In this document: one piece after another, positions 1-64,000 of the stretch
How the letters are laid out: each line of letters opens with the position of its first letter
Position numbering within the stretch: position 1 is the stretch's first letter
Assembly: GCA_964565225.1 (NCBI GenBank)
Contig: CAZMEL010000001.1
Span: forward strand, 1,424-65,423
Length of the DNA stretch: 64,000 bases
Reading direction: 5' to 3'
Source of the DNA: an uncultured Thermoanaerobaculia bacterium
Lineage (GTDB): Bacteria; Acidobacteriota; Thermoanaerobaculia; Multivoradales; J023
Translations under genes and position numbers: made by a program
Notes under the pieces: generated by a model
Database searches by the model: none
The model's input: the letters and a program-made list of their open reading frames with translations, nothing else
Told to the model about the DNA's origin: nothing

Positions 1-8414: not shown

Positions 8415-9832
8415 TAGCTCCCCGGTAGGATGAGGATGACCCGCAGACCGCCCAGCGGCGAGCTGTCGAGTTTCATCTGACCGCCGTAGAGGTTCGTGAT
8501 GTCACGTACGATGGTCAGGCCCAGGCCCGATCCCGAGCGCTCCTGATCCAGGCGTACGCCTCGGCGGAGGGCGTTCTCTCTTTGGGCGGCATCGAGGCCC
8601 GGGCCGTCGTCGTCGATACAAAGTCGAATACATGAATCTTCTTCTTTGCGCTCGCGATCCCCTTCGTGCTCACAGGGGACCTGCTCTCCCTTGAGCTCGA
8701 TCCGACCTTCGGCAAACCGCCACGAATTGTCGATCAGATTGCCGAGTACCTCTTCCAAGTCGGCCACGTTTCCGCGGAACTGAAGCTCCTCCGGCACGTC
8801 ACTGACGAAAGCCACTTCCTTGTCCGCATGGAGACGCATGAGGGTGCGTGCCAGGCGGTCCACGGAGATTTTCACTTCGCAGTAGGTGTAGGACCGAGGA
8901 CCGATGGACGCCGCCCTCGAGCGGGCCAGGTGGGATTCCACATAACGCCGTAGGGTCTTGGTCTGTTGTTGGATGATCTCGGCGGTTTCATCGTAGCCGG
9001 CATACTGCAGGCGCTCGGCTTCGTTGGTCACCACCGCCAGGGGAGTCTTGAGGGAGTGGGCCAGATCCTCGGCGTCGGCCCGTGCCCGTGCCACCGTCCG
9101 CTCGCTGTGGGTGATGAGCTCGTTGAGCTCGTCCACCAGGGGCCGGACCTCGGCCGGGAAGCGGCCGGTGAGCAAATTGGATTGGCCCATACGCATGACG
9201 TGAAGCCGATCTTTGATTTCTTTCAAGGGTTGAAAGCCTCGCCTGACGCTCAGGTAACCGAGAACCATCGACAGAACGGCGGCGAGAATCAGAACGGGCT
9301 CCAGATACTTCAGCGCTCGCTCCTCGAACGCGTGGGCGGGGTCGAGAACCATCTCTTCTGCGGCCACGGTGAGATGGAAGCGCATGTCGTCGAATGGGAT
9401 GCTCTGGCGCAGGGCCGGCAGCTTGGGACCGTGGACCTCGCCTCCCGAGGAAAGCCGGGCGGAGGGTAGGTGATGAGAGTCTTTGGGCGCCTTCACGATC
9501 AGGAGGCTGCCGTTCAGAGAGGCGGAACGCAGAATGGGGGCCGGCACCGCGGATGGATGGTCGGAGTGGAGGTCGAGCTGCCAATAAAGCCCCGAGGTCG
9601 GGATCTGGAAGCGTGGATCCAAAATGTGGATGGCGATGCGAGGGCGGTCCTCCTTGAACGAGATAGCTTCGGAGACCTGTTGCATGTAGACCTCGAGGCT
9701 GCCCCGATGGCGGGCCTTCATATGGCTCTCGAAGAGCTTGAACGAAACGGAGAGCCCCACCAGCAAGAGACCCAAGCCCCAGAGGATCGAGCCCACGAAG
9801 AGATACCTACGCAAGGAGGTGGGTTGCTTCAT
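8411..9832 (-). CDS. Two-component sensor histidine kinase, 473 aa.
   Basis: Has an N-terminal TM helix, HisKA H-box SHELRTPL-like (AHSLKTPLAVV), and a HATPase_c G-box GSGLGLTIVRDI. Its start overlaps the stop of the response regulator (ATGA at 9829..9832). Confidence 0.85.
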   Translation of the reverse strand: MKQPTSLRRYLFVGSILWGLGLLLVGLSVSFKLFESHMKARHRGSLEVYMQQVSEAISFKEDRPRIAIHILDPRFQIPTSGLYWQLDLHSDHPSAVPAPILRSASLNGSLLIVKAPKDSHHLPSARLSSGGEVHGPKLPALRQSIPFDDMRFHLTVAAEEMVLDPAHAFEERALKYLEPVLILAAVLSMVLGYLSVRRGFQPLKEIKDRLHVMRMGQSNLLTGRFPAEVRPLVDELNELITHSERTVARARADAEDLAHSLKTPLAVVTNEAERLQYAGYDETAEIIQQQTKTLRRYVESHLARSRAASIGPRSYTYCEVKISVDRLARTLMRLHADKEVAFVSDVPEELQFRGNVADLEEVLGNLIDNSWRFAEGRIELKGEQVPCEHEGDRERKEEDSCIRLCIDDDGPGLDAAQRENALRRGVRLDQERSGSGLGLTIVRDITNLYGGQMKLDSSPLGGLRVILILPGSY

Positions 9833-10488
9833 AGATCTCCCAGGCGATAGCCCACACCGCGGACGGTGGTGATCAATTTGGTGCCCAGCTTGCGTCGCAG
9901 GCGGGCGACGAAAACCTCGATGGTGTTGGAATCCCGGTCGGCATCCTGGGAGTAGATGTGCTCGACCAGCTCCGTGCGGGAGATGGCCCGTTCCGGATGG
10001 TGCATCAAATAGGCGAGGAGTCGATACTCCAGGGCCGTGAGCTTGACCGCCAGGCCGTTCTTGGTGACTCTGGTGGTGCGGGTGTCCAGGAGGATGGAAC
10101 CGTGCCGCAGCTCGGAGCCGAGAATGCGTCGACTGCGGCGTAAGAGAGCCCGGACTCGGGCCAGAAGCTCCTCCATCCGGAATGGCTTGGTCAGATAGTC
10201 GTCGGCGCCTGCATCGATCCCTTCCACTTTCTCGTGCCAGCTATTTCGGGCGGTCAGGACCAAGATCGGCCGGTCCATGCGTTCAGCGCGCCAGCGCCTG
10301 AGCACGGTCAGGCCGTCGATCCTGGGTAGGCCGAGGTCGAGAATGACGATGTCGAAGGGCTGGTGGAGGCCCTGGTAGAGAGCTTCTTCCCCATCCGGAG
10401 CCACGGTTACCGCATACCCCGCTTCTTCCAAGGCGGTCCGGAGCTGCTCAGCAAGGCGGGGTTCATCTTCGGCGACGAGGATGTGCAT
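9829..10488 (-). CDS. OmpR-family response regulator with receiver plus winged-helix domains, 219 aa.
   Basis: MHILVAEDEPRLAEQLRTALEEAGY...DIVILDLGLP receiver. C-terminal trans_reg_C region LTALEYRLLAYLMHHPERAISRTELVEHIY...TIEVFVARLRRKL. Confidence 0.9.
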   Translation of the reverse strand: MHILVAEDEPRLAEQLRTALEEAGYAVTVAPDGEEALYQGLHQPFDIVILDLGLPRIDGLTVLRRWRAERMDRPILVLTARNSWHEKVEGIDAGADDYLTKPFRMEELLARVRALLRRSRRILGSELRHGSILLDTRTTRVTKNGLAVKLTALEYRLLAYLMHHPERAISRTELVEHIYSQDADRDSNTIEVFVARLRRKLGTKLITTVRGVGYRLGDL

Positions 10489-10563
10489 AGGAGGTCCCTT
10501 AGTTTGGACGACTGATACCCAAAGGGTACTCGACCAGCGGCCTCTAGTGAAGATGAATCGTTT

Positions 10564-10580
10564 CTGAACGAGCTGTTCAG
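10564..10580. promoter_or_regulatory. Inverted repeat CTGAAC-gagct-GTTCAG in the divergent region between the response-regulator gene and the MMPL gene. Candidate regulator binding site.
   Basis: Seen in the sequence. Arms are only 6 bp, so chance occurrence is possible. Confidence 0.2.
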
Positions 10581-10652
10581 GGTGTATTCAGGTGGACTTG
10601 CGTACAGTTTGCCCTGTCCATTAAGAATGAAAAGACGAATAGGTGCACTCCT

Positions 10653-13085
10653 GTGACGAAAGAGACTTCGACACGAAAAAAGCCGGACGCGGGACTGTCG
10701 GGTAGATTTTCCCGCTGGATCGTTGGCCATCCCGGCCTGGCTTTGATCTTGGCCTTGGCGATTGCCGTTCCTGCCGCCGTCGGACTTCCACGGATTACCT
10801 CCGACTTCACCCATCGGGGATTCTTCCGCGCTGAAGATCCCCTGCTGCTGGCCGTGGACCAGTTCGAGCGCCGCTTCGGCAACGACGATTCGGTGGTGCT
10901 CTTGATCCACAGCCCTTCCGGCATTTTCGATCGTGAATCGGTCGAGCTCCTGCACGAGCTGACCGAACGGATGTGGCGGGTACCCGAGGTGATCCGGGTG
11001 CAATCCCTGAGCAACTTCCGTTGGGTCCATGCCACGGGCGACGAAATCGAGATCGAGCCCTTGCTGCCCGAGCCCTTGGCGCCCGGAGATCAGCCCCTCA
11101 CCCCGGAGTTCCTGGCCCAACGTCGGCAAGTGGCCCTGGAGCACGAGCAGCTTCCCGGTTGGTTGGTGAGCGAGGACGGAAAGACCACGGCGATCTTCGC
11201 CTATATCCGGCCCGGCATCGACACCACTCCGGACATGCCACTGATCACCTCCACGGTGGAGGAGATCGCGGCCGAGGTGCACGGACGAGGTGGTGACCAC
11301 CAGCTCTACGTCACCGGTCGAGCGGCGGTGAATGCCACCTTCAAGCGCAGCATGCAGGCGGATATGCAGTCCCTGGTGCCCTTGGTCTTCTTGCTCACCC
11401 TGGTCTTCCTCGGCCTGGCCTTCCGCCGGGTGGGCGGAGTGCTGCAGCCCTTGATCGTCATTCTTTTCTCGGTGCTGGCGGCCATGGGCCTGATGGGTTG
11501 GCTCGATCTGAAGATGACCAATACCACCTCCATCCTGCCGCAGATTCTCATGGCCATCGTCGTGGCGGATTCGGTGCACGTGCTGAGCACCTTCTACGAG
11601 CGCCTCCGAGCCGGGGCCGAGCGTCGGCAGGCGGCAATCGACGCGCTGACCAAGAATGTGAGACCCACTCTACTGACCACCATCAGCACGGCCGTGGGTT
11701 TCTTCTCCTACGCGCCCTCGGCCATCTTGGCGGTGGCCAGTCTGGGAATCGCCGCCGGCCTCGGCACCATCTTGGCCTGGCTCTTCACCTATCTGGTCTT
11801 GGGGCCCATGCTAGCTGTGCTGCCCGTACGTCGCCCCAGAACCCGGGCGGACCGGGCCGAAGACGAAGGTGATGCCGGCGAGCCCGCGATGCCTCGCCGC
11901 CGGGCTTTTGTCACTTTCTTGGATCGTCGCTGCGTGCCCCTGGTGATCGCTGGCTTCGTGTTGGTGGTCGTGTCCTTCGTGCTCAGCCTGGGTAATACGG
12001 TGAATTCCGATCCCTTCGGGTATTTCAAGAAGGGCACCCCCGTGCGCACGGCCAACGATTTTGCCGAGGAGCATCTGGGCGGGGTCAACGGGGTCGAGAT
12101 CGTGATCGAAAGCGGCAGTCCGGAAGGGGTGAAGGACCCCGAGTTCCTGCGCCGGGTAGCGGCTTTCCAGGCCTGGGTGGACGAGCAGCCGGGGGTGAAC
12201 AAGACCGTTTCCCTGATCGACATCCTGCGCCAGACCCACCGCGCCCTGCACGGTGGCGGTGACGAGCACTATCGCCTGGCCGACACTCGGGAAGAGGTGG
12301 CCCAGGAGATTTTTCTCTACACCATGAGCCTGCCCCAGGGCATGGACATCAACGACCGCCTGACCGTGGAGAACGATGCCTTGCGCATGTCGGTGCTGTG
12401 GACCGTCCGCCGCTCCGAGGACTTCGTGCGGGAAGCGGCGCGACTACAGGCCAAAGCCAAGGAAATGGGCCTCGACACCGTCACCACCGGAAAGATGATG
12501 CTCTACCAGAGCATGAACGGCTATGTGGTGGATTCCTTCCTCACTTCCATCTCCATTGCCATGGTGCTGATCAGCCTGCTCTTGGTGGTGGCCCTGCGCT
12601 CGGTGTGGCTCGGCGCCTTGGCCCTGGTGGCCAACGTGGCGCCGCTCGTGGTGGGCGGCGCCTTGATTCGCCTCATGGGTCAACCCCTCGACGTGGGCAC
12701 AGTGATCGTGGCCAGCGTCTGTCTGGGCATCGCGGTGGACGACACCATCCACTTCTTGGCGGACTTCGAGCGCTGGCGGGCCAGGGGGTTGAAGGTGCGG
12801 GAAGCCACCCTGCAGGTCTTCTACCACACGGTGCCGGCCCTGCTGACCACGACGGTGATACTCGTCGCTTCCTTCGGCATCTTCGCCCTGGCCGACTTCA
12901 CGCCCAATCGCAACTTCGGAGTCTTGACCGCGGGCGTTCTCGGCACCGCCTTGATCATGGACATCACCCTGCTCCCGGCCATGCTCCTGGCCTTCGATCG
13001 GCGAGGTGAATCGAAAAAAGAAGCAGCCCGCACCGAGACGGATTTGGTGACCGGTGAGCCGGTCACGGAAGGGTCCCTATCGTGA
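10653..13085 (+). CDS. MMPL / RND-superfamily inner-membrane transporter (HpnN-like lipid exporter), 810 aa.
   Basis: Two 6-TM blocks, each followed by a large periplasmic loop, with a sterol-sensing-domain-like TM pattern. The track start is a GTG. Confidence 0.85.
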   Translation: MTKETSTRKKPDAGLSGRFSRWIVGHPGLALILALAIAVPAAVGLPRITSDFTHRGFFRAEDPLLLAVDQFERRFGNDDSVVLLIHSPSGIFDRESVELLHELTERMWRVPEVIRVQSLSNFRWVHATGDEIEIEPLLPEPLAPGDQPLTPEFLAQRRQVALEHEQLPGWLVSEDGKTTAIFAYIRPGIDTTPDMPLITSTVEEIAAEVHGRGGDHQLYVTGRAAVNATFKRSMQADMQSLVPLVFLLTLVFLGLAFRRVGGVLQPLIVILFSVLAAMGLMGWLDLKMTNTTSILPQILMAIVVADSVHVLSTFYERLRAGAERRQAAIDALTKNVRPTLLTTISTAVGFFSYAPSAILAVASLGIAAGLGTILAWLFTYLVLGPMLAVLPVRRPRTRADRAEDEGDAGEPAMPRRRAFVTFLDRRCVPLVIAGFVLVVVSFVLSLGNTVNSDPFGYFKKGTPVRTANDFAEEHLGGVNGVEIVIESGSPEGVKDPEFLRRVAAFQAWVDEQPGVNKTVSLIDILRQTHRALHGGGDEHYRLADTREEVAQEIFLYTMSLPQGMDINDRLTVENDALRMSVLWTVRRSEDFVREAARLQAKAKEMGLDTVTTGKMMLYQSMNGYVVDSFLTSISIAMVLISLLLVVALRSVWLGALALVANVAPLVVGGALIRLMGQPLDVGTVIVASVCLGIAVDDTIHFLADFERWRARGLKVREATLQVFYHTVPALLTTTVILVASFGIFALADFTPNRNFGVLTAGVLGTALIMDITLLPAMLLAFDRRGESKKEAARTETDLVTGEPVTEGSLS

Positions 13086-13810
13086 GCGTACAGACTCCTC
13101 ACAACGGCTCGCCGTCGGCCGGTCCCCGCTCGGGAGCCGCGTCCGTGGCCTGGCTGCGGCGCCAGTTCATGCATCCCACGGGGTGGGGCGGCCGCCTGGC
13201 CGGTTGGGTGATGGCGCGCAAGAACGCGGCGATCAATCGGAAGGCGGTGGAGGTCTTGAATCCCGGTCCCGGAGCTCGGGTTCTGGAAATCGGTTTCGGA
13301 CCCGGGGTGGCCATCGCGGAGCTCGTGAAGCGAGCGGCCCGGGTGGCCGGTATCGACCATTCCGAAACCATGGTGGAGGCCGCGGCCTGGCGCAATCGCG
13401 ACGCCATCCGCGCCGGTCGCTTGGAGCTGGTCCACGGCTCCGCGGACGAGCTGCCCTGGGAGGCCGGAGCGTTTACCCACGCCCTGATGGTGAATTGTCT
13501 CTATGCCTGGTCCGACCAGGCCGCCGAGATCCTGAAAGAGATTCAGCGGGTGCTCGACGACGACGACGGTCGGGTCTTGATCGGTGTGCGCATGACCACA
13601 GGAGAGGATGGTATGCGTTCTCCCGGGGCCGGGGCCGAAGCCATCGCCGGTATCGAGGTCGGATTGCGGCAGATCGGCTACGAAGAGGTGGAAGTCACCC
13701 GCCACGCCGTGGGGAGCCGTGAGATGTCGGCGATTTGCGCTTGGCGACGGGCGCGAGCCGGAGCCGGTGGGGAGAAGAGCCACATTGAAACCACAATCGA
13801 GTCGAGATGA
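13082..13810 (+). CDS. Class I SAM-dependent methyltransferase, 242 aa.
   Basis: Motif I VLEIGFGPG and a downstream acidic-loop pattern. A GTG at 13082 overlaps the MMPL stop (GTGA). Confidence 0.75.
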   Translation: MSVQTPHNGSPSAGPRSGAASVAWLRRQFMHPTGWGGRLAGWVMARKNAAINRKAVEVLNPGPGARVLEIGFGPGVAIAELVKRAARVAGIDHSETMVEAAAWRNRDAIRAGRLELVHGSADELPWEAGAFTHALMVNCLYAWSDQAAEILKEIQRVLDDDDGRVLIGVRMTTGEDGMRSPGAGAEAIAGIEVGLRQIGYEEVEVTRHAVGSREMSAICAWRRARAGAGGEKSHIETTIESR

Positions 13811-14730
13811 CGTTTTCTGTCGAGCCTAAATCCATGACCATACGGAGCCGAAGGGCCATGTTTATTCAGCCTTGTAATTCTCAGCCTCGAAATCGAACCC
13901 CCCGAGGTCGGCGATCCCGGACCGGACTCTCGATCTCGGCGGCCCTGCTCACCGCCCTTGCCCTGGTGCCGGTCACCGGTGCGGATACCCCGGGCATGGA
14001 AGTCGGAGCGGTCAAGGGTGATGCCGAGGCCCGCGGTCTGGCGGTGGCCGAGCAGATGCGCGAGATGCGCCGGGGTTTCGGCGGTGAGTCGTCCGCAATG
14101 GAGCTGGTGTTGATCAACGCTGCCGGTGACGAGGTGACGCGGCGTATGGCTTCCCGCACCCTGGAAATGGAAGACGACGGTGATCGCTCCCGGATCACGT
14201 TCAAGTGGCCGGCGGATGTGGAGGGCACGGAGCTGCTCACCTGGAGCCATCGCCAGGGGGCCGACGACCAATGGCTCTATCTGCCGGCGATCCAGCGCGT
14301 GAAGCGCATCAGCTCGCGCAACAAATCCGGCTCATTCATGGGCAGCGAGTTTTCCTACGAGGATTTGGGCAGCCAGGAGGTGGAGCAATTCACCTACCGC
14401 TATTTGCGGGAAGAGAAGCTCGGCGGCCGCGACACGGTGGTCATCGAGCGCTACCCGGAAGACAAGCTCAGCGGCTATGCCAAGCAAGTGGTGTGGTACG
14501 ACATGGAATACGGTCGGCCGGTGCAGATCCACTACTTCGATCGTAAGGAAGAGCTTCTGAAGATCTCTACCTTTGGCGATTTTCGCAAGCTCGGGCAGTG
14601 GTGGCGCGAGCATCGGATCGAAATGTCCAACGTCCAGACCCACAAGAGATCGGTGATCACTTGGCAGAGCCGCACCTTGGAAGAGGAGCACACGATCTTG
14701 GATTTCGAACGAACCGCTTTGGGTGATTGA
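13807..14730 (+). CDS. Periplasmic LolA-like outer-membrane lipoprotein-sorting / lipid-carrier protein. The start is uncertain.
   Basis: ATG 13807 overlaps the MTase TGA (ATGA), but the first ~20 codons are AT3-rich and look non-coding. An alternative start at ATG 13858 gives a signal peptide ...RTGLSISAALLTALALVPVTGA. The mature part resembles the LolA-like family typically paired with MMPL exporters. Confidence 0.65.
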   Translation: MTFSVEPKSMTIRSRRAMFIQPCNSQPRNRTPRGRRSRTGLSISAALLTALALVPVTGADTPGMEVGAVKGDAEARGLAVAEQMREMRRGFGGESSAMELVLINAAGDEVTRRMASRTLEMEDDGDRSRITFKWPADVEGTELLTWSHRQGADDQWLYLPAIQRVKRISSRNKSGSFMGSEFSYEDLGSQEVEQFTYRYLREEKLGGRDTVVIERYPEDKLSGYAKQVVWYDMEYGRPVQIHYFDRKEELLKISTFGDFRKLGQWWREHRIEMSNVQTHKRSVITWQSRTLEEEHTILDFERTALGD

Positions 14731-14755
14731 TTCCCTGAATCGAGCATAAACCGAC

Positions 14756-16078
14756 ATGAGCCTGTGTGATCAAGAACCGTGCCGCCCGGCAGGGCGGCGA
14801 TGGGGAATCCTCGCCTCTATCGCCCTACTGGGCGCTCAGGGAGCCGGATTCGCCTGCGGCGAGGAAGGGGCGACGCCCTTCTGGTCCGTCAAGGGAGAAA
14901 CGGCGCTCGAAGCCCGTGCTTTCAACGGCGACGGAGATTCCCGAACCGAAGATGTCGGTCTGGCCCTCACCGGTCGATTGGAGGCCAAGGGCTCGCGGGG
15001 TCCGTGGCGGAGCCAAGTGCGACTCTTCGGTCGTGCGGACGCCATGGACTCGGATCGGCGCCTCGCGGTGGTGGAGGAGGCGTGGGTGGAGCACCGTCGG
15101 GGACGTTGGCAGTTCCGTGCCGGCGTCGAGCTCTTCAACTGGTCGGCCACCGAGGCCTTCCACCCCGCGGACGTGGTCAACAGCCGAAATCTGGACAGCG
15201 ACTTGGAGAGCCTCGAGAAATTGGGTGAGCCCATCATCGGTACCATCGTGCGGATTCCGGCGGGTGAGGTCTCGGCCTTCTACCTGCCCGTGCGAGTGGA
15301 TCCCGAGTTCCCGTCCGCGAAGTCTCGCCTCAGCTTTGCGCCGGCCGGTTGGGAGGTGGAGGAGCCTCTGTGGATCGGCTGGGACGGTGAGGCGGACGAC
15401 GGCGATTTCGGCGATCAGTGGTTGGTGCGGGTGCTCCAGAGCCGCGGCCCGGCGGATTTCGACTTCCACGTTCTGCGTCACTTCGATCGAAGCCAGCCGG
15501 TTGTGCTGGTGGACCCGGAGCGGCAGAGTGTCCAGCCCGTCTTCCTGCCCGTGACTCAGATCGGCGGCACCGTCCAAGCGGTGCTCGGCTCCTGGGTGGG
15601 CAAGTTGGAGTGGTCTCATCGCACTTTCGAGTCCGGGTCATTGGCCCTGCCGGGATCGGGCACGGTGACAGTGGATCAGCCGGACCACCAGCAGGTGGCC
15701 ATGGGGGTGGAATACGGCACCAATACAGACGCGGGGGCCACGGGTACCTGGTTTCTGGAAGCCCAAGGGGTGCTCGGTGTGGACGAGGACGAACGAGCGA
15801 GTCTTTCCACTTTTCAGCGGGATGTCCTGGTAGGCTATCGGCACGATTGGAACGACATTCCCGGTCGACGCCTGACCGCCACCCTGATCGGCGACGCGGA
15901 GCGCGGCGACGAATGGCTCTTGAGCCTGGCCTACTTCCAACGCCTGGGAGGCGGCTGGGGTCTGGACGCCAATCTGCGCTTGATCGATGCCGAGCCGGAT
16001 GTGCCGTCGGATCCCGTAGGTCTCGAGCGTCTGGACGGTGATCATCAATTGCGTTTCGTGTTCCGCAGATATTTCTAG
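14756..16078 (+). CDS. Putative outer-membrane beta-barrel protein (DUF1302-like), 440 aa.
   Basis: Signal peptide WGILASIALLGAQGAGFA. Aromatic-rich with alternating-hydrophobic segments. C-terminus ...LRFVFRRYF ends in Phe, the OMP C-terminal signature. Its position after the MMPL and LolA-like genes fits a three-tier export conduit. Confidence 0.5.
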   Translation: MSLCDQEPCRPAGRRWGILASIALLGAQGAGFACGEEGATPFWSVKGETALEARAFNGDGDSRTEDVGLALTGRLEAKGSRGPWRSQVRLFGRADAMDSDRRLAVVEEAWVEHRRGRWQFRAGVELFNWSATEAFHPADVVNSRNLDSDLESLEKLGEPIIGTIVRIPAGEVSAFYLPVRVDPEFPSAKSRLSFAPAGWEVEEPLWIGWDGEADDGDFGDQWLVRVLQSRGPADFDFHVLRHFDRSQPVVLVDPERQSVQPVFLPVTQIGGTVQAVLGSWVGKLEWSHRTFESGSLALPGSGTVTVDQPDHQQVAMGVEYGTNTDAGATGTWFLEAQGVLGVDEDERASLSTFQRDVLVGYRHDWNDIPGRRLTATLIGDAERGDEWLLSLAYFQRLGGGWGLDANLRLIDAEPDVPSDPVGLERLDGDHQLRFVFRRYF

Positions 16079-16285
16079 ACCGATGTTCTTCAGGGAACAG
16101 ATATCCGGATCCGTGAACTTCGATTTGTCTGAAACAAATATAGCAAATCAGCAAACTTTTGAATATTGGATGTGCAATTGGTTTTCATTTTAAGGCTTTG
16201 AGCTTGCACTAGATCACTGGAATCTGAGAGAGGGCCCCCGAAAAACGGAGGCTCGAATCAGGCGGCAAAGGTAAGCGAGGCTCCC
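16079..16285 (+). promoter_or_regulatory. AT-rich promoter / leader region of the PKS-NRPS operon. Contains the direct repeat AGCAAA-tc-AGCAAA (16142..16155) and a TTGAAT box (16159..16164).
   Basis: A marked AT-rich island in an otherwise GC-rich sequence, immediately upstream of the first megasynthase gene. No confident -10 box was identified. Confidence 0.3.
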
Positions 16286-19200
16286 ATGAGTCCCCAAGCG
16301 TCTCCAGCTACGAATGAAGAGCCCTGGGCTGATCTGGACGAGCTCCAGAATTGGCTGATCGGTAATCTCGCGTCCCGCTTGGGCGTCGACCGCTCGAGAT
16401 TGGATCCGAGTGAGCGTTTCCATCGCTTCGGTTTGGATTCCGCTCGGGCAGGCGGTTTGGTTGCGGATCTGTCCGCCTACTTGGGACGCGCTCTGCCGCC
16501 GACCCTGGTGTGGGACTACCCGACGGTGGAGAAGCTCTGCGCCTTCCTGGTGCTCGGCGGGACAGAGCCCGAAGCGGGGCCGTCAGCGCCGCGGAGCCCC
16601 GTCGGCGCCACCATGGACATCGCGGTGGTGGGGTTGGCGTGTCGTTTTCCCTCGGCCGAGGACCCCGAGTCCTACTGGCGCCTGCTCGAGAACGGCGTGG
16701 ACGCCATCCGCGAGGTGCCGGGTGATCGCTGGGATCTGGAATCTCTCTACGATCCGGACTCCAAAGCCGCCGGCAAGATGTCCACTCGGTGGGGCGGATT
16801 CCTGGAGCGGGTGGACGCCTTCGATCCTCAATTCTTCGGCATCTCCCCCCGCGAGGCGCTCCAGATGGATCCCCAACAACGCCTCTTCCTGGAGCTGGCC
16901 TGGGAGGCCCTGGAGAACGCGGGCATCGCGGCCGATGGTCTGCGGGGAAGCCGCACCGGGGTTTTTGCAGGGGTGATGTGGAACGACTACGCCAAATTGC
17001 TCGGCGCCGGGCTGGACACTTTGAGCGAGCATTCCGCCACCGGCCAGGACACCAGCATCGTGCCGGCCCGGGTGTCCTACGTGCTCGGATTGGAAGGGCC
17101 GAGCCTGGCCATCAACACCGCCTGCTCGTCGTCCCTGGTGGCCGTCCACACCGCTTGCCAGAGCCTGCTGCGGGGCGATGCGGACATGGCCCTGGCCGGC
17201 GGCGTCCACCTGGTGGTGTCCCCCCATTCCACGGTGTCGATGACCAAATTCGGCGCCATGGCTCCGGACGGTCGCTCCAAGGCCTTCGACCACCGAGCCA
17301 ACGGCTACGTGCGCGGCGAGGGCGGTGGACTGGTGGTGCTCAAGCCTCTGCGCGACGCGGTGCGGGACGGGGAGCGAATCTGGGCCGTGGTGCGTGGCGG
17401 CGCGATCAACAACGACGGTTTCAGCAATGGCCTGACCGCGCCCAACCCCAAGGCCCAGGAAGCCATGCTGCGGGACGCCTACGACGGCTCCGGCATCGGG
17501 CGGAGCTCCGTTCATTATGTCGAGACCCACGGCACCGGCACTCTGCTCGGGGATCCCATCGAGGCCGGCGCCCTGGGCTCGGTGCTGGGCAGGGATCGCG
17601 ATTCTGAAGACTTCTTGCGCATCGGCTCGGTGAAGACCAATTTCGGTCACACCGAGGCCGCGGCCGGCGCCGCCGGCCTGATCAAGGTTCTGCTCTCCAT
17701 GGGGCGGCGGCAGCTTCCTCCGAGCCTGCACTTCGAGCGTCCGAATCCACATATTCCCTTCGACGCCATCGGCCTCAAGGTACAGACGGAGCTCGAGCCA
17801 TGGCCGCGACGGGCGGAGAAGGCCCTCGCCGGGGTCAGCTCCTTCGGTTTCGGCGGCACCAACTGCCATCTGGTGCTCGAAGCACCCGCGAGAGCTCGAC
17901 CTCTGCTGTTACCCCTCGCCGCGGCAGATCGTGCCAGCTTGGCGGCAGAGGCCCGGCGGGTGCGCGCCTTGCTCGATGGTTCGGACGAGCCCTTGGATGG
18001 ATTGATTCGATCGTTGCGCCTCCGCGCCCGTGGTCCGTATCGCACTGCGGTGGTGGTGCAAGACCGGCAGAGGGCCGTAGAGGATCTTGGCGGCCTCGTG
18101 GAATTCTTGACCTCGGAACCGGGTAGCGAGCGCCTGGGCCTGCCGGGGGTCGTGGAGCCGGGATTTGTCGACGTCGAGGGCAAAGGGCCGGTCTTCGTGG
18201 CCTCGGGGCAGGGTAGTGAGCATGCCGGAATGTGCAAGGAGCTGCTCCTCACGGAGCCCGTCTTCCGCGCCATGATGCAGCGCTGTGACGAGATCTATCG
18301 CCCCTTGGGCGGCTGGTCCCTGATCGAGGAGCTGCTGGAAGAGGAACCGAGATTTGCCGACACCGGCCGCAACCAACCCATGCTCTTCGCCATGCAGGTG
18401 GCTCTGGCCGAGCTGTGGCGGTCCTGGGGCGTGGAGCCGGCCGTGGTGGTGGGGCATAGCGCCGGTGAGCTGGCGTCCGCTTTCTTGTCCGGCTCGTTGG
18501 ATCTGCACCAAGCCCTGGAGGTAGCCCATCACCGGGGCCGCCTGACTCAACAGACCGCCGGCCTGGGCAAGATGGCCGTGCTCGACATGTCCGCGGACGA
18601 AGCACGTGAGGCCCTCGTCGGCCGGGAGGAGCTGCTCTCAGTGGCCGTGGACAACAGCCCAGGCACCTGTGTGGTCGCCGGGGATCCCGAGGCGTTGGCG
18701 CAGTGGACGGCCGAGCTGGCACGGGACCGGGGCCTCGAAGCCAACTACGTGAAGGTGGACTACGCCTCCCACTGTCCACAGATGGATTCCGTGCTCGACG
18801 AGCTGGAAGCGTCCGTGGCCCATGTCGTGCCGAAACCCCCCGAGTTGAAGGTGATCTCGACGGTAACCGCGGAGCCGATCGAGGATGCCGGTTTCGACGC
18901 TCGATACTGGCGCCTGAACTTGCGCCGGCCCGTGCGCTACGCCGACACTCTGAAGGCCCTCGTGACGTCGGGGCACAGCTGCTTCGTGGAGCTATCGGGC
19001 CATCCGGTGCTGGCCAAGCCCACGGCGCAAGCGGTGGCGGCTCACGGCGATCTCGAGCGGGCCGTCGTCGTGCCGTCCATGCGCCGGGATTGTGACGAGC
19101 AGGCGCTCCTGATGGAATCTCTCGGTCGCCTGTGGGTGAGTGGTCGCACCCTGCGATGGGACGCAGTCCATGGACCGGGGGAGGTGGCTTCGCCGGCCGA

Positions 19201-22200
19201 GCTCGCCCACTGGCCCGAGGTCGACCATCCGGAGCCGGTCTCCGACCCGGCCCCGCAATCGGAATCGGTCCCGGGCTCCGTCTTGGTGCTGCCCATTTCT
19301 GCCCGCAACGCCGAGGCGCTGGGTCAACTGGCCCGCCGCTACGCCGACGCTCTCGAAGCTGCTCCCCCGGCGTCCGTGGTGGACTGGGCCCACACCGCCG
19401 GAGTGCGGCGCAGTCACATGGAGGAACGGGCGGCCATCGTCTTCCGCCACGTGGCCGAGCTGCGCAGCGGCTTGAAGGCGGTGGCCGACAGCGCCGACCT
19501 GCCCGCTGTCGTGGCACGGGGACGCAAGCGCAATCGCGTGAAGGACGTGCCGGTCTTCGTCTTCTCCGGCCAGGGCAGCCAATGGCCGCGCATGACCCTG
19601 GATTTGTTGGCCGGTGAAACGGCTTTTGCCCGCGAGCTGCGCCGGGTAGACGCCGCCTGGCAGCCCGTGGCCGGCTGGTCGCTGATCGAAGAGCTGGAGC
19701 GTCCCGAGGGCGAGTCTCGCCTGGGAAACACCGAGGTGGCCCAGGGCACGATCTTCGCGGTGCAACTGGCCCTCGCCGCTCTGTGGCGGTCATGGGGCGT
19801 GGAGCCCGCCGCGGTGGTGGGGCACAGCATCGGTGAGGCGGCCGCCGCTCGAGTGGCCGGCATCCTCAGCCTGGAAGACGCCGTCACCCTCGTGTATCAC
19901 CGTGGACGAGCGATGGCCGCAAGCACCGGACGCGGCGGACGCATGGCCCAGGTGGAGCTTCCCTTGGCGGACGTGGAGCTCTATCTGGAAGAGGAGCCCA
20001 CGGTATCGCTGGCGGCGGTCAATGGCCCGAGCTCGGTAGTGATCGCGGGCGACGGCGAAGTCTTGGACGGAGTGGTGGATCGCCTAGATGCGGACGGCGT
20101 GACGGTGCGTCCTCTGCGGGTGGATTACGCCTTCCACAGCCACCACATGGATGCGGCGTTGCCCGAGCTGGAGCTGGCTCTGGCCGGCCTGGAGCCTCTG
20201 CCGGGCGAGATTCCCATGGTGTCCACCGTGACTGCCGAGCCCGTGGACGGCACCGCTCTGGACGCGGCCTATTGGTGTCGCAACGTGCGTTCCACGGTGC
20301 GCTTCTCCGAAGCGGTGGCCCGGTTGGCCGCGGACGGTGCCGATATCTTCGTGGAGGTGTCGCCCCATCCGGTGCTCGCCGCGAGCCTGGAGCAGATCCT
20401 CGAAGCTGCGGCCGCAACCGATGCCGGCCAGGAGGATCGGGTCTCGGCAGATCGGGCACTGGTGGTCTCGGGTCCTCGGCGCCCATGCGACCGTGCCAGC
20501 ACGGGCTCCCCGATGGACGGTCCGAGCCAGATGGCCGTGTCCCTGGCCCGGCTCTATGTCGCGGGCCTGGAGCCCCACTGGCCCGAGGTCAACCCCGCCG
20601 GTCGTGGCCATGTCGACCTGCCCACGTATCCGTGGCAGCGTCGGCGCTATTGGCTACCCGACGAGCTGCCGGCCGGTCGCTCCCGGCGCCTCGACCATCC
20701 CTGGCTCGGCGAGCATCTCACCGTGGCCACGGTGGAGCCGCGGCAGATCTGGCAGCGCCCGTTGGATCTGCCCTATCTGGCCGATCACCAGCTACGGCAA
20801 TCCGCCGTCTTTCCGGCCGCAGGCTATTTGTCGGCGGCCTGGAGCGCGGCCGAGGCGTCCGGCTGGACGGCGCTGGAGATCCACGACGTGTCCTTCACCC
20901 GCGCCCTCTCGTTGCCGGATGTGTCGCCGGGGTCCGAGGGCCTGCGCGCGGTGGTTCCTTCGCTGCAAACCATCTTGGAGGTGGAAGGTGCGTCCGCCGC
21001 CCGCTTTCGATGCGCTGCCGTAGAAGAAGCACCGGGGGACGAAAGTCCGGAGCCCGCCTTGCACGCGAGGGGACGCCTGCGGCGGAATCCGGCTCCTTCG
21101 CAGGTGGGTTCGGATCCCCGGCGGATGGTGGAGCTCGGCAGTCCGTCGAGCGGTGCAGAGCACTATGCGCGCATGGCTTCCCGCGGCCTGATCTACGGTC
21201 CGAGCTTTCGAGCGGTGGACGAGCTGTGGCTTGCGGATGGTAGAGCGGTGGGGCGCTTGACACCGACCCTCGAAGACACCGCCTACGCCTGCCATCCCAC
21301 TCTGCTCGACGGTCTCTTGCAGTTGTTGGAAGCGGCCCTTTCCGACGAGATCTCGCCCCCCGGCACCCTCTACCTGCCCGCCGCGGTGGAGCGTCTGCGG
21401 GCCTGGGAACAGGTACGCGGCGAGGTCTTCTGGGGTACCGCCGTGTTGCGGCCCGGCGCTGAACCGGGAGCCCGGCGGGTGGTAGGAGATCTGCAGCTCT
21501 TCGACGCCGACTACCGTCTGTTGTTGGAGATGCAGGGCGCGGCTTTCGAGCGGGTGGGTGAGGGTGTGGAGCCCGCTGCCGAAGGAAGTGGAGCCGATCT
21601 GGGCGTGCCCCTGTGGCAGACCCGCTGGGCTGTGGACGAGGCTGCGGTCTACGGCCCGTTGCCCGAGACCGAGGCCTTGCCGCCAGCCGCTCCCGACTCC
21701 TGGGTGGTGCTCACCGACAGCAAAGGGGTGGGTGAGAAGTTGATCGCGAGCCTACGGGCCGCCGGCCGGCGAGTCCTGGAGGTGGCGGCCGGCGATGCCT
21801 TCCTGCGCAGTCGTGAGCATCTGATGGTGGCTCCGCGGCGTCGGGAGCATCTCTTCTGGATGCTCGAAGAGGCGAGCCGCGGCGTGGACGGCCCCCTGGG
21901 CGTCGTCCACCTCTGGTCCCTGGACGCGGATCCTGGACCGGACGCTATGAGCGAGGATCTGAGCGCGGCCTACGACCTGGGCGTGATCTCGGCCCTGCAT
22001 TTGACTCGGGCCCTGGCCTCGGGGCGGGCGCCCGAGGTTCCCGGTGGACCGTTCTGGGTCACGGCCGGCGCCACGAGCCTCGGCAAGGGTCGACGGGATC
22101 CGGGCGGGGCCGGAGCCCTTTGGGGGCTGGCCCAGACCTGGGTGTTGGAGGAGCCGCGCCCCGGTTGTCGCTTGGTGGACTTGGACCTTGCGAATGCAGC

Positions 22201-24661
22201 GGGAACGGCCGATGCACGAGCAGCGGCCGACGCCCTGCTGCGGGAGATCGTGGGAGCCTTCACGGACTCGGCTACGGCTGCGCCGGCCTTGAGCCGAGCC
22301 GCGTGGAGCGAAGGTCGCCGCTTCACGCCCGAGCTGGCACCGGCCGTGCTGCGAGCCGGTGAGCCGGTGCTCGAAGCCCCCGGGGATCGGGCCTTCCGAC
22401 TGGGGCTGCGGCGGCCGGGCTCCCTGGACCACCTGCGATTCGAAGAAGTGGCGGAGCCGACGCCGGGTCCTGGCCAAGTGGTCATCGACGTGAAGGCCGC
22501 CGGCCTCAACTTCCGAGATGTGCTCAAGGCGCTGGACATGTACCCCGGCCTCGACGGTCCGCCCATGTTGGGTGACGAATGTGCCGGTGTCATCTCCGCT
22601 GTGGGAGAGGGGGTCACGGATCTGGCCCGGGGCGATTCGGTCATGGCCTTGGCGGATCATGCCCTGGCTGGTCGAGTCGTGGCCGAAGCGGACCTGGTCT
22701 TGCCCAAACCCGAATCCCTGAGCTTCGAGCAGGCCGCGGGGCAATTGCTCACCTACCTCACCGCCCACTACGCCTTCGACCATGTGGCCCGCTTGCAGCG
22801 CGGGGAGAAAGTCTTGATTCACGCCGCGGCCGGTGGTGTGGGCCTGGCGGCGGTGAACCTGGCACGTCGGTTGGACGCCGAGATCTTCGGGACCGCCGGC
22901 TCCGAGCACAAGCGCGACTACCTGCGCAGCGTGGGTGTGGCCCACGCCCTGGACTCCCGCTCCCTCAGCTTCGTGGACGGGATCCGCGAAGCTACCGGCG
23001 GCGAGGGCGTGGACGTGGTTCTCAACTCCCTGGCCGGGGAAGCCGTGCCCGCAAGCCTTTCGGTGTTGGGCAAATATGGTCGCTTCCTGGAGATCGGTAA
23101 GCGAGACATCTACGCCGATCGTCCTCTGGGCCTGGAGCCTTTCCAGCGCAATCTGACCTACGCGGCCATCGACGTGGATCCGGTGTTCCGGGAGCGTCCG
23201 GCCCTGGCCCGTCGACTGCTGGCAGAGGTGGTGGCCATGCTCGCCGGAGGTGAGGTGGCACCCCTACCCGTGGAAGTTTTTCCGGCGGCACAGGTGGTGG
23301 ATGCCTTCCACCACATGGCGCAAGCCAAGCACGTGGGCAAGATCGTGATCGCCACCACCGACCGGCAAACGCCGATCATGGTGCCGCGTGCCCGTCGCTC
23401 CACGCGCTCGGGCACCTGGCTGATCACCGGCGGCTTCGGCGGCCTCGGCCTGGCCGTTGCTTCCCGCCTGGCCGACCGCGGGGCCCAACGTCTGGCCCTT
23501 GCCGGTCGTCGCGGTGCCCCGGACGAAGTCCGTCCCGATCTCGACGCCCTGCGCGCTCGCGGTGTCCGAGTGGAGGAGATCCGGATGGATGTGACCCGGG
23601 CCGACGAGGTGGACGAGGTAGTGCGTGCTCTGGCCGCTGGCGACGAGCCCTTGCGGGGCGTGATCCACGCTGCCGGCGTGCTCGACGACGGAGTGCTCTC
23701 CCAGCTGGATCGTTCGCGTTTCTTCGGGCCGGCGGCGGTGAAGATGGCTGGCGCCTGGAATCTGCACCGGGCCACTCGGGACCTGTCCCTGGATGCCTTC
23801 GTTCTGTTCTCGTCCGTCACCTCGGTTCTGGGCTCCCCGGGTCAGGCCAACTACGCCGCCGCGAATGCCGGGCTCGACAGCCTGGCCTCTTATCGCCGGG
23901 CCGCCGGCCTGCCTGCCGTGTCTGTGCAATGGGGACCGTGGAACGAGGTTGGCATGGCCCAGCGCTCGGTGCTGCGTGGTGAGCGCCTGGCCCAGAACGG
24001 CCTCGCCGGTATGGATCCCGCCGACGCATTGGACGCCCTGGAGAGGGTTCTCGACGGCGACGCAGAGCGGATCATGGCCGCCCACTTCGACGCCTCCGCC
24101 TGGCTGCGTGCACATCCGTCCGCTGCAGGTCCGTTCCTGCGGTCCATGGCGAACGGTACCGACGTCTCGGCAGTAGAGGCGGCAGGGCCGGTGGAGCGCT
24201 TGCGTGATGCTGCGCCAGAGGAGCGTCCGGCCATCCTCCTCGATCATCTGCGATCCAGAGTGGTGGAGGTGCTGCGCCTGGGAGACCTGTCGGTCGATGC
24301 GTCCACCCCTTTGCGCGCTCTGGGTCTCGACTCCTTGATGGGGGTGGAGCTGCGCAATCGGCTGGAAGCGGACCTCCAGGTTCGCCTCTCTGCCGGCCTG
24401 GTGTGGAACTACCCTACCTTGGAGCTGATGGTGCCCCACCTGCTGTCGCGCCTGGAGGCGGCGGGTGAGCTCACCGCCGAGAAGGGCACCGCAGAATCCA
24501 CCGGGGCGACGAGCGAGCGAACCGAGCTGCCTCGGGTCTCGAAGCCGGCGGCGGAGTCGTTTCCCGACCCGGGCCATGCCATTGCCGAAGCCGTAGAAGC
24601 CATGTCCGAGGAAGACGCCGAGGCCCGCCTGTTGGCGGAGCTCGAAGCCCTCGAGCTGTGA
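16286..24661 (+). CDS. Type I PKS with loading and first extension module: ACP(L)-KS-AT(L)-AT-DH-ER-KR-ACP, 2791 aa.
   Basis: N-terminal carrier [11 protein letters not shown] (Ser52). KS with [22 protein letters not shown]. Two consecutive linker+AT units, GHSAGE near 18452 with YASH, and GHSIGE near 19820 with YAFH. DH HPWLGEHxxxxP near 20700. [16 protein letters not shown] near 22820. [14 protein letters not shown] near 23420. [14 protein letters not shown] near 24330. C-terminal docking helix. Confidence 0.95.
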
Positions 24662-24686
24662 GATCTGGGTGGGGAAGGAGAGAGCC

Positions 24687-27600
24687 ATGAGCACAGATCG
24701 AGGAAACGGCAAGGATTCGGCGGCCAAACGGGCGCTGATCGCGGTACAGACCCTGCGCACCAAATTGGATGCCGTGCAGCGGGCCCAGAAAGAGCCCATC
24801 GCGGTGGTGGGCATGGGTTGTCGTTTTCCGGGCGGTGCCGAGAGCTTGGATGCCTACTGGCAATTGCTTCGGGACGGTGTGGACGGCATCGTGGAGATTC
24901 CGCCCGACCGTTGGGACGTCGACGACTACTACCACACCGACGAGGCCAAGGCGGGCAAGATGAATACCCGCTGGGGCGGATTCCTGCGCTCGTCGATCCG
25001 GGAGTTCGACGCCGACTTCTTCGGCATCTCGCGCCTGGAAGCGGAGCATATGGATCCCCAACAACGGCTGCTCCTGGAGGTGGCCTGGGAGACCTTGGAG
25101 CATGCGGGTGAAGCGCCGGAAGGCGTGGCCGGCAGCCGTACCGGGGTCTTTGTGGGTGTGACCAGCCACAGCGACGAGTACTGGCAACGCTTCATCGATC
25201 CGGCACGGATCGGTGCCTTTTCGGGCACCGGCACCTCCCACAGCGTGATCTCGGGTCGCCTCTCCTACTTCTTCGACTTCCACGGCCCGAGTGTGGCCGT
25301 CGATACCGCCTGCTCCTCCTCGTTGGTGGCCGTGCACCAGGCGTGTATGAGCCTGCGGGCCGGGGAATGTGACGCCGCCCTGGCGGGGGGCGTCAACCTG
25401 ATCCTGGAGCCCCACTTCACCATCGCCATGTCGCGCATCGGTCTGATGGCGTCCGACGGTCGGTGCAAGACCTTCGACCACCGGGCCGACGGCTACGTGC
25501 GCGGCGAAGGTTGCGGTCTGGTGATGTTGCGTCGCCTGTCGGACGCCCTGGAGCGCGGGGATCGCATCCTGGCCACGATCCGCGGCTCCGCCGTGGTGCA
25601 GGACGGCAAGACCAACGGCCTGTCGGCTCCCAACGGCCTGTCCCAACAAAAGGTCTTGCGCGCCGCCCTGGAGCAAGCGGAGCTGTCCGCCGAGGATGTG
25701 GGCTACATCGAGGCCCACGGTACGGGCACGGCCCTGGGGGATCCCATCGAGATCGAGGCCCTCGACGCGGTCTACGGCGAAGGCTGTGGATCCGGTCGGC
25801 GATGTACCGTGGGCGCGGTCAAATCGAATGTAGGGCACCTGGAGGGAGCGGCCGGAATCGCCGGTTTGATCAAAGCGGTGCTCGTCCTGGACCGCGCCGT
25901 GATTCCCAAGAACCTGCACTTCGAAGAGCTCAATCCCCACATCGAGCTGGACCACAGCCCCCTCGATCTGGCCACGTCCACCGAGCCCTGGCCTCGCACC
26001 CGAGCCCCCCGTCACGTCGGCGTCAGCTCCTTCGGATGGTCGGGCACCAACGCCCACGTGGTGTTGGGAGAGGCCCCGGAGACGGCGCCGCGACCGGATG
26101 CCCGAGATCGTCCCGCGCTCCTCTGCCTGTCCGCGGCGAGCCCGGCGGCCCTCACCATCGCCGCCGAGCGCCTGGGCGACTTCTTGGCCGGGGAATCGGG
26201 CGAGGAATCGGCTGCTTCTGCACCCGAGCTTCGGGACGTGGCCCACACCCTCACCCGAGGCCGTGCCGTCTTTCCCCATCGCCTGGCTCTGGCCGCCGAA
26301 ACCCCGGCCGAGGCCGCGGCGGAGCTGCGTGCCTTCGTGGAGCACGGGCGACCCGGGCGCAGCTCGGCCGTCGGCCCTCGGGAGAGCGGAGCCACGGGGG
26401 AAGAGCCCGTGGTCTTCGTCTTCTCGGGTCAGGGCAGCCAGTGGGCCGGCATGGCCGCGGACCTCTACGAGCAGCAGCCGATCTTCCGCGAGGCCCTGGA
26501 TCGGGTGGACGCGGCCTTGGTGGCCGAGGGCGTGACCTCTCCCAAGGCCGCCATCGCAGAGGACGAGGCATCCGGCCGCATGCAGCGCACGGACGTGGCT
26601 CAACCGACGATTTTCGCGGTGCAGGTGGCCTTGGCCGAGCTCTACGCCTCCCTGGGGGTGAAGCCGGCTGCGGTGGTGGGCCACAGTGTGGGCGAGATCG
26701 CGGCCGCGCTGGTGGCCGGCGCCTTGGATCTGAAAGGCGCGGCGCGGGTGGTTCGCCATCGCTCGCGCCTGATGCAGAGCCGCACGGGTCTGGGACGCAT
26801 GGCCTTGGTGGCCGTCGGTGCCGACCGGGTGGCCGAGGTCTTGGCCGAGCTCGATACCTTTGCCGGCCGGGTGGTGGCCGCGGCCTTCAACGCGCCCGAC
26901 GCCACGGTGCTGGCCGGCGACGAAGAGGCCCTGGAGGCGGCCTTGGCCCGCTTTGCCGAGCTCGGCGTGGAGGCCAAGAGCCTTCGCGTGGACTACGCCT
27001 TCCACAGCCCGCAGATGGATCCTGTGCTCGACGAGCTGGAAACGTCCCTGGCCGGTCTGCAGAGCCGTGAGCCGGTGGTGCCCATGGTGTCCACGGTGAC
27101 CGCCGCGCCGGTGGCCGAGGGAGAGCTAGGAGCCGGCTACTGGCGCCGCAATGTGCGGCTGCCCGTTCGTTTCGCCGACGCCCTGGAACGCCTGCTGGCC
27201 GACGGCCGTCGCACCTTCTTGGAGGTGGGACCCCATCCGGTGCTGTCCATGGGTATGGGGGACCAGCTGCGCGAGCGGGGAGAGAAGGGTGTCGTCGCCG
27301 GGTCCCTACGCCGGGGTGAGCCCGGGCTGCGCAGTCTGTGGATCGGCTTGGCGGCCCTGTGGACCGCCGGTGTGCCCGTGGACCGGCACGCGGTGAACGG
27401 CACGGGCGGACGCACCGTGGATCTGCCCACCTACCCTTGGCAGCGCTCCACCCATTGGCTGGAGCGCCCGGCTCTCGGTTTCGGTGCATCCGCGTCGAGC
27501 ACGGCCGGCTTGTTGGCGCCTCCTGCCGACCATCCGCTCCTGGGCGTGCATGTGGAGGTGGCGGCGGATCGTCCTACCCACATTTTCGAGGCGCAGCTGC

Positions 27601-30600
27601 GACTGGACGACCTCCCTTGGCTGCGGGATCACCGGGTGCGCGGCACGGTGGTGATGCCCGGGGCGGCCCTGGCCGAGATGTTGGCCGCTTCCGCCCGTCG
27701 GGCTTTCGGTGAGTCGTGCCGACTGCGCGACATGCGCTTCGAGCACCCCTTGATTCTGGCCGAAGCCGGCCGTGCCGTGCAGGTGGCGTGGGTATCCGAG
27801 GTGAGCGGCCATGCCACGGGACGGATCATCAGCCGTCCGAGTGGTTCCGCCGCTGGTGCCAACGCGGTCGTCCACGCCCGCGCCGGGGTTTCCTTTGCCG
27901 GTGAGGTGCCGGCGCCCGAGCCCTCGGAGCGTCTCCGGACCGAGGGGATGGTAGAGCTGGAGGTGGATCGCCTCTACGGGGATCTCGAAGACCGGGGCTT
28001 GGCCTACGGGCCGGCCTTCCGGGGGGTCCGGAGCCTGTTTCGCGCCTCGGCGGAAGCCGACGAGGGACCGGTTCCGGTGTGTGCCGAGGTGAGCTTGCCG
28101 CCGTCCGTGACGGCCGATGCCGAAGGCCGCGGTGTCGAAGACGGTGGTGCCGAAGCGTATGGCGTTCACCCGGTGCTCCTGGATGCCGCCTTCCAGGCCG
28201 TCACCGCGGCCCTGCCCGAATCCGCGGGCACCCCCGTTCCCGTGGGCTGCCGCAGCTATCGAATCCACGCTCCGGCGGGGCCATCCACCGGTGTGATCGT
28301 CCGCCGCTCCGAGAAGGTGTCGTCCGTGGCGGCCGGTGAGGAGCCCCTGGACGTGATCTTGGTGGATGCCGAAGGCCGTCCGGTGGCCGAGCTTCTGGGT
28401 CTGGAGCTGGCTCGCCTGGCGGACGATGCGGTGGCGGATTCGAACTGGCATATGACGTTTGAGCCCGCACCCTTGCCCGAGCTCGAAGGCGAGGCCGAAA
28501 CGGCCCTGGAGGGAAGCTGGGTGATCGTGGCCGGTGCGGATACGAATACGGTGTCTGCCGGAGAGGCCGAAGCCCTGGCCCGGGATCTGCGCGCAGCGGG
28601 TGCCGAGGTGGATGTCCTGCCCGGGCTCGCCGATCGAGACACCCTGCACGGGGTTTCCGGGGTGGTGGACCTACGGGCTCTGGACTTGGTGTCGCTCGAT
28701 CCGGAAGCCTTCGATCCGGAAGCCCTGGACCGCGCTCTGGTGGACGCCCTGGAGCTGATCCGCCTGTGTACGGCCGAAGATGGCAACCGTCCGGCGCGTC
28801 GGTTGGGGGTGACTCTCGGGGCCGGGGCCAGGGGCGTCGTCCGACCCGCGTCGGCGCCGTTCTGGGGCTTGGACCGAGTGGCGCGCTCCGAGTATCCCGG
28901 GGTGGCCCTGCGCTCGGTGGATCTGGATCCCGAATCCACTCCGGAGCAGTGGCGGCAGCAGTTGGTGCGGGAATGCGCCGCAGTCGAGAGCGCCGACGAG
29001 GTGGTCTGGCGTGGCGGGGAGCGCTTCGTGCCGCGGTTGGCGCACGGTGTCGGCGCCGCCGAGCTCGGCGGCTCCATCCAGGCGCCTTCGCCGGCCGATC
29101 CGGCGGCAGATGAGCCTTTGCACGCCGACCGGGACACCTTCCGTCTGGAGGTGCACCGGCCCGGTACCGTGGACGGCGCGGTCTTCCGAGGCGTGCCGAC
29201 GGAGGAGCCCGGACCGGGGCAGGCGGCGGTGCAGATCGCCGCCTCGGCCCTCAACTTCAGCGACGTGCTCAAGGTGATGGGTACTTATCCGGGCCTGCCC
29301 GAGGGTCCCGTGCCCCTGGGTCTGGAAGCCGTGGGCCGGGTGACGGCGGTGGGGGAGGGCGTCGAGCATCTGACCCCGGGTCGGGATTGCCTGCTCCTGG
29401 CCCCCGGCGCCTTGGCGTCTCGGATCGTGGTGGACGCCCGCCTGGCCGTGCCCATGCCCACCGGCTTCTCGGTGGAAGAGGCCGCCGGCTTGCCCGTGGC
29501 CTATGCCACCGCCTGGTACGGCCTCTGTGATCTGGCCCGCCTGCAAGCCGGGGAGCGGGTGTTGATCCACTCCGCGTCGGGCGGCGTGGGCCTGGCGGCG
29601 GTCCGCCTGGCCCAGTCCCTGGGTGCCGAGGTGATCGCGACGGCCGGCACGGAGGAGAAACGGGAGCTCTTGCGCTCCCGAGGTGTGGAGCACGTCTTCG
29701 ATTCCCGCTCCCTGGACTTCGTGGACGGCGTTCGTGCCCTCGACGGCGTTCCCGGGGTGGACGTGGTGCTGAATTCCCTGGTGGGAGAAGCCCTTACGGC
29801 GAGCCTGGAGCTGCTGCGGTCCTCGGGGCGCTTCGTGGAGATCGGCAAGCGAGACATTTATGACGCTGGCCGTCTGAATCTTGGTTTATTCCAAATGAAC
29901 CTTTCGTTCTTCGCCGTGGATTTGGATGCATTCTTGCGTTCCCATCCCGAGCGCATCGGCCGGATCTGGGCCGGCCTCGAGCCCCTTTTCGGAACCGGCA
30001 CCGTTATGCCTCTGCCCACCATGGCCTATGACTTGGGAACGGTGGACGAAGCCCTGCGGGAAATGGCTCGCGGTCGGCATATCGGCAAATTCATCATTCG
30101 TGTGTCCGGCCAGGAGGCTCGTGGCTCGCGCCCGGCCGAGGTGCGATCCGAGAACGCCGGCCCGCGTGACGCCGAACGCCTGCGTGGCACCTGGCTGGTG
30201 ACCGGTGGCCTCGGAGCCCTGGGGTTGGAAGTGGCCGGACGCCTGGCCGAGCTCGGGGCCGAGCGCCTGGTGCTGGCCGGGCGACGGGGAAGGGACGCCG
30301 TCCGAGGTTCCGTTGCCGCGATCCTCGACGACCTGTGTGCCAGCGGTGTGGATGTGGATGTGACCGCCCTGGACGTGGCGGACGAGTCGGCGGTGAGCAC
30401 CCTGGTGGGCCGCCTGGTAAACGCGGACGTGCCCTTGCGCGGCATCGTCCACGCTGCCGGGGTGTTGGAGGACGGCCTGCTCACCGGTCTGGACGCCGAT
30501 GCCGTGCGCCGAGTCACGGCGCCGAAGATTCGAGGTACCTGGAATCTACACCGAGCCACGGTGGAGCACGGGGCGAGCTTGCACAACTTCGTCCTCTTCT

Positions 30601-31388
30601 CGTCCGCGGCGGCCCTCTTGGGATCTCCCGGCCAGGGCAATTACGCGGCGGCCAACGCCTTTCTACCGGCCGTGGCCCTCCACCGGCGAGCCGCCGGGCT
30701 GCCGGCCGTGTCCCTGGATTGGGGCCCTTGGGCCGAGGTGGGCATGGCGGCCGATGAAGCACGGGGGGGCCTCTTGGCCCGACGCGGCTTGCGCGGCCTG
30801 CGCACGAGCGAAGCCCTGGACGCCCTATCGTCCCATCTGCTCTGTCCCGGAGCTCCGTCCGCGGCGGTTCTCGCCTTGGATCCCGAGGCCTGGGCCGCGA
30901 GCTATCCAGCAGCCGGACGGGGTCTGCTGGCCGGATGGGTCGCCAGCGGCGAGGCCGCCGGGGACTCGGCAGCCAACCGCGGACCGATCACCGGCGAGAC
31001 GCCGGAAGAGCGCCGGCACGAGCTCCTGGACTATTTGTGCGTGCAGGTCTCCCGAGTCATGGGCACCGACGGTGTGGAGGTAAATCCCTCTGCGCCCCTG
31101 GGGGATTACGGCCTCGGCTCCCTGCAATCCACGGAGCTGCGCAATGCCCTGGAAGGGGATTTGGGGGTCTCCTTGCCCTCCACCCTGATCTGGCGTTTCC
31201 CCACGGTGGCGGATCTGGCAGCGGAGGTGGCCGAGCAAATGGGCCTGGACATTGCCGGGGAATCGCCGCCGGAGACGGTGCCGAGCGCGGAGACCTCGGG
31301 CGAAGACTCGATCGAAGTATCCGAAACCGAAGACCTGGGGGACCTGCTCGACCAAGAGCTGGTGAGCCTCGAGACCCTGATGGGTTGA
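24687..31388 (+). CDS. Type I PKS module KS-AT-DH-ER-KR-ACP (fully reducing), about 2233 aa.
   Basis: ATG 24687 is preceded by AAGGAGAGAG; the track GTG at 24669 is a short extension. [24 protein letters not shown] HPLLGVHxxxx[45 protein letters not shown]. Confidence 0.95.
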   Translation: MSTDRGNGKDSAAKRALIAVQTLRTKLDAVQRAQKEPIAVVGMGCRFPGGAESLDAYWQLLRDGVDGIVEIPPDRWDVDDYYHTDEAKAGKMNTRWGGFLRSSIREFDADFFGISRLEAEHMDPQQRLLLEVAWETLEHAGEAPEGVAGSRTGVFVGVTSHSDEYWQRFIDPARIGAFSGTGTSHSVISGRLSYFFDFHGPSVAVDTACSSSLVAVHQACMSLRAGECDAALAGGVNLILEPHFTIAMSRIGLMASDGRCKTFDHRADGYVRGEGCGLVMLRRLSDALERGDRILATIRGSAVVQDGKTNGLSAPNGLSQQKVLRAALEQAELSAEDVGYIEAHGTGTALGDPIEIEALDAVYGEGCGSGRRCTVGAVKSNVGHLEGAAGIAGLIKAVLVLDRAVIPKNLHFEELNPHIELDHSPLDLATSTEPWPRTRAPRHVGVSSFGWSGTNAHVVLGEAPETAPRPDARDRPALLCLSAASPAALTIAAERLGDFLAGESGEESAASAPELRDVAHTLTRGRAVFPHRLALAAETPAEAAAELRAFVEHGRPGRSSAVGPRESGATGEEPVVFVFSGQGSQWAGMAADLYEQQPIFREALDRVDAALVAEGVTSPKAAIAEDEASGRMQRTDVAQPTIFAVQVALAELYASLGVKPAAVVGHSVGEIAAALVAGALDLKGAARVVRHRSRLMQSRTGLGRMALVAVGADRVAEVLAELDTFAGRVVAAAFNAPDATVLAGDEEALEAALARFAELGVEAKSLRVDYAFHSPQMDPVLDELETSLAGLQSREPVVPMVSTVTAAPVAEGELGAGYWRRNVRLPVRFADALERLLADGRRTFLEVGPHPVLSMGMGDQLRERGEKGVVAGSLRRGEPGLRSLWIGLAALWTAGVPVDRHAVNGTGGRTVDLPTYPWQRSTHWLERPALGFGASASSTAGLLAPPADHPLLGVHVEVAADRPTHIFEAQLRLDDLPWLRDHRVRGTVVMPGAALAEMLAASARRAFGESCRLRDMRFEHPLILAEAGRAVQVAWVSEVSGHATGRIISRPSGSAAGANAVVHARAGVSFAGEVPAPEPSERLRTEGMVELEVDRLYGDLEDRGLAYGPAFRGVRSLFRASAEADEGPVPVCAEVSLPPSVTADAEGRGVEDGGAEAYGVHPVLLDAAFQAVTAALPESAGTPVPVGCRSYRIHAPAGPSTGVIVRRSEKVSSVAAGEEPLDVILVDAEGRPVAELLGLELARLADDAVADSNWHMTFEPAPLPELEGEAETALEGSWVIVAGADTNTVSAGEAEALARDLRAAGAEVDVLPGLADRDTLHGVSGVVDLRALDLVSLDPEAFDPEALDRALVDALELIRLCTAEDGNRPARRLGVTLGAGARGVVRPASAPFWGLDRVARSEYPGVALRSVDLDPESTPEQWRQQLVRECAAVESADEVVWRGGERFVPRLAHGVGAAELGGSIQAPSPADPAADEPLHADRDTFRLEVHRPGTVDGAVFRGVPTEEPGPGQAAVQIAASALNFSDVLKVMGTYPGLPEGPVPLGLEAVGRVTAVGEGVEHLTPGRDCLLLAPGALASRIVVDARLAVPMPTGFSVEEAAGLPVAYATAWYGLCDLARLQAGERVLIHSASGGVGLAAVRLAQSLGAEVIATAGTEEKRELLRSRGVEHVFDSRSLDFVDGVRALDGVPGVDVVLNSLVGEALTASLELLRSSGRFVEIGKRDIYDAGRLNLGLFQMNLSFFAVDLDAFLRSHPERIGRIWAGLEPLFGTGTVMPLPTMAYDLGTVDEALREMARGRHIGKFIIRVSGQEARGSRPAEVRSENAGPRDAERLRGTWLVTGGLGALGLEVAGRLAELGAERLVLAGRRGRDAVRGSVAAILDDLCASGVDVDVTALDVADESAVSTLVGRLVNADVPLRGIVHAAGVLEDGLLTGLDADAVRRVTAPKIRGTWNLHRATVEHGASLHNFVLFSSAAALLGSPGQGNYAAANAFLPAVALHRRAAGLPAVSLDWGPWAEVGMAADEARGGLLARRGLRGLRTSEALDALSSHLLCPGAPSAAVLALDPEAWAASYPAAGRGLLAGWVASGEAAGDSAANRGPITGETPEERRHELLDYLCVQVSRVMGTDGVEVNPSAPLGDYGLGSLQSTELRNALEGDLGVSLPSTLIWRFPTVADLAAEVAEQMGLDIAGESPPETVPSAETSGEDSIEVSETEDLGDLLDQELVSLETLMG

Positions 31389-31416
31389 AACCGAGACATA
31401 GACCGGAATTTCCAGA

Positions 31417-34400
31417 ATGAGCACTTCTTCTCCAGCGGGCCGCGACCCACAGATGATCAAAGCCCTCCAAGCCCTGCGCAAAGCCCGTGGCCGGCTCGAA
31501 GAGCTGGACGCCGAGCGGCGGGAGCCCATTGCCGTTGTGGGCATGGCCTGCCGGGCGCCCGGAGCCGAAAACACCGCAGAGCTGTGGCGCATGTTGGCCG
31601 TCGGCGAGACCGGCATCACCGAGGTACCGGCCAATCGTTGGGACGTGGATGCCTTCTACGACCCGGCCGGCACCGCGGGCAAGCTGAGCACCCGCCGGGG
31701 CGGCTTCTGCGACCAGGACTGGGATGAGATGGACGCCGCCTTCTTCGGCATCGCGCCGCGGGAAGCGGAGCAGGTGGACGCCCGCCAGCGCCTCTTTCTG
31801 GAGGTGGCCCAGGAGGCCCTGGACGACGCCGGGGTGATCGTGCCCGATCTGGCCGGCGGCAACACGGGAATCTTCCTCGGGGTGTCGTCCTCGGACCAGG
31901 AGTGGTTGGAGCTGACGTCTCCGAGCACCGTGGACGAGTACACGGGCACCGGCACCTCCACCAGCGTGGCGGCCGGTCGTCTGGCCTATCTCTACGACCT
32001 GCGTGGACCGGCGGTGGCCGTGGACACGGCTTGCTCGTCGTCTCTGGTGGCCACCCACCTGGCGTGCCGCAGCCTGCGCACCGGCGAGTCGGAGATCGCC
32101 GTGGTGGGTGGCGTCTACACCATGACCAGCCCCCTCTTCGCCATCGCCCTGGATCGCCTCGGCCTGTTGTCCGCGGACGGCCGATGCCGCACCTTCGATG
32201 CCGCGGCCGCCGGTACCGTGGCCGCCGAGGGCTGCGGGGTGGTGATCCTCAAACGCCTGCGAGACGCCCGCTCCGCCGGGGATCGGGTCCTGGCCGTGAT
32301 CCGCGGCTCGGCGATCAACCAGGACGGTCGCTCCGCCGGTCTCACCGCCCCCGCCTATGCTTCCCAGGTGGCGGTGATCCGCAAGGCTCTGGACGAAGCG
32401 GGTCTGGAGCCGTCGGCGGTGCAGCACGTGGAAGCCCACGGCACGGGCACGCCCCTGGGGGATCCCGTGGAAGTGGAGGCACTGGCCACCGTCTACGGCA
32501 AGGCCGGGGAGGTCCCCTGTCTCCTGGGGTCGGTGAAGAGCAATCTGGGGCACACCATGACCGCGGCCGGCGTGCTCGGCCTGATCAAGGTGGTGCTCTC
32601 CCTGCGCCACGGGGCGGTGCCCCCGGTAGCCGGCTTCGAGACGCCGAGCCCGCACCTGGACTTGAACGGCACCCGCCTCGAAGTGGCCGATCGCCTGAGC
32701 CCTTGGCCGGCCGCGGAGGGTCCGCGGGTCGCGGCGTTGAGCTCTTTCGGCTGGTCGGGCACCAACGCCCACGTGATCTTGGGCGACGCTCCCGACGGCG
32801 AAACCGAGGCATCCGAGGCCGCGGCCGGCGAGAGGGATCATCTGCTGGTGCTCTCCGCCCGCTCCCCTCGTGCCCTGGACGATCTGCTGCGCTCATACGC
32901 GGATTTCATCGGGAAGCCCGAGGCGCCGAGCCTGCGGGATGTCTGCCACACCGCCGGCCTGCGGCGCACGGCGCGGGAGTATCGGGCCGCGGTGGTGGCC
33001 CGGGACGCCGGCACTGCGGCCGAGCGCCTGCGGTCCCTGGCCGACGCCGGAGACGAGGGCACCACGGGCGAAGGCCTGGTGCGACCGCCGGTGGAAGGGC
33101 CCCAGGCCCGCGGCCCGGTTTTTGTCTTCGCCGGCCAGGGCTCCCAATGGATCGGCATGGGCCGCGACCTGCTGAGCGGTGACGATGCCTTCGGCGAGCC
33201 CTTCCGCCTTGCCTTGGAGGAGTTCGATCGCCATTTCGAGCCCCTGGCCGGCTTCTCGGTTCGCGCCGAGCTGATGGCGGACGAAACGTCGTCCCGCCTG
33301 CACGAGACCGCCGTGGTCCAGCCCGTGCTCTGCGCCCTGCAGCTTGCCCAAGTGGCCCTGTGGTCTCGACTGGGGGTGCAGCCGGCCGCGGTAGTGGGGC
33401 ACAGCGTGGGGGAGATCGCCGCCGCGGTCACCGCCGGCATTCTCGACACGGCCGCCGCCGCTCGCCTGGCCTATCACCGAGGGCGGTTGATGCAAGAGGC
33501 GCCGTCCGACGGTCGTATGGTGGCCGTGCGTGCCGGCCGCGAGAAACTGGAGCAGCGTCTGCGCACCGCGGGCCTGGAGGACCGTGTGTCCGTGGCCGCG
33601 GCCAACTCGCCGCGCTCCGCTGTCCTGTCCGGCCCCGAGAAGGATGTGGAAGCCCTGGTCTCCGATCTGGAGGCCGAAGGTGTGGACATCCAACGTCTGC
33701 CCGTACGCTACGCCTTCCACAGTCCGCAGATGGATTCCTTCGGTGAGAAGCTGCGAGCGGAGCTGGCGGGCTTGGCGCCCCGGGCCGGGGATCTACCTCT
33801 CTACTCCACGGTGACCGGCGGTCTCGCGGCCGACGAGCCCTTGGATGCCGGATATTGGGGGCGGGGCATTCGCGCCGGGGTGCGTTTCGCCGACGCGGTG
33901 GCCGCCCTGGCGGACGACGGCTACGACACCTTCGTGGAGATCGGGCCCCATCGAGTTCTGGCCGGGGATCTGCGCCAGATCCTGGAGGACCGCGGGGTCA
34001 TCGGCACCATCCTGGCCTCGGGCCGGCGAGACAGGCCCTTCCACCCCGTGTTCCTGGAGGCGGCCGGCGGTCTCTTCGCCCGTGGCCTGCCCGTGGACCT
34101 GGCTGCCTGCGGCCTCGATGCCGGCCGCAGGGTGGACCTGCCGGCCTATCCTTGGCAGCGTCGCAAGTTGAAGCGTCGGCGTTCGGCTTCGGCCGGAGAT
34201 CCTCTGGCCGTTCCCGCCGGCTCTCTGCTCGGTGTACGGCAGGATTCGGGCGACGGACGCAAGGCGTGGAGCCGCCGGTTGAGCGTGGCGTCCGTTCCGT
34301 GGCTCGACGACCACCGGGTGGAAGGGGCGGTGGTGGTGCCGGGCACCGCCTGGGTAGAGATGGCTCTGGCCGCTCTGGCGGACCTGGCCGTCGACCGGGA

Positions 34401-37400
34401 CGGCGAGCCGGTGCGGGATCTGGAGAGCTTCGAGATCCACGGACCCCTGGTCCTGGCCGACGGCGGCGGCGCGGAGGGCGACGCCGAGGTGCAGGTGGTG
34501 TGGACGCCGGAAGACGGTACCCGTGCCGCTCGTCTGGAGATTTTCAGCCGCCCGTCCAAGGACACGCCTTGGACCTTGCACGCCACGGCCCTGCCCCGCG
34601 CCGGCTCCGAGCCCCTGCCCGAGCCCGAGGCAGGTCTGCGGGATCGGGCGGACGCGGACACGGTCTTCGATGCCGAGGAATACTACGGCCTGCTGGCCCG
34701 TTGGGGCCTGCATTACGGTCCTTCCTTTCAAGGGATTCGGCGGGTAGCCCGCCATGGCGACAGCGCGGTGGTGGAGCTCGAGATCCCGTCGGGACCGGCG
34801 GAGCAGTGGAGTGCCTATCGGCTCCATCCCGCGGTTCTGGACGCGGCCTTCCAAGGGGCCGGTGTGCTGGTGGACGAGGGTCCCGATGGCCGACCCTGGG
34901 TGCCCGTGAAGCTCGGACGTCTGTGCCTCGCCCCGGCGGCCACGGCCCTGCCTCGGTGGGCCCGGCTGGATCCCAGCCCCGGAGCATCGGAGCCGGGACG
35001 CCGTGGCTTCCATCTACGTCTGCTCACCGAAGAAGGCCGCACCGTGGTGTCGGTGGAAAACCTGGTGCTGCACCGCCTGGCGGAGGCCGAGGAGACCCGT
35101 CCGCGAGATGAGCGCTTCCGGCTCGTGGCCGAGGAGTCGGCGTTGGAGCTTTCGGGCATCGAGGAGCCAACCGTCCGACGGCTGGTGATCGACGGGGGAG
35201 GCGACGGCTTTGCCGCCGCCGTGGCCACGGCCCTGAATGCGGACCTCGGTCGGCCCGAGGAGCCGGCGATCAACGGCAAGGACGAGGTGGTCTTCGTGGC
35301 CGGCTCCGACGACTCCGACGACCTTGCCGCCTTCACCGAGAAACAATGCAAGGCCTTGGCGTCCGTGGTGCGGGCGATTGCCGGTGCCCGGCCGACGGCC
35401 GGTGCATCGACGCCCCGTTTGCTCGTGCTCACCCGCGGTACCGCGGATCCTTCCGCCGCAGCAGTCCTGGGTCTGGCCCGTACCGTGGGCCGGGAGCATC
35501 CGGAGCTGAAATGCCTGCGGGTGGACGTGGCCGTCGATCTGTCGACGGAGGACGCGGCCCGGATCCTGGCCGGCGAATCCGCCCTGACCGAAGGGGAGGA
35601 AGAGAGCCGGTGGAGCCGCGATGAGGTGTCCGGTGAGCTCGAACGCCGGGTGATGCGCCTGCGATCGGCGGAGGACGAGGATCGACCCCGGGCCCTACGA
35701 CAAGGCGAGGCGTGCCGCCTGGAAAGTGATCGTCCCGGGGTGATCGACGCCCTGCGTCTCACCGCCCTGGGCCGCCAGACCCCGGCCGCCGACGAGGTGG
35801 AGCTAGAGGTCGTGGCCGCCGGCCTCAACTTCAGCGACGTGATGAAGGCCATGGGCATCTACCCCGGCCTGCCGGACGGTCCTCTGCCCCTGGGCATCGA
35901 GTGCGCCGGCCGCGTGACCGCGGTGGGCAGCGGAGTAGAGGGTCTGGCCACGGGGGACGAGGTGATCGCTTTCGGTTTCTTCACCCTGGCTTCGCGGGTC
36001 ATCCTGCCGGCTTCGTTGGTGGTGGCCAAACCGGGCAATCTCACCCTCCCCGAAGCCGCCTGCGTGCCCGTGGCCTTCGGTACAGCCCACTATGCCCTCG
36101 ATCGTCTGGGGGCCATGGCGGCCGGCGAAAAGGTGCTGATCCACTCCGCGTCCGGTGGTGTGGGTCAAGCCGCGGTGCAGCTGGCCCGCGCGGCCGGTGC
36201 CGAGATCTTCGCCACCGCCGGCACGGAGGCCAAGCGCCAGTTCTTGCGCGAGCAGGGGATCGAGCACGTGATGGACTCCCGGTCGTTGGATTTCGTCCGT
36301 CAGATCCATGAGATCACCGACGGTCGCGGCTTGGACCTGGTGCTCAACTCCCTGGCCGGGGAGGCCCTGGCCGCCGGTCTCGACTGCCTGGCCGAGGGTG
36401 GGCGGTTTCTGGAGCTGGGCAAGCGAGACATCTACGGAGACAGCGCTCTGGGCATGGCGCCGTTCCGGCGCAACCTGTCGTTTTTCGCCATCGACCTGGA
36501 TCAGATGTGCCGGCGCAAACCCGAGCGGGTGGGAGCCCTGCTCCACGAGCTGGTGCCCCGCTTCGAGAGCAAAGAGCTGGTGCCGCCCACCTTCGAGCTG
36601 ATCCCGGTCGCCGACGTGCAAGAGCCTTTCCGCACCATGTCCCGTGGCCGTCATCTGGGAAAGCTGGTGATCGACTTCGAGAAAGCCGAGGGTCTACCGG
36701 CGGCCCCGCCGTCGGAGCTGCGCTGCGATGCCGTCGGCGTCTGGATTCTCACCGGCGGTCTCGGTGGCCTGGGCCTGCGGGTGGCCGATTTCCTGGTGCA
36801 GCGTGGGGCCAAACGCCTGATCCTGGTGGGCCGTTCGGGCCTCGGCCCGGTGGACGGAGGCCGGCCGCCCCGAGACGACGCTCACCGGGCGGTGGAGGCG
36901 TGGCGCGAGCGCGGAGTGCGAGTGGCCGTGGCGCGAGCGGATGTGGCGCGGTGGGACGAGCTCCGAACGGCCTTGGCCGATGCCCTGGAACGTGTGGACG
37001 GCAAAGAGATTCGCGGCGTGGTTCACGCCGCCGGGGTGCTGCGGGACCGCCTGCTCATGGACCAGACCGACGACGATTGGGCCCGTGTCCTGGCCCCCAA
37101 GGTGGCCGGCGCCGTGAACCTCGCCCGCTTCCTGGAGGAGCGCGGGCAGCAGCCGGAATACTTCGTCTCGTTCTCGTCCATCTCCGCCGTCCTCGGGACG
37201 CCCGGGCAGAGCAATTACGCGGCGGCCAACGCCTTCCTCGACGCCTTCACCTACCGCCTGCGGGCCCGCGGGATCCGCGCCGCGAGCATCGGCTGGGGAC
37301 CCTGGGGCGAGGTGGGCATGGCCGCCGGTCTGAGCTCTGAGCAACGAGCGGCCATGGGCGGAGTACGCCCCCTGCCGCCGACCGACGCCCTGGCTCAGCT

Positions 37401-37878
37401 GGAGTATCTGATGGTGCGCGACGAGCCCGAGACCGTGGTGTCGCGGGTGGTGGGTGGTCGCTGGCCCGCCTTTGCCCACGGCTCGCCTTTGCTCGACCTG
37501 CCGTCCGCAGCGATGGACCGGGCCCCCGAGGACACGGACATGCCCTTGGTGGATCGCCTGCGCGGTTGGCTCGCAGATGCCCTGCAATGTGCCGCCGCCG
37601 AGGTGGACCTGAACCGTTCCTTGGTGAGCCTGGGTCTGGACTCTCTGATGGCCGTGGAGCTGAAGAACCGCGTGTTGGCTTCCACGGGCGTGGACATTCC
37701 TCTGTCCAAGCTGCTGTTGGCCCCGAGCGCAACGGCCCTGGCCGAGCAGATCCGGGAGAAGGCCGGCATTACGGCTCCCGTTCACGAATCCGTCTCTGAT
37801 GCACATTCCGAAATCGAACCCCGAACCCAACCCGAGGCTTCACCTTCGACCGAAGCCTGGGAGGAGCTGACCCTATGA
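31417..37878 (+). CDS. Type I PKS module KS-AT-DH-ER-KR-ACP (fully reducing), 2153 aa.
   Basis: [89 protein letters not shown]. Its stop overlaps the ATG of the next gene (ATGA at 37875..37878). Confidence 0.95.
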
Positions 37879-40800
37879 AGACCCTGTCCAGCGCCGCCAG
37901 GATCCTCGACGATCTGGCCTCGCGCGGCGTCCAAATGTGGCCCGAGGGAGAGCACTTGCGTCTCCGCTCGCCGGCGGGAGTGCTCGATGCCGAGGACCGT
38001 GACCGCCTGCGGGAGCACAAGGAAGACATCTTGCGTGAGCTACGCCGACGCAGCGCGACCCATCCGTTCCGCCTGGAGGTGGAGCCGGACCTGGCGGCAC
38101 GTAACGAGCCCTTCCCCCTGACCGACATTCAACAGGCCTATTGGATCGGCCGCCAGGAAGCCTTCGATCTCGGGGACGTGGCCATCCACTATTACACCGA
38201 GGTGGACTGCCGGAACCTGGACTTGCCGCGCCTCGAGCGGGCGTGGAATCGCGTGGTGCGACGCCACGACATGTTGCGGGCCGTGGTCCATGCCGTGGGT
38301 GAGCAGCAGATCCTGGCCGAGGTGCCGGACTACGAGATTCCGGTCGTGGATCTCCGGAACCTGGACGAGACGGCGCGGACCGAGGCCCTGCAAGCCTGCC
38401 GCGACGAGATGTCCCACCGGGTGCCCGACGCCGCGAGCTGGCCCTGCTTCGCCCTGCGTGCGCATCGCCTGGAGGAGGATTCGGTGCGCCTGCACGTGAG
38501 CCTGGACCTGCTGCACGTGGACGGCGCCAGCATCCTGATCCTCTTCGAGGATTGGATTCGCCTCTACGGCGACGAAGAGGCCGAGCTCGAGCCCTTGGAG
38601 CTGTCCTATCGGGATTATGTGCAGGCCGAGCATCGGCTGGCCGAATCTCCCGAGATGGAAAAGGGCCTGGCCTGGTGGCGAGACAAGGTGCGGCAGCTGC
38701 CGCCGGCACCGGACCTGCCCTTGGCCGTGGCGCCGAGCCGCCTGGAGCACACCCGCTTCGTGCGCAGGGTGCTCGAAGTCTCCCCCGACGTCTTCGCCCG
38801 TCTCAAGGAACGCGCCACGGAGATCGGCCTGACGCCCACGGCCTTCTTCCTCACGGCTTTTTCAGAAACCCTGCGGGCCTACGCCAAGGCCGCGGACTTC
38901 ACCCTCAATGTCACCCTTTTCAACCGCCTGCCCGTGCACCCGCAGGTGAACCGGCTGGTGGGTGATTTCACCAGCATGGTGCTCTTGGCCGACCGCGCTC
39001 GGGCCGGCGAGGCCCTGGAGGACCACGCCCGGCGCTTGCAGGTGGACCTGTGGGAGGCCCTCGAGCATCGCTGGGTGTCGGGGGTGAAGGTGTTGGGGGA
39101 GCTCAATCGCATTCAGAAGAGCTCGGCCGGCGGTGTGATGCCCATTGTTTTCACCAGCCTCTTGGACCTCAATACCCAGGGCTTCGCCGCCGACGTGCTG
39201 GCGCCCTTGGGAAAAGAGATCTACACCATCACGCAAACACCCCAGGTCTATCTGGACCACCAGGTGCGGGAGACCCCGGACGGCGGGGTGGTGCTGTCCT
39301 GGGACGTCGTGGAAGATCTCTTCGCCGACGGCATGGTGGAAGAGATGCTGGCCGCCTACCACCGCCTGCTGCATCGCCTGGTGGACGAGCCCGAGCTGTG
39401 GCGGGGCCCGGTCCCCGGGGTAGTGTCTCGAGGGGAGATGGAGCGTCGGCGTCGGCTCAACGACACCGCCGCGCCGATTCCCGAGACCACCCTCTACCAC
39501 TTGTTCCGGGGACGGGCGGCGGCGGATCCCGAGGCACCGGCCGTGCTCACCGCAGACCACACCCTGACCTACGGCGAGCTGGATCGTTCGAGCCGTCATC
39601 TGGGGCTGCGCCTACGGCAAGCCGGCGCCGAGCCCGACCGGCTGGTGGCGGTGAGCATGGAGAAGGGATGGCAGCAGGTGTTGGCCTCGGTGGCCGTGCA
39701 CGCGGCCGGTAGCGCCTACCTGCCGGTGGATCCGGCCCTACCGCGGGAGCGGCGGGATTACCTGCTGCGCAACGGTGAGGTCTGTGCCGTTCTCACCTCG
39801 GGCTCTGCTGCGGACGGTGGCGGTCCCTGGCCCGACGGAGTGGAGGTGATCGCCGTCGACCGTTTCTTGGCCGGCTCGGCCGTGGCCGAAGAGCCGCCGG
39901 AGCTGGAGCCGGTCCAAGGGCCGCGCCATCTTTCTCATGTGATCTACACCTCCGGATCCACCGGCATGCCCAAGGGAGTGATGGTGGAGCACCGCAGCGT
40001 GGTCAACCGCATGCTCGATATCGTCGAGCGCTTCCAGATCGGACCCGGAGACAAGGCCCTGGGCCTCACGGCTCTGCACCACGACCTTTCGGTCTTCGAC
40101 ATCTTTGGCGTGCTCACCGCCGGGGCCGCCGTAGTACTGCCGGACGAGGAGGGCCGGCGGGATCCCGGGGTTTGGCTGGAGCTGATGGCCGAGCACGGCG
40201 TGACCCTGTGGAATTCGGTCCCGGCCTTCCTGGAAATGCTTCTGGAGTATGTAGAGGACGGCGCCGCCGAAGAGGTGCCGGATGGCCTGCGGTGGATCAT
40301 TCTGGCCGGGGATTGGATTCCCGTGAGCCTGCCGGACCGAGCCCGCGCCCTGTGGCCCGAGCTCACCTTCATCGCCTCCGGCGGGCCCACGGAAACTTGT
40401 ATCTGGGATATCTGGAATCCCGTGGGTGAGGTGGATCCGGAATGGCCCAGCATCCCCTACGGCAAGCCCCTCAAGAACGCGGTCTACCACGTGCTCGACC
40501 ACAATCTGGAGCATCGTCCCACCGGCGTGGCGGGGGAGATGTACATCGGCGGTGCCGGCTTGGCCCGCGGATATTGGAAGGATCCGGAGCGCACGGCGGA
40601 GAAGTTCATCGTCCATCCGAAGACGGGGGAGCGCCTCTATCGCAGTGGCGATTGGGGACGCTACCTGCCGGACGGCAACCTGGAATTCATGGGTCGCCAG
40701 GATCACCAGGTGAAGATCCAGGGCCAGCGCATCGAGTTGGGAGAGATCGAAGCCGCCTTGACCTCCCATCCGGAGGTTCGGGCCGCGGTGGCGTCCGTGC

Positions 40801-42224
40801 AGTCGACGGATCGGGGCATGCGCCTGGTGGCTCGGGTCGTCCCCCGCACTCCCCTGGCCGGCAAGGAGGCCCTGCCCGGCAAGGAGACGGCCACGAGTCC
40901 CGACGCGGCCTCTGGTGACGGTCTTCGGAGCAGCTCCACGGATGAATACGCGGCCGGCGGAGTTTCGGTGGTGGATCCCCTGGAGCGAGTGCAATTCAAG
41001 CTCTCCTACCGGGCCCTGCGTCGTCCGGACGCCGAGGACACGGTAGTGGACCTGCCGGCGCGGGATCTGACCGCGGTGGCCGAGGCCTTTGCCCGTACCC
41101 GCAGCCGTCGGCAATGGGCCCCGGGCCTGGATCTGAGCGCCCTGGGTCGTTTCCTCACCGAGCTTTCCTTCGTCGAGGAAGAGAGCAGCCTGCACAAATA
41201 TCGCTACGGCTCCGGCGGCGGCCTCTACCCCGTGCAGCTCTACCTGGCGGTGGCGCCGGAGAGCTCACCGTCCGGCGGGGTGAGCGGCTTGGACGCCGGG
41301 CTCTACTACTACCACCCGGGGGCCCATCGCCTGCAACGAGTAGGGGACTTGCCGTCGGAGGGTGCTGCGTCCCTACATTTTGCCGCCAATCGGGAAATGG
41401 CGGAGCAAGCGGCTCTGCAGATCTTCCTGGTGGGTGAGCTGGACGCGGTGGAGCCCATGTACGGCGCCCTGGCACGGGACTTCTGCCTCTTGGAGGCGGG
41501 CATGATGTGTCAGGTGATGCGCGAGATCGCCGACACCTCGGGGGTTGCGGTTTGCCAGGTGGGTGACGTGCGAACGGACGCCCTGGCAGAGGCCCTCGGG
41601 CTGTCGGACCGACGTCTCTTCTTACACGGCCTGCTGGCCGGCGCCACGGCTGCGGACGAGCCCTCGGCCTCCGCTTCGGATGAAGGGGCCGCCGCGAGCC
41701 TCAGCCCGGACGTCCTACGCACCCGGCTGATGGAGCACCTGAGGGCCAAGCTGCCCGAGCACATGGTGCCTTCGGCCCTGGCGTTCTTGGATGAGCTGCC
41801 TCTGACCGCCAACGGCAAGGTGGATCGCGGCCGCTTGACCGAGGTGGCGGTGGACGAGGTCGAGGCCGTGCACGTACCGCCGGCCAACGAGCTGGAAGCC
41901 ACCCTGGCCGCCCTGTGGTGCGAGGCTCTGGGCCTACCCGAGATCAGTGTCGACGCGAATTTCTTCGATTTGGGCGCCAACTCCTTGTTGGCGGGCAAGG
42001 TGTTTCGCCAGTTGTGCCGCCAACTGGGAACGAGCTTCCCCTTGATCACGATCTTCCGCAAGCCCACGGTGCGCTCCCTGGCGGAGCACTTGGGGCAAGA
42101 GGATCCCCACCAGGATGGTCCGGATCTCGACCCCGCACGCCAGCGGGCCGAAAAACGTTTGGATCGACGCCGAAATCGCCGTCGCCGTCGGTCCGCGGAC
42201 GAAAAGGAGGGCCATTCTGAGTAG
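37875..42224 (+). CDS. NRPS module: TubC-type N-terminal docking domain, heterocyclization (Cy) domain, A domain with an embedded FMN oxidase (Ox) domain, and PCP. 1449 aa.
   Basis: Docking [33 protein letters not shown]. Cy N-terminus FPLTDIQQAYWIGR and motif DLLHVDGAS (DxxxxDxxS) near 38505. A core SGSTG(M)PKG, A4 HHDLSVFDIFG, LAGDWIPVSLP, and A8 GRQDHQVKIQGQRIELGEIE near 40700. A roughly 350-aa insertion follows before A10 LPLTANGKVDR near 41810; it contains RTRSRRQW and YRYGSGGGLYPVQLY (nitroreductase-like Ox). PCP FFDLGANSLLAG. Basic C-terminal tail. Confidence 0.95.
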   Translation: MKTLSSAARILDDLASRGVQMWPEGEHLRLRSPAGVLDAEDRDRLREHKEDILRELRRRSATHPFRLEVEPDLAARNEPFPLTDIQQAYWIGRQEAFDLGDVAIHYYTEVDCRNLDLPRLERAWNRVVRRHDMLRAVVHAVGEQQILAEVPDYEIPVVDLRNLDETARTEALQACRDEMSHRVPDAASWPCFALRAHRLEEDSVRLHVSLDLLHVDGASILILFEDWIRLYGDEEAELEPLELSYRDYVQAEHRLAESPEMEKGLAWWRDKVRQLPPAPDLPLAVAPSRLEHTRFVRRVLEVSPDVFARLKERATEIGLTPTAFFLTAFSETLRAYAKAADFTLNVTLFNRLPVHPQVNRLVGDFTSMVLLADRARAGEALEDHARRLQVDLWEALEHRWVSGVKVLGELNRIQKSSAGGVMPIVFTSLLDLNTQGFAADVLAPLGKEIYTITQTPQVYLDHQVRETPDGGVVLSWDVVEDLFADGMVEEMLAAYHRLLHRLVDEPELWRGPVPGVVSRGEMERRRRLNDTAAPIPETTLYHLFRGRAAADPEAPAVLTADHTLTYGELDRSSRHLGLRLRQAGAEPDRLVAVSMEKGWQQVLASVAVHAAGSAYLPVDPALPRERRDYLLRNGEVCAVLTSGSAADGGGPWPDGVEVIAVDRFLAGSAVAEEPPELEPVQGPRHLSHVIYTSGSTGMPKGVMVEHRSVVNRMLDIVERFQIGPGDKALGLTALHHDLSVFDIFGVLTAGAAVVLPDEEGRRDPGVWLELMAEHGVTLWNSVPAFLEMLLEYVEDGAAEEVPDGLRWIILAGDWIPVSLPDRARALWPELTFIASGGPTETCIWDIWNPVGEVDPEWPSIPYGKPLKNAVYHVLDHNLEHRPTGVAGEMYIGGAGLARGYWKDPERTAEKFIVHPKTGERLYRSGDWGRYLPDGNLEFMGRQDHQVKIQGQRIELGEIEAALTSHPEVRAAVASVQSTDRGMRLVARVVPRTPLAGKEALPGKETATSPDAASGDGLRSSSTDEYAAGGVSVVDPLERVQFKLSYRALRRPDAEDTVVDLPARDLTAVAEAFARTRSRRQWAPGLDLSALGRFLTELSFVEEESSLHKYRYGSGGGLYPVQLYLAVAPESSPSGGVSGLDAGLYYYHPGAHRLQRVGDLPSEGAASLHFAANREMAEQAALQIFLVGELDAVEPMYGALARDFCLLEAGMMCQVMREIADTSGVAVCQVGDVRTDALAEALGLSDRRLFLHGLLAGATAADEPSASASDEGAAASLSPDVLRTRLMEHLRAKLPEHMVPSALAFLDELPLTANGKVDRGRLTEVAVDEVEAVHVPPANELEATLAALWCEALGLPEISVDANFFDLGANSLLAGKVFRQLCRQLGTSFPLITIFRKPTVRSLAEHLGQEDPHQDGPDLDPARQRAEKRLDRRRNRRRRRSADEKEGHSE

Positions 42225-42360
42225 ACAACCCTTCACGGGCCGCCGTGCTGTGTGAGCACCGGGCTCCGGAGTCGAGCTTCGGATGCAATTCGGAGCCCAG
42301 CTCTTTGGATCGATGCGACGAATTCCTGTCCTTCTTGGTAACTCGCAGGAGATTTTCGAT

Positions 42361-45300
42361 ATGACTGCTCAAACCCCTACTGATCAGAACTCCACTGATC
42401 GAAATGTCTCAGTGGATGATCTTCATCCGGACAGCATCGCCATCGTGGGCATGGCGTGTCGCTTTCCCGGTGCCGCCGATGTGGAGGCGTTCTGGCGCCT
42501 TCTGGTGGAAGGCCGGGAGGCGATCACGTTCTTTTCCGACGACGAGCTGAAAGAAGCCGGGGTGGATCCCGTCCATTTCGAGCGCGACAACTACGTCAAG
42601 GCCGGCGCCACGCTGGACGATGTGGAGAGCTTCGACGCAGGCTATTTCGACTATCCGGCGCGAGAAGCCGTGACCCTGGACCCCCAGCAGAGAATCTTCC
42701 TGGAGGTCGCCCAAACCGCTCTGGAGTCGTCCTGCCACGCCCCGGAGACCTTCGATGGTCTGATCGGTGTTTTCGCTGGCGGCGCCCAGAACAGCTACTA
42801 TGCGCGCAATCTGGCGGCCGACCCCATGCTGCTCACCACCCCCGAGGGCTTCCAGGCCCACCTGGGGAACGACAAGGATTATCTGGCCACCCGCGTGGCC
42901 TACAAGCTCAACCTCTCCGGGCCGGCGGTGACCGTGCAAACCGCTTGCTCGACCTCCTTGGCCGCCGTTCACCTGGCGGCCCAGTCTCTGCTGGCTGGTG
43001 AATGTGATCTGGCCCTGGCCGGCGGCGTGTCGGTCAAGGTGCCCCATCGGGTGGGTTACTTTCACCAGGACGGTATGCCGTTCTCGGCCGACGGCCATTG
43101 CCGTCCTTTCGATGCCACGGCCTCGGGCACCATCTTCGGCAGCGGTGCCGGCGCCGTGGTGCTCAGGCGCCTGGAAGATGCTTTGCGCGATGGTGATCCC
43201 ATCGATGCCGTGCTGCGCGGCTCGGCGATGAACAACGACGGCTCCTTGAAGATCGGCTTCACCGCGCCGAGCATCGATGGCCAGAGCAAGGTGATCGCCG
43301 AGGCCCTGGCCGTGGCGCGCGTGGATCCGCGAACCATCGGCCACGTGGAAGCCCACGGCACGGCCACCCCCTTGGGAGATCCCATCGAGGTGGACGCCCT
43401 CATCCGCTCTTTCGACGTGGACGAGAAAGGTTTTTGTGCCCTTGGCTCGGTAAAGAGCAACGTGGGCCACCTGGAAACCGCGGCCGGTGTGGCGGGCTTG
43501 ATCAAGTCCGTGCTCATGCTGAGCCGGCGGGTCTTGGTGCCGAGCCTGCACTTCGAGAGCCCGAATCCGGAGATTCCATTCGACGAGAGCCCGTTCTTCG
43601 TGTCTCGGGAGACCCGTCCCTGGGACCGCGATGGCGCACCGCGTCGGGCCGGCGTCTCGTCCTTCGGCATCGGCGGCACCAACGTGCACACAGTGCTCGA
43701 AGAGGCGCCGGCAGTGGCCGAAGATCCCGCTGCTGAGGCCGGACCCCAGGTGCTCACGCTGTCGGCCAAGACTCCTACGGCTCTGGACGCCCTGACCGCG
43801 GCCCTGGCGGAGCAGCTGGCTGCGGACGAAGAGCTCGATCTGGCGGCAGTAGCCCAGACCACCCGTGTCGGCCGGCGCTCCCTGCCGTGTCGCCGCATCC
43901 TGGTGGCCGAGAACAAGGCCGAGGCCGTGGACGCCCTGAAGAACCTCGATCCCAAGCGGGTCTTCACCTTCCAGGCGCCCAGGAGTGGCCGATCGGCGGC
44001 CTTCCTCTTCCCGGGCGGTGGCTCCCAATATGTGGACATGGGGCGGCAGCTCTATGCCCGCGAGCCGGTCTTTCGCCAGACATTGGACCACTGCTTCGAG
44101 CTGTTACGTCCGCTGATGGACGTGGATCCCCACCAGGTTCTCTACCCGTCCGCCGATCATCGGGACCAGGCGGTGGCTCAGCTCAAAGAGACGCCCATCG
44201 CCCTGCCGATCCTGTTCTCGGCAGAATACGCCCTGGCCCGGCTGCTGATCTCTTGGGGCATCGAGCCCGCTGCCATGATCGGCCATTCGAACGGTGAGTT
44301 CGTGGCCGCCACCCTGGCCGGCGTCTTCACTCTGGAGCAGGCCCTCGACGTGGTGGCCCGCCGCGCCGCGCTGATGACCCGTCTGCCCAAGGGTTCCATG
44401 CTCTCCCTCCCCCTGCCGGTGGAGGAGGTGCGGGAGATGGTGGGTGACGACTACTCCATCGCCGCGGTGAACAGCCCCGTCTCCTGCGTGGTGTCGGGCA
44501 CGGTGGAGCAGATCGACGCCCTGGAAGAGAAGCTGGCAAGCCGCGAGCTCGACACCCGCCGGCTGCACATCGCCGTAGGTGCTCACTCCAAGATGGCCGA
44601 TGGCATCGTCGACGATCTGGTGGCGATCGTGGCCGAGCACGACCTGAACGAGCCCACCATTCCCTTCGTGTCCAATGTCACCGGGGATTGGATCCAGCCC
44701 GGAGAGGCAACGGATCCGGCCTATTGGGGCCGCCACCTGCGCCACACCGTGCGTTTCCAAGAGGCGATCGGTCGCCTGATGGAAGACCCGACGCGGATCT
44801 TGATCGAGGTGGGTCCCGGGCAGGCGTTGGGCTCTCTGGCGCGCCAGAACCTGACCACCGGCGAGAATCGCACCCTTCTGGCCACCACTCGCCAGCGCCA
44901 CGACGAGGAGGTTTCCGACTCCGTCCTGCTGGCCGAGAACGTGGCCAAGGTGTGGTTGGTGGGCGGTGCCGTGGACTGGCGCGCAGTCTACGAAGAGCAA
45001 GGTCCGCGGCGTGCCCGCGTGGTCACCTATCCCTTCGAGCGTCGGCGTTATTGGATCGAGGCCCAGAAGAGCGACGCCGGATCCGGCGACCTGGCCGCGC
45101 GCATGCAGACCTGGATGGAGGCCGAGGGCAAAGTCCTGGACCAAGAGAAGTCCGGAGACGACCGCGCCGGCCTGCTGGTGGCCTATGTGGCCCCGCGCGA
45201 CGACATGGAGGAGCGAGTGGCCGACGTCTGGCGCCAATTCTTCGGTATCGACCAGGTGGGCGTGCACGACAACTTCTTCGAGCTGGGAGGCACCTCCCTG

Positions 45301-45525
45301 CTGGCCACTCAATTGGTCAACAGCCTGCAGAAAACTTTCAAGGTGGAGCTCGATGTACCCACCTTTATGCGCTCCGCCACCGTGGCCGAGCTGTCCGAGA
45401 CCTTGGTCCGTCTGCAAGACGAGGAAGAGACGGCCCAAGCCACGGCGGTGCTCGATCGCTTGGAGCAGATGAGTGAAGACGAGATCGCGGCTCTTCTGGC
45501 ACAGACCGAGATGGCCGAAGCTTGA
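42361..45525 (+). CDS. Type I PKS minimal module KS-AT-ACP (no reductive domains), 1054 aa. The AT has atypical motifs.
   Basis: Start taken at ATG 42361 (AGGAG 9 nt upstream). The track ATG at 42283 adds 26 AT3-rich codons that look non-coding. KS TACSTSL, HGTATPLGDPIE, NVGHLETAAG. AT FLFPGGGSQY, GHSNGE, VGAHS. ACP FFELGGTSLLATQL. Confidence 0.9.
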   Translation: MTAQTPTDQNSTDRNVSVDDLHPDSIAIVGMACRFPGAADVEAFWRLLVEGREAITFFSDDELKEAGVDPVHFERDNYVKAGATLDDVESFDAGYFDYPAREAVTLDPQQRIFLEVAQTALESSCHAPETFDGLIGVFAGGAQNSYYARNLAADPMLLTTPEGFQAHLGNDKDYLATRVAYKLNLSGPAVTVQTACSTSLAAVHLAAQSLLAGECDLALAGGVSVKVPHRVGYFHQDGMPFSADGHCRPFDATASGTIFGSGAGAVVLRRLEDALRDGDPIDAVLRGSAMNNDGSLKIGFTAPSIDGQSKVIAEALAVARVDPRTIGHVEAHGTATPLGDPIEVDALIRSFDVDEKGFCALGSVKSNVGHLETAAGVAGLIKSVLMLSRRVLVPSLHFESPNPEIPFDESPFFVSRETRPWDRDGAPRRAGVSSFGIGGTNVHTVLEEAPAVAEDPAAEAGPQVLTLSAKTPTALDALTAALAEQLAADEELDLAAVAQTTRVGRRSLPCRRILVAENKAEAVDALKNLDPKRVFTFQAPRSGRSAAFLFPGGGSQYVDMGRQLYAREPVFRQTLDHCFELLRPLMDVDPHQVLYPSADHRDQAVAQLKETPIALPILFSAEYALARLLISWGIEPAAMIGHSNGEFVAATLAGVFTLEQALDVVARRAALMTRLPKGSMLSLPLPVEEVREMVGDDYSIAAVNSPVSCVVSGTVEQIDALEEKLASRELDTRRLHIAVGAHSKMADGIVDDLVAIVAEHDLNEPTIPFVSNVTGDWIQPGEATDPAYWGRHLRHTVRFQEAIGRLMEDPTRILIEVGPGQALGSLARQNLTTGENRTLLATTRQRHDEEVSDSVLLAENVAKVWLVGGAVDWRAVYEEQGPRRARVVTYPFERRRYWIEAQKSDAGSGDLAARMQTWMEAEGKVLDQEKSGDDRAGLLVAYVAPRDDMEERVADVWRQFFGIDQVGVHDNFFELGGTSLLATQLVNSLQKTFKVELDVPTFMRSATVAELSETLVRLQDEEETAQATAVLDRLEQMSEDEIAALLAQTEMAEA

Positions 45526-45627
45526 TCGCTCGCTCGATCCGAAGACAGACCGAAAACCTTTCGCACGATTCGATGAACCCTTATCCATCCCAGTCGGAGC
45601 TGATGGACCGAAACCGAGGAACAGATC

Positions 45628-48600
45628 ATGACGAAAATTGCCGATAAGCTCAGGAATCTCTCCCCCGAAAAGCGCGCTCTCTTCGAGCGTTTGATGGCCG
45701 AAGAAAAGGCCAAGAAAGAGGCCGCTCTGGAAGCCTCGAAATTGGACATCCCCAACTTTCCGTCCGAGCCCGAGAAGCGCTACGAGCCCTTCCCGCTCAC
45801 CGACATCCAACAGGCGCAATGGTTCGGTCGCTCGGGTCTTTTCGAGCTCACCTCCGCGGCCCACGTCTACGTGGAATTCGACAGCGAGGGTCTGGACCTG
45901 GACCGTCTGGAGGAGGTGTGGAACGAGATCGTGAAGGAGAACGATCAGTTGCGCATGAAGGTGCTCGGCGACCTGCGCCAGGTGGTGCTCGAAGAGGTGC
46001 CGTACTACGAATTCAAGCGCATCGACCTCACCGGCAAGTCCGAGAAAGAGGTGGAAGAGAGCCTCGCCGAAACCCGCGCCGACATGGGCCATCAAATCCT
46101 GCCCGCCGATCAGTTCCCTATCTGGGAGGTACGGGCCTCGGTGATCGACGGCGGCCGCCTGCGCCTGCACGTGAGCTTCGATCTGATCGTGGGTGATGCC
46201 TGGAGCTTCCGGGTGCTCATGGATCACTGGGCCCAGCGCTACCACCACGGTGACGAGGCCAAGCGGGAGCCCGTGGACTACTCCTTCCGGGATTACGTGC
46301 ACGCCCTGGAAGCCTTGGAGGAAACCGAGGTCTTCCAGCGGGACCTGGCCTATTGGAAAGAGCAATTGGCCGTGTTGCCCAACCCGCCGGAGCTGCCCAT
46401 GGCCAAACAGCCGAGCGAGCTGGACGAGCATCGCTCCCTTCACTTCACCGATACCGTGGCCGCGAACGTGTGGTCCGAGCTCAAGGGTCGGATCAAAGAT
46501 CACCGATTGACCGCGTCGAACTTCTTCCTCGCCGCCTGGTCCGAGGTGGTCACGGTGTGGACCAAATCCCCCGAGTTCGCCCTCAACGTCACGGTCTTCA
46601 ACCGTCTGCCCGTGCACGAGGACGTGAACGCCGTGCTGGTGGGAGAGTTCAACTCCTTCTGCCTCTTCGGGGTCGACAACTCCGGCAAGCGTCCGTTCCA
46701 CGAGCGTGCCCTGGAGAAGCAGGAGAAGCTGTGGCGCCACATCGACCATCGTACGGTCAGCGGTGTCCGTCAGATGCGCGAGCTGGCACATATTCGCGGC
46801 ACCCAGAGCGGTGGCGCCCTGATGCCTGCGGTCTTCACCTCCACCCTGGCCCACCACGACAGCGAAGGCTGGTCGCCCTCGGTATTCCCGGGCGAATGGG
46901 TCTACGAGGTTTCGCAGACGCCCCAGGTGTGGATGGAGCATCACATCTGGGAGGACGAAGGCAAGCTCGTCCTGCACGTGGACGTGGTCGACGGTGTCTT
47001 TCCCGAGGGCATGTTCGCCGAGGTCTTCGCCGCCTACGTGCAGCTCCTCCACGAGCTGGCTCGAGATCCCGAGGCGTGGAATCGCACCGATGCCCGCCAC
47101 CTGGTGCCGGCCGAGCAGCTGCAGCTGCGGGCCGAGGTGAACAACACCGCCGCCGCCATCTCGGACGAGCTGATGCACGGCCTGATGCGCAAGCAAGCGG
47201 CGGAGCGGGGCGATACCACGGCCGTGATCTCGGCCCGCGGCAACCTCACCTACGCGGAGCTGGACTCGCGCTCCAATCGGGTGGGCCGCTTCCTGCGGGA
47301 GGCCGGCGCCGAGCCCAACGAGCTGGTGGCCGTGGTCATGGAGAAGGGCTGGGAGCAGGCCGTGGCCGCCTACGGCATCCAGAAGTCGGGCGCCGCCTAC
47401 CTCCCCATCGAGCCGGACGTGCCGACGGACCGTCTGCATCACCTGCTGAGCGTGGGTGAGTGCAAATTGGCCCTCACCCAGAGCGAGCTGGTCGCCGAGC
47501 TTTCGTGGCCCGAGGGCGTGCAGGTCTTCGCCGTGGACGGCGACGCCTTCGACGGCGTCTCCGACGAGGCCCTGGAAGATGTCCAGGGCCCGGACGATAT
47601 CGCCTACGTGATCTTCACCTCCGGCTCCACCGGGACCCCCAAGGGTGTGGTGATCTCCCACCGCGGTGCGGTGAACACCATCCTCGACATCAACGAGCGT
47701 TTCCAGGTGGACGCCGAGGATCGGGGCCTGGCCTTGGCGGCCATGGGCTTCGACCTGTCGGTCTACGACCTCTTCGGCACCCTGGCGGCGGGCGGCTCGG
47801 TGGTGATCCCGTCCAAGCAGGATCCGGATCCCTCGGAGTGGGTGCAGCTGATCGCCGAGCACGGCGTCACCCTGTGGAATTCCGTGCCGGCGCTCATGGA
47901 GATGTTGGTCACCCACGCGGAGGGCACCAAGACCGAGCTGCCTTCCTCCCTGCGTCTGGCCCTGCTCTCCGGCGATTGGATTCCTGTGAGCTTGCCCGGA
48001 CGCCTCTCCGCGGTGCGCGAAGGGATCGAGGTGATCAGCCTGGGTGGCGCCACCGAGGCTTCCATCTGGTCGATCCTGCATCCGATCGTGGCGGTGGATC
48101 CGGAGTGGAAGAGCATCCCCTACGGCAAGCCGATGAAGAATCAGACCTTCCACGTGCTGAACGGCGATCTGAAGCCGTGCCCCACCTGGACCACGGGCGA
48201 TCTCTACATCGGTGGCGTGGGTGTGGCCCTGGGCTATTGGCGGGACGACGAGAAGACCGCGGCGTCCTTCTTGGAGCATCCCGAGACCGGCGAGCGGCTC
48301 TACCGCACCGGCGATCTGGGCCGCTACCTGCCCAACGGTGAGATCGAGTTCCTCGGCCGTGAGGACAACCAGGTGAAGGTGCGGGGCTTCCGCATCGAGC
48401 TGGGTGAGATCGAGGAGAACCTCAACAAGGTAGACGGCATCGCGGCGTCCGTGGTGGCGGCCCTCGGGGCGAGCGACAACCGTCGCCTGGTGGCCTATGT
48501 CGTGCCCGCGGACGGCACCGAGCTGGACACCGAGGCCGTGCAAAAGGCCCTGGGCGCCAAGCTGCCGGAGTACATGCTGCCCCAGAGCTACGTCGCCATG

Positions 48601-48987
48601 GAGGCCCTGCCCCTGACCGCCAACGGCAAGGTGGATCGCAAGAATCTGCCGGCTCCCGAGGATGTGGGCAAGGAGAACGTCTACGTGGCGCCGCGCAACG
48701 AGGCCGAGGAGAAGCTAGCCCAGCTGTGGCAAGAAGTGCTGGACGTGGAAAAGGTGGGTGTTTACGACGACTTCTTCGAGCTGGGTGGCAACTCCCTCCT
48801 GGCCAATCAGCTCCTCTTCCGGGTCCACGACGCCTTCGGCATCGAGCTGCCCCTCTCCAAGCTCTTCGAAGCCACCACCATCGACAAGGTGGCTGTGCTC
48901 TTGGAAGAGACCTTGATCGCCCAGATGGAGGGTATGAGTGAGGAGGAGATCCAACGCCTGCTGGAAGAGGAGGCGGTAGGTGTCTGA
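45628..48987 (+). CDS. NRPS module Cy-A-PCP, Cys-type A domain, 1119 aa.
   Basis: Cy FPLTDIQQAQWFGR and SFDLIVGDAWS near 46180. A domain FDLSVYDLFGTLAAG, TLWNSVPALMEM, LLSGDWIPVSLP, GGATEASIWSILH; by eye this fits the Cys code DLYNLSLIWK. No Ox insertion. PCP FFELGGNSLLANQL. Confidence 0.95.
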   Translation: MTKIADKLRNLSPEKRALFERLMAEEKAKKEAALEASKLDIPNFPSEPEKRYEPFPLTDIQQAQWFGRSGLFELTSAAHVYVEFDSEGLDLDRLEEVWNEIVKENDQLRMKVLGDLRQVVLEEVPYYEFKRIDLTGKSEKEVEESLAETRADMGHQILPADQFPIWEVRASVIDGGRLRLHVSFDLIVGDAWSFRVLMDHWAQRYHHGDEAKREPVDYSFRDYVHALEALEETEVFQRDLAYWKEQLAVLPNPPELPMAKQPSELDEHRSLHFTDTVAANVWSELKGRIKDHRLTASNFFLAAWSEVVTVWTKSPEFALNVTVFNRLPVHEDVNAVLVGEFNSFCLFGVDNSGKRPFHERALEKQEKLWRHIDHRTVSGVRQMRELAHIRGTQSGGALMPAVFTSTLAHHDSEGWSPSVFPGEWVYEVSQTPQVWMEHHIWEDEGKLVLHVDVVDGVFPEGMFAEVFAAYVQLLHELARDPEAWNRTDARHLVPAEQLQLRAEVNNTAAAISDELMHGLMRKQAAERGDTTAVISARGNLTYAELDSRSNRVGRFLREAGAEPNELVAVVMEKGWEQAVAAYGIQKSGAAYLPIEPDVPTDRLHHLLSVGECKLALTQSELVAELSWPEGVQVFAVDGDAFDGVSDEALEDVQGPDDIAYVIFTSGSTGTPKGVVISHRGAVNTILDINERFQVDAEDRGLALAAMGFDLSVYDLFGTLAAGGSVVIPSKQDPDPSEWVQLIAEHGVTLWNSVPALMEMLVTHAEGTKTELPSSLRLALLSGDWIPVSLPGRLSAVREGIEVISLGGATEASIWSILHPIVAVDPEWKSIPYGKPMKNQTFHVLNGDLKPCPTWTTGDLYIGGVGVALGYWRDDEKTAASFLEHPETGERLYRTGDLGRYLPNGEIEFLGREDNQVKVRGFRIELGEIEENLNKVDGIAASVVAALGASDNRRLVAYVVPADGTELDTEAVQKALGAKLPEYMLPQSYVAMEALPLTANGKVDRKNLPAPEDVGKENVYVAPRNEAEEKLAQLWQEVLDVEKVGVYDDFFELGGNSLLANQLLFRVHDAFGIELPLSKLFEATTIDKVAVLLEETLIAQMEGMSEEEIQRLLEEEAVGV

Positions 48988-50467
48988 GCTCGCCACCCGC
49001 CGCAGTCGTCTGACAGCGGCTCAGCGTGCGTTGCTCGCAAAGCGACTGCGGGGTCAGGAGAGCAAGGCGGCAGGACAATCGCCCGCCGCCTTGCCCACCC
49101 TCGAGCCCGATTCCGCGGCCGCTCTGGAGCCATTCCCGCTGCTGGACGCCCAAGCCCTTCTGTGGCGCGGACGCAACGGCGAGCGAGAGCTGGGCGGCGT
49201 GTCACCCCACGTGTACCTGGAGGCGGAGCGGTCGGAGCTGGATCTGGCGCGTTTCGAAAGCACGTTCCAAGCCCTGGTTCGGCGCCACCCCATGTTGCGG
49301 GCCGTGGTCCGCGACGGTCGCCAGGTGGTGCTGGGCGAGGTGCCGGACTACACGGTGAAAGTGTTCGACTTGCGTGAGGAAACGCCGGTGGAGCAGGAAC
49401 GCCGTCTGTCCGTGATCCGCGAGCGCATGTCCCACAGCGAACGATGTCCGGACTCGTGGCCGCTCTTCGAGGTGCGGGTCACACGTTTGGCCGCCGACCG
49501 CTTCCGTATCCATGCGGATTTCGACCTTCTGCCCATGGATCTGCCGAGCCTGGAGTTCCTCTGCCTGGAATGGCGCAAGCTCTACGAAGGGCAGGGTCTT
49601 CCCGATGTGCCATTCGCTTTCCGCGACTATGCGATCACCTGCGAACGCTTCAAATCGGCGGAGCTCTATCGCCGGTCCCTGAAGCATTGGCAGGAGCGCT
49701 TGCCGCAGCTACCGCCGGCCCCGGATCTTCCCTTGGCGCGGGATCCCCGGAGCATCACCCGGCCGCGCTTCGTTCGTTGGGCCGCAGAAATGCCGGCGGC
49801 GGAGTGGGGGCGGATCAAGGAGTGTGCCGCGGCCGAGGGTTTGACTCCGTCCGTGGTGCTCATGGCCGCGTTCGGCGATGTCTTGGCCGTGGCGGGAGCG
49901 GGTCGCCGCTTCACCCTCGGTTCCACCCTCTTCAATCGTTTGCCGGTGCATCCGCGGGTGATGGAGGTTCTGGGGCAGTACACATCCACCAGCTTGACCG
50001 AGGTGGACGTGGATGCGCATGGCACCTTCCTCGACCGTTGTCGACACCTCCAAGAGCAGCTCTGGAAGGATCTGGAGCACGGCTATGTGGATGCCTCCGC
50101 CCTGCTTGCCGAGCAACGACGGAAGGCCGGCGAGGACAGACCGGTGACGCCGGTGATTTTCACCAGCGCCCTGGCTCACTTCGAGGAAGCCGGAGACGTG
50201 CCTCCCACCCGCTGGCTCGGCGAGCCTTGTCACGCCGTGGCAGAGCGGGCCGAAACCTGGATGGAGCATTTGGTGCTGGAGAACGCCGGCACCCTGGAGT
50301 ATTCCTGGGACGTGGTGGAAGGGCTTTTCCCGGACCACCTGATCTCGAATCTCTTCGACCTTTACGGGCAGGCACTGGAGCGTCTCGCCGAGTCCGCCGA
50401 GGTGTGGACCCGGCGGGCGGACCCCATGGATCTGTGGCCTTCGGCCACGGTGCTCGCCTCTTGCTGA
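48980..50467 (+). CDS. Free-standing heterocyclization (Cy) domain protein, 495 aa, with no A or PCP domain.
   Basis: A GTG start overlaps the end of the preceding gene by 8 nt. Cy hallmarks PFPLLDAQALLWRGR and HADFDLLPMDLPS (DxxxxDxxS) near 49520. The length equals one C/Cy domain. Confidence 0.85.
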   Translation: MSELATRRSRLTAAQRALLAKRLRGQESKAAGQSPAALPTLEPDSAAALEPFPLLDAQALLWRGRNGERELGGVSPHVYLEAERSELDLARFESTFQALVRRHPMLRAVVRDGRQVVLGEVPDYTVKVFDLREETPVEQERRLSVIRERMSHSERCPDSWPLFEVRVTRLAADRFRIHADFDLLPMDLPSLEFLCLEWRKLYEGQGLPDVPFAFRDYAITCERFKSAELYRRSLKHWQERLPQLPPAPDLPLARDPRSITRPRFVRWAAEMPAAEWGRIKECAAAEGLTPSVVLMAAFGDVLAVAGAGRRFTLGSTLFNRLPVHPRVMEVLGQYTSTSLTEVDVDAHGTFLDRCRHLQEQLWKDLEHGYVDASALLAEQRRKAGEDRPVTPVIFTSALAHFEEAGDVPPTRWLGEPCHAVAERAETWMEHLVLENAGTLEYSWDVVEGLFPDHLISNLFDLYGQALERLAESAEVWTRRADPMDLWPSATVLASC

Positions 50468-50553
50468 GGTGGATGCATTCTTGAAGACGAACGGATTGCA
50501 TAGAACCTTTCGATACCGACCGATAGACAACGACCTACTACACGGAGAGTCCC

Positions 50554-53500
50554 ATGTCAGCCGTGATCACAGAAGAATTGAAAGATAGAAAACAAAAGTT
50601 GAGCTCCGCTCAGCTGGCCTTGTTGCAAAAGCGCCTACGGGGTGAGATGGAGCAGGTCAAGCCCATCGAGCCGGACGTCGAAAATCTTTTCGAGCCGTTC
50701 CCCATGACCGAGATGTGTGAGGCCCAATGGATGGGTCGCAACGAAGCCTACGAGCTGGGTGGGGTTTCGGCCCACGCCTACGCCGAGATGTTCGACGGCC
50801 CCATGGATATCGAGGCCTTCGAGCGCGCCTGGAACACCCTGGTGGACCACTACGAGATGTTTCGCGCCATCGTGGGTAAGGACGGTCAATACCGCATCCT
50901 GCCCCGCGACGAGGTGGAACCCTACAAGGTGGAGGTGGTGGACCTGCGCCAGAAGTCCCAAGAGGAGAAGGACGCCTACCTGGCCGAGGTGCGGGACGAG
51001 TGGCGCCGGGAGATCATGCCCGGCGACGAGTGGCCCCTGTTCAAGTTCCGCGCCTCGATCATCGAGGACGACCACATCCGCCTGCACGCCAGTCTGGATC
51101 TCTTGATCACCGACATCGGCAGCTTGCAGCGCATCGGTCGCCAGCTCACCAAGCTCTACGAAGATCCGAGCTACGACCTGGGCGAGCCCACGGAGCTGTC
51201 GTTCCGCGACTACAACATGGCGGTCACCGCCTTCCGCAAGCATCCGCTCTACGAGAAGTCGGAGCAGTATTGGCTGTCCCGCCTGGACACCCTACCGCCG
51301 GCCCCGGACATGCCCGTGGCGCGGGATCCCGAGAAGGTGGAGTACCCCTATTTCACCCACGACCGGCGGATCATCCCCGCAGATATCTGGCAGAAATTCC
51401 AGGAGCGGTCGCGCAAGTTTGGCCTGACGCCGGACGTCACCATGAACGCGGTCTATGCCGACATCGTGGCCACCTGGGCCAAGCGCCAGACCTTTACCCT
51501 GAATGTGCTGTCGTTCAAGCGCCTGCCCATCCATCGGGACGTCAACAAGTTGGCGGGCAACTTCGGCTCCACCATTCTCCTGGAGGTGAGCGATTGGGGT
51601 GGCCGCCCGTTCGTGGACCGGGCCAAGGGCCTGCACTCGCAATTGCTCAAGGACCTGGACCATTGGTTCTACTCCGGCGTCACCATGTTGCGTGAGCTGA
51701 ACCGCCACAAGGGCGGCGCCCGCGGCGCGTCCATGCCCGTGGTCTTCGCCTCCACCCTAAACTACTCGGTGGAGGGCACCCTGCTCGACTCCGAGAACTT
51801 CTGGGACAAGTACATGACCCAGCTCTACCTGCAAACGCCGCAGGTGTGGCTGGACCATCAGATCGCCGAGGACGACGGCGAGCTGCACCTGGAGTGGGAT
51901 CGAGTGGAAGAGCTCTTCCCCGAGGGCATGACCGCAGACATGCTCGACGCCTACGAAAATCTGGTCACCTACCTGGCGGAGAGCGATGATCCGTGGGTGG
52001 CTTCGAGTCGCCGTCACGTTCTGCCCGAGGCCCATCGGGCGGCCCACAGCGAGCTCAACTCGACCGATGGGGCGGTGTCCGACGAGCTGTTGCACACCCT
52101 TTTCGCCCGTCAAGCCGAGGAGCGGCCGGACCAAAAGGCCGTGGTCACCGATTCGCGCATCCTGAGCTACGCCGAGGTGGACGAGATGTCCAATCAGGTG
52201 GCCCATTGGCTCGTGGACCAAGGCGTGAAGCCCAATCGTTTCGTGGCCCTGGCCATGAAGAAGGGTTGGGAGCAGGTGGTGGCCGCCCTGGCGGTGCACA
52301 AGGCCGGGGCCGCTTACCTGCCGGTGGATCCGGACACGCCGACGGAGCGTTTGGCCTACTTGCTGGAGAACGCCGGTGCGACCCTGGTTCTCACCCAAGA
52401 GGACTTGGCGAGCGAGATCACCTGGCCCGAGGGTGTGGAGCATCTGGCCATGGACGGTGATCTGTCGTCCCTCTCCACAGATGCCCTCGACACCGTGCAG
52501 GGCCCGGACGACATCGCCTACATGATCTACACCTCGGGCTCCACCGGTCGTCCCAAGGGCGTGGTGATCGATCACCGCGGCGCGGTGAACACGATCCTCG
52601 ATATCAACGAGCGTTTCGGCATCGGTGCCGAGGACGCGGTGCTCGGCATCTCGGCCATGAGCTTCGACCTTTCGGTCTACGACCTCTTCGGCACCCTGGC
52701 CGCTGGCGCCACCCTGGTGCTGCCCAAGGAGCTGAAGACGCCGGATCCGGCCTACTGGGCGGAGCTGGTACAGCGCGAGAACGTCACCGTTTGGAACTCC
52801 GTGCCGGCCCTGATGGAGCTGGTGACCGAATATGTGGAGAGCCATTCCAAAGCGGCCGACACTCTCGGCTCCCTGCGTCTGGCCCTGCTGTCGGGCGATT
52901 GGATCCCGGTCTCTCTGCCCGATCGTCTGCGCGCCGTGGCCGAGAACGTAAAGGTGGTGAGCTTGGGCGGTGCCACCGAGGCGTCCATCTGGTCGATCCT
53001 GCACGAGGTCGACGCGGTGGATCCGGAGTGGTCGAGCATCCCCTACGGGCGTCCGATGAAGAACCAGCGCTTCTACGTGCTCGACGATTACCTCGATCCC
53101 AAGCCCTTCTGGGTGCCCGGCGACCTCTACATCGGCGGCATCGGGGTGGCGCGGGAGTACTGGGGCGACGAGGAGAAGACCCGGGCGTCGTTCATCATTC
53201 ACCCGGAATCCGGCGATCGCCTCTACAAGACCGGCGATCTGGGATTTCTGCATCCGGACGGGTACATCGTCTTCCTCGGTCGTGAGGATCTGCAGGTGAA
53301 GGTGCGGGGTTTCCGTATCGAGCTGGGGGAAATCGAGGCCCAGATCGCGAGCCATCCGGCGGTGGAATCCGCCGTGGTGGTTGCCATGGGTGCCGACAGT
53401 GAGACCCGCCGCCTGGTGGCCTACGTGGTGGCCGTAGAAGGGGAGTCCGTCGATGCCGAGACCATCACGGCCTACGCCGCCGAGCGGCTGCCCGAGTACA

Positions 53501-53940
53501 TGTTGCCGGCCAATGTGCAGGTGATCGAGACCCTGCCCCTCACCCCCAACGGCAAGGTGGACCGGCGGTTCCTCGCCGATCCCCAATCCCTGGAGCAGTG
53601 GCAGAAGAGCAAGGTCTACGTGGCTCCGCGCACCGAGACCGAAACCGAGGTGGCGGCCATCTGGGCGTCCATGCTCGACCTGGAGCGAGTGGGTGTCGAA
53701 GACAACTTCTTCGAGCTCGGCGGCACCTCTCTGTTGGTGAACCAGATGGCGGCGCGAATCTACGACGCTTTCGGCATCGAGCTGTCCATGGGCATCGTTT
53801 TCGAGAGCCCCACGGTGACCGCCATGGCCGAGGCCATCGACGCCGCCCTGGAGAACCCGGACCTGCAGCAGGCGGACGACTCCATGGCTGTGGAGGATCT
53901 GGAGGCGGAAGCCGCCCTCGATCCCAGCCTCGGCGTCTAG
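50554..53940 (+). CDS. NRPS module Cy-A-PCP, Cys-type A domain, 1128 aa.
   Basis: Cy FPMTEMCEAQWMGR and HASLDLLITDIGS near 51100. A domain FDLSVYDLFGTLAAG, TVWNSVPALMEL, LLSGDWIPVSLP, GGATEASIWSILH. PCP FFELGGTSLLVNQM. Long nearly identical nucleotide stretches are shared with gene 45628..48987. Confidence 0.95.
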   Translation: MSAVITEELKDRKQKLSSAQLALLQKRLRGEMEQVKPIEPDVENLFEPFPMTEMCEAQWMGRNEAYELGGVSAHAYAEMFDGPMDIEAFERAWNTLVDHYEMFRAIVGKDGQYRILPRDEVEPYKVEVVDLRQKSQEEKDAYLAEVRDEWRREIMPGDEWPLFKFRASIIEDDHIRLHASLDLLITDIGSLQRIGRQLTKLYEDPSYDLGEPTELSFRDYNMAVTAFRKHPLYEKSEQYWLSRLDTLPPAPDMPVARDPEKVEYPYFTHDRRIIPADIWQKFQERSRKFGLTPDVTMNAVYADIVATWAKRQTFTLNVLSFKRLPIHRDVNKLAGNFGSTILLEVSDWGGRPFVDRAKGLHSQLLKDLDHWFYSGVTMLRELNRHKGGARGASMPVVFASTLNYSVEGTLLDSENFWDKYMTQLYLQTPQVWLDHQIAEDDGELHLEWDRVEELFPEGMTADMLDAYENLVTYLAESDDPWVASSRRHVLPEAHRAAHSELNSTDGAVSDELLHTLFARQAEERPDQKAVVTDSRILSYAEVDEMSNQVAHWLVDQGVKPNRFVALAMKKGWEQVVAALAVHKAGAAYLPVDPDTPTERLAYLLENAGATLVLTQEDLASEITWPEGVEHLAMDGDLSSLSTDALDTVQGPDDIAYMIYTSGSTGRPKGVVIDHRGAVNTILDINERFGIGAEDAVLGISAMSFDLSVYDLFGTLAAGATLVLPKELKTPDPAYWAELVQRENVTVWNSVPALMELVTEYVESHSKAADTLGSLRLALLSGDWIPVSLPDRLRAVAENVKVVSLGGATEASIWSILHEVDAVDPEWSSIPYGRPMKNQRFYVLDDYLDPKPFWVPGDLYIGGIGVAREYWGDEEKTRASFIIHPESGDRLYKTGDLGFLHPDGYIVFLGREDLQVKVRGFRIELGEIEAQIASHPAVESAVVVAMGADSETRRLVAYVVAVEGESVDAETITAYAAERLPEYMLPANVQVIETLPLTPNGKVDRRFLADPQSLEQWQKSKVYVAPRTETETEVAAIWASMLDLERVGVEDNFFELGGTSLLVNQMAARIYDAFGIELSMGIVFESPTVTAMAEAIDAALENPDLQQADDSMAVEDLEAEAALDPSLGV

Positions 53941-54051
53941 AACGTCGCCACCCACATGAGCCCGGGGGCGCCTTCTAGCGGCTCCGGGCTCCTTTCCCCG
54001 TTCGTCCCCCGGGACGCTCTTGGGGAAGCCTCGTCCCAAGGAGACGAAAAC

Positions 54052-55239
54052 ATGGCCGAAAAGCCCGATTTCAAAAGCTTCGAGCTGAATCCGAATCCCC
54101 GAGCCGTGCTGCTCACCGGTGCCACCGGTTTCCTCGGCGCCTTCCTGCTCCGGCAGCTCTTGGACCTCACCGAGGCCAAGGTGTATTGCCTGGTGCGGGC
54201 CGCCACTTTCTGGGAAGCGGAAGAGCGGTTGATCCGCAATCTCAAGCACTTCAAGTGCTGGGACGAAAAAGACGCTCCGCGCATCCAGCCGGTGGTGGGG
54301 GATCTGTCCAGGCCCCTGCTCAACTTGTCGGAGCGGGATTTCAAGCGCCTGGCCGCCAAGGTGGACGCCCTCTACCACAACGGCGCCTTCGTCAATTTCA
54401 TTCACCCCTATGCGCGCCTCCGGGCGGCCAACGTCCAGGGTACCCAAGAGATGGTGCGCCTGGCGGTGACCGAGAAGGTGAAGCCTCTGCATTACACCTC
54501 CACCTTGCGCATTTTCGGCAACTGGGCCGGCGAGGGCGGCGTGGTGCGCGAGACCGACCGAGCCCAGCAGAGCCAGGTGATTTCCAGCGGCTATTCCCAG
54601 AGCAAGTGGGTGGCCGAGCGCATGGTGCACAATGCCGGCGAGGGAGGTGTGCCCTTCACCGTCTTTCGTCCGGGCATGGTCACCGGCGACACGGTGAACG
54701 GCATGGCCAACTTCGACGACATCGTGGGCCGCATGATCAAAGGCTGCATCCAGATGGGGCAGGCTCCCGAGAAGGACATGCTGCTGGACTTCACGCCTGC
54801 GGACTGGGCGACTCGGGCCATGGTCAAGCTGACTCTGGACCCGAGGGCCCTGGGAGGCACGTACCACCTGGTGACGCCCCATCCGATCTCGTGGAACGAG
54901 GTCGTGGAACACGTGCGGGCTCTGGGCTATTCCCTGGAGCGGGTGGCCTACGGCCCGTGGCTCGAAGATCTCAAGAAGGCGGCCCAGACCGGCACGCCCG
55001 AGAGCAACGCCTTGATTCCCCTGCTGTCGTATTTCGCCGAGGAGATGCCCGACGAGGTGGCCAACCGGCGCTTCGACTGCAGCGCCTTGCTCGGTCTTCT
55101 GGACGGTGAGGATGCGGAATGCCCGCGGGTGGATCTGCCGCTTCTCAAGACCTATTTCCAGGCCTACATCACCGAGGGCTTCCTCGAGCCGCCGCCGGTG
55201 GGCGAGCTGGCTCGCCGCTCCTTGGTGGGTGTGGCCTGA
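54052..55239 (+). CDS. Free-standing NRPS-type thioester reductase (R domain, SDR fold), about 395 aa.
   Basis: ATG 54052 is preceded by AAGGAGA; the track start at 53956 is an extension. NAD(P) fold LLTGATGFLGAFLL, catalytic YSQSK, and the long C-terminal substrate lobe typical of terminal R domains. Confidence 0.85.
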   Translation: MAEKPDFKSFELNPNPRAVLLTGATGFLGAFLLRQLLDLTEAKVYCLVRAATFWEAEERLIRNLKHFKCWDEKDAPRIQPVVGDLSRPLLNLSERDFKRLAAKVDALYHNGAFVNFIHPYARLRAANVQGTQEMVRLAVTEKVKPLHYTSTLRIFGNWAGEGGVVRETDRAQQSQVISSGYSQSKWVAERMVHNAGEGGVPFTVFRPGMVTGDTVNGMANFDDIVGRMIKGCIQMGQAPEKDMLLDFTPADWATRAMVKLTLDPRALGGTYHLVTPHPISWNEVVEHVRALGYSLERVAYGPWLEDLKKAAQTGTPESNALIPLLSYFAEEMPDEVANRRFDCSALLGLLDGEDAECPRVDLPLLKTYFQAYITEGFLEPPPVGELARRSLVGVA

Positions 55240-55250
55240 GGGGGAATGTG

Positions 55251-56051
55251 ATGAACGCCACGGCCACGGCGAGACGACCCGCGATGGGCTCTTGCTTCAC
55301 CTGTGTGACTTCCAATCCACTGGCATTCCTGAGGGTTTTCTGTCTGCCCTTTGCCGGTGGATCGGCCACGGTTTTCCGCGAATGGCACCGCAAGCTCACA
55401 CCGGCCGTAGAGGTGGTGCCCGTGGAGATTCCGGGTCGCGGAACCCGCTTCAAAGAGCCGCCGATCTCGGACCTCGTGGAGCTGGTGAGTCTCCTGGCGG
55501 ATCAGATCGAAGACCATGTGGACTCCCTACCCTATGTGTTTTTCGGCTACAGCATGGGTGGGCACATCGCCTACGAGCTGACCCGGGAGCTGCGTCGGCG
55601 GGGCCGGTCCCTGCCGGTGCATCTCTTCGTGGCCGCGGCCATCGCGCCGCGGGGTCGCAAGCCCGAGCCGCCCTTGCATTCCATGAGCGACGAGGAGCTG
55701 ATCGCCGAGCTCGAGGCCTTCGACGGAACACCGCCCGGGGTGCTCGACAACCCCAACATCATGGGCACGCTGATGCCCGGAATCCGAGCCGATTTTGCCC
55801 TCAGCGAAACCTATTCCTACGTGTCGGAAGCACTCCTGGAGATGCCCTTGACCGTTTACGGCGGTGAGAGAGATCACGCGGTGCTGCGTTCGGATCTGGA
55901 GCTGTGGGAGAGAGAGACCCGCGGTCCGTTCCAGCTGGAGATGCTACCCGGAGGCCATTTCTTCCTCTTCGACTGTGAGAAGGAGCTGTTGCGCAAGCTG
56001 TCGGCAGCCTTTCACGGGGTGGCCAAGCGGGTGGCCCTCACCGGTGGGTGA
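55251..56051 (+). CDS. Type II (editing) thioesterase, alpha/beta hydrolase, 266 aa.
   Basis: Start taken at ATG 55251; the track start at 55119 overlaps the R gene. FCLPFAGGSA oxyanion region, GYSMGG nucleophile elbow, and a C-terminal GGHFF block with the catalytic His. Confidence 0.85.
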   Translation: MNATATARRPAMGSCFTCVTSNPLAFLRVFCLPFAGGSATVFREWHRKLTPAVEVVPVEIPGRGTRFKEPPISDLVELVSLLADQIEDHVDSLPYVFFGYSMGGHIAYELTRELRRRGRSLPVHLFVAAAIAPRGRKPEPPLHSMSDEELIAELEAFDGTPPGVLDNPNIMGTLMPGIRADFALSETYSYVSEALLEMPLTVYGGERDHAVLRSDLELWERETRGPFQLEMLPGGHFFLFDCEKELLRKLSAAFHGVAKRVALTGG

Positions 56052-56186
56052 GCGGGACAGGTCGGGCGGAGGCAGGCCCCGCCCCTACTAGAGATTCGGA
56101 GCGGGCAACTACGAGCCCCGCCCCCTGACAAGGATTCAGTAGTCGAGAGAAAAGTGAAAGACCTAGTGAAATGAAAGGTTGTTGAT

Positions 56187-57401
56187 ATGTCGAGCTTGCT
56201 TGTCGCTGCGGCGAAAGCCCGCCGTGCTCAAAAACGTCCGGCGGCACCGCCCCTGACGATGCTGTTGGACGAAGAGCAGGATTTTCAGAAAGAAATCCGT
56301 CGCTTTGCCGAAAAAGAGATCAAGCCTCAGGTGTCCGACATGGACACCGCCGCGGAAATGCCTCGTGGTCTGATCGACCAGCTCTTCGAGCTCGGCGTGT
56401 TGGGATCCGAGGTGCCGGACGCTCTCGGCGGTGCCGGCGCCTCCTTCTTCTCCGGCATCCTGGCGATCGAAGAGCTGGCCAAGGTGGATCCGGCAGTAGC
56501 GGTCTTGGTCCACGTGCACAATGTCCTGGTTACCAAGACCCTGCTCAAATGGGGCTCGGACGACCTGAAGGCCCGTTACCTGCCCTTGCTCACCGACGGC
56601 ACGGTGGCCGCCTACAGCCTGTCGGAAGCGGAATCGGGCAGTGATGCCTTCGCCATGAAATCCACGGCCGTGCGACGCGGTGACTATTTCGTCCTCGACG
56701 GGCGCAAGCTGTGGTGCACCAGCGCCGCCGAAGCCGGTCTCTTCCTGATCTTCGTCAACGCCGCGCCGGAGAAGGGGGTTCGGGGCATCACGGGTTTCCT
56801 GGTGGAGCGAGACACTGAGGGCCTACAGATCGGCCGGCGGGAGGACAAGATGGGCATCCGCGCCAGCTCTACCTGCGAGCTGGTGCTCGACGGCGTCAAG
56901 GTGCCAGCGAAGCAAATGCTCGGCACCCTGGGTAGCGGTCAGGATGTGATCACCGACGGACTGGTGAAAGGCCGAATCGGCATCGCGGCCCAGATGGTCG
57001 GTCTGGCGCAGGGGGCCCTGGACGCCGCCGTTGCCTATGCTCATGAACGGCGCCAGTTCGGCCAACGGATCTCGTCCTTCCAGGGCGTCCACTTCCCTTT
57101 GTCCGAGATCGCCACCGAGATCGAGGCGGCGCGTCTCCTGGTATACAACGCCGCCCGTCTGTTGGAGACCGGGGCGCCCCATTTCAAGCTCTCGACCCCT
57201 ACGTCTATGGCCAAGCTCTTCGCCTCCAGAGTGGCGGAGCGGGCAGCGTCTCAAGCGGTAGAAACCCTGGGAGGCAATGGATTCAGCAAGGAATATCCGG
57301 TGGAGAAATTCTACCGCGACGCCAAGATCGGTCAGATCTACGAAGGCACGTCCAATATTCAGTTGCGCACCATCGCCACCGGTCTCTTCCAACGACTGTG
57401 A
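56187..57401 (+). CDS. Acyl-CoA dehydrogenase (short/branched-chain type), 404 aa.
   Basis: Typical ACAD blocks YSLSEAESGSDAFAMKSTA, the GIRASSTCEL region, and C-terminal YEGTSNIQLRTIA with the catalytic Glu context. A possible internal start lies at MLLDEEQDF. Confidence 0.9.
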   Translation: MSSLLVAAAKARRAQKRPAAPPLTMLLDEEQDFQKEIRRFAEKEIKPQVSDMDTAAEMPRGLIDQLFELGVLGSEVPDALGGAGASFFSGILAIEELAKVDPAVAVLVHVHNVLVTKTLLKWGSDDLKARYLPLLTDGTVAAYSLSEAESGSDAFAMKSTAVRRGDYFVLDGRKLWCTSAAEAGLFLIFVNAAPEKGVRGITGFLVERDTEGLQIGRREDKMGIRASSTCELVLDGVKVPAKQMLGTLGSGQDVITDGLVKGRIGIAAQMVGLAQGALDAAVAYAHERRQFGQRISSFQGVHFPLSEIATEIEAARLLVYNAARLLETGAPHFKLSTPTSMAKLFASRVAERAASQAVETLGGNGFSKEYPVEKFYRDAKIGQIYEGTSNIQLRTIATGLFQRL

Positions 57402-57520
57402 GCCCTGTTTTCTATGGAACCCGATTTCGTGAGTCGATCCCCTCATGCTTGCGGTTCTCCTTTCGATTCTTTTTTGGATCCCGGAGCTTGAGCCTAGTGC
57501 TAGACCCGAAACCAATGAGT

Positions 57521-57536
57521 GGGGGCTCGAGCCCCC
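57521..57536. repeat. Perfect 16-bp GC palindrome GGGGGCTCGAGCCCCC in the ACAD / FG-GAP intergenic region. Hairpin-forming; a possible factor-dependent terminator or recognition site.
   Basis: Seen in the sequence; there is no downstream T-tract. Confidence 0.3.
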
Positions 57537-57556
57537 CACCCCTAGAAGGAGAAGAA

Positions 57557-59611
57557 ATGACTCGTCGATTGACCTGTGCCTTCATTCTGTTGGCTCTCAC
57601 CTGGTCCGTGCCGGCTCTGGCCCAGCAGGCGGCAGTGACCTTCACCGACCAGGCCGCCGAACTCCTGGACGTGCCGTTTAGCCGTGCCGCCTCGGATACC
57701 GATGCCCTTTGGACCGAGATCAAAGAAGACGATCCCTACACCGTCGAGGACATCGTCATGACTCCGGCCAAGAGCCGTGGTGCGCCGGGTGTGGCCATCT
57801 TCGACTATGACAACGACGGTGACCTGGACTTCTACGTGCCCAACGGTCCGCGTCGTAACGCCGCTCTCTACCAGAACCAACTGGCCGACACCGGTACCTT
57901 TGGCTTCGTAGACGTGGCCGTACAAGCCGGCGTCGCCGCCTTCGAGCAAGACGGCAGCGGCGTGTGCTTTGGCGATCTGGACAACGACGGGGACGACGAT
58001 CTGCTGGTGCTGGCCATGCACAGCGAGCGCATCCTCTTCGAGAATCGTGGTGACGGTACCTTTGCCGACATCACCGCCGCGTCCCAGCTCGCCGCCGGTG
58101 CGCGTTATGACTCCACCTCCTGCTCCATCGGTGACATCAACGGTGACGGCTTGCTCGACATCGCCATTGTCAACCTTTTCGACACCACCAGCTCCCTGGC
58201 CATGTTCGTGGAGCCCTTCGCGGCCAATCACCCGAACGAGCTCTTTCTCAACAAGGGCGACAACGTCTTCGAGGATGTGTCCGAATCCTCGGGCTTCCGG
58301 GATCTGGATCTGACCTTCGGCGCTCCGAAACGGGCTCCTACCATGACCTGGGCCGTGGCCCTGGTGGACGTGGACCTGGACGGGGATCTCGACATCCTCC
58401 AGGGTGACGACCAAGGCATCGTGCCCGAGGGCGTGGTGGGCGGCATCGACCGCGGCTACATCCAGCTCTTCGAGAACGACGGCACCGGCCACTTCAAGAA
58501 CTCCACCTATGAGACTCGTCTCAACAAGGTGAGCGGTTGGATGGGCTTTGCCTTCGCCGACTTCGACCACAACGGTGAGCTCGACTTCATGGCCACCAGC
58601 TTCGGCAATCACGCTCGTGCGTGGGCCCGTGGCGGCCCCTTCGATACCTTTCTCGAAGGTCGTGACAGCCGTTGGTTCCTGCGCATGAAAGACGGTACCT
58701 ACTTTGATCCGTCCTATCCGAACAACCTGAACACGCCCTTCGGTTGGGGCGTGGTGGCCATCGACTACGACAACGATACGGACACCGATCTGGTCTGGCA
58801 GGGCGGCATGGACGGTGGGCCTTTCGTCATGACCACCCCGGCCACAGTGCTCGTCAACGATGGCACCGCGAGCTTCACTCGCGATGCCGCGGCCTTCCCC
58901 CACAACGAGGACTACATCCGCCGTGCCATCAACGGTGTGGCTGCTGGTGACTTGAACGGCGACGGCTTCATGGACATGGTCGCCGCCTCGGGTTTCGATA
59001 CTCCGGAGCCGACGCCCTTGACCCCGAACTTCCAGTTGGGTGGTCCGTTCGACCAGGATGCCTACGCCGTGGCCACCTTCGATCTGATCGATCCGGTGAA
59101 TACGGTGTTCACCTGGAACGGGATGGTGTTCCCGGACGGCACCGTATCCGTGGACATGAATAGCGGCGGCAACGGCAACGGCTGGATCAAGGTGAAGACC
59201 CTCGGCACCGTGGGTGTGACCGAGGACGCGCGCACCAATCGCAATGGCATCGGCGCCGTGTTGTCGGTCACCCCCGAAGGTGCCGCCACCGCCATGAAGC
59301 CGATCGTGGGTGGTTCCAGCTACGCCTCGCAGAATGAGCTTACTGCTCACTTCGGCATGGGGCAGGCCGACGACGCAGTGGTGGAGGTGCTGTGGCCCGG
59401 TGGTGTGAAGAATCGTTTCTACGGCGAGGCCGGCGACACCGTGCTCGCCGTGGAGATTCCATGCTCTTTCGACTCGACCATGGGTCGCATGGCGTACAAC
59501 ACCTGCGTCACCGGCGCCTTGGGCGACATTTTCGCTGCCGGTCTGATCAATGGCTCCCAACGGGGCGAGCTGATCAGCGAGGCCCTGCGGGCTTACGACG
59601 AAGCCCACTGA
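57557..59611 (+). CDS. Secreted FG-GAP/VCBS-repeat protein with a C-terminal ASPIC/UnbV domain (CRTAC1-like), about 684 aa.
   Basis: Start at ATG 57557, preceded by AAGGAGAAG, with signal peptide MTRRLTCAFILLALTWSVPALAQQ. The track start at 57398 is an extension. Repeated DxDGDGxxD and FGDLDNDGDDD Ca-binding FG-GAP motifs. C-terminal WPGGVKNRFYG ASPIC-like block. Confidence 0.8.
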   Translation: MTRRLTCAFILLALTWSVPALAQQAAVTFTDQAAELLDVPFSRAASDTDALWTEIKEDDPYTVEDIVMTPAKSRGAPGVAIFDYDNDGDLDFYVPNGPRRNAALYQNQLADTGTFGFVDVAVQAGVAAFEQDGSGVCFGDLDNDGDDDLLVLAMHSERILFENRGDGTFADITAASQLAAGARYDSTSCSIGDINGDGLLDIAIVNLFDTTSSLAMFVEPFAANHPNELFLNKGDNVFEDVSESSGFRDLDLTFGAPKRAPTMTWAVALVDVDLDGDLDILQGDDQGIVPEGVVGGIDRGYIQLFENDGTGHFKNSTYETRLNKVSGWMGFAFADFDHNGELDFMATSFGNHARAWARGGPFDTFLEGRDSRWFLRMKDGTYFDPSYPNNLNTPFGWGVVAIDYDNDTDTDLVWQGGMDGGPFVMTTPATVLVNDGTASFTRDAAAFPHNEDYIRRAINGVAAGDLNGDGFMDMVAASGFDTPEPTPLTPNFQLGGPFDQDAYAVATFDLIDPVNTVFTWNGMVFPDGTVSVDMNSGGNGNGWIKVKTLGTVGVTEDARTNRNGIGAVLSVTPEGAATAMKPIVGGSSYASQNELTAHFGMGQADDAVVEVLWPGGVKNRFYGEAGDTVLAVEIPCSFDSTMGRMAYNTCVTGALGDIFAAGLINGSQRGELISEALRAYDEAH

Positions 59612-59624
59612 TCCCATCGACGGA

Positions 59625-59650
59625 GGGCCGGCTCGCCGGCCCGCCGTTTT
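59625..59650 (+). terminator. Rho-independent terminator after the FG-GAP gene: GGGCCGG-ctcg-CCGGCCC followed by GCCGTTTT.
   Basis: Perfect 7-bp GC stem with a 4-nt loop and a T-tract, 14 nt after the stop codon. Confidence 0.55.
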
Positions 59651-59732
59651 CCGAGCCCCAACGATCGTTTTCGGAAATCGAAGGTTAAGACTGGGCTTCG
59701 TTTACGAAGCCCTTACACAAAGGAATCTCGAG

Positions 59733-61769
59733 ATGAGTACCTATAAAACTTCCTTGCGGAGCGTCTTCGGCTCCGAGCGGGGAAACCTCTTCCACTGCGT
59801 CTGTCTCCTTGCCCTCGGCCTCGTCACCTTGCCGGTCTTTGCCACGCCGGTGGTGGAGACCTTGGGTCCGTCGTCGCCCCTGCGTGGCGCCAACGGCCTG
59901 GCCTTCGACGGGCAGGATCGCCTGCTGGTGGCCAGCGTCATCGGCCGCAGCATCACCATGCTCAACCGTGAGACCGGCGCGGTTCTGGACGTGATCGACG
60001 ACTCCCAGGGCGTGGAAACCCCCGACGATGTGGCCGTGGCTCCCGACGGCTCCATCTACTGGTCCGCCCTGCTGGTGGGCCGGGTGGGTCGCCTCTCCCC
60101 GGACGGCACCGTGGTGCAGCAAGAGGTGGACCACAGCCTGAATTCCATCGCCGTGTCGAGCACGGGGCGGGTCTTCGCCTCCCAGTGTGGCTTCCTCGGC
60201 GGCTCCAACATCTATGAGCTGGATCCGGCATTGCAGAATCCGCCGCGCCTGATCACCTCGGCTGTGGGTGTGGAGTGTGGTGTCAACGGCATGGCCGTGG
60301 ACTCCGAAGACCATATCTACGGCCCCCGCTTCTTCAACGATGACATTGTCCGCATCAACCCGGATACCGGTGCTTTCGACGTGGTGGCCAACGGCTTCGA
60401 CGCCCCGTCCGCCGTGCGCCTCGGAACGGACGGCATGCTCTACGTCACGGACTTCATTGTCGGCGACGTCTTTCGGGTGAATCCGGCGGATGGTACCAAG
60501 ACCCTTCTCGCCGACCTGAGCTCGGGGCTCGACAGCCTGGCCGTGGACTCCCAGAACCGGGTCTTCGTTTCCAACAACGTGACCAGCGAGATCCTCGAGG
60601 TTCTTCCCGACGGTGGCACGCGCGTGGTGTTGGCGAGTGGTTTGGCCGCTCCGGGTGGCTTGGCCCTCCGTCCCCGCGACGACGGTGGTGAGTCTCTCTA
60701 CGTGGCCGACTTCACCTCCATCGTGGAGCTGGACAAGGCCGCTGGAACCGTCCGCAGCGTGGCGGATTCTACCTTCCGTGCGGACCTCGACGATCCGGCG
60801 ACCCTCTTCTATGATGGTGAGAAATTCGTTCTCTCCGCTTGGAGCGCCAATACCGTGCAGGTGTGGGACGCGGACTCCGGTGCCGTAGAGATGACGGTTC
60901 ACGACTTCAACCTGCCCTTGAACGCCATTCGCTTCATGGGTGATTTGGTCGTGTCCGAGCTGGGAACCGGCAGTGTGGTGCGCGGAGCGGACATCGGGGG
61001 GCGCCAGACCTTGATGAGCGGCCTGGTGATTCCCACCGGCCTCGCCGCCAAGGACGGCAACCTCTACGTGGCCGACCAGTTCCAAGGCTCGGTGTGGCAG
61101 ATCGCCGAGAACGGCCAGATCATGGACCCCCCGCGCATCGTCGCTCTGAGCCTGGCCGGACCCGAGGGGTTGACCTTCGACAACGACGGCAAGCTGCTGG
61201 TGGTAGAAGCCGCCGGCGGTCGTGTGTCGCGTATCGACACCGAAACTCGTGAGATCGAGACCGTGGTGAACGGATTGAACCTCGGGGTGCAAGCCAGCAG
61301 CGAGGTGTCGGTGCCGTCGGTCTTCTTCAGCGACATCGTGGTAGACGAGAACGGTGTGATCTACGTTTCCGGCGATGTGGACAGCACCATCTATCGCATC
61401 ATCGAAGACGGCGTGCTGGAGGGCGATTGCACGCCAGGCCCGTCGACCCTGTGTTTTCAGAACGGTCGCTTCCGTATGCAGCTAGAGTGGAGGCAAGGTG
61501 CTCAGAGTGGCTTGGCCAATGTCCACGATCGCAACGACCAATCGGCAATTCTCTACTTCTTCGACGCGGAGAACTGGGAAGCCGTGGTGAAGGTGCTCGA
61601 CGGTTGTAACTTCAACGGCAACTATTGGGTCTTCAGCGCTATCGCCTCCGACCTGGAGTTGACTCTGACCGTTACCGACACGGCCACGGGTGCCGAGCGG
61701 GTCTACACCAACCCGGCAGGCAACGCCGCTGACACGATCAACGATACCGGGGCCTTTGCTTGCCAATGA
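59733..61769 (+). CDS. Secreted beta-propeller protein (SMP-30/gluconolactonase/NHL-like repeats) with a C-terminal Cys-containing beta domain, 678 aa.
   Basis: Signal peptide LFHCVCLLALGLVTLPVFA. Repeated blades with GLAFD / PDG..Y / LYVAD-type motifs throughout. Confidence 0.7.
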   Translation: MSTYKTSLRSVFGSERGNLFHCVCLLALGLVTLPVFATPVVETLGPSSPLRGANGLAFDGQDRLLVASVIGRSITMLNRETGAVLDVIDDSQGVETPDDVAVAPDGSIYWSALLVGRVGRLSPDGTVVQQEVDHSLNSIAVSSTGRVFASQCGFLGGSNIYELDPALQNPPRLITSAVGVECGVNGMAVDSEDHIYGPRFFNDDIVRINPDTGAFDVVANGFDAPSAVRLGTDGMLYVTDFIVGDVFRVNPADGTKTLLADLSSGLDSLAVDSQNRVFVSNNVTSEILEVLPDGGTRVVLASGLAAPGGLALRPRDDGGESLYVADFTSIVELDKAAGTVRSVADSTFRADLDDPATLFYDGEKFVLSAWSANTVQVWDADSGAVEMTVHDFNLPLNAIRFMGDLVVSELGTGSVVRGADIGGRQTLMSGLVIPTGLAAKDGNLYVADQFQGSVWQIAENGQIMDPPRIVALSLAGPEGLTFDNDGKLLVVEAAGGRVSRIDTETREIETVVNGLNLGVQASSEVSVPSVFFSDIVVDENGVIYVSGDVDSTIYRIIEDGVLEGDCTPGPSTLCFQNGRFRMQLEWRQGAQSGLANVHDRNDQSAILYFFDAENWEAVVKVLDGCNFNGNYWVFSAIASDLELTLTVTDTATGAERVYTNPAGNAADTINDTGAFACQ

Positions 61770-61802
61770 TCCCTGCTTGACTGGATCGGCCCGTCAGGGC
61801 CG

Positions 61803-61841
61803 AAGGCGCCCCGGTTGCACGGAGACCGGGGCGCCTTTTCC
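61803..61841 (+). terminator. Rho-independent terminator: 11-bp stem GGCGCCCCGGT / ACCGGGGCGCC, 9-nt loop, then TTTTCC.
   Basis: Verified base by base. Lies 34 nt after the stop of the beta-propeller gene. A small extra hairpin GGCCC-gtca-GGGCC sits just upstream at 61787..61799. Confidence 0.65.
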
Positions 61842-62076
61842 GGTGGAACGGAAACACCCGCTTCAGAGTAGCTGCCCCGCGGCTCGCTGATCCGGTAGGG
61901 CGCACGAAGATCCTCGATCTCGTCTTCGAGGGCCTCCACCTTCGCCACCAAGCTGTGCACCAAACGGGTGATCTCCTCCTCATCGAGATCGGGCAGTGTC
62001 TACGCCTAGCGGAGCGCCGACTCTTCCGAGCTCGAGGTCGTCATCTGACTAGCTATGGGATTGATATTCTTCGGGA

Positions 62077-63099
62077 ATGCTCATCGACTATCGAAGCGAC
62101 ACCGTCACCAAACCCACTCCCGCGATGCTGGAGCGAATGTTCCGAGCCGAGGTCGGCGACGCTATTTTTGGCGACGATCCAACGGTCCTCGAGCTCGAAC
62201 GCACCGCCGCCGATCTCTTCGGCACGCCTGGCGCTCTCTTCTGCCCTTCCGGCACGATGACCAACCAGATCGCGATCCGGGTCCATACCCGGCCCGGCGA
62301 CCAGCTGATCTGCGATCGGACCGCCCACGTCTACCTCTACGAGGGAGGCGGAGCGGCCCTGCACTCCGGGGTCACCTGCAAGTTGCTCGAGGGTGACGCC
62401 GGGCGCTTCACCTCGGGCCAGGTCGAGGCCGCCATCCAGGCCGACGATCCCCACCTTCCCTGGAGCCGGCTCGTCTGCTTCGAGAACACCAGCAACAAGG
62501 GGGGCGGCACGCTCTGGGATCTCGCCGAGATCCGGAAGATCCACGAGCTCTGCACCGCGAAGGGTCTGGCCCTCCATCTCGATGGCGCCCGCCTCTTCAA
62601 CGCCCTGGTCGCCACCGGCGAATCGCCCGCGACCTACGGGGAGATCTTCGACTCGATCTCGATCTGTCTCTCGAAAGGTCTGGGAGCACCGATCGGCTCC
62701 CTGCTGCTCGGCGACGAAGCCTTCCTCCACGCCGCCAACCGCATGCGCAAGGCCTTCGGTGGCGGCATGCGCCAGGCCGGTTACCTCGCGGCAGCCGGGC
62801 TCCATGCCCTGGAGCACCATGTCGACCGCCTCCGGGTCGATCACGACCACGCGTCCCGGCTGCGCGACGCGCTCACCGGCTCCGACCTGCCGGGCACCGC
62901 TCTACCTGGCGACACGAACCTGGTGATGTTCGATTTCGAGACTCCGGAGGCCCTCCAGGGCTTCATCGAAACGTTGCGGCTCCACGGCATCCTCGCGGCC
63001 CCGATGGGAGCCACCCTTCTTCGCCTGGTGACACACCTCGACATCTCCGAGGAGATGGTGGAGCGGACGATCGAGGTGATCGAGAGAGTGGCAACCTGA
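62077..63099 (+). CDS. ltaE: Low-specificity L-threonine aldolase (PLP-dependent), 340 aa.
   Basis: Colinear with E. coli LtaE: DLRSDTVT/DYRSDTVTKPTPAML, GDDVYGDDPTV, SLENT/CFENTSNKGGG, HLDGARLFNA, ICLSKGLGAPIGS (PLP-Lys), GGGMRQAG, LVTHLDIS. Confidence 0.85.
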   Translation: MLIDYRSDTVTKPTPAMLERMFRAEVGDAIFGDDPTVLELERTAADLFGTPGALFCPSGTMTNQIAIRVHTRPGDQLICDRTAHVYLYEGGGAALHSGVTCKLLEGDAGRFTSGQVEAAIQADDPHLPWSRLVCFENTSNKGGGTLWDLAEIRKIHELCTAKGLALHLDGARLFNALVATGESPATYGEIFDSISICLSKGLGAPIGSLLLGDEAFLHAANRMRKAFGGGMRQAGYLAAAGLHALEHHVDRLRVDHDHASRLRDALTGSDLPGTALPGDTNLVMFDFETPEALQGFIETLRLHGILAAPMGATLLRLVTHLDISEEMVERTIEVIERVAT

Positions 63100-63163
63100 T
63101 CGCGTCGCACGTCCTGCTCTGCAACGAGAATCGAGGGGGAAGAAGGGGCAGGTATTGCCGGCC

Positions 63164-64000
63164 TCAGCTACCGAGCAATTCCCCGAGAGGCGCCAGGGTC
63201 TCGATGCGATCGAAGGCGATCTTCAACGACATCAGGATCGGTACCGCCAGCAGGGCGCCGGCGATTCCCCAGAGCCAGCCCCAGAAGAAGAGGCCGAGAA
63301 AAACCGCCACCGGATTGAGGGACAGCCGTTTTCCCAGGATCATCGGAGTGATCACTCCGCCCTCGATCACGGTGAGAAAGAGATAGACCGCGGGCGGAGC
63401 CAGCTCTTGCAGGGGCTGGTCGAAAGCCAACAAAGAGACCCCGGTGAGAATGGTCACTCCGACCAGGGCCCCGAGGTAGGGCACGAAGTTGAGAACCGCG
63501 GCCATGACGCCCCAGAGGATGGGGTTGGGCATTCCCAGGAGATAGAGCGCCCCGCCCACCGCAAGGCCCAGACCGCAGTTGATGGCGCTCACGGTCAACA
63601 GGTGCACAGAGATGTCACGCTCGATATGGCGGGTAATCGCCACCACTCTCTTGCGGTCCGAGAGGTTGGGCAACATCCGGACCAGCTTGCGCAGCAGAAG
63701 ATCGTCGGCGGCGAGGAGAAAGAAGAGCAGAATGGTCATGGTGGCCGCTCCGGCGATGAAGCGTTGGCTACCGGAGAGAAAGGCCGAGACCGCCGACTCC
63801 TGGCGTACCTCGACCGGGTCCGGCGTCGATTCGCCGATCCGGGTCAGCTCCCCGACCTGCTCCGCCGCCCGTTCCATCTGCTCGACCGGCTCGCGGAACC
63901 GGCGCAGCTCTCGCTCGATTCGCGGTACGTTGCTCGGAGCCTCGGCGATCAGGTTTCGGGCGGGCTCGGCAATAGCGAAGAGAACGCCGATCAAACATCC
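63164..64000 (-). CDS. AI-2E family (PerM/YhhT-like) membrane transporter. The N-terminus probably lies beyond the window end.
   Basis: Multi-TM protein with the AI-2E pattern GLFFWGWLWGIAGALLAVPIL...KIAFD and the C-terminal soluble helix. Family members are about 350 aa, but only 276 aa are inside the window. Confidence 0.7.
   Translation of the reverse strand, partial: GCLIGVLFAIAEPARNLIAEAPSNVPRIERELRRFREPVEQMERAAEQVGELTRIGESTPDPVEVRQESAVSAFLSGSQRFIAGAATMTILLFFLLAADDLLLRKLVRMLPNLSDRKRVVAITRHIERDISVHLLTVSAINCGLGLAVGGALYLLGMPNPILWGVMAAVLNFVPYLGALVGVTILTGVSLLAFDQPLQELAPPAVYLFLTVIEGGVITPMILGKRLSLNPVAVFLGLFFWGWLWGIAGALLAVPILMSLKIAFDRIETLAPLGELLGS

Follow-up and report, generated by a model that had tools for sequence, protein, structure and literature searches.

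A likely trans-acting thioester reductase, apparently split from the last NRPS of a thiazole-forming assembly line in an uncultured Thermoanaerobaculia bacterium

Organization of the assembly line

The DNA analyzed here, referred to as the window, is a stretch of 64,000 nucleotides from an uncultured Thermoanaerobaculia bacterium. Eight PKS/NRPS proteins are encoded between positions 16286 and 53940, as follows.

16286-24661, 24669-31388 and 31417-37878, + strand: three PKS proteins, each KS-AT-DH-ER-KR-ACP by Pfam
37875-42224, + strand: N1, a TubC_N docking domain followed by Cy-A-Ox-PCP; EpoB-like thiazole-forming module
42283-45525, + strand: PKS4, KS-AT-ACP, with the C-terminal docking tail "...MSEDEIAALL..."
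45628-48987, + strand: N2, Cy-A(Cys)-PCP, with the helix "LSPEKRALFERL" at the N-terminus and the docking tail "MSEEEIQRLLEEE" at the C-terminus
48980-50467, + strand: free-standing full-length Cy protein with a DxxxxDxxS motif, beginning within N2 and sharing its last 8 nt
50554-53940, + strand: N3, Cy-A(Cys)-PCP, the final NRPS of the line; its PCP serine lies in GGTS (nt 53719-53730)

The first PKS protein showed two matches each to AT and carrier-protein domains, and we interpret it as a mixed loading/extension module; together, the three PKS proteins would be expected to build a saturated acyl tail. N1 was matched in Pfam by TubC_N, Condensation, AMP-binding, Nitroreductase and PP-binding, and it carries the Cy motif DxxxxDxxS and the A-domain code DLFNIASIWK. 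Since PKS4 has no ketoreductase, the beta-keto group that it introduces is predicted to be retained. The A domain of N2 has the code DLYNLSLIWK, and the same code, for Cys, was read from N3. The free-standing Cy protein begins with a docking helix of the same kind as that of N3, its best solved matches were the Cy domain of EpoB (269 bits) and the bacillamide Cy domain, and orthologues are present in three other loci (L004, L089 and L171).

This organization altered one part of the original prediction and upheld another. A thiazoline had been placed at the N-terminus of the product; however, the heterocycle in question is made by the Cy-A-Ox-PCP module and should hence be a thiazole, formed after the three PKS proteins have acted. 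The further suggestion that a thiazolidine or imine could form is unsupported because it requires a free N-terminal amine or Cys, whereas the chain starts with a polyketide acyl group and its first heterocycle is an oxidized, mid-chain thiazole. The absence of any module ending in a TE was confirmed: Pfam found no TE domain in the eight PKS/NRPS proteins (16286 to 53940), and no TE-bearing synthetase that might lie just outside the window was present in the 7.5 kb upstream or the 1.2 kb downstream of it.

A free-standing thioester reductase follows the last NRPS

Downstream of N3, three genes of interest were found in the same orientation.

54052-55239, + strand: free-standing thioester reductase (R), 395 aa, with about 20 residues before the Rossmann fold
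55251-56051, + strand: discrete type II thioesterase (TE), 266 aa, covering positions 2 to 224 of the 226 in the PF00975 profile
56187-57401, + strand: acyl-CoA dehydrogenase-family flavoprotein (ACAD), co-conserved with R

As predicted, a stand-alone SDR-type R comes directly after the last PCP-containing gene. It is not fused in cis to the last carrier protein but is a gene of its own, 111 nt past the N3 stop codon, and the start codon is preceded at a distance of 8 nt by the Shine-Dalgarno sequence AAGGAG (54038-54043); the mechanically listed ORF 53956-55239 is too long for this gene. The identical 395-aa gene call was recovered from an ENA MAG scaffold and from the Logan assembly of run SRR15216809. 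The Gly-rich NAD(P)H-binding motif (TGxxGxxG) is present as TGATGFLG (residues 22 to 29, nt 54115-54138), and the catalytic Tyr/Lys motif (YxxxK) is present as YSQSK (residues 181 to 185, nt 54592-54606), with HYTSTL upstream of it. The catalytic Tyr and Lys and the preceding Ser/Thr were invariant in two homologue alignments.

The "thioester reductase domain" profile TIGR01746 covered R from end to end (positions 2 to 371 of 371) with 332.8 bits, against a curated cutoff of 213.35 bits, and PF07993 also matched in the profile search. The best solved sequence relative of R was the MxaA R domain 4u7w (338 bits), the CpkC thioreductase was also among the best, and the AlphaFold model of R superposed on MxaA R (4w4t/4u7w) with a TM of 0.92 and an rmsd of 2.5. 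On sequence grounds, R is a genuine and probably chain-releasing thioester reductase with the long C-terminal substrate subdomain, and the full-length TIGR01746 match separates it from the unrelated NAD-dependent epimerases/dehydratases with which it might have been confused. Three other assignments were considered and rejected. The scores for sugar epimerase/dehydratase families were far under their cutoffs; a redox-inactive R* of the Dieckmann cyclase type did not fit, as R has an intact cofactor motif and retains both the Tyr and the Lys; and the profile search gave no match to a family of PchG/YbtU-type thiazoline reductases. The latter constitute a protein family distinct from the thioester reductases.

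The next gene encodes a discrete PF00975 protein with the motifs GYSMGG (nt 55545-55562) and, near the C-terminus, GGHFF. Here too the mechanically listed ORF (55119-56051) is too long. Among solved relatives, RifR scored best (157 bits), and RedJ, SrfAD and YbtT were also among the best matches; all four share fold family, size and GxSxG/GxH motifs with the window TE, and the earlier assignment to type II was thus correct. The TE is co-conserved in L003, L004, L089 and L171; it was not found in the stretch seen at L005/L006, though R and the ACAD are kept there. The ACAD is 59 to 72% identical in L003, L004, L005/L006, L089 and L171, a higher level of conservation than that of R. Among solved proteins, it is closest to SBCAD and cyclohexanecarboxyl-CoA dehydrogenase.

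The last NRPS ends in the N-terminal motif that R lacks

Two short features connect N3 with R.

53887-53937, + strand: C-terminal tail of N3, AVEDLEAEAALDPSLGV, colinear with 29 fused PCP-R homologues and proposed as the handle for R recruitment
53941-54051, + strand: N3-R spacer of 111 nt, which holds AAGGAG at 54038-54043 and has predicted GC-rich RNA hairpins

N3 ends in ...VEDLEAEAALDPSLGV, and by sequence alignment this tail is the conserved N-terminal R-domain motif DLxAEAvLDPxI. Among the top 120 homologues of R, nearly all of those that are N-terminally extended, whether as fused PCP-R, beta-hairpin-docked or helix-docked proteins, carry the motif 20 to 30 residues before the Gly-rich loop TGATGFLG; it is not present in the R protein of the window. 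When the N3 tail was joined to the N-terminus of R and the spacer codons were left out, the resulting sequence aligned colinearly with the 29 fused homologues, and the 37 codons after the N3 stop have no counterpart in those homologues. A promoter and terminator scan of the N3-R-TE region gave no site above the shuffled background.

In AlphaFold models, the pLDDT was 88 to 89 for the motif EDLEAEAALD versus 51 for the linker before it, and the motif was still placed confidently when the 37-residue spacer was inserted (pLDDT of 29 to 50 for the spacer), this being per-residue confidence obtained with an input alignment built from fused homologues. A disordered PCP-R linker has been described, followed by about 35 residues N-terminal to the Rossmann fold that wrap the R core, and in a solved didomain structure the PCP itself contacts R (PMC8024701).

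PKS4 and N2 end in the acidic sequence ...MSE(D/E)EIxxLL..., and N3 ends in the R-domain motif instead, such that the tail facing R is a piece of R and is not of the "MSExEIxxLL" type found at the other interfaces of the cluster. A COM-like docking tail had been envisaged at this position; the tail of N3 is neither COM nor SLiM. At the N-terminus of R, where a matching docking element had been envisaged, there are about 20 residues before the Rossmann fold and neither a beta-hairpin nor a helical element, and no PF18563 match (the TubC_N-type beta-hairpin docking domain) was obtained on R. From the alignment and the structural model, we conclude that the N3 tail probably serves as the handle that recruits R.

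Free-standing reductases and conservation of the split

The original prediction regarded free-standing R proteins as uncommon. This did not hold, in that many of the 120 best database matches are proteins of 370 to 480 aa with N-terminal docking elements of either the beta-hairpin (TubC_N) or the helical kind; a TubC_N-type docking domain was found on the R homologues P0044, P0046, P0056 and others. In addition, Zmn14 of zeamine biosynthesis is a characterized trans-acting reductase, a discrete R that, like the one proposed here, releases a carrier-bound chain in trans (PMC5811116), and thioester reductases with beta-hairpin docking domains have been noted (PMC9113145). The window R differs from the latter in having neither a beta-hairpin nor a helical docking element. 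MxaA (4u7w/4w4t), MxcG and the CpkC TR (8v1x) belong to the same family, TIGR01746, have the same motifs and presumably share the same chemistry, NAD(P)H-dependent reduction of a carrier-bound thioester; however, an MxaA-type R domain is joined to its carrier protein and includes the N-terminal motif, whereas the window R is separate and its motif lies on the upstream NRPS. What is new here is the manner in which the R gene was split off, with the motif left on N3. A literature search of incomplete coverage yielded no description of a reductase split after its N-terminal motif.

The same break, 1 to 2 residues past LDxSI/L, was found in five divergent loci, L003, L171, L005/L006 and L007, in which R is 65%, 50%, 48% and 42% identical to the window R, respectively. 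L171 is fully syntenic with the window (N1-PKS4-N2-Cy-N3-R-TE-ACAD), and its N3 orthologue, P0246, is 58% identical; in L007 the break follows a PKS ACP. At four divergent split loci other than that of the window, the spacers measure 8, 9, 62 and 97 nt and the reading frames differ. Since the same break recurs in divergent loci, the fission is real and conserved, and comparison of nearest neighbors suggests that it took place independently at least three times at this site.

Fusion of R to the last PCP is nonetheless the normal state, broadly as first stated: when the split-type R alignment was used as the query against GTDB species representatives, almost all R sequences in the 80 best loci lay in a long ORF with the motif. 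These 80 loci contained no close relative of R (identities of 45% or less) and no further split example, and a scan of metagenome contigs gave at least 600 matches, with a best identity of 43% and likewise no further split example among those listed. When the C-terminal 130 residues of N3 were used as a protein query, only short C-terminal NRPS fragments with ordinary "LSDxEVxxLL"-type tails were retrieved. None of them had an R-type tail, which indicates that the architecture is rare, at least among those fragments.

The closest relatives without the motif are L004 (R 51% identical) and L089 (R 41% identical). In both, R directly follows a free-standing Cy gene, which it overlaps in L089, and the tail motif is absent from every protein neighboring R. 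The motif is therefore dispensable for R function, and another route of recruitment exists in these loci, perhaps via the free Cy protein. These relatives are a reason for considering that the N3 tail could be a neutral relic, with R recruited through PCP contacts to the helix-turn-helix of its C-terminal subdomain or through the free Cy protein as an adaptor; the PCP-R contact in the solved didomain (PMC8024701) agrees with such a route. Against this, the tail consensus [DE]L..[ED]A.LD.S[IL] and its terminal position are kept in five lineages (R identity of 42 to 65%) while the preceding linker varies freely. A useless tail would be expected to be truncated or to decay, and AlphaFold treats the tail as ordered. 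We consequently consider a relic unlikely and a recruiting role for the tail the better explanation.

Relationship to caerulomycin-type assembly lines

The lines for caerulomycin, karnamicin and oxazolismycin normally lack a cis TE; next to an acyl-CoA dehydrogenase they have a discrete type II TE, which has been credited with non-essential release (PMC8149447, PMC9838390, PMC12308425). They comprise CaeA2 (KS-AT-ACP-Cy-A-PCP-Ct), the flavoprotein CaeB1, CaeA3 (C-A-PCP) and the type II TE CaeA4, with KnmA3 as an EpoB-like thiazole module (PMC8149447, PMC9838390, PMC12308425). The window resembles the caerulomycin, collismycin, karnamicin and oxazolismycin lines in the succession of an EpoB-like Cy-A-Ox-PCP, a KS-AT-ACP without KR, a Cy-A(Cys)-PCP and a further C-type domain. 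It also shares with them an additional NRPS module, an ACAD-family protein, a discrete type II TE and the lack of a cis TE.

Several differences were also apparent. The domains of the window are on separate proteins, unlike those of the caerulomycin-type line; thus, the KS-AT-ACP without KR stands directly before the Cy-A(Cys)-PCP but as one of two proteins joined by docking elements. The extra C-type domain of the window is a free-standing full-length Cy with an intact DxxxxDxxS, whereas the caerulomycin type has a shortened, His-less Ct that recruits a flavoprotein. The last module of the window adds Cys via a Cy domain, in contrast to the C-A-PCP that adds an auxiliary Leu in caerulomycin-type lines; these lines use an amidohydrolase to remove this Leu, and none was found among the flanking genes of the cluster. 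The window line has, in addition, a thioester reductase. The ACAD is likened to CaeB1 by family and gene context. Pyridine formation of the caerulomycin type by the N2/free Cy/ACAD unit, with a lipid-tailed thiazolyl-pyridine-thiazoline aldehyde or alcohol as the product, is a tentative proposal, to which we assign a rather low probability.

This resemblance bears directly on how the chain is released, because in these closest characterized lines release is credited to the discrete TE beside the ACAD (PMC9838390, PMC12308425). By analogy with the role proposed for KnmA4 and CaeA4, and given the co-conservation of the TE in L003, L004, L089 and L171, the window TE might off-load by hydrolysis while R tailors another carrier-bound thioester or works after release. 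We regard this as improbable. CaeA4 is dispensable for product formation in vitro (PMC8149447), the window TE groups with the editing enzymes RifR, RedJ, SrfAD and YbtT, and L005/L006 have R and the ACAD with no TE in the stretch seen. Moreover, R matches a thioester reductase over its full length, and the location of its N-terminal motif on the last PCP protein suggests that this PCP is the substrate of R. The comparison does show that editing as the sole role of the TE was an assumption on the part of the original prediction.

Proposed mechanism of chain release

As originally proposed, the sequence is most economically read as reductive off-loading in trans, given that a cis TE is absent and a free-standing R follows the last PCP gene. 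We think it likely that R is a trans-acting, NAD(P)H-dependent reductase that off-loads the chain from the N3 PCP, that it originated by gene fission and that the tail of N3 is its tether. It appears that an ancestral Cy-A-PCP-R gene was broken within the N-terminal segment of its R domain. The first part of this segment (...DLEAEAALDPSLGV) stayed as the extreme C-terminus of N3, and the remainder of R became a co-transcribed gene in its own right, with a ribosome-binding site before it. That a fused Cy-A-PCP-R gene is instead interrupted, as an artefact or by a recent inactivating mutation, through the single in-frame TAG at 53938-53940 might be suspected from the shared reading frame of N3 and the R-containing ORF with one stop codon between them, but it is effectively refuted and has next to no probability, given the 37 post-stop codons without counterpart in fused homologues that align colinearly with N3 tail and R in their absence, the consensus Shine-Dalgarno sequence before the R start codon, the same split in four other divergent loci with different spacers and frames, and two assemblies with the same R gene call.

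In the proposed fission-derived system, conservation and per-residue AlphaFold confidence suggest that the N3 tail continues to occupy its original position on the R core. Serving as a docking tag derived from R itself, it would hold R at the PCP by way of the flexible linker that fused enzymes also have. R would next convert the peptidyl/heteroaryl thioester into an aldehyde and possibly, as MxaA does, reduce it further to the primary alcohol. The aldehyde product that was originally anticipated is not established, as the nearest solved homologue is the MxaA R domain. This domain carries out a four-electron reduction to the alcohol. The RifR-like TE may clear mis-primed or stalled carrier proteins, with a possible hydrolytic bypass as for CaeA4, and the ACAD may act on a carrier-bound, Cys-derived intermediate, the least certain of these steps.

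As for the general principle, the chances seem to us evenly balanced that the "...DLxAEAxLDPS(I/L)G" carrier tail is a self-derived docking tag, in which R is split in its N-terminal wrap and the fragment on the carrier protein complements the free R. Docking by such fragment complementation would differ in principle from COM, SLiM/beta-hairpin and helical docking domains, and the arrangement seems to have evolved more than once, in NRPS as well as PKS systems, with an identical break point.

Implications

By itself, the combination of a discrete R and a type II TE is unremarkable. Reductive release, however, sets the end of the product as an aldehyde warhead, an alcohol or a cyclic imine, and trans-acting release enzymes are attractive parts for assembly-line engineering. 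If a tail of 15 to 17 residues suffices to recruit R, it would offer a natural tag of very small size that could be moved to any carrier protein to confer reductive release, and it would also provide a simple sequence rule for genome mining by which orphan R genes could be paired with carrier proteins. Finally, the conserved set of Cy-A-PCP, R, type II TE and ACAD, combined with the resemblance to pyridine-forming lines, makes this a candidate cluster for new thiazole-rich lipid chemistry.

Cluster organization and the discrete reductase

The window has a G+C content of about 65%, which, with the presence of TubC_N docking domains, may tentatively suggest a myxobacterium-like source. It carries a single codirectional hybrid PKS/NRPS cluster at 16286-57401 on the plus strand, which opens with three fully reducing PKS proteins, also on the plus strand, and continues with the genes listed here.

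Genes following the three reducing PKS genes
37875-42224, +, N1, NRPS protein, TubC_N-Cy-A-Ox-PCP (Pfam domains)
42283-45525, +, PKS4, KS-AT-ACP without KR
45628-48987, +, N2, NRPS protein, "C"-A-PCP
48980-50467, +, lone "C" protein (free Cy)
50554-53940, +, N3, last NRPS protein, "C"-A-PCP
54052-55239, +, R, thioester reductase
55251-56051, +, TE, type II thioesterase
56187-57401, +, ACAD, acyl-CoA dehydrogenase

The original prediction described a stand-alone SDR-type R domain after the last PCP-containing gene, then a type II thioesterase, with no module ending in a TE domain. R contained TGATGFLG and YSQSK and matched the whole TIGR01746 profile (332.8 bits; cutoff, 213). Its closest solved relative was the MxaA R domain (338 bits), and the AlphaFold model of R superposed on that structure with a TM score of 0.92, identifying R as a real thioester reductase. 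The next protein matched PF00975, carried GYSMGG and GGHFF, and had RifR as its closest solved relative. Domain scans of all PKS and NRPS proteins of the cluster detected no TE domain. A TE-containing gene just outside the window was also considered, but the 7.5 kb upstream hold a contractile-injection-system operon and the 1.2 kb covered downstream solely unrelated opposite-strand genes. Since the R and TE matches held, no TE was present in cis, and these flanks carried no TE-containing synthetase, the observation was confirmed. Reductive off-loading by the discrete R is the best-supported reading and a likely one.

A phage-tail-sheath gene (2506-4080, -) belongs to a PVC/eCIS-like operon (sheath, tube, baseplate, Pvc16_N, and AAA ATPase genes) that directly adjoins the biosynthetic cluster and continues upstream of the window (L172:10001-21575, on a stretch covering that flank). 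Just 5' of the PKS genes (10653-16078, +) are genes for a SAM methyltransferase and a transporter of the MMPL/RND type, together with two genes that were found again beside a related cluster (L089:10214-12416): one for a LolA-like lipoprotein carrier (PF17131) and one for a 440-aa protein that matched no family. This neighborhood suggests that a lipid product is exported to the outer membrane. At the cluster's downstream edge, a GntG-family PLP-dependent aldolase (62077-63099, +; 368 bits, above the NCBIfam cutoff) comes after FG-GAP/ASPIC and SGL/NHL beta-propeller proteins.

Heterocyclization domains and the released chain end

The heterocyclization signature DxxxxDxxS was present in all four C-type domains, including the free Cy, which is full length and most closely matched the EpoB Cy domain. 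The A-domain codes were DLFNIASIWK in N1 and DLYNLSLIWK (Cys code) in N2 and N3, as read against a GrsA reference whose code positions reproduced DAWTIAAICK. In the bacillamide Cy domain, cyclodehydration reportedly depends on two residues, the 'VFTS' Thr and the 'QVxLD' Asp; in BmdB, it needs the Thr. Mapped by alignment, these positions read T/D in N1, T/E in both N2 and the free Cy, and A/D in N3, where Ala replaces the usual Thr. N3 may condense without cyclizing, or the free Cy may supply the cyclization step. The chain arriving at R is predicted to end in a Cys-derived unit, which would be a cysteinyl group if cyclization by N3 fails to occur and a thiazoline otherwise.

An aldehyde product had been proposed, with possible capture as a thiazolidine or imine next to an N-terminal thiazoline. 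Because N1 contains an oxidase insert, the first heterocycle would instead be a thiazole, and it lies behind a long polyketide tail; with no N-terminal amine or thiol in the chain that could trap an aldehyde at the C terminus, this lugdunin-like capture idea was unsupported. Reductive release would thus give an aldehyde or, as with the MxaA R domain, an alcohol.

The free Cy gene begins within the last 8 nt of N2, and its product has no carrier or A domain. The gene is kept in three related loci (L004:735-2228, L089:4503-6008, and L171:8414-9907). Its N-terminal helix (LTAAQRALLAKRLRG) is of the N3 type, so that the one C-terminal tail of N2 could serve as a docking site for both proteins.

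Comparison with pyridine-forming assembly lines

ACAD was better conserved than R (59 to 72% identity in L003, L004, L005/L006, L089, and L171, versus 41 to 65% for R across the related loci) and always lay no more than 1 to 2 genes from R. Its closest solved relatives were short/branched-chain ACAD and cyclohexanecarboxyl-CoA dehydrogenase. CaeB1, an ACAD-like flavoprotein, oxidizes Cys-S-PCP in the karnamicin, caerulomycin, and oxazolismycin lines, where a pyridine ring forms and the discrete TE is nonessential for release (PMC8149447, PMC9838390, PMC12308425). The window cluster resembles these lines in its domain order (an EpoB-like thiazole module, a KR-less KS-AT-ACP, Cy-A(Cys)-PCP, and an extra C-type domain), in its ACAD, type II TE, and one further NRPS module, and in lacking a cis TE. 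It differs in having a full-length Cy where those lines have a shortened Ct, in a last module that adds Cys instead of Leu, and in the lack of an amidohydrolase among the flanking genes. In L005/L006, the Cy-A-PCP-tail/R/ACAD set comes after a cMT-KR-ACP module, which would leave no beta-keto group there. Given these points, membership of the window cluster (37875-57401, +) in the pyridine-forming family is not established; a lipid-tailed thiazolyl-pyridine is one possible product. The comparison indicated that lines of this kind normally lack a cis TE and have a discrete type II TE; by the same analogy, the window TE may act in either editing or release.

At the place of TE in L005/L006, between R and ACAD, is a 257-aa protein (L005:7272-8045; also L006:4784-5557) with no Pfam match, whose HELEEHGH stretch recalls heme-oxygenase-like diiron oxidases.

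The N3 tail is the N-terminal motif of R domains

The original prediction called for checking the end of N3 (53887-53937; ...AVEDLEAEAALDPSLGV) for a docking or COM-like tail. This end differs from the docking elements at other interfaces of the cluster, where PKS4 and N2 end in ...MSE(D/E)EIxxLL... and LSxxQRALLxKRLRG helices open N2, the free Cy, and N3. Rather, it matches the signature that R domains carry at their N terminus. Among the 120 best homologues of R inspected, nearly all R's fused to a PCP, a TubC_N beta-hairpin domain, or a 'KRALL' helix carried (I/V)DLxAEAvLDPxI(x)P 20 to 30 residues before the Gly-rich loop; in the window R, only about 20 residues precede this loop, and the motif is missing. 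The N3 tail joined to the R N terminus aligned colinearly with 29 fused PCP-R proteins, with the tail on the motif and KPDFKSFELNPNPRAVLL on the segment just after. Upstream of four other split R genes, the carrier proteins share the N3-type ending, and the linker before the motif is unconserved.

Related split loci: carrier-protein C terminus and spacer before R
L003: VEDLAADAELDPSIGI (stop); 62 nt, different frame
L171: ALANEAVLDPSIG (stop); 97 nt
L005/L006: ELASEAVLDASILG (stop); 8 nt
L007: DLEADIVLDPSIR (stop); 9 nt, R after a PKS ACP

N3 and the R-containing ORF share a reading frame with a single TAG between them, so a nonsense artefact had to be considered. Against this, a consensus AAGGAG lies 8 nt 5' of the R start codon, fused homologues have nothing that corresponds to the 37 codons after the stop, the R gene call is identical in two assemblies (one being the 456-kb metagenome-assembled scaffold that holds the window, ENA ERZ23499148 SUHA22-1_SAMN20336539_METAG-scaffold_14), and divergent loci are split likewise with other spacers and frames. 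Synteny is complete in L171 (bHD-Cy-A-Ox-PCP / KS-AT-ACP / Cy-A-PCP / Cy / Cy-A-PCP / R / TE / ACAD), with identities to the window of 58% (N3), 50% (R), 44% (TE), and 60% (ACAD). Since a sequence scan of the N3-R gap found no promoter-like or terminator-like site, N3 and R are likely cotranscribed. The spacer (53941-54051, +) has predicted GC-rich hairpins with no U-tract (fold over nt 53925-54070, -63.5 kcal/mol; z = -2.4 versus shuffles), and the L171 spacer likewise holds an inverted repeat. Such hairpins might regulate R translation or may reflect chance in GC-rich DNA.

Predicted recruitment of R and origin of the split

About 35 residues N terminal to the Rossmann fold wrap the R core, just after the disordered PCP-R linker (PMC8024701). 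AlphaFold2 was run on PCP plus tail plus R with an alignment from fused homologues, and per-residue confidence was read out. The pLDDT was 88 for EDLEAEAALD, 51 for the preceding linker, and above 94 for the core; with the 37 spacer-encoded residues included as an artificial loop, it was 89 for the motif, 29 to 50 for the loop, and 87 for the R N terminus. Together with the conservation of the tail, these values suggest that the tail continues to bind the site on R that it held ancestrally, which would recruit R to the last PCP. In L004 and L089 (R's 51% and 41% identical), R directly follows the free Cy gene and no neighboring protein carries the tail, indicating that the tail is not the sole recruitment route for R's of the window type; the free Cy might act as an adaptor. 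These motif-less R's (L089:6001-7365 and L004:2281-3522) bear C-terminal extensions, that of L089 being hydrophobic (...LLCMGVLLAAALLAFN...) and a possible membrane anchor.

In a neighbor-joining tree and by nearest-neighbor identity, the window R, the homologue P0002, the L171 R, and two motif-less relatives formed one clade, and the homologues P0007 and P0012 adjoined docked or fused R proteins. Such separate placements hint that the identical break point probably arose independently at least three times. The split with an R-type tail is rare: none was found among the 80 best genome loci and 120 C-terminal PCP fragments, or in the matches listed for 80 metagenome loci.

Free-standing reductases as such are of a known kind, with a trans-acting precedent in Zmn14 (PMC5811116), and beta-hairpin-docked thioester reductases have been described (PMC9113145). 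A split within the N-terminal wrap of R that keeps the conserved fragment on the carrier protein was not found described in the literature searched. The novelty therefore lies not in the discrete reductase itself but in a fission of R that leaves a conserved fragment on the carrier protein.
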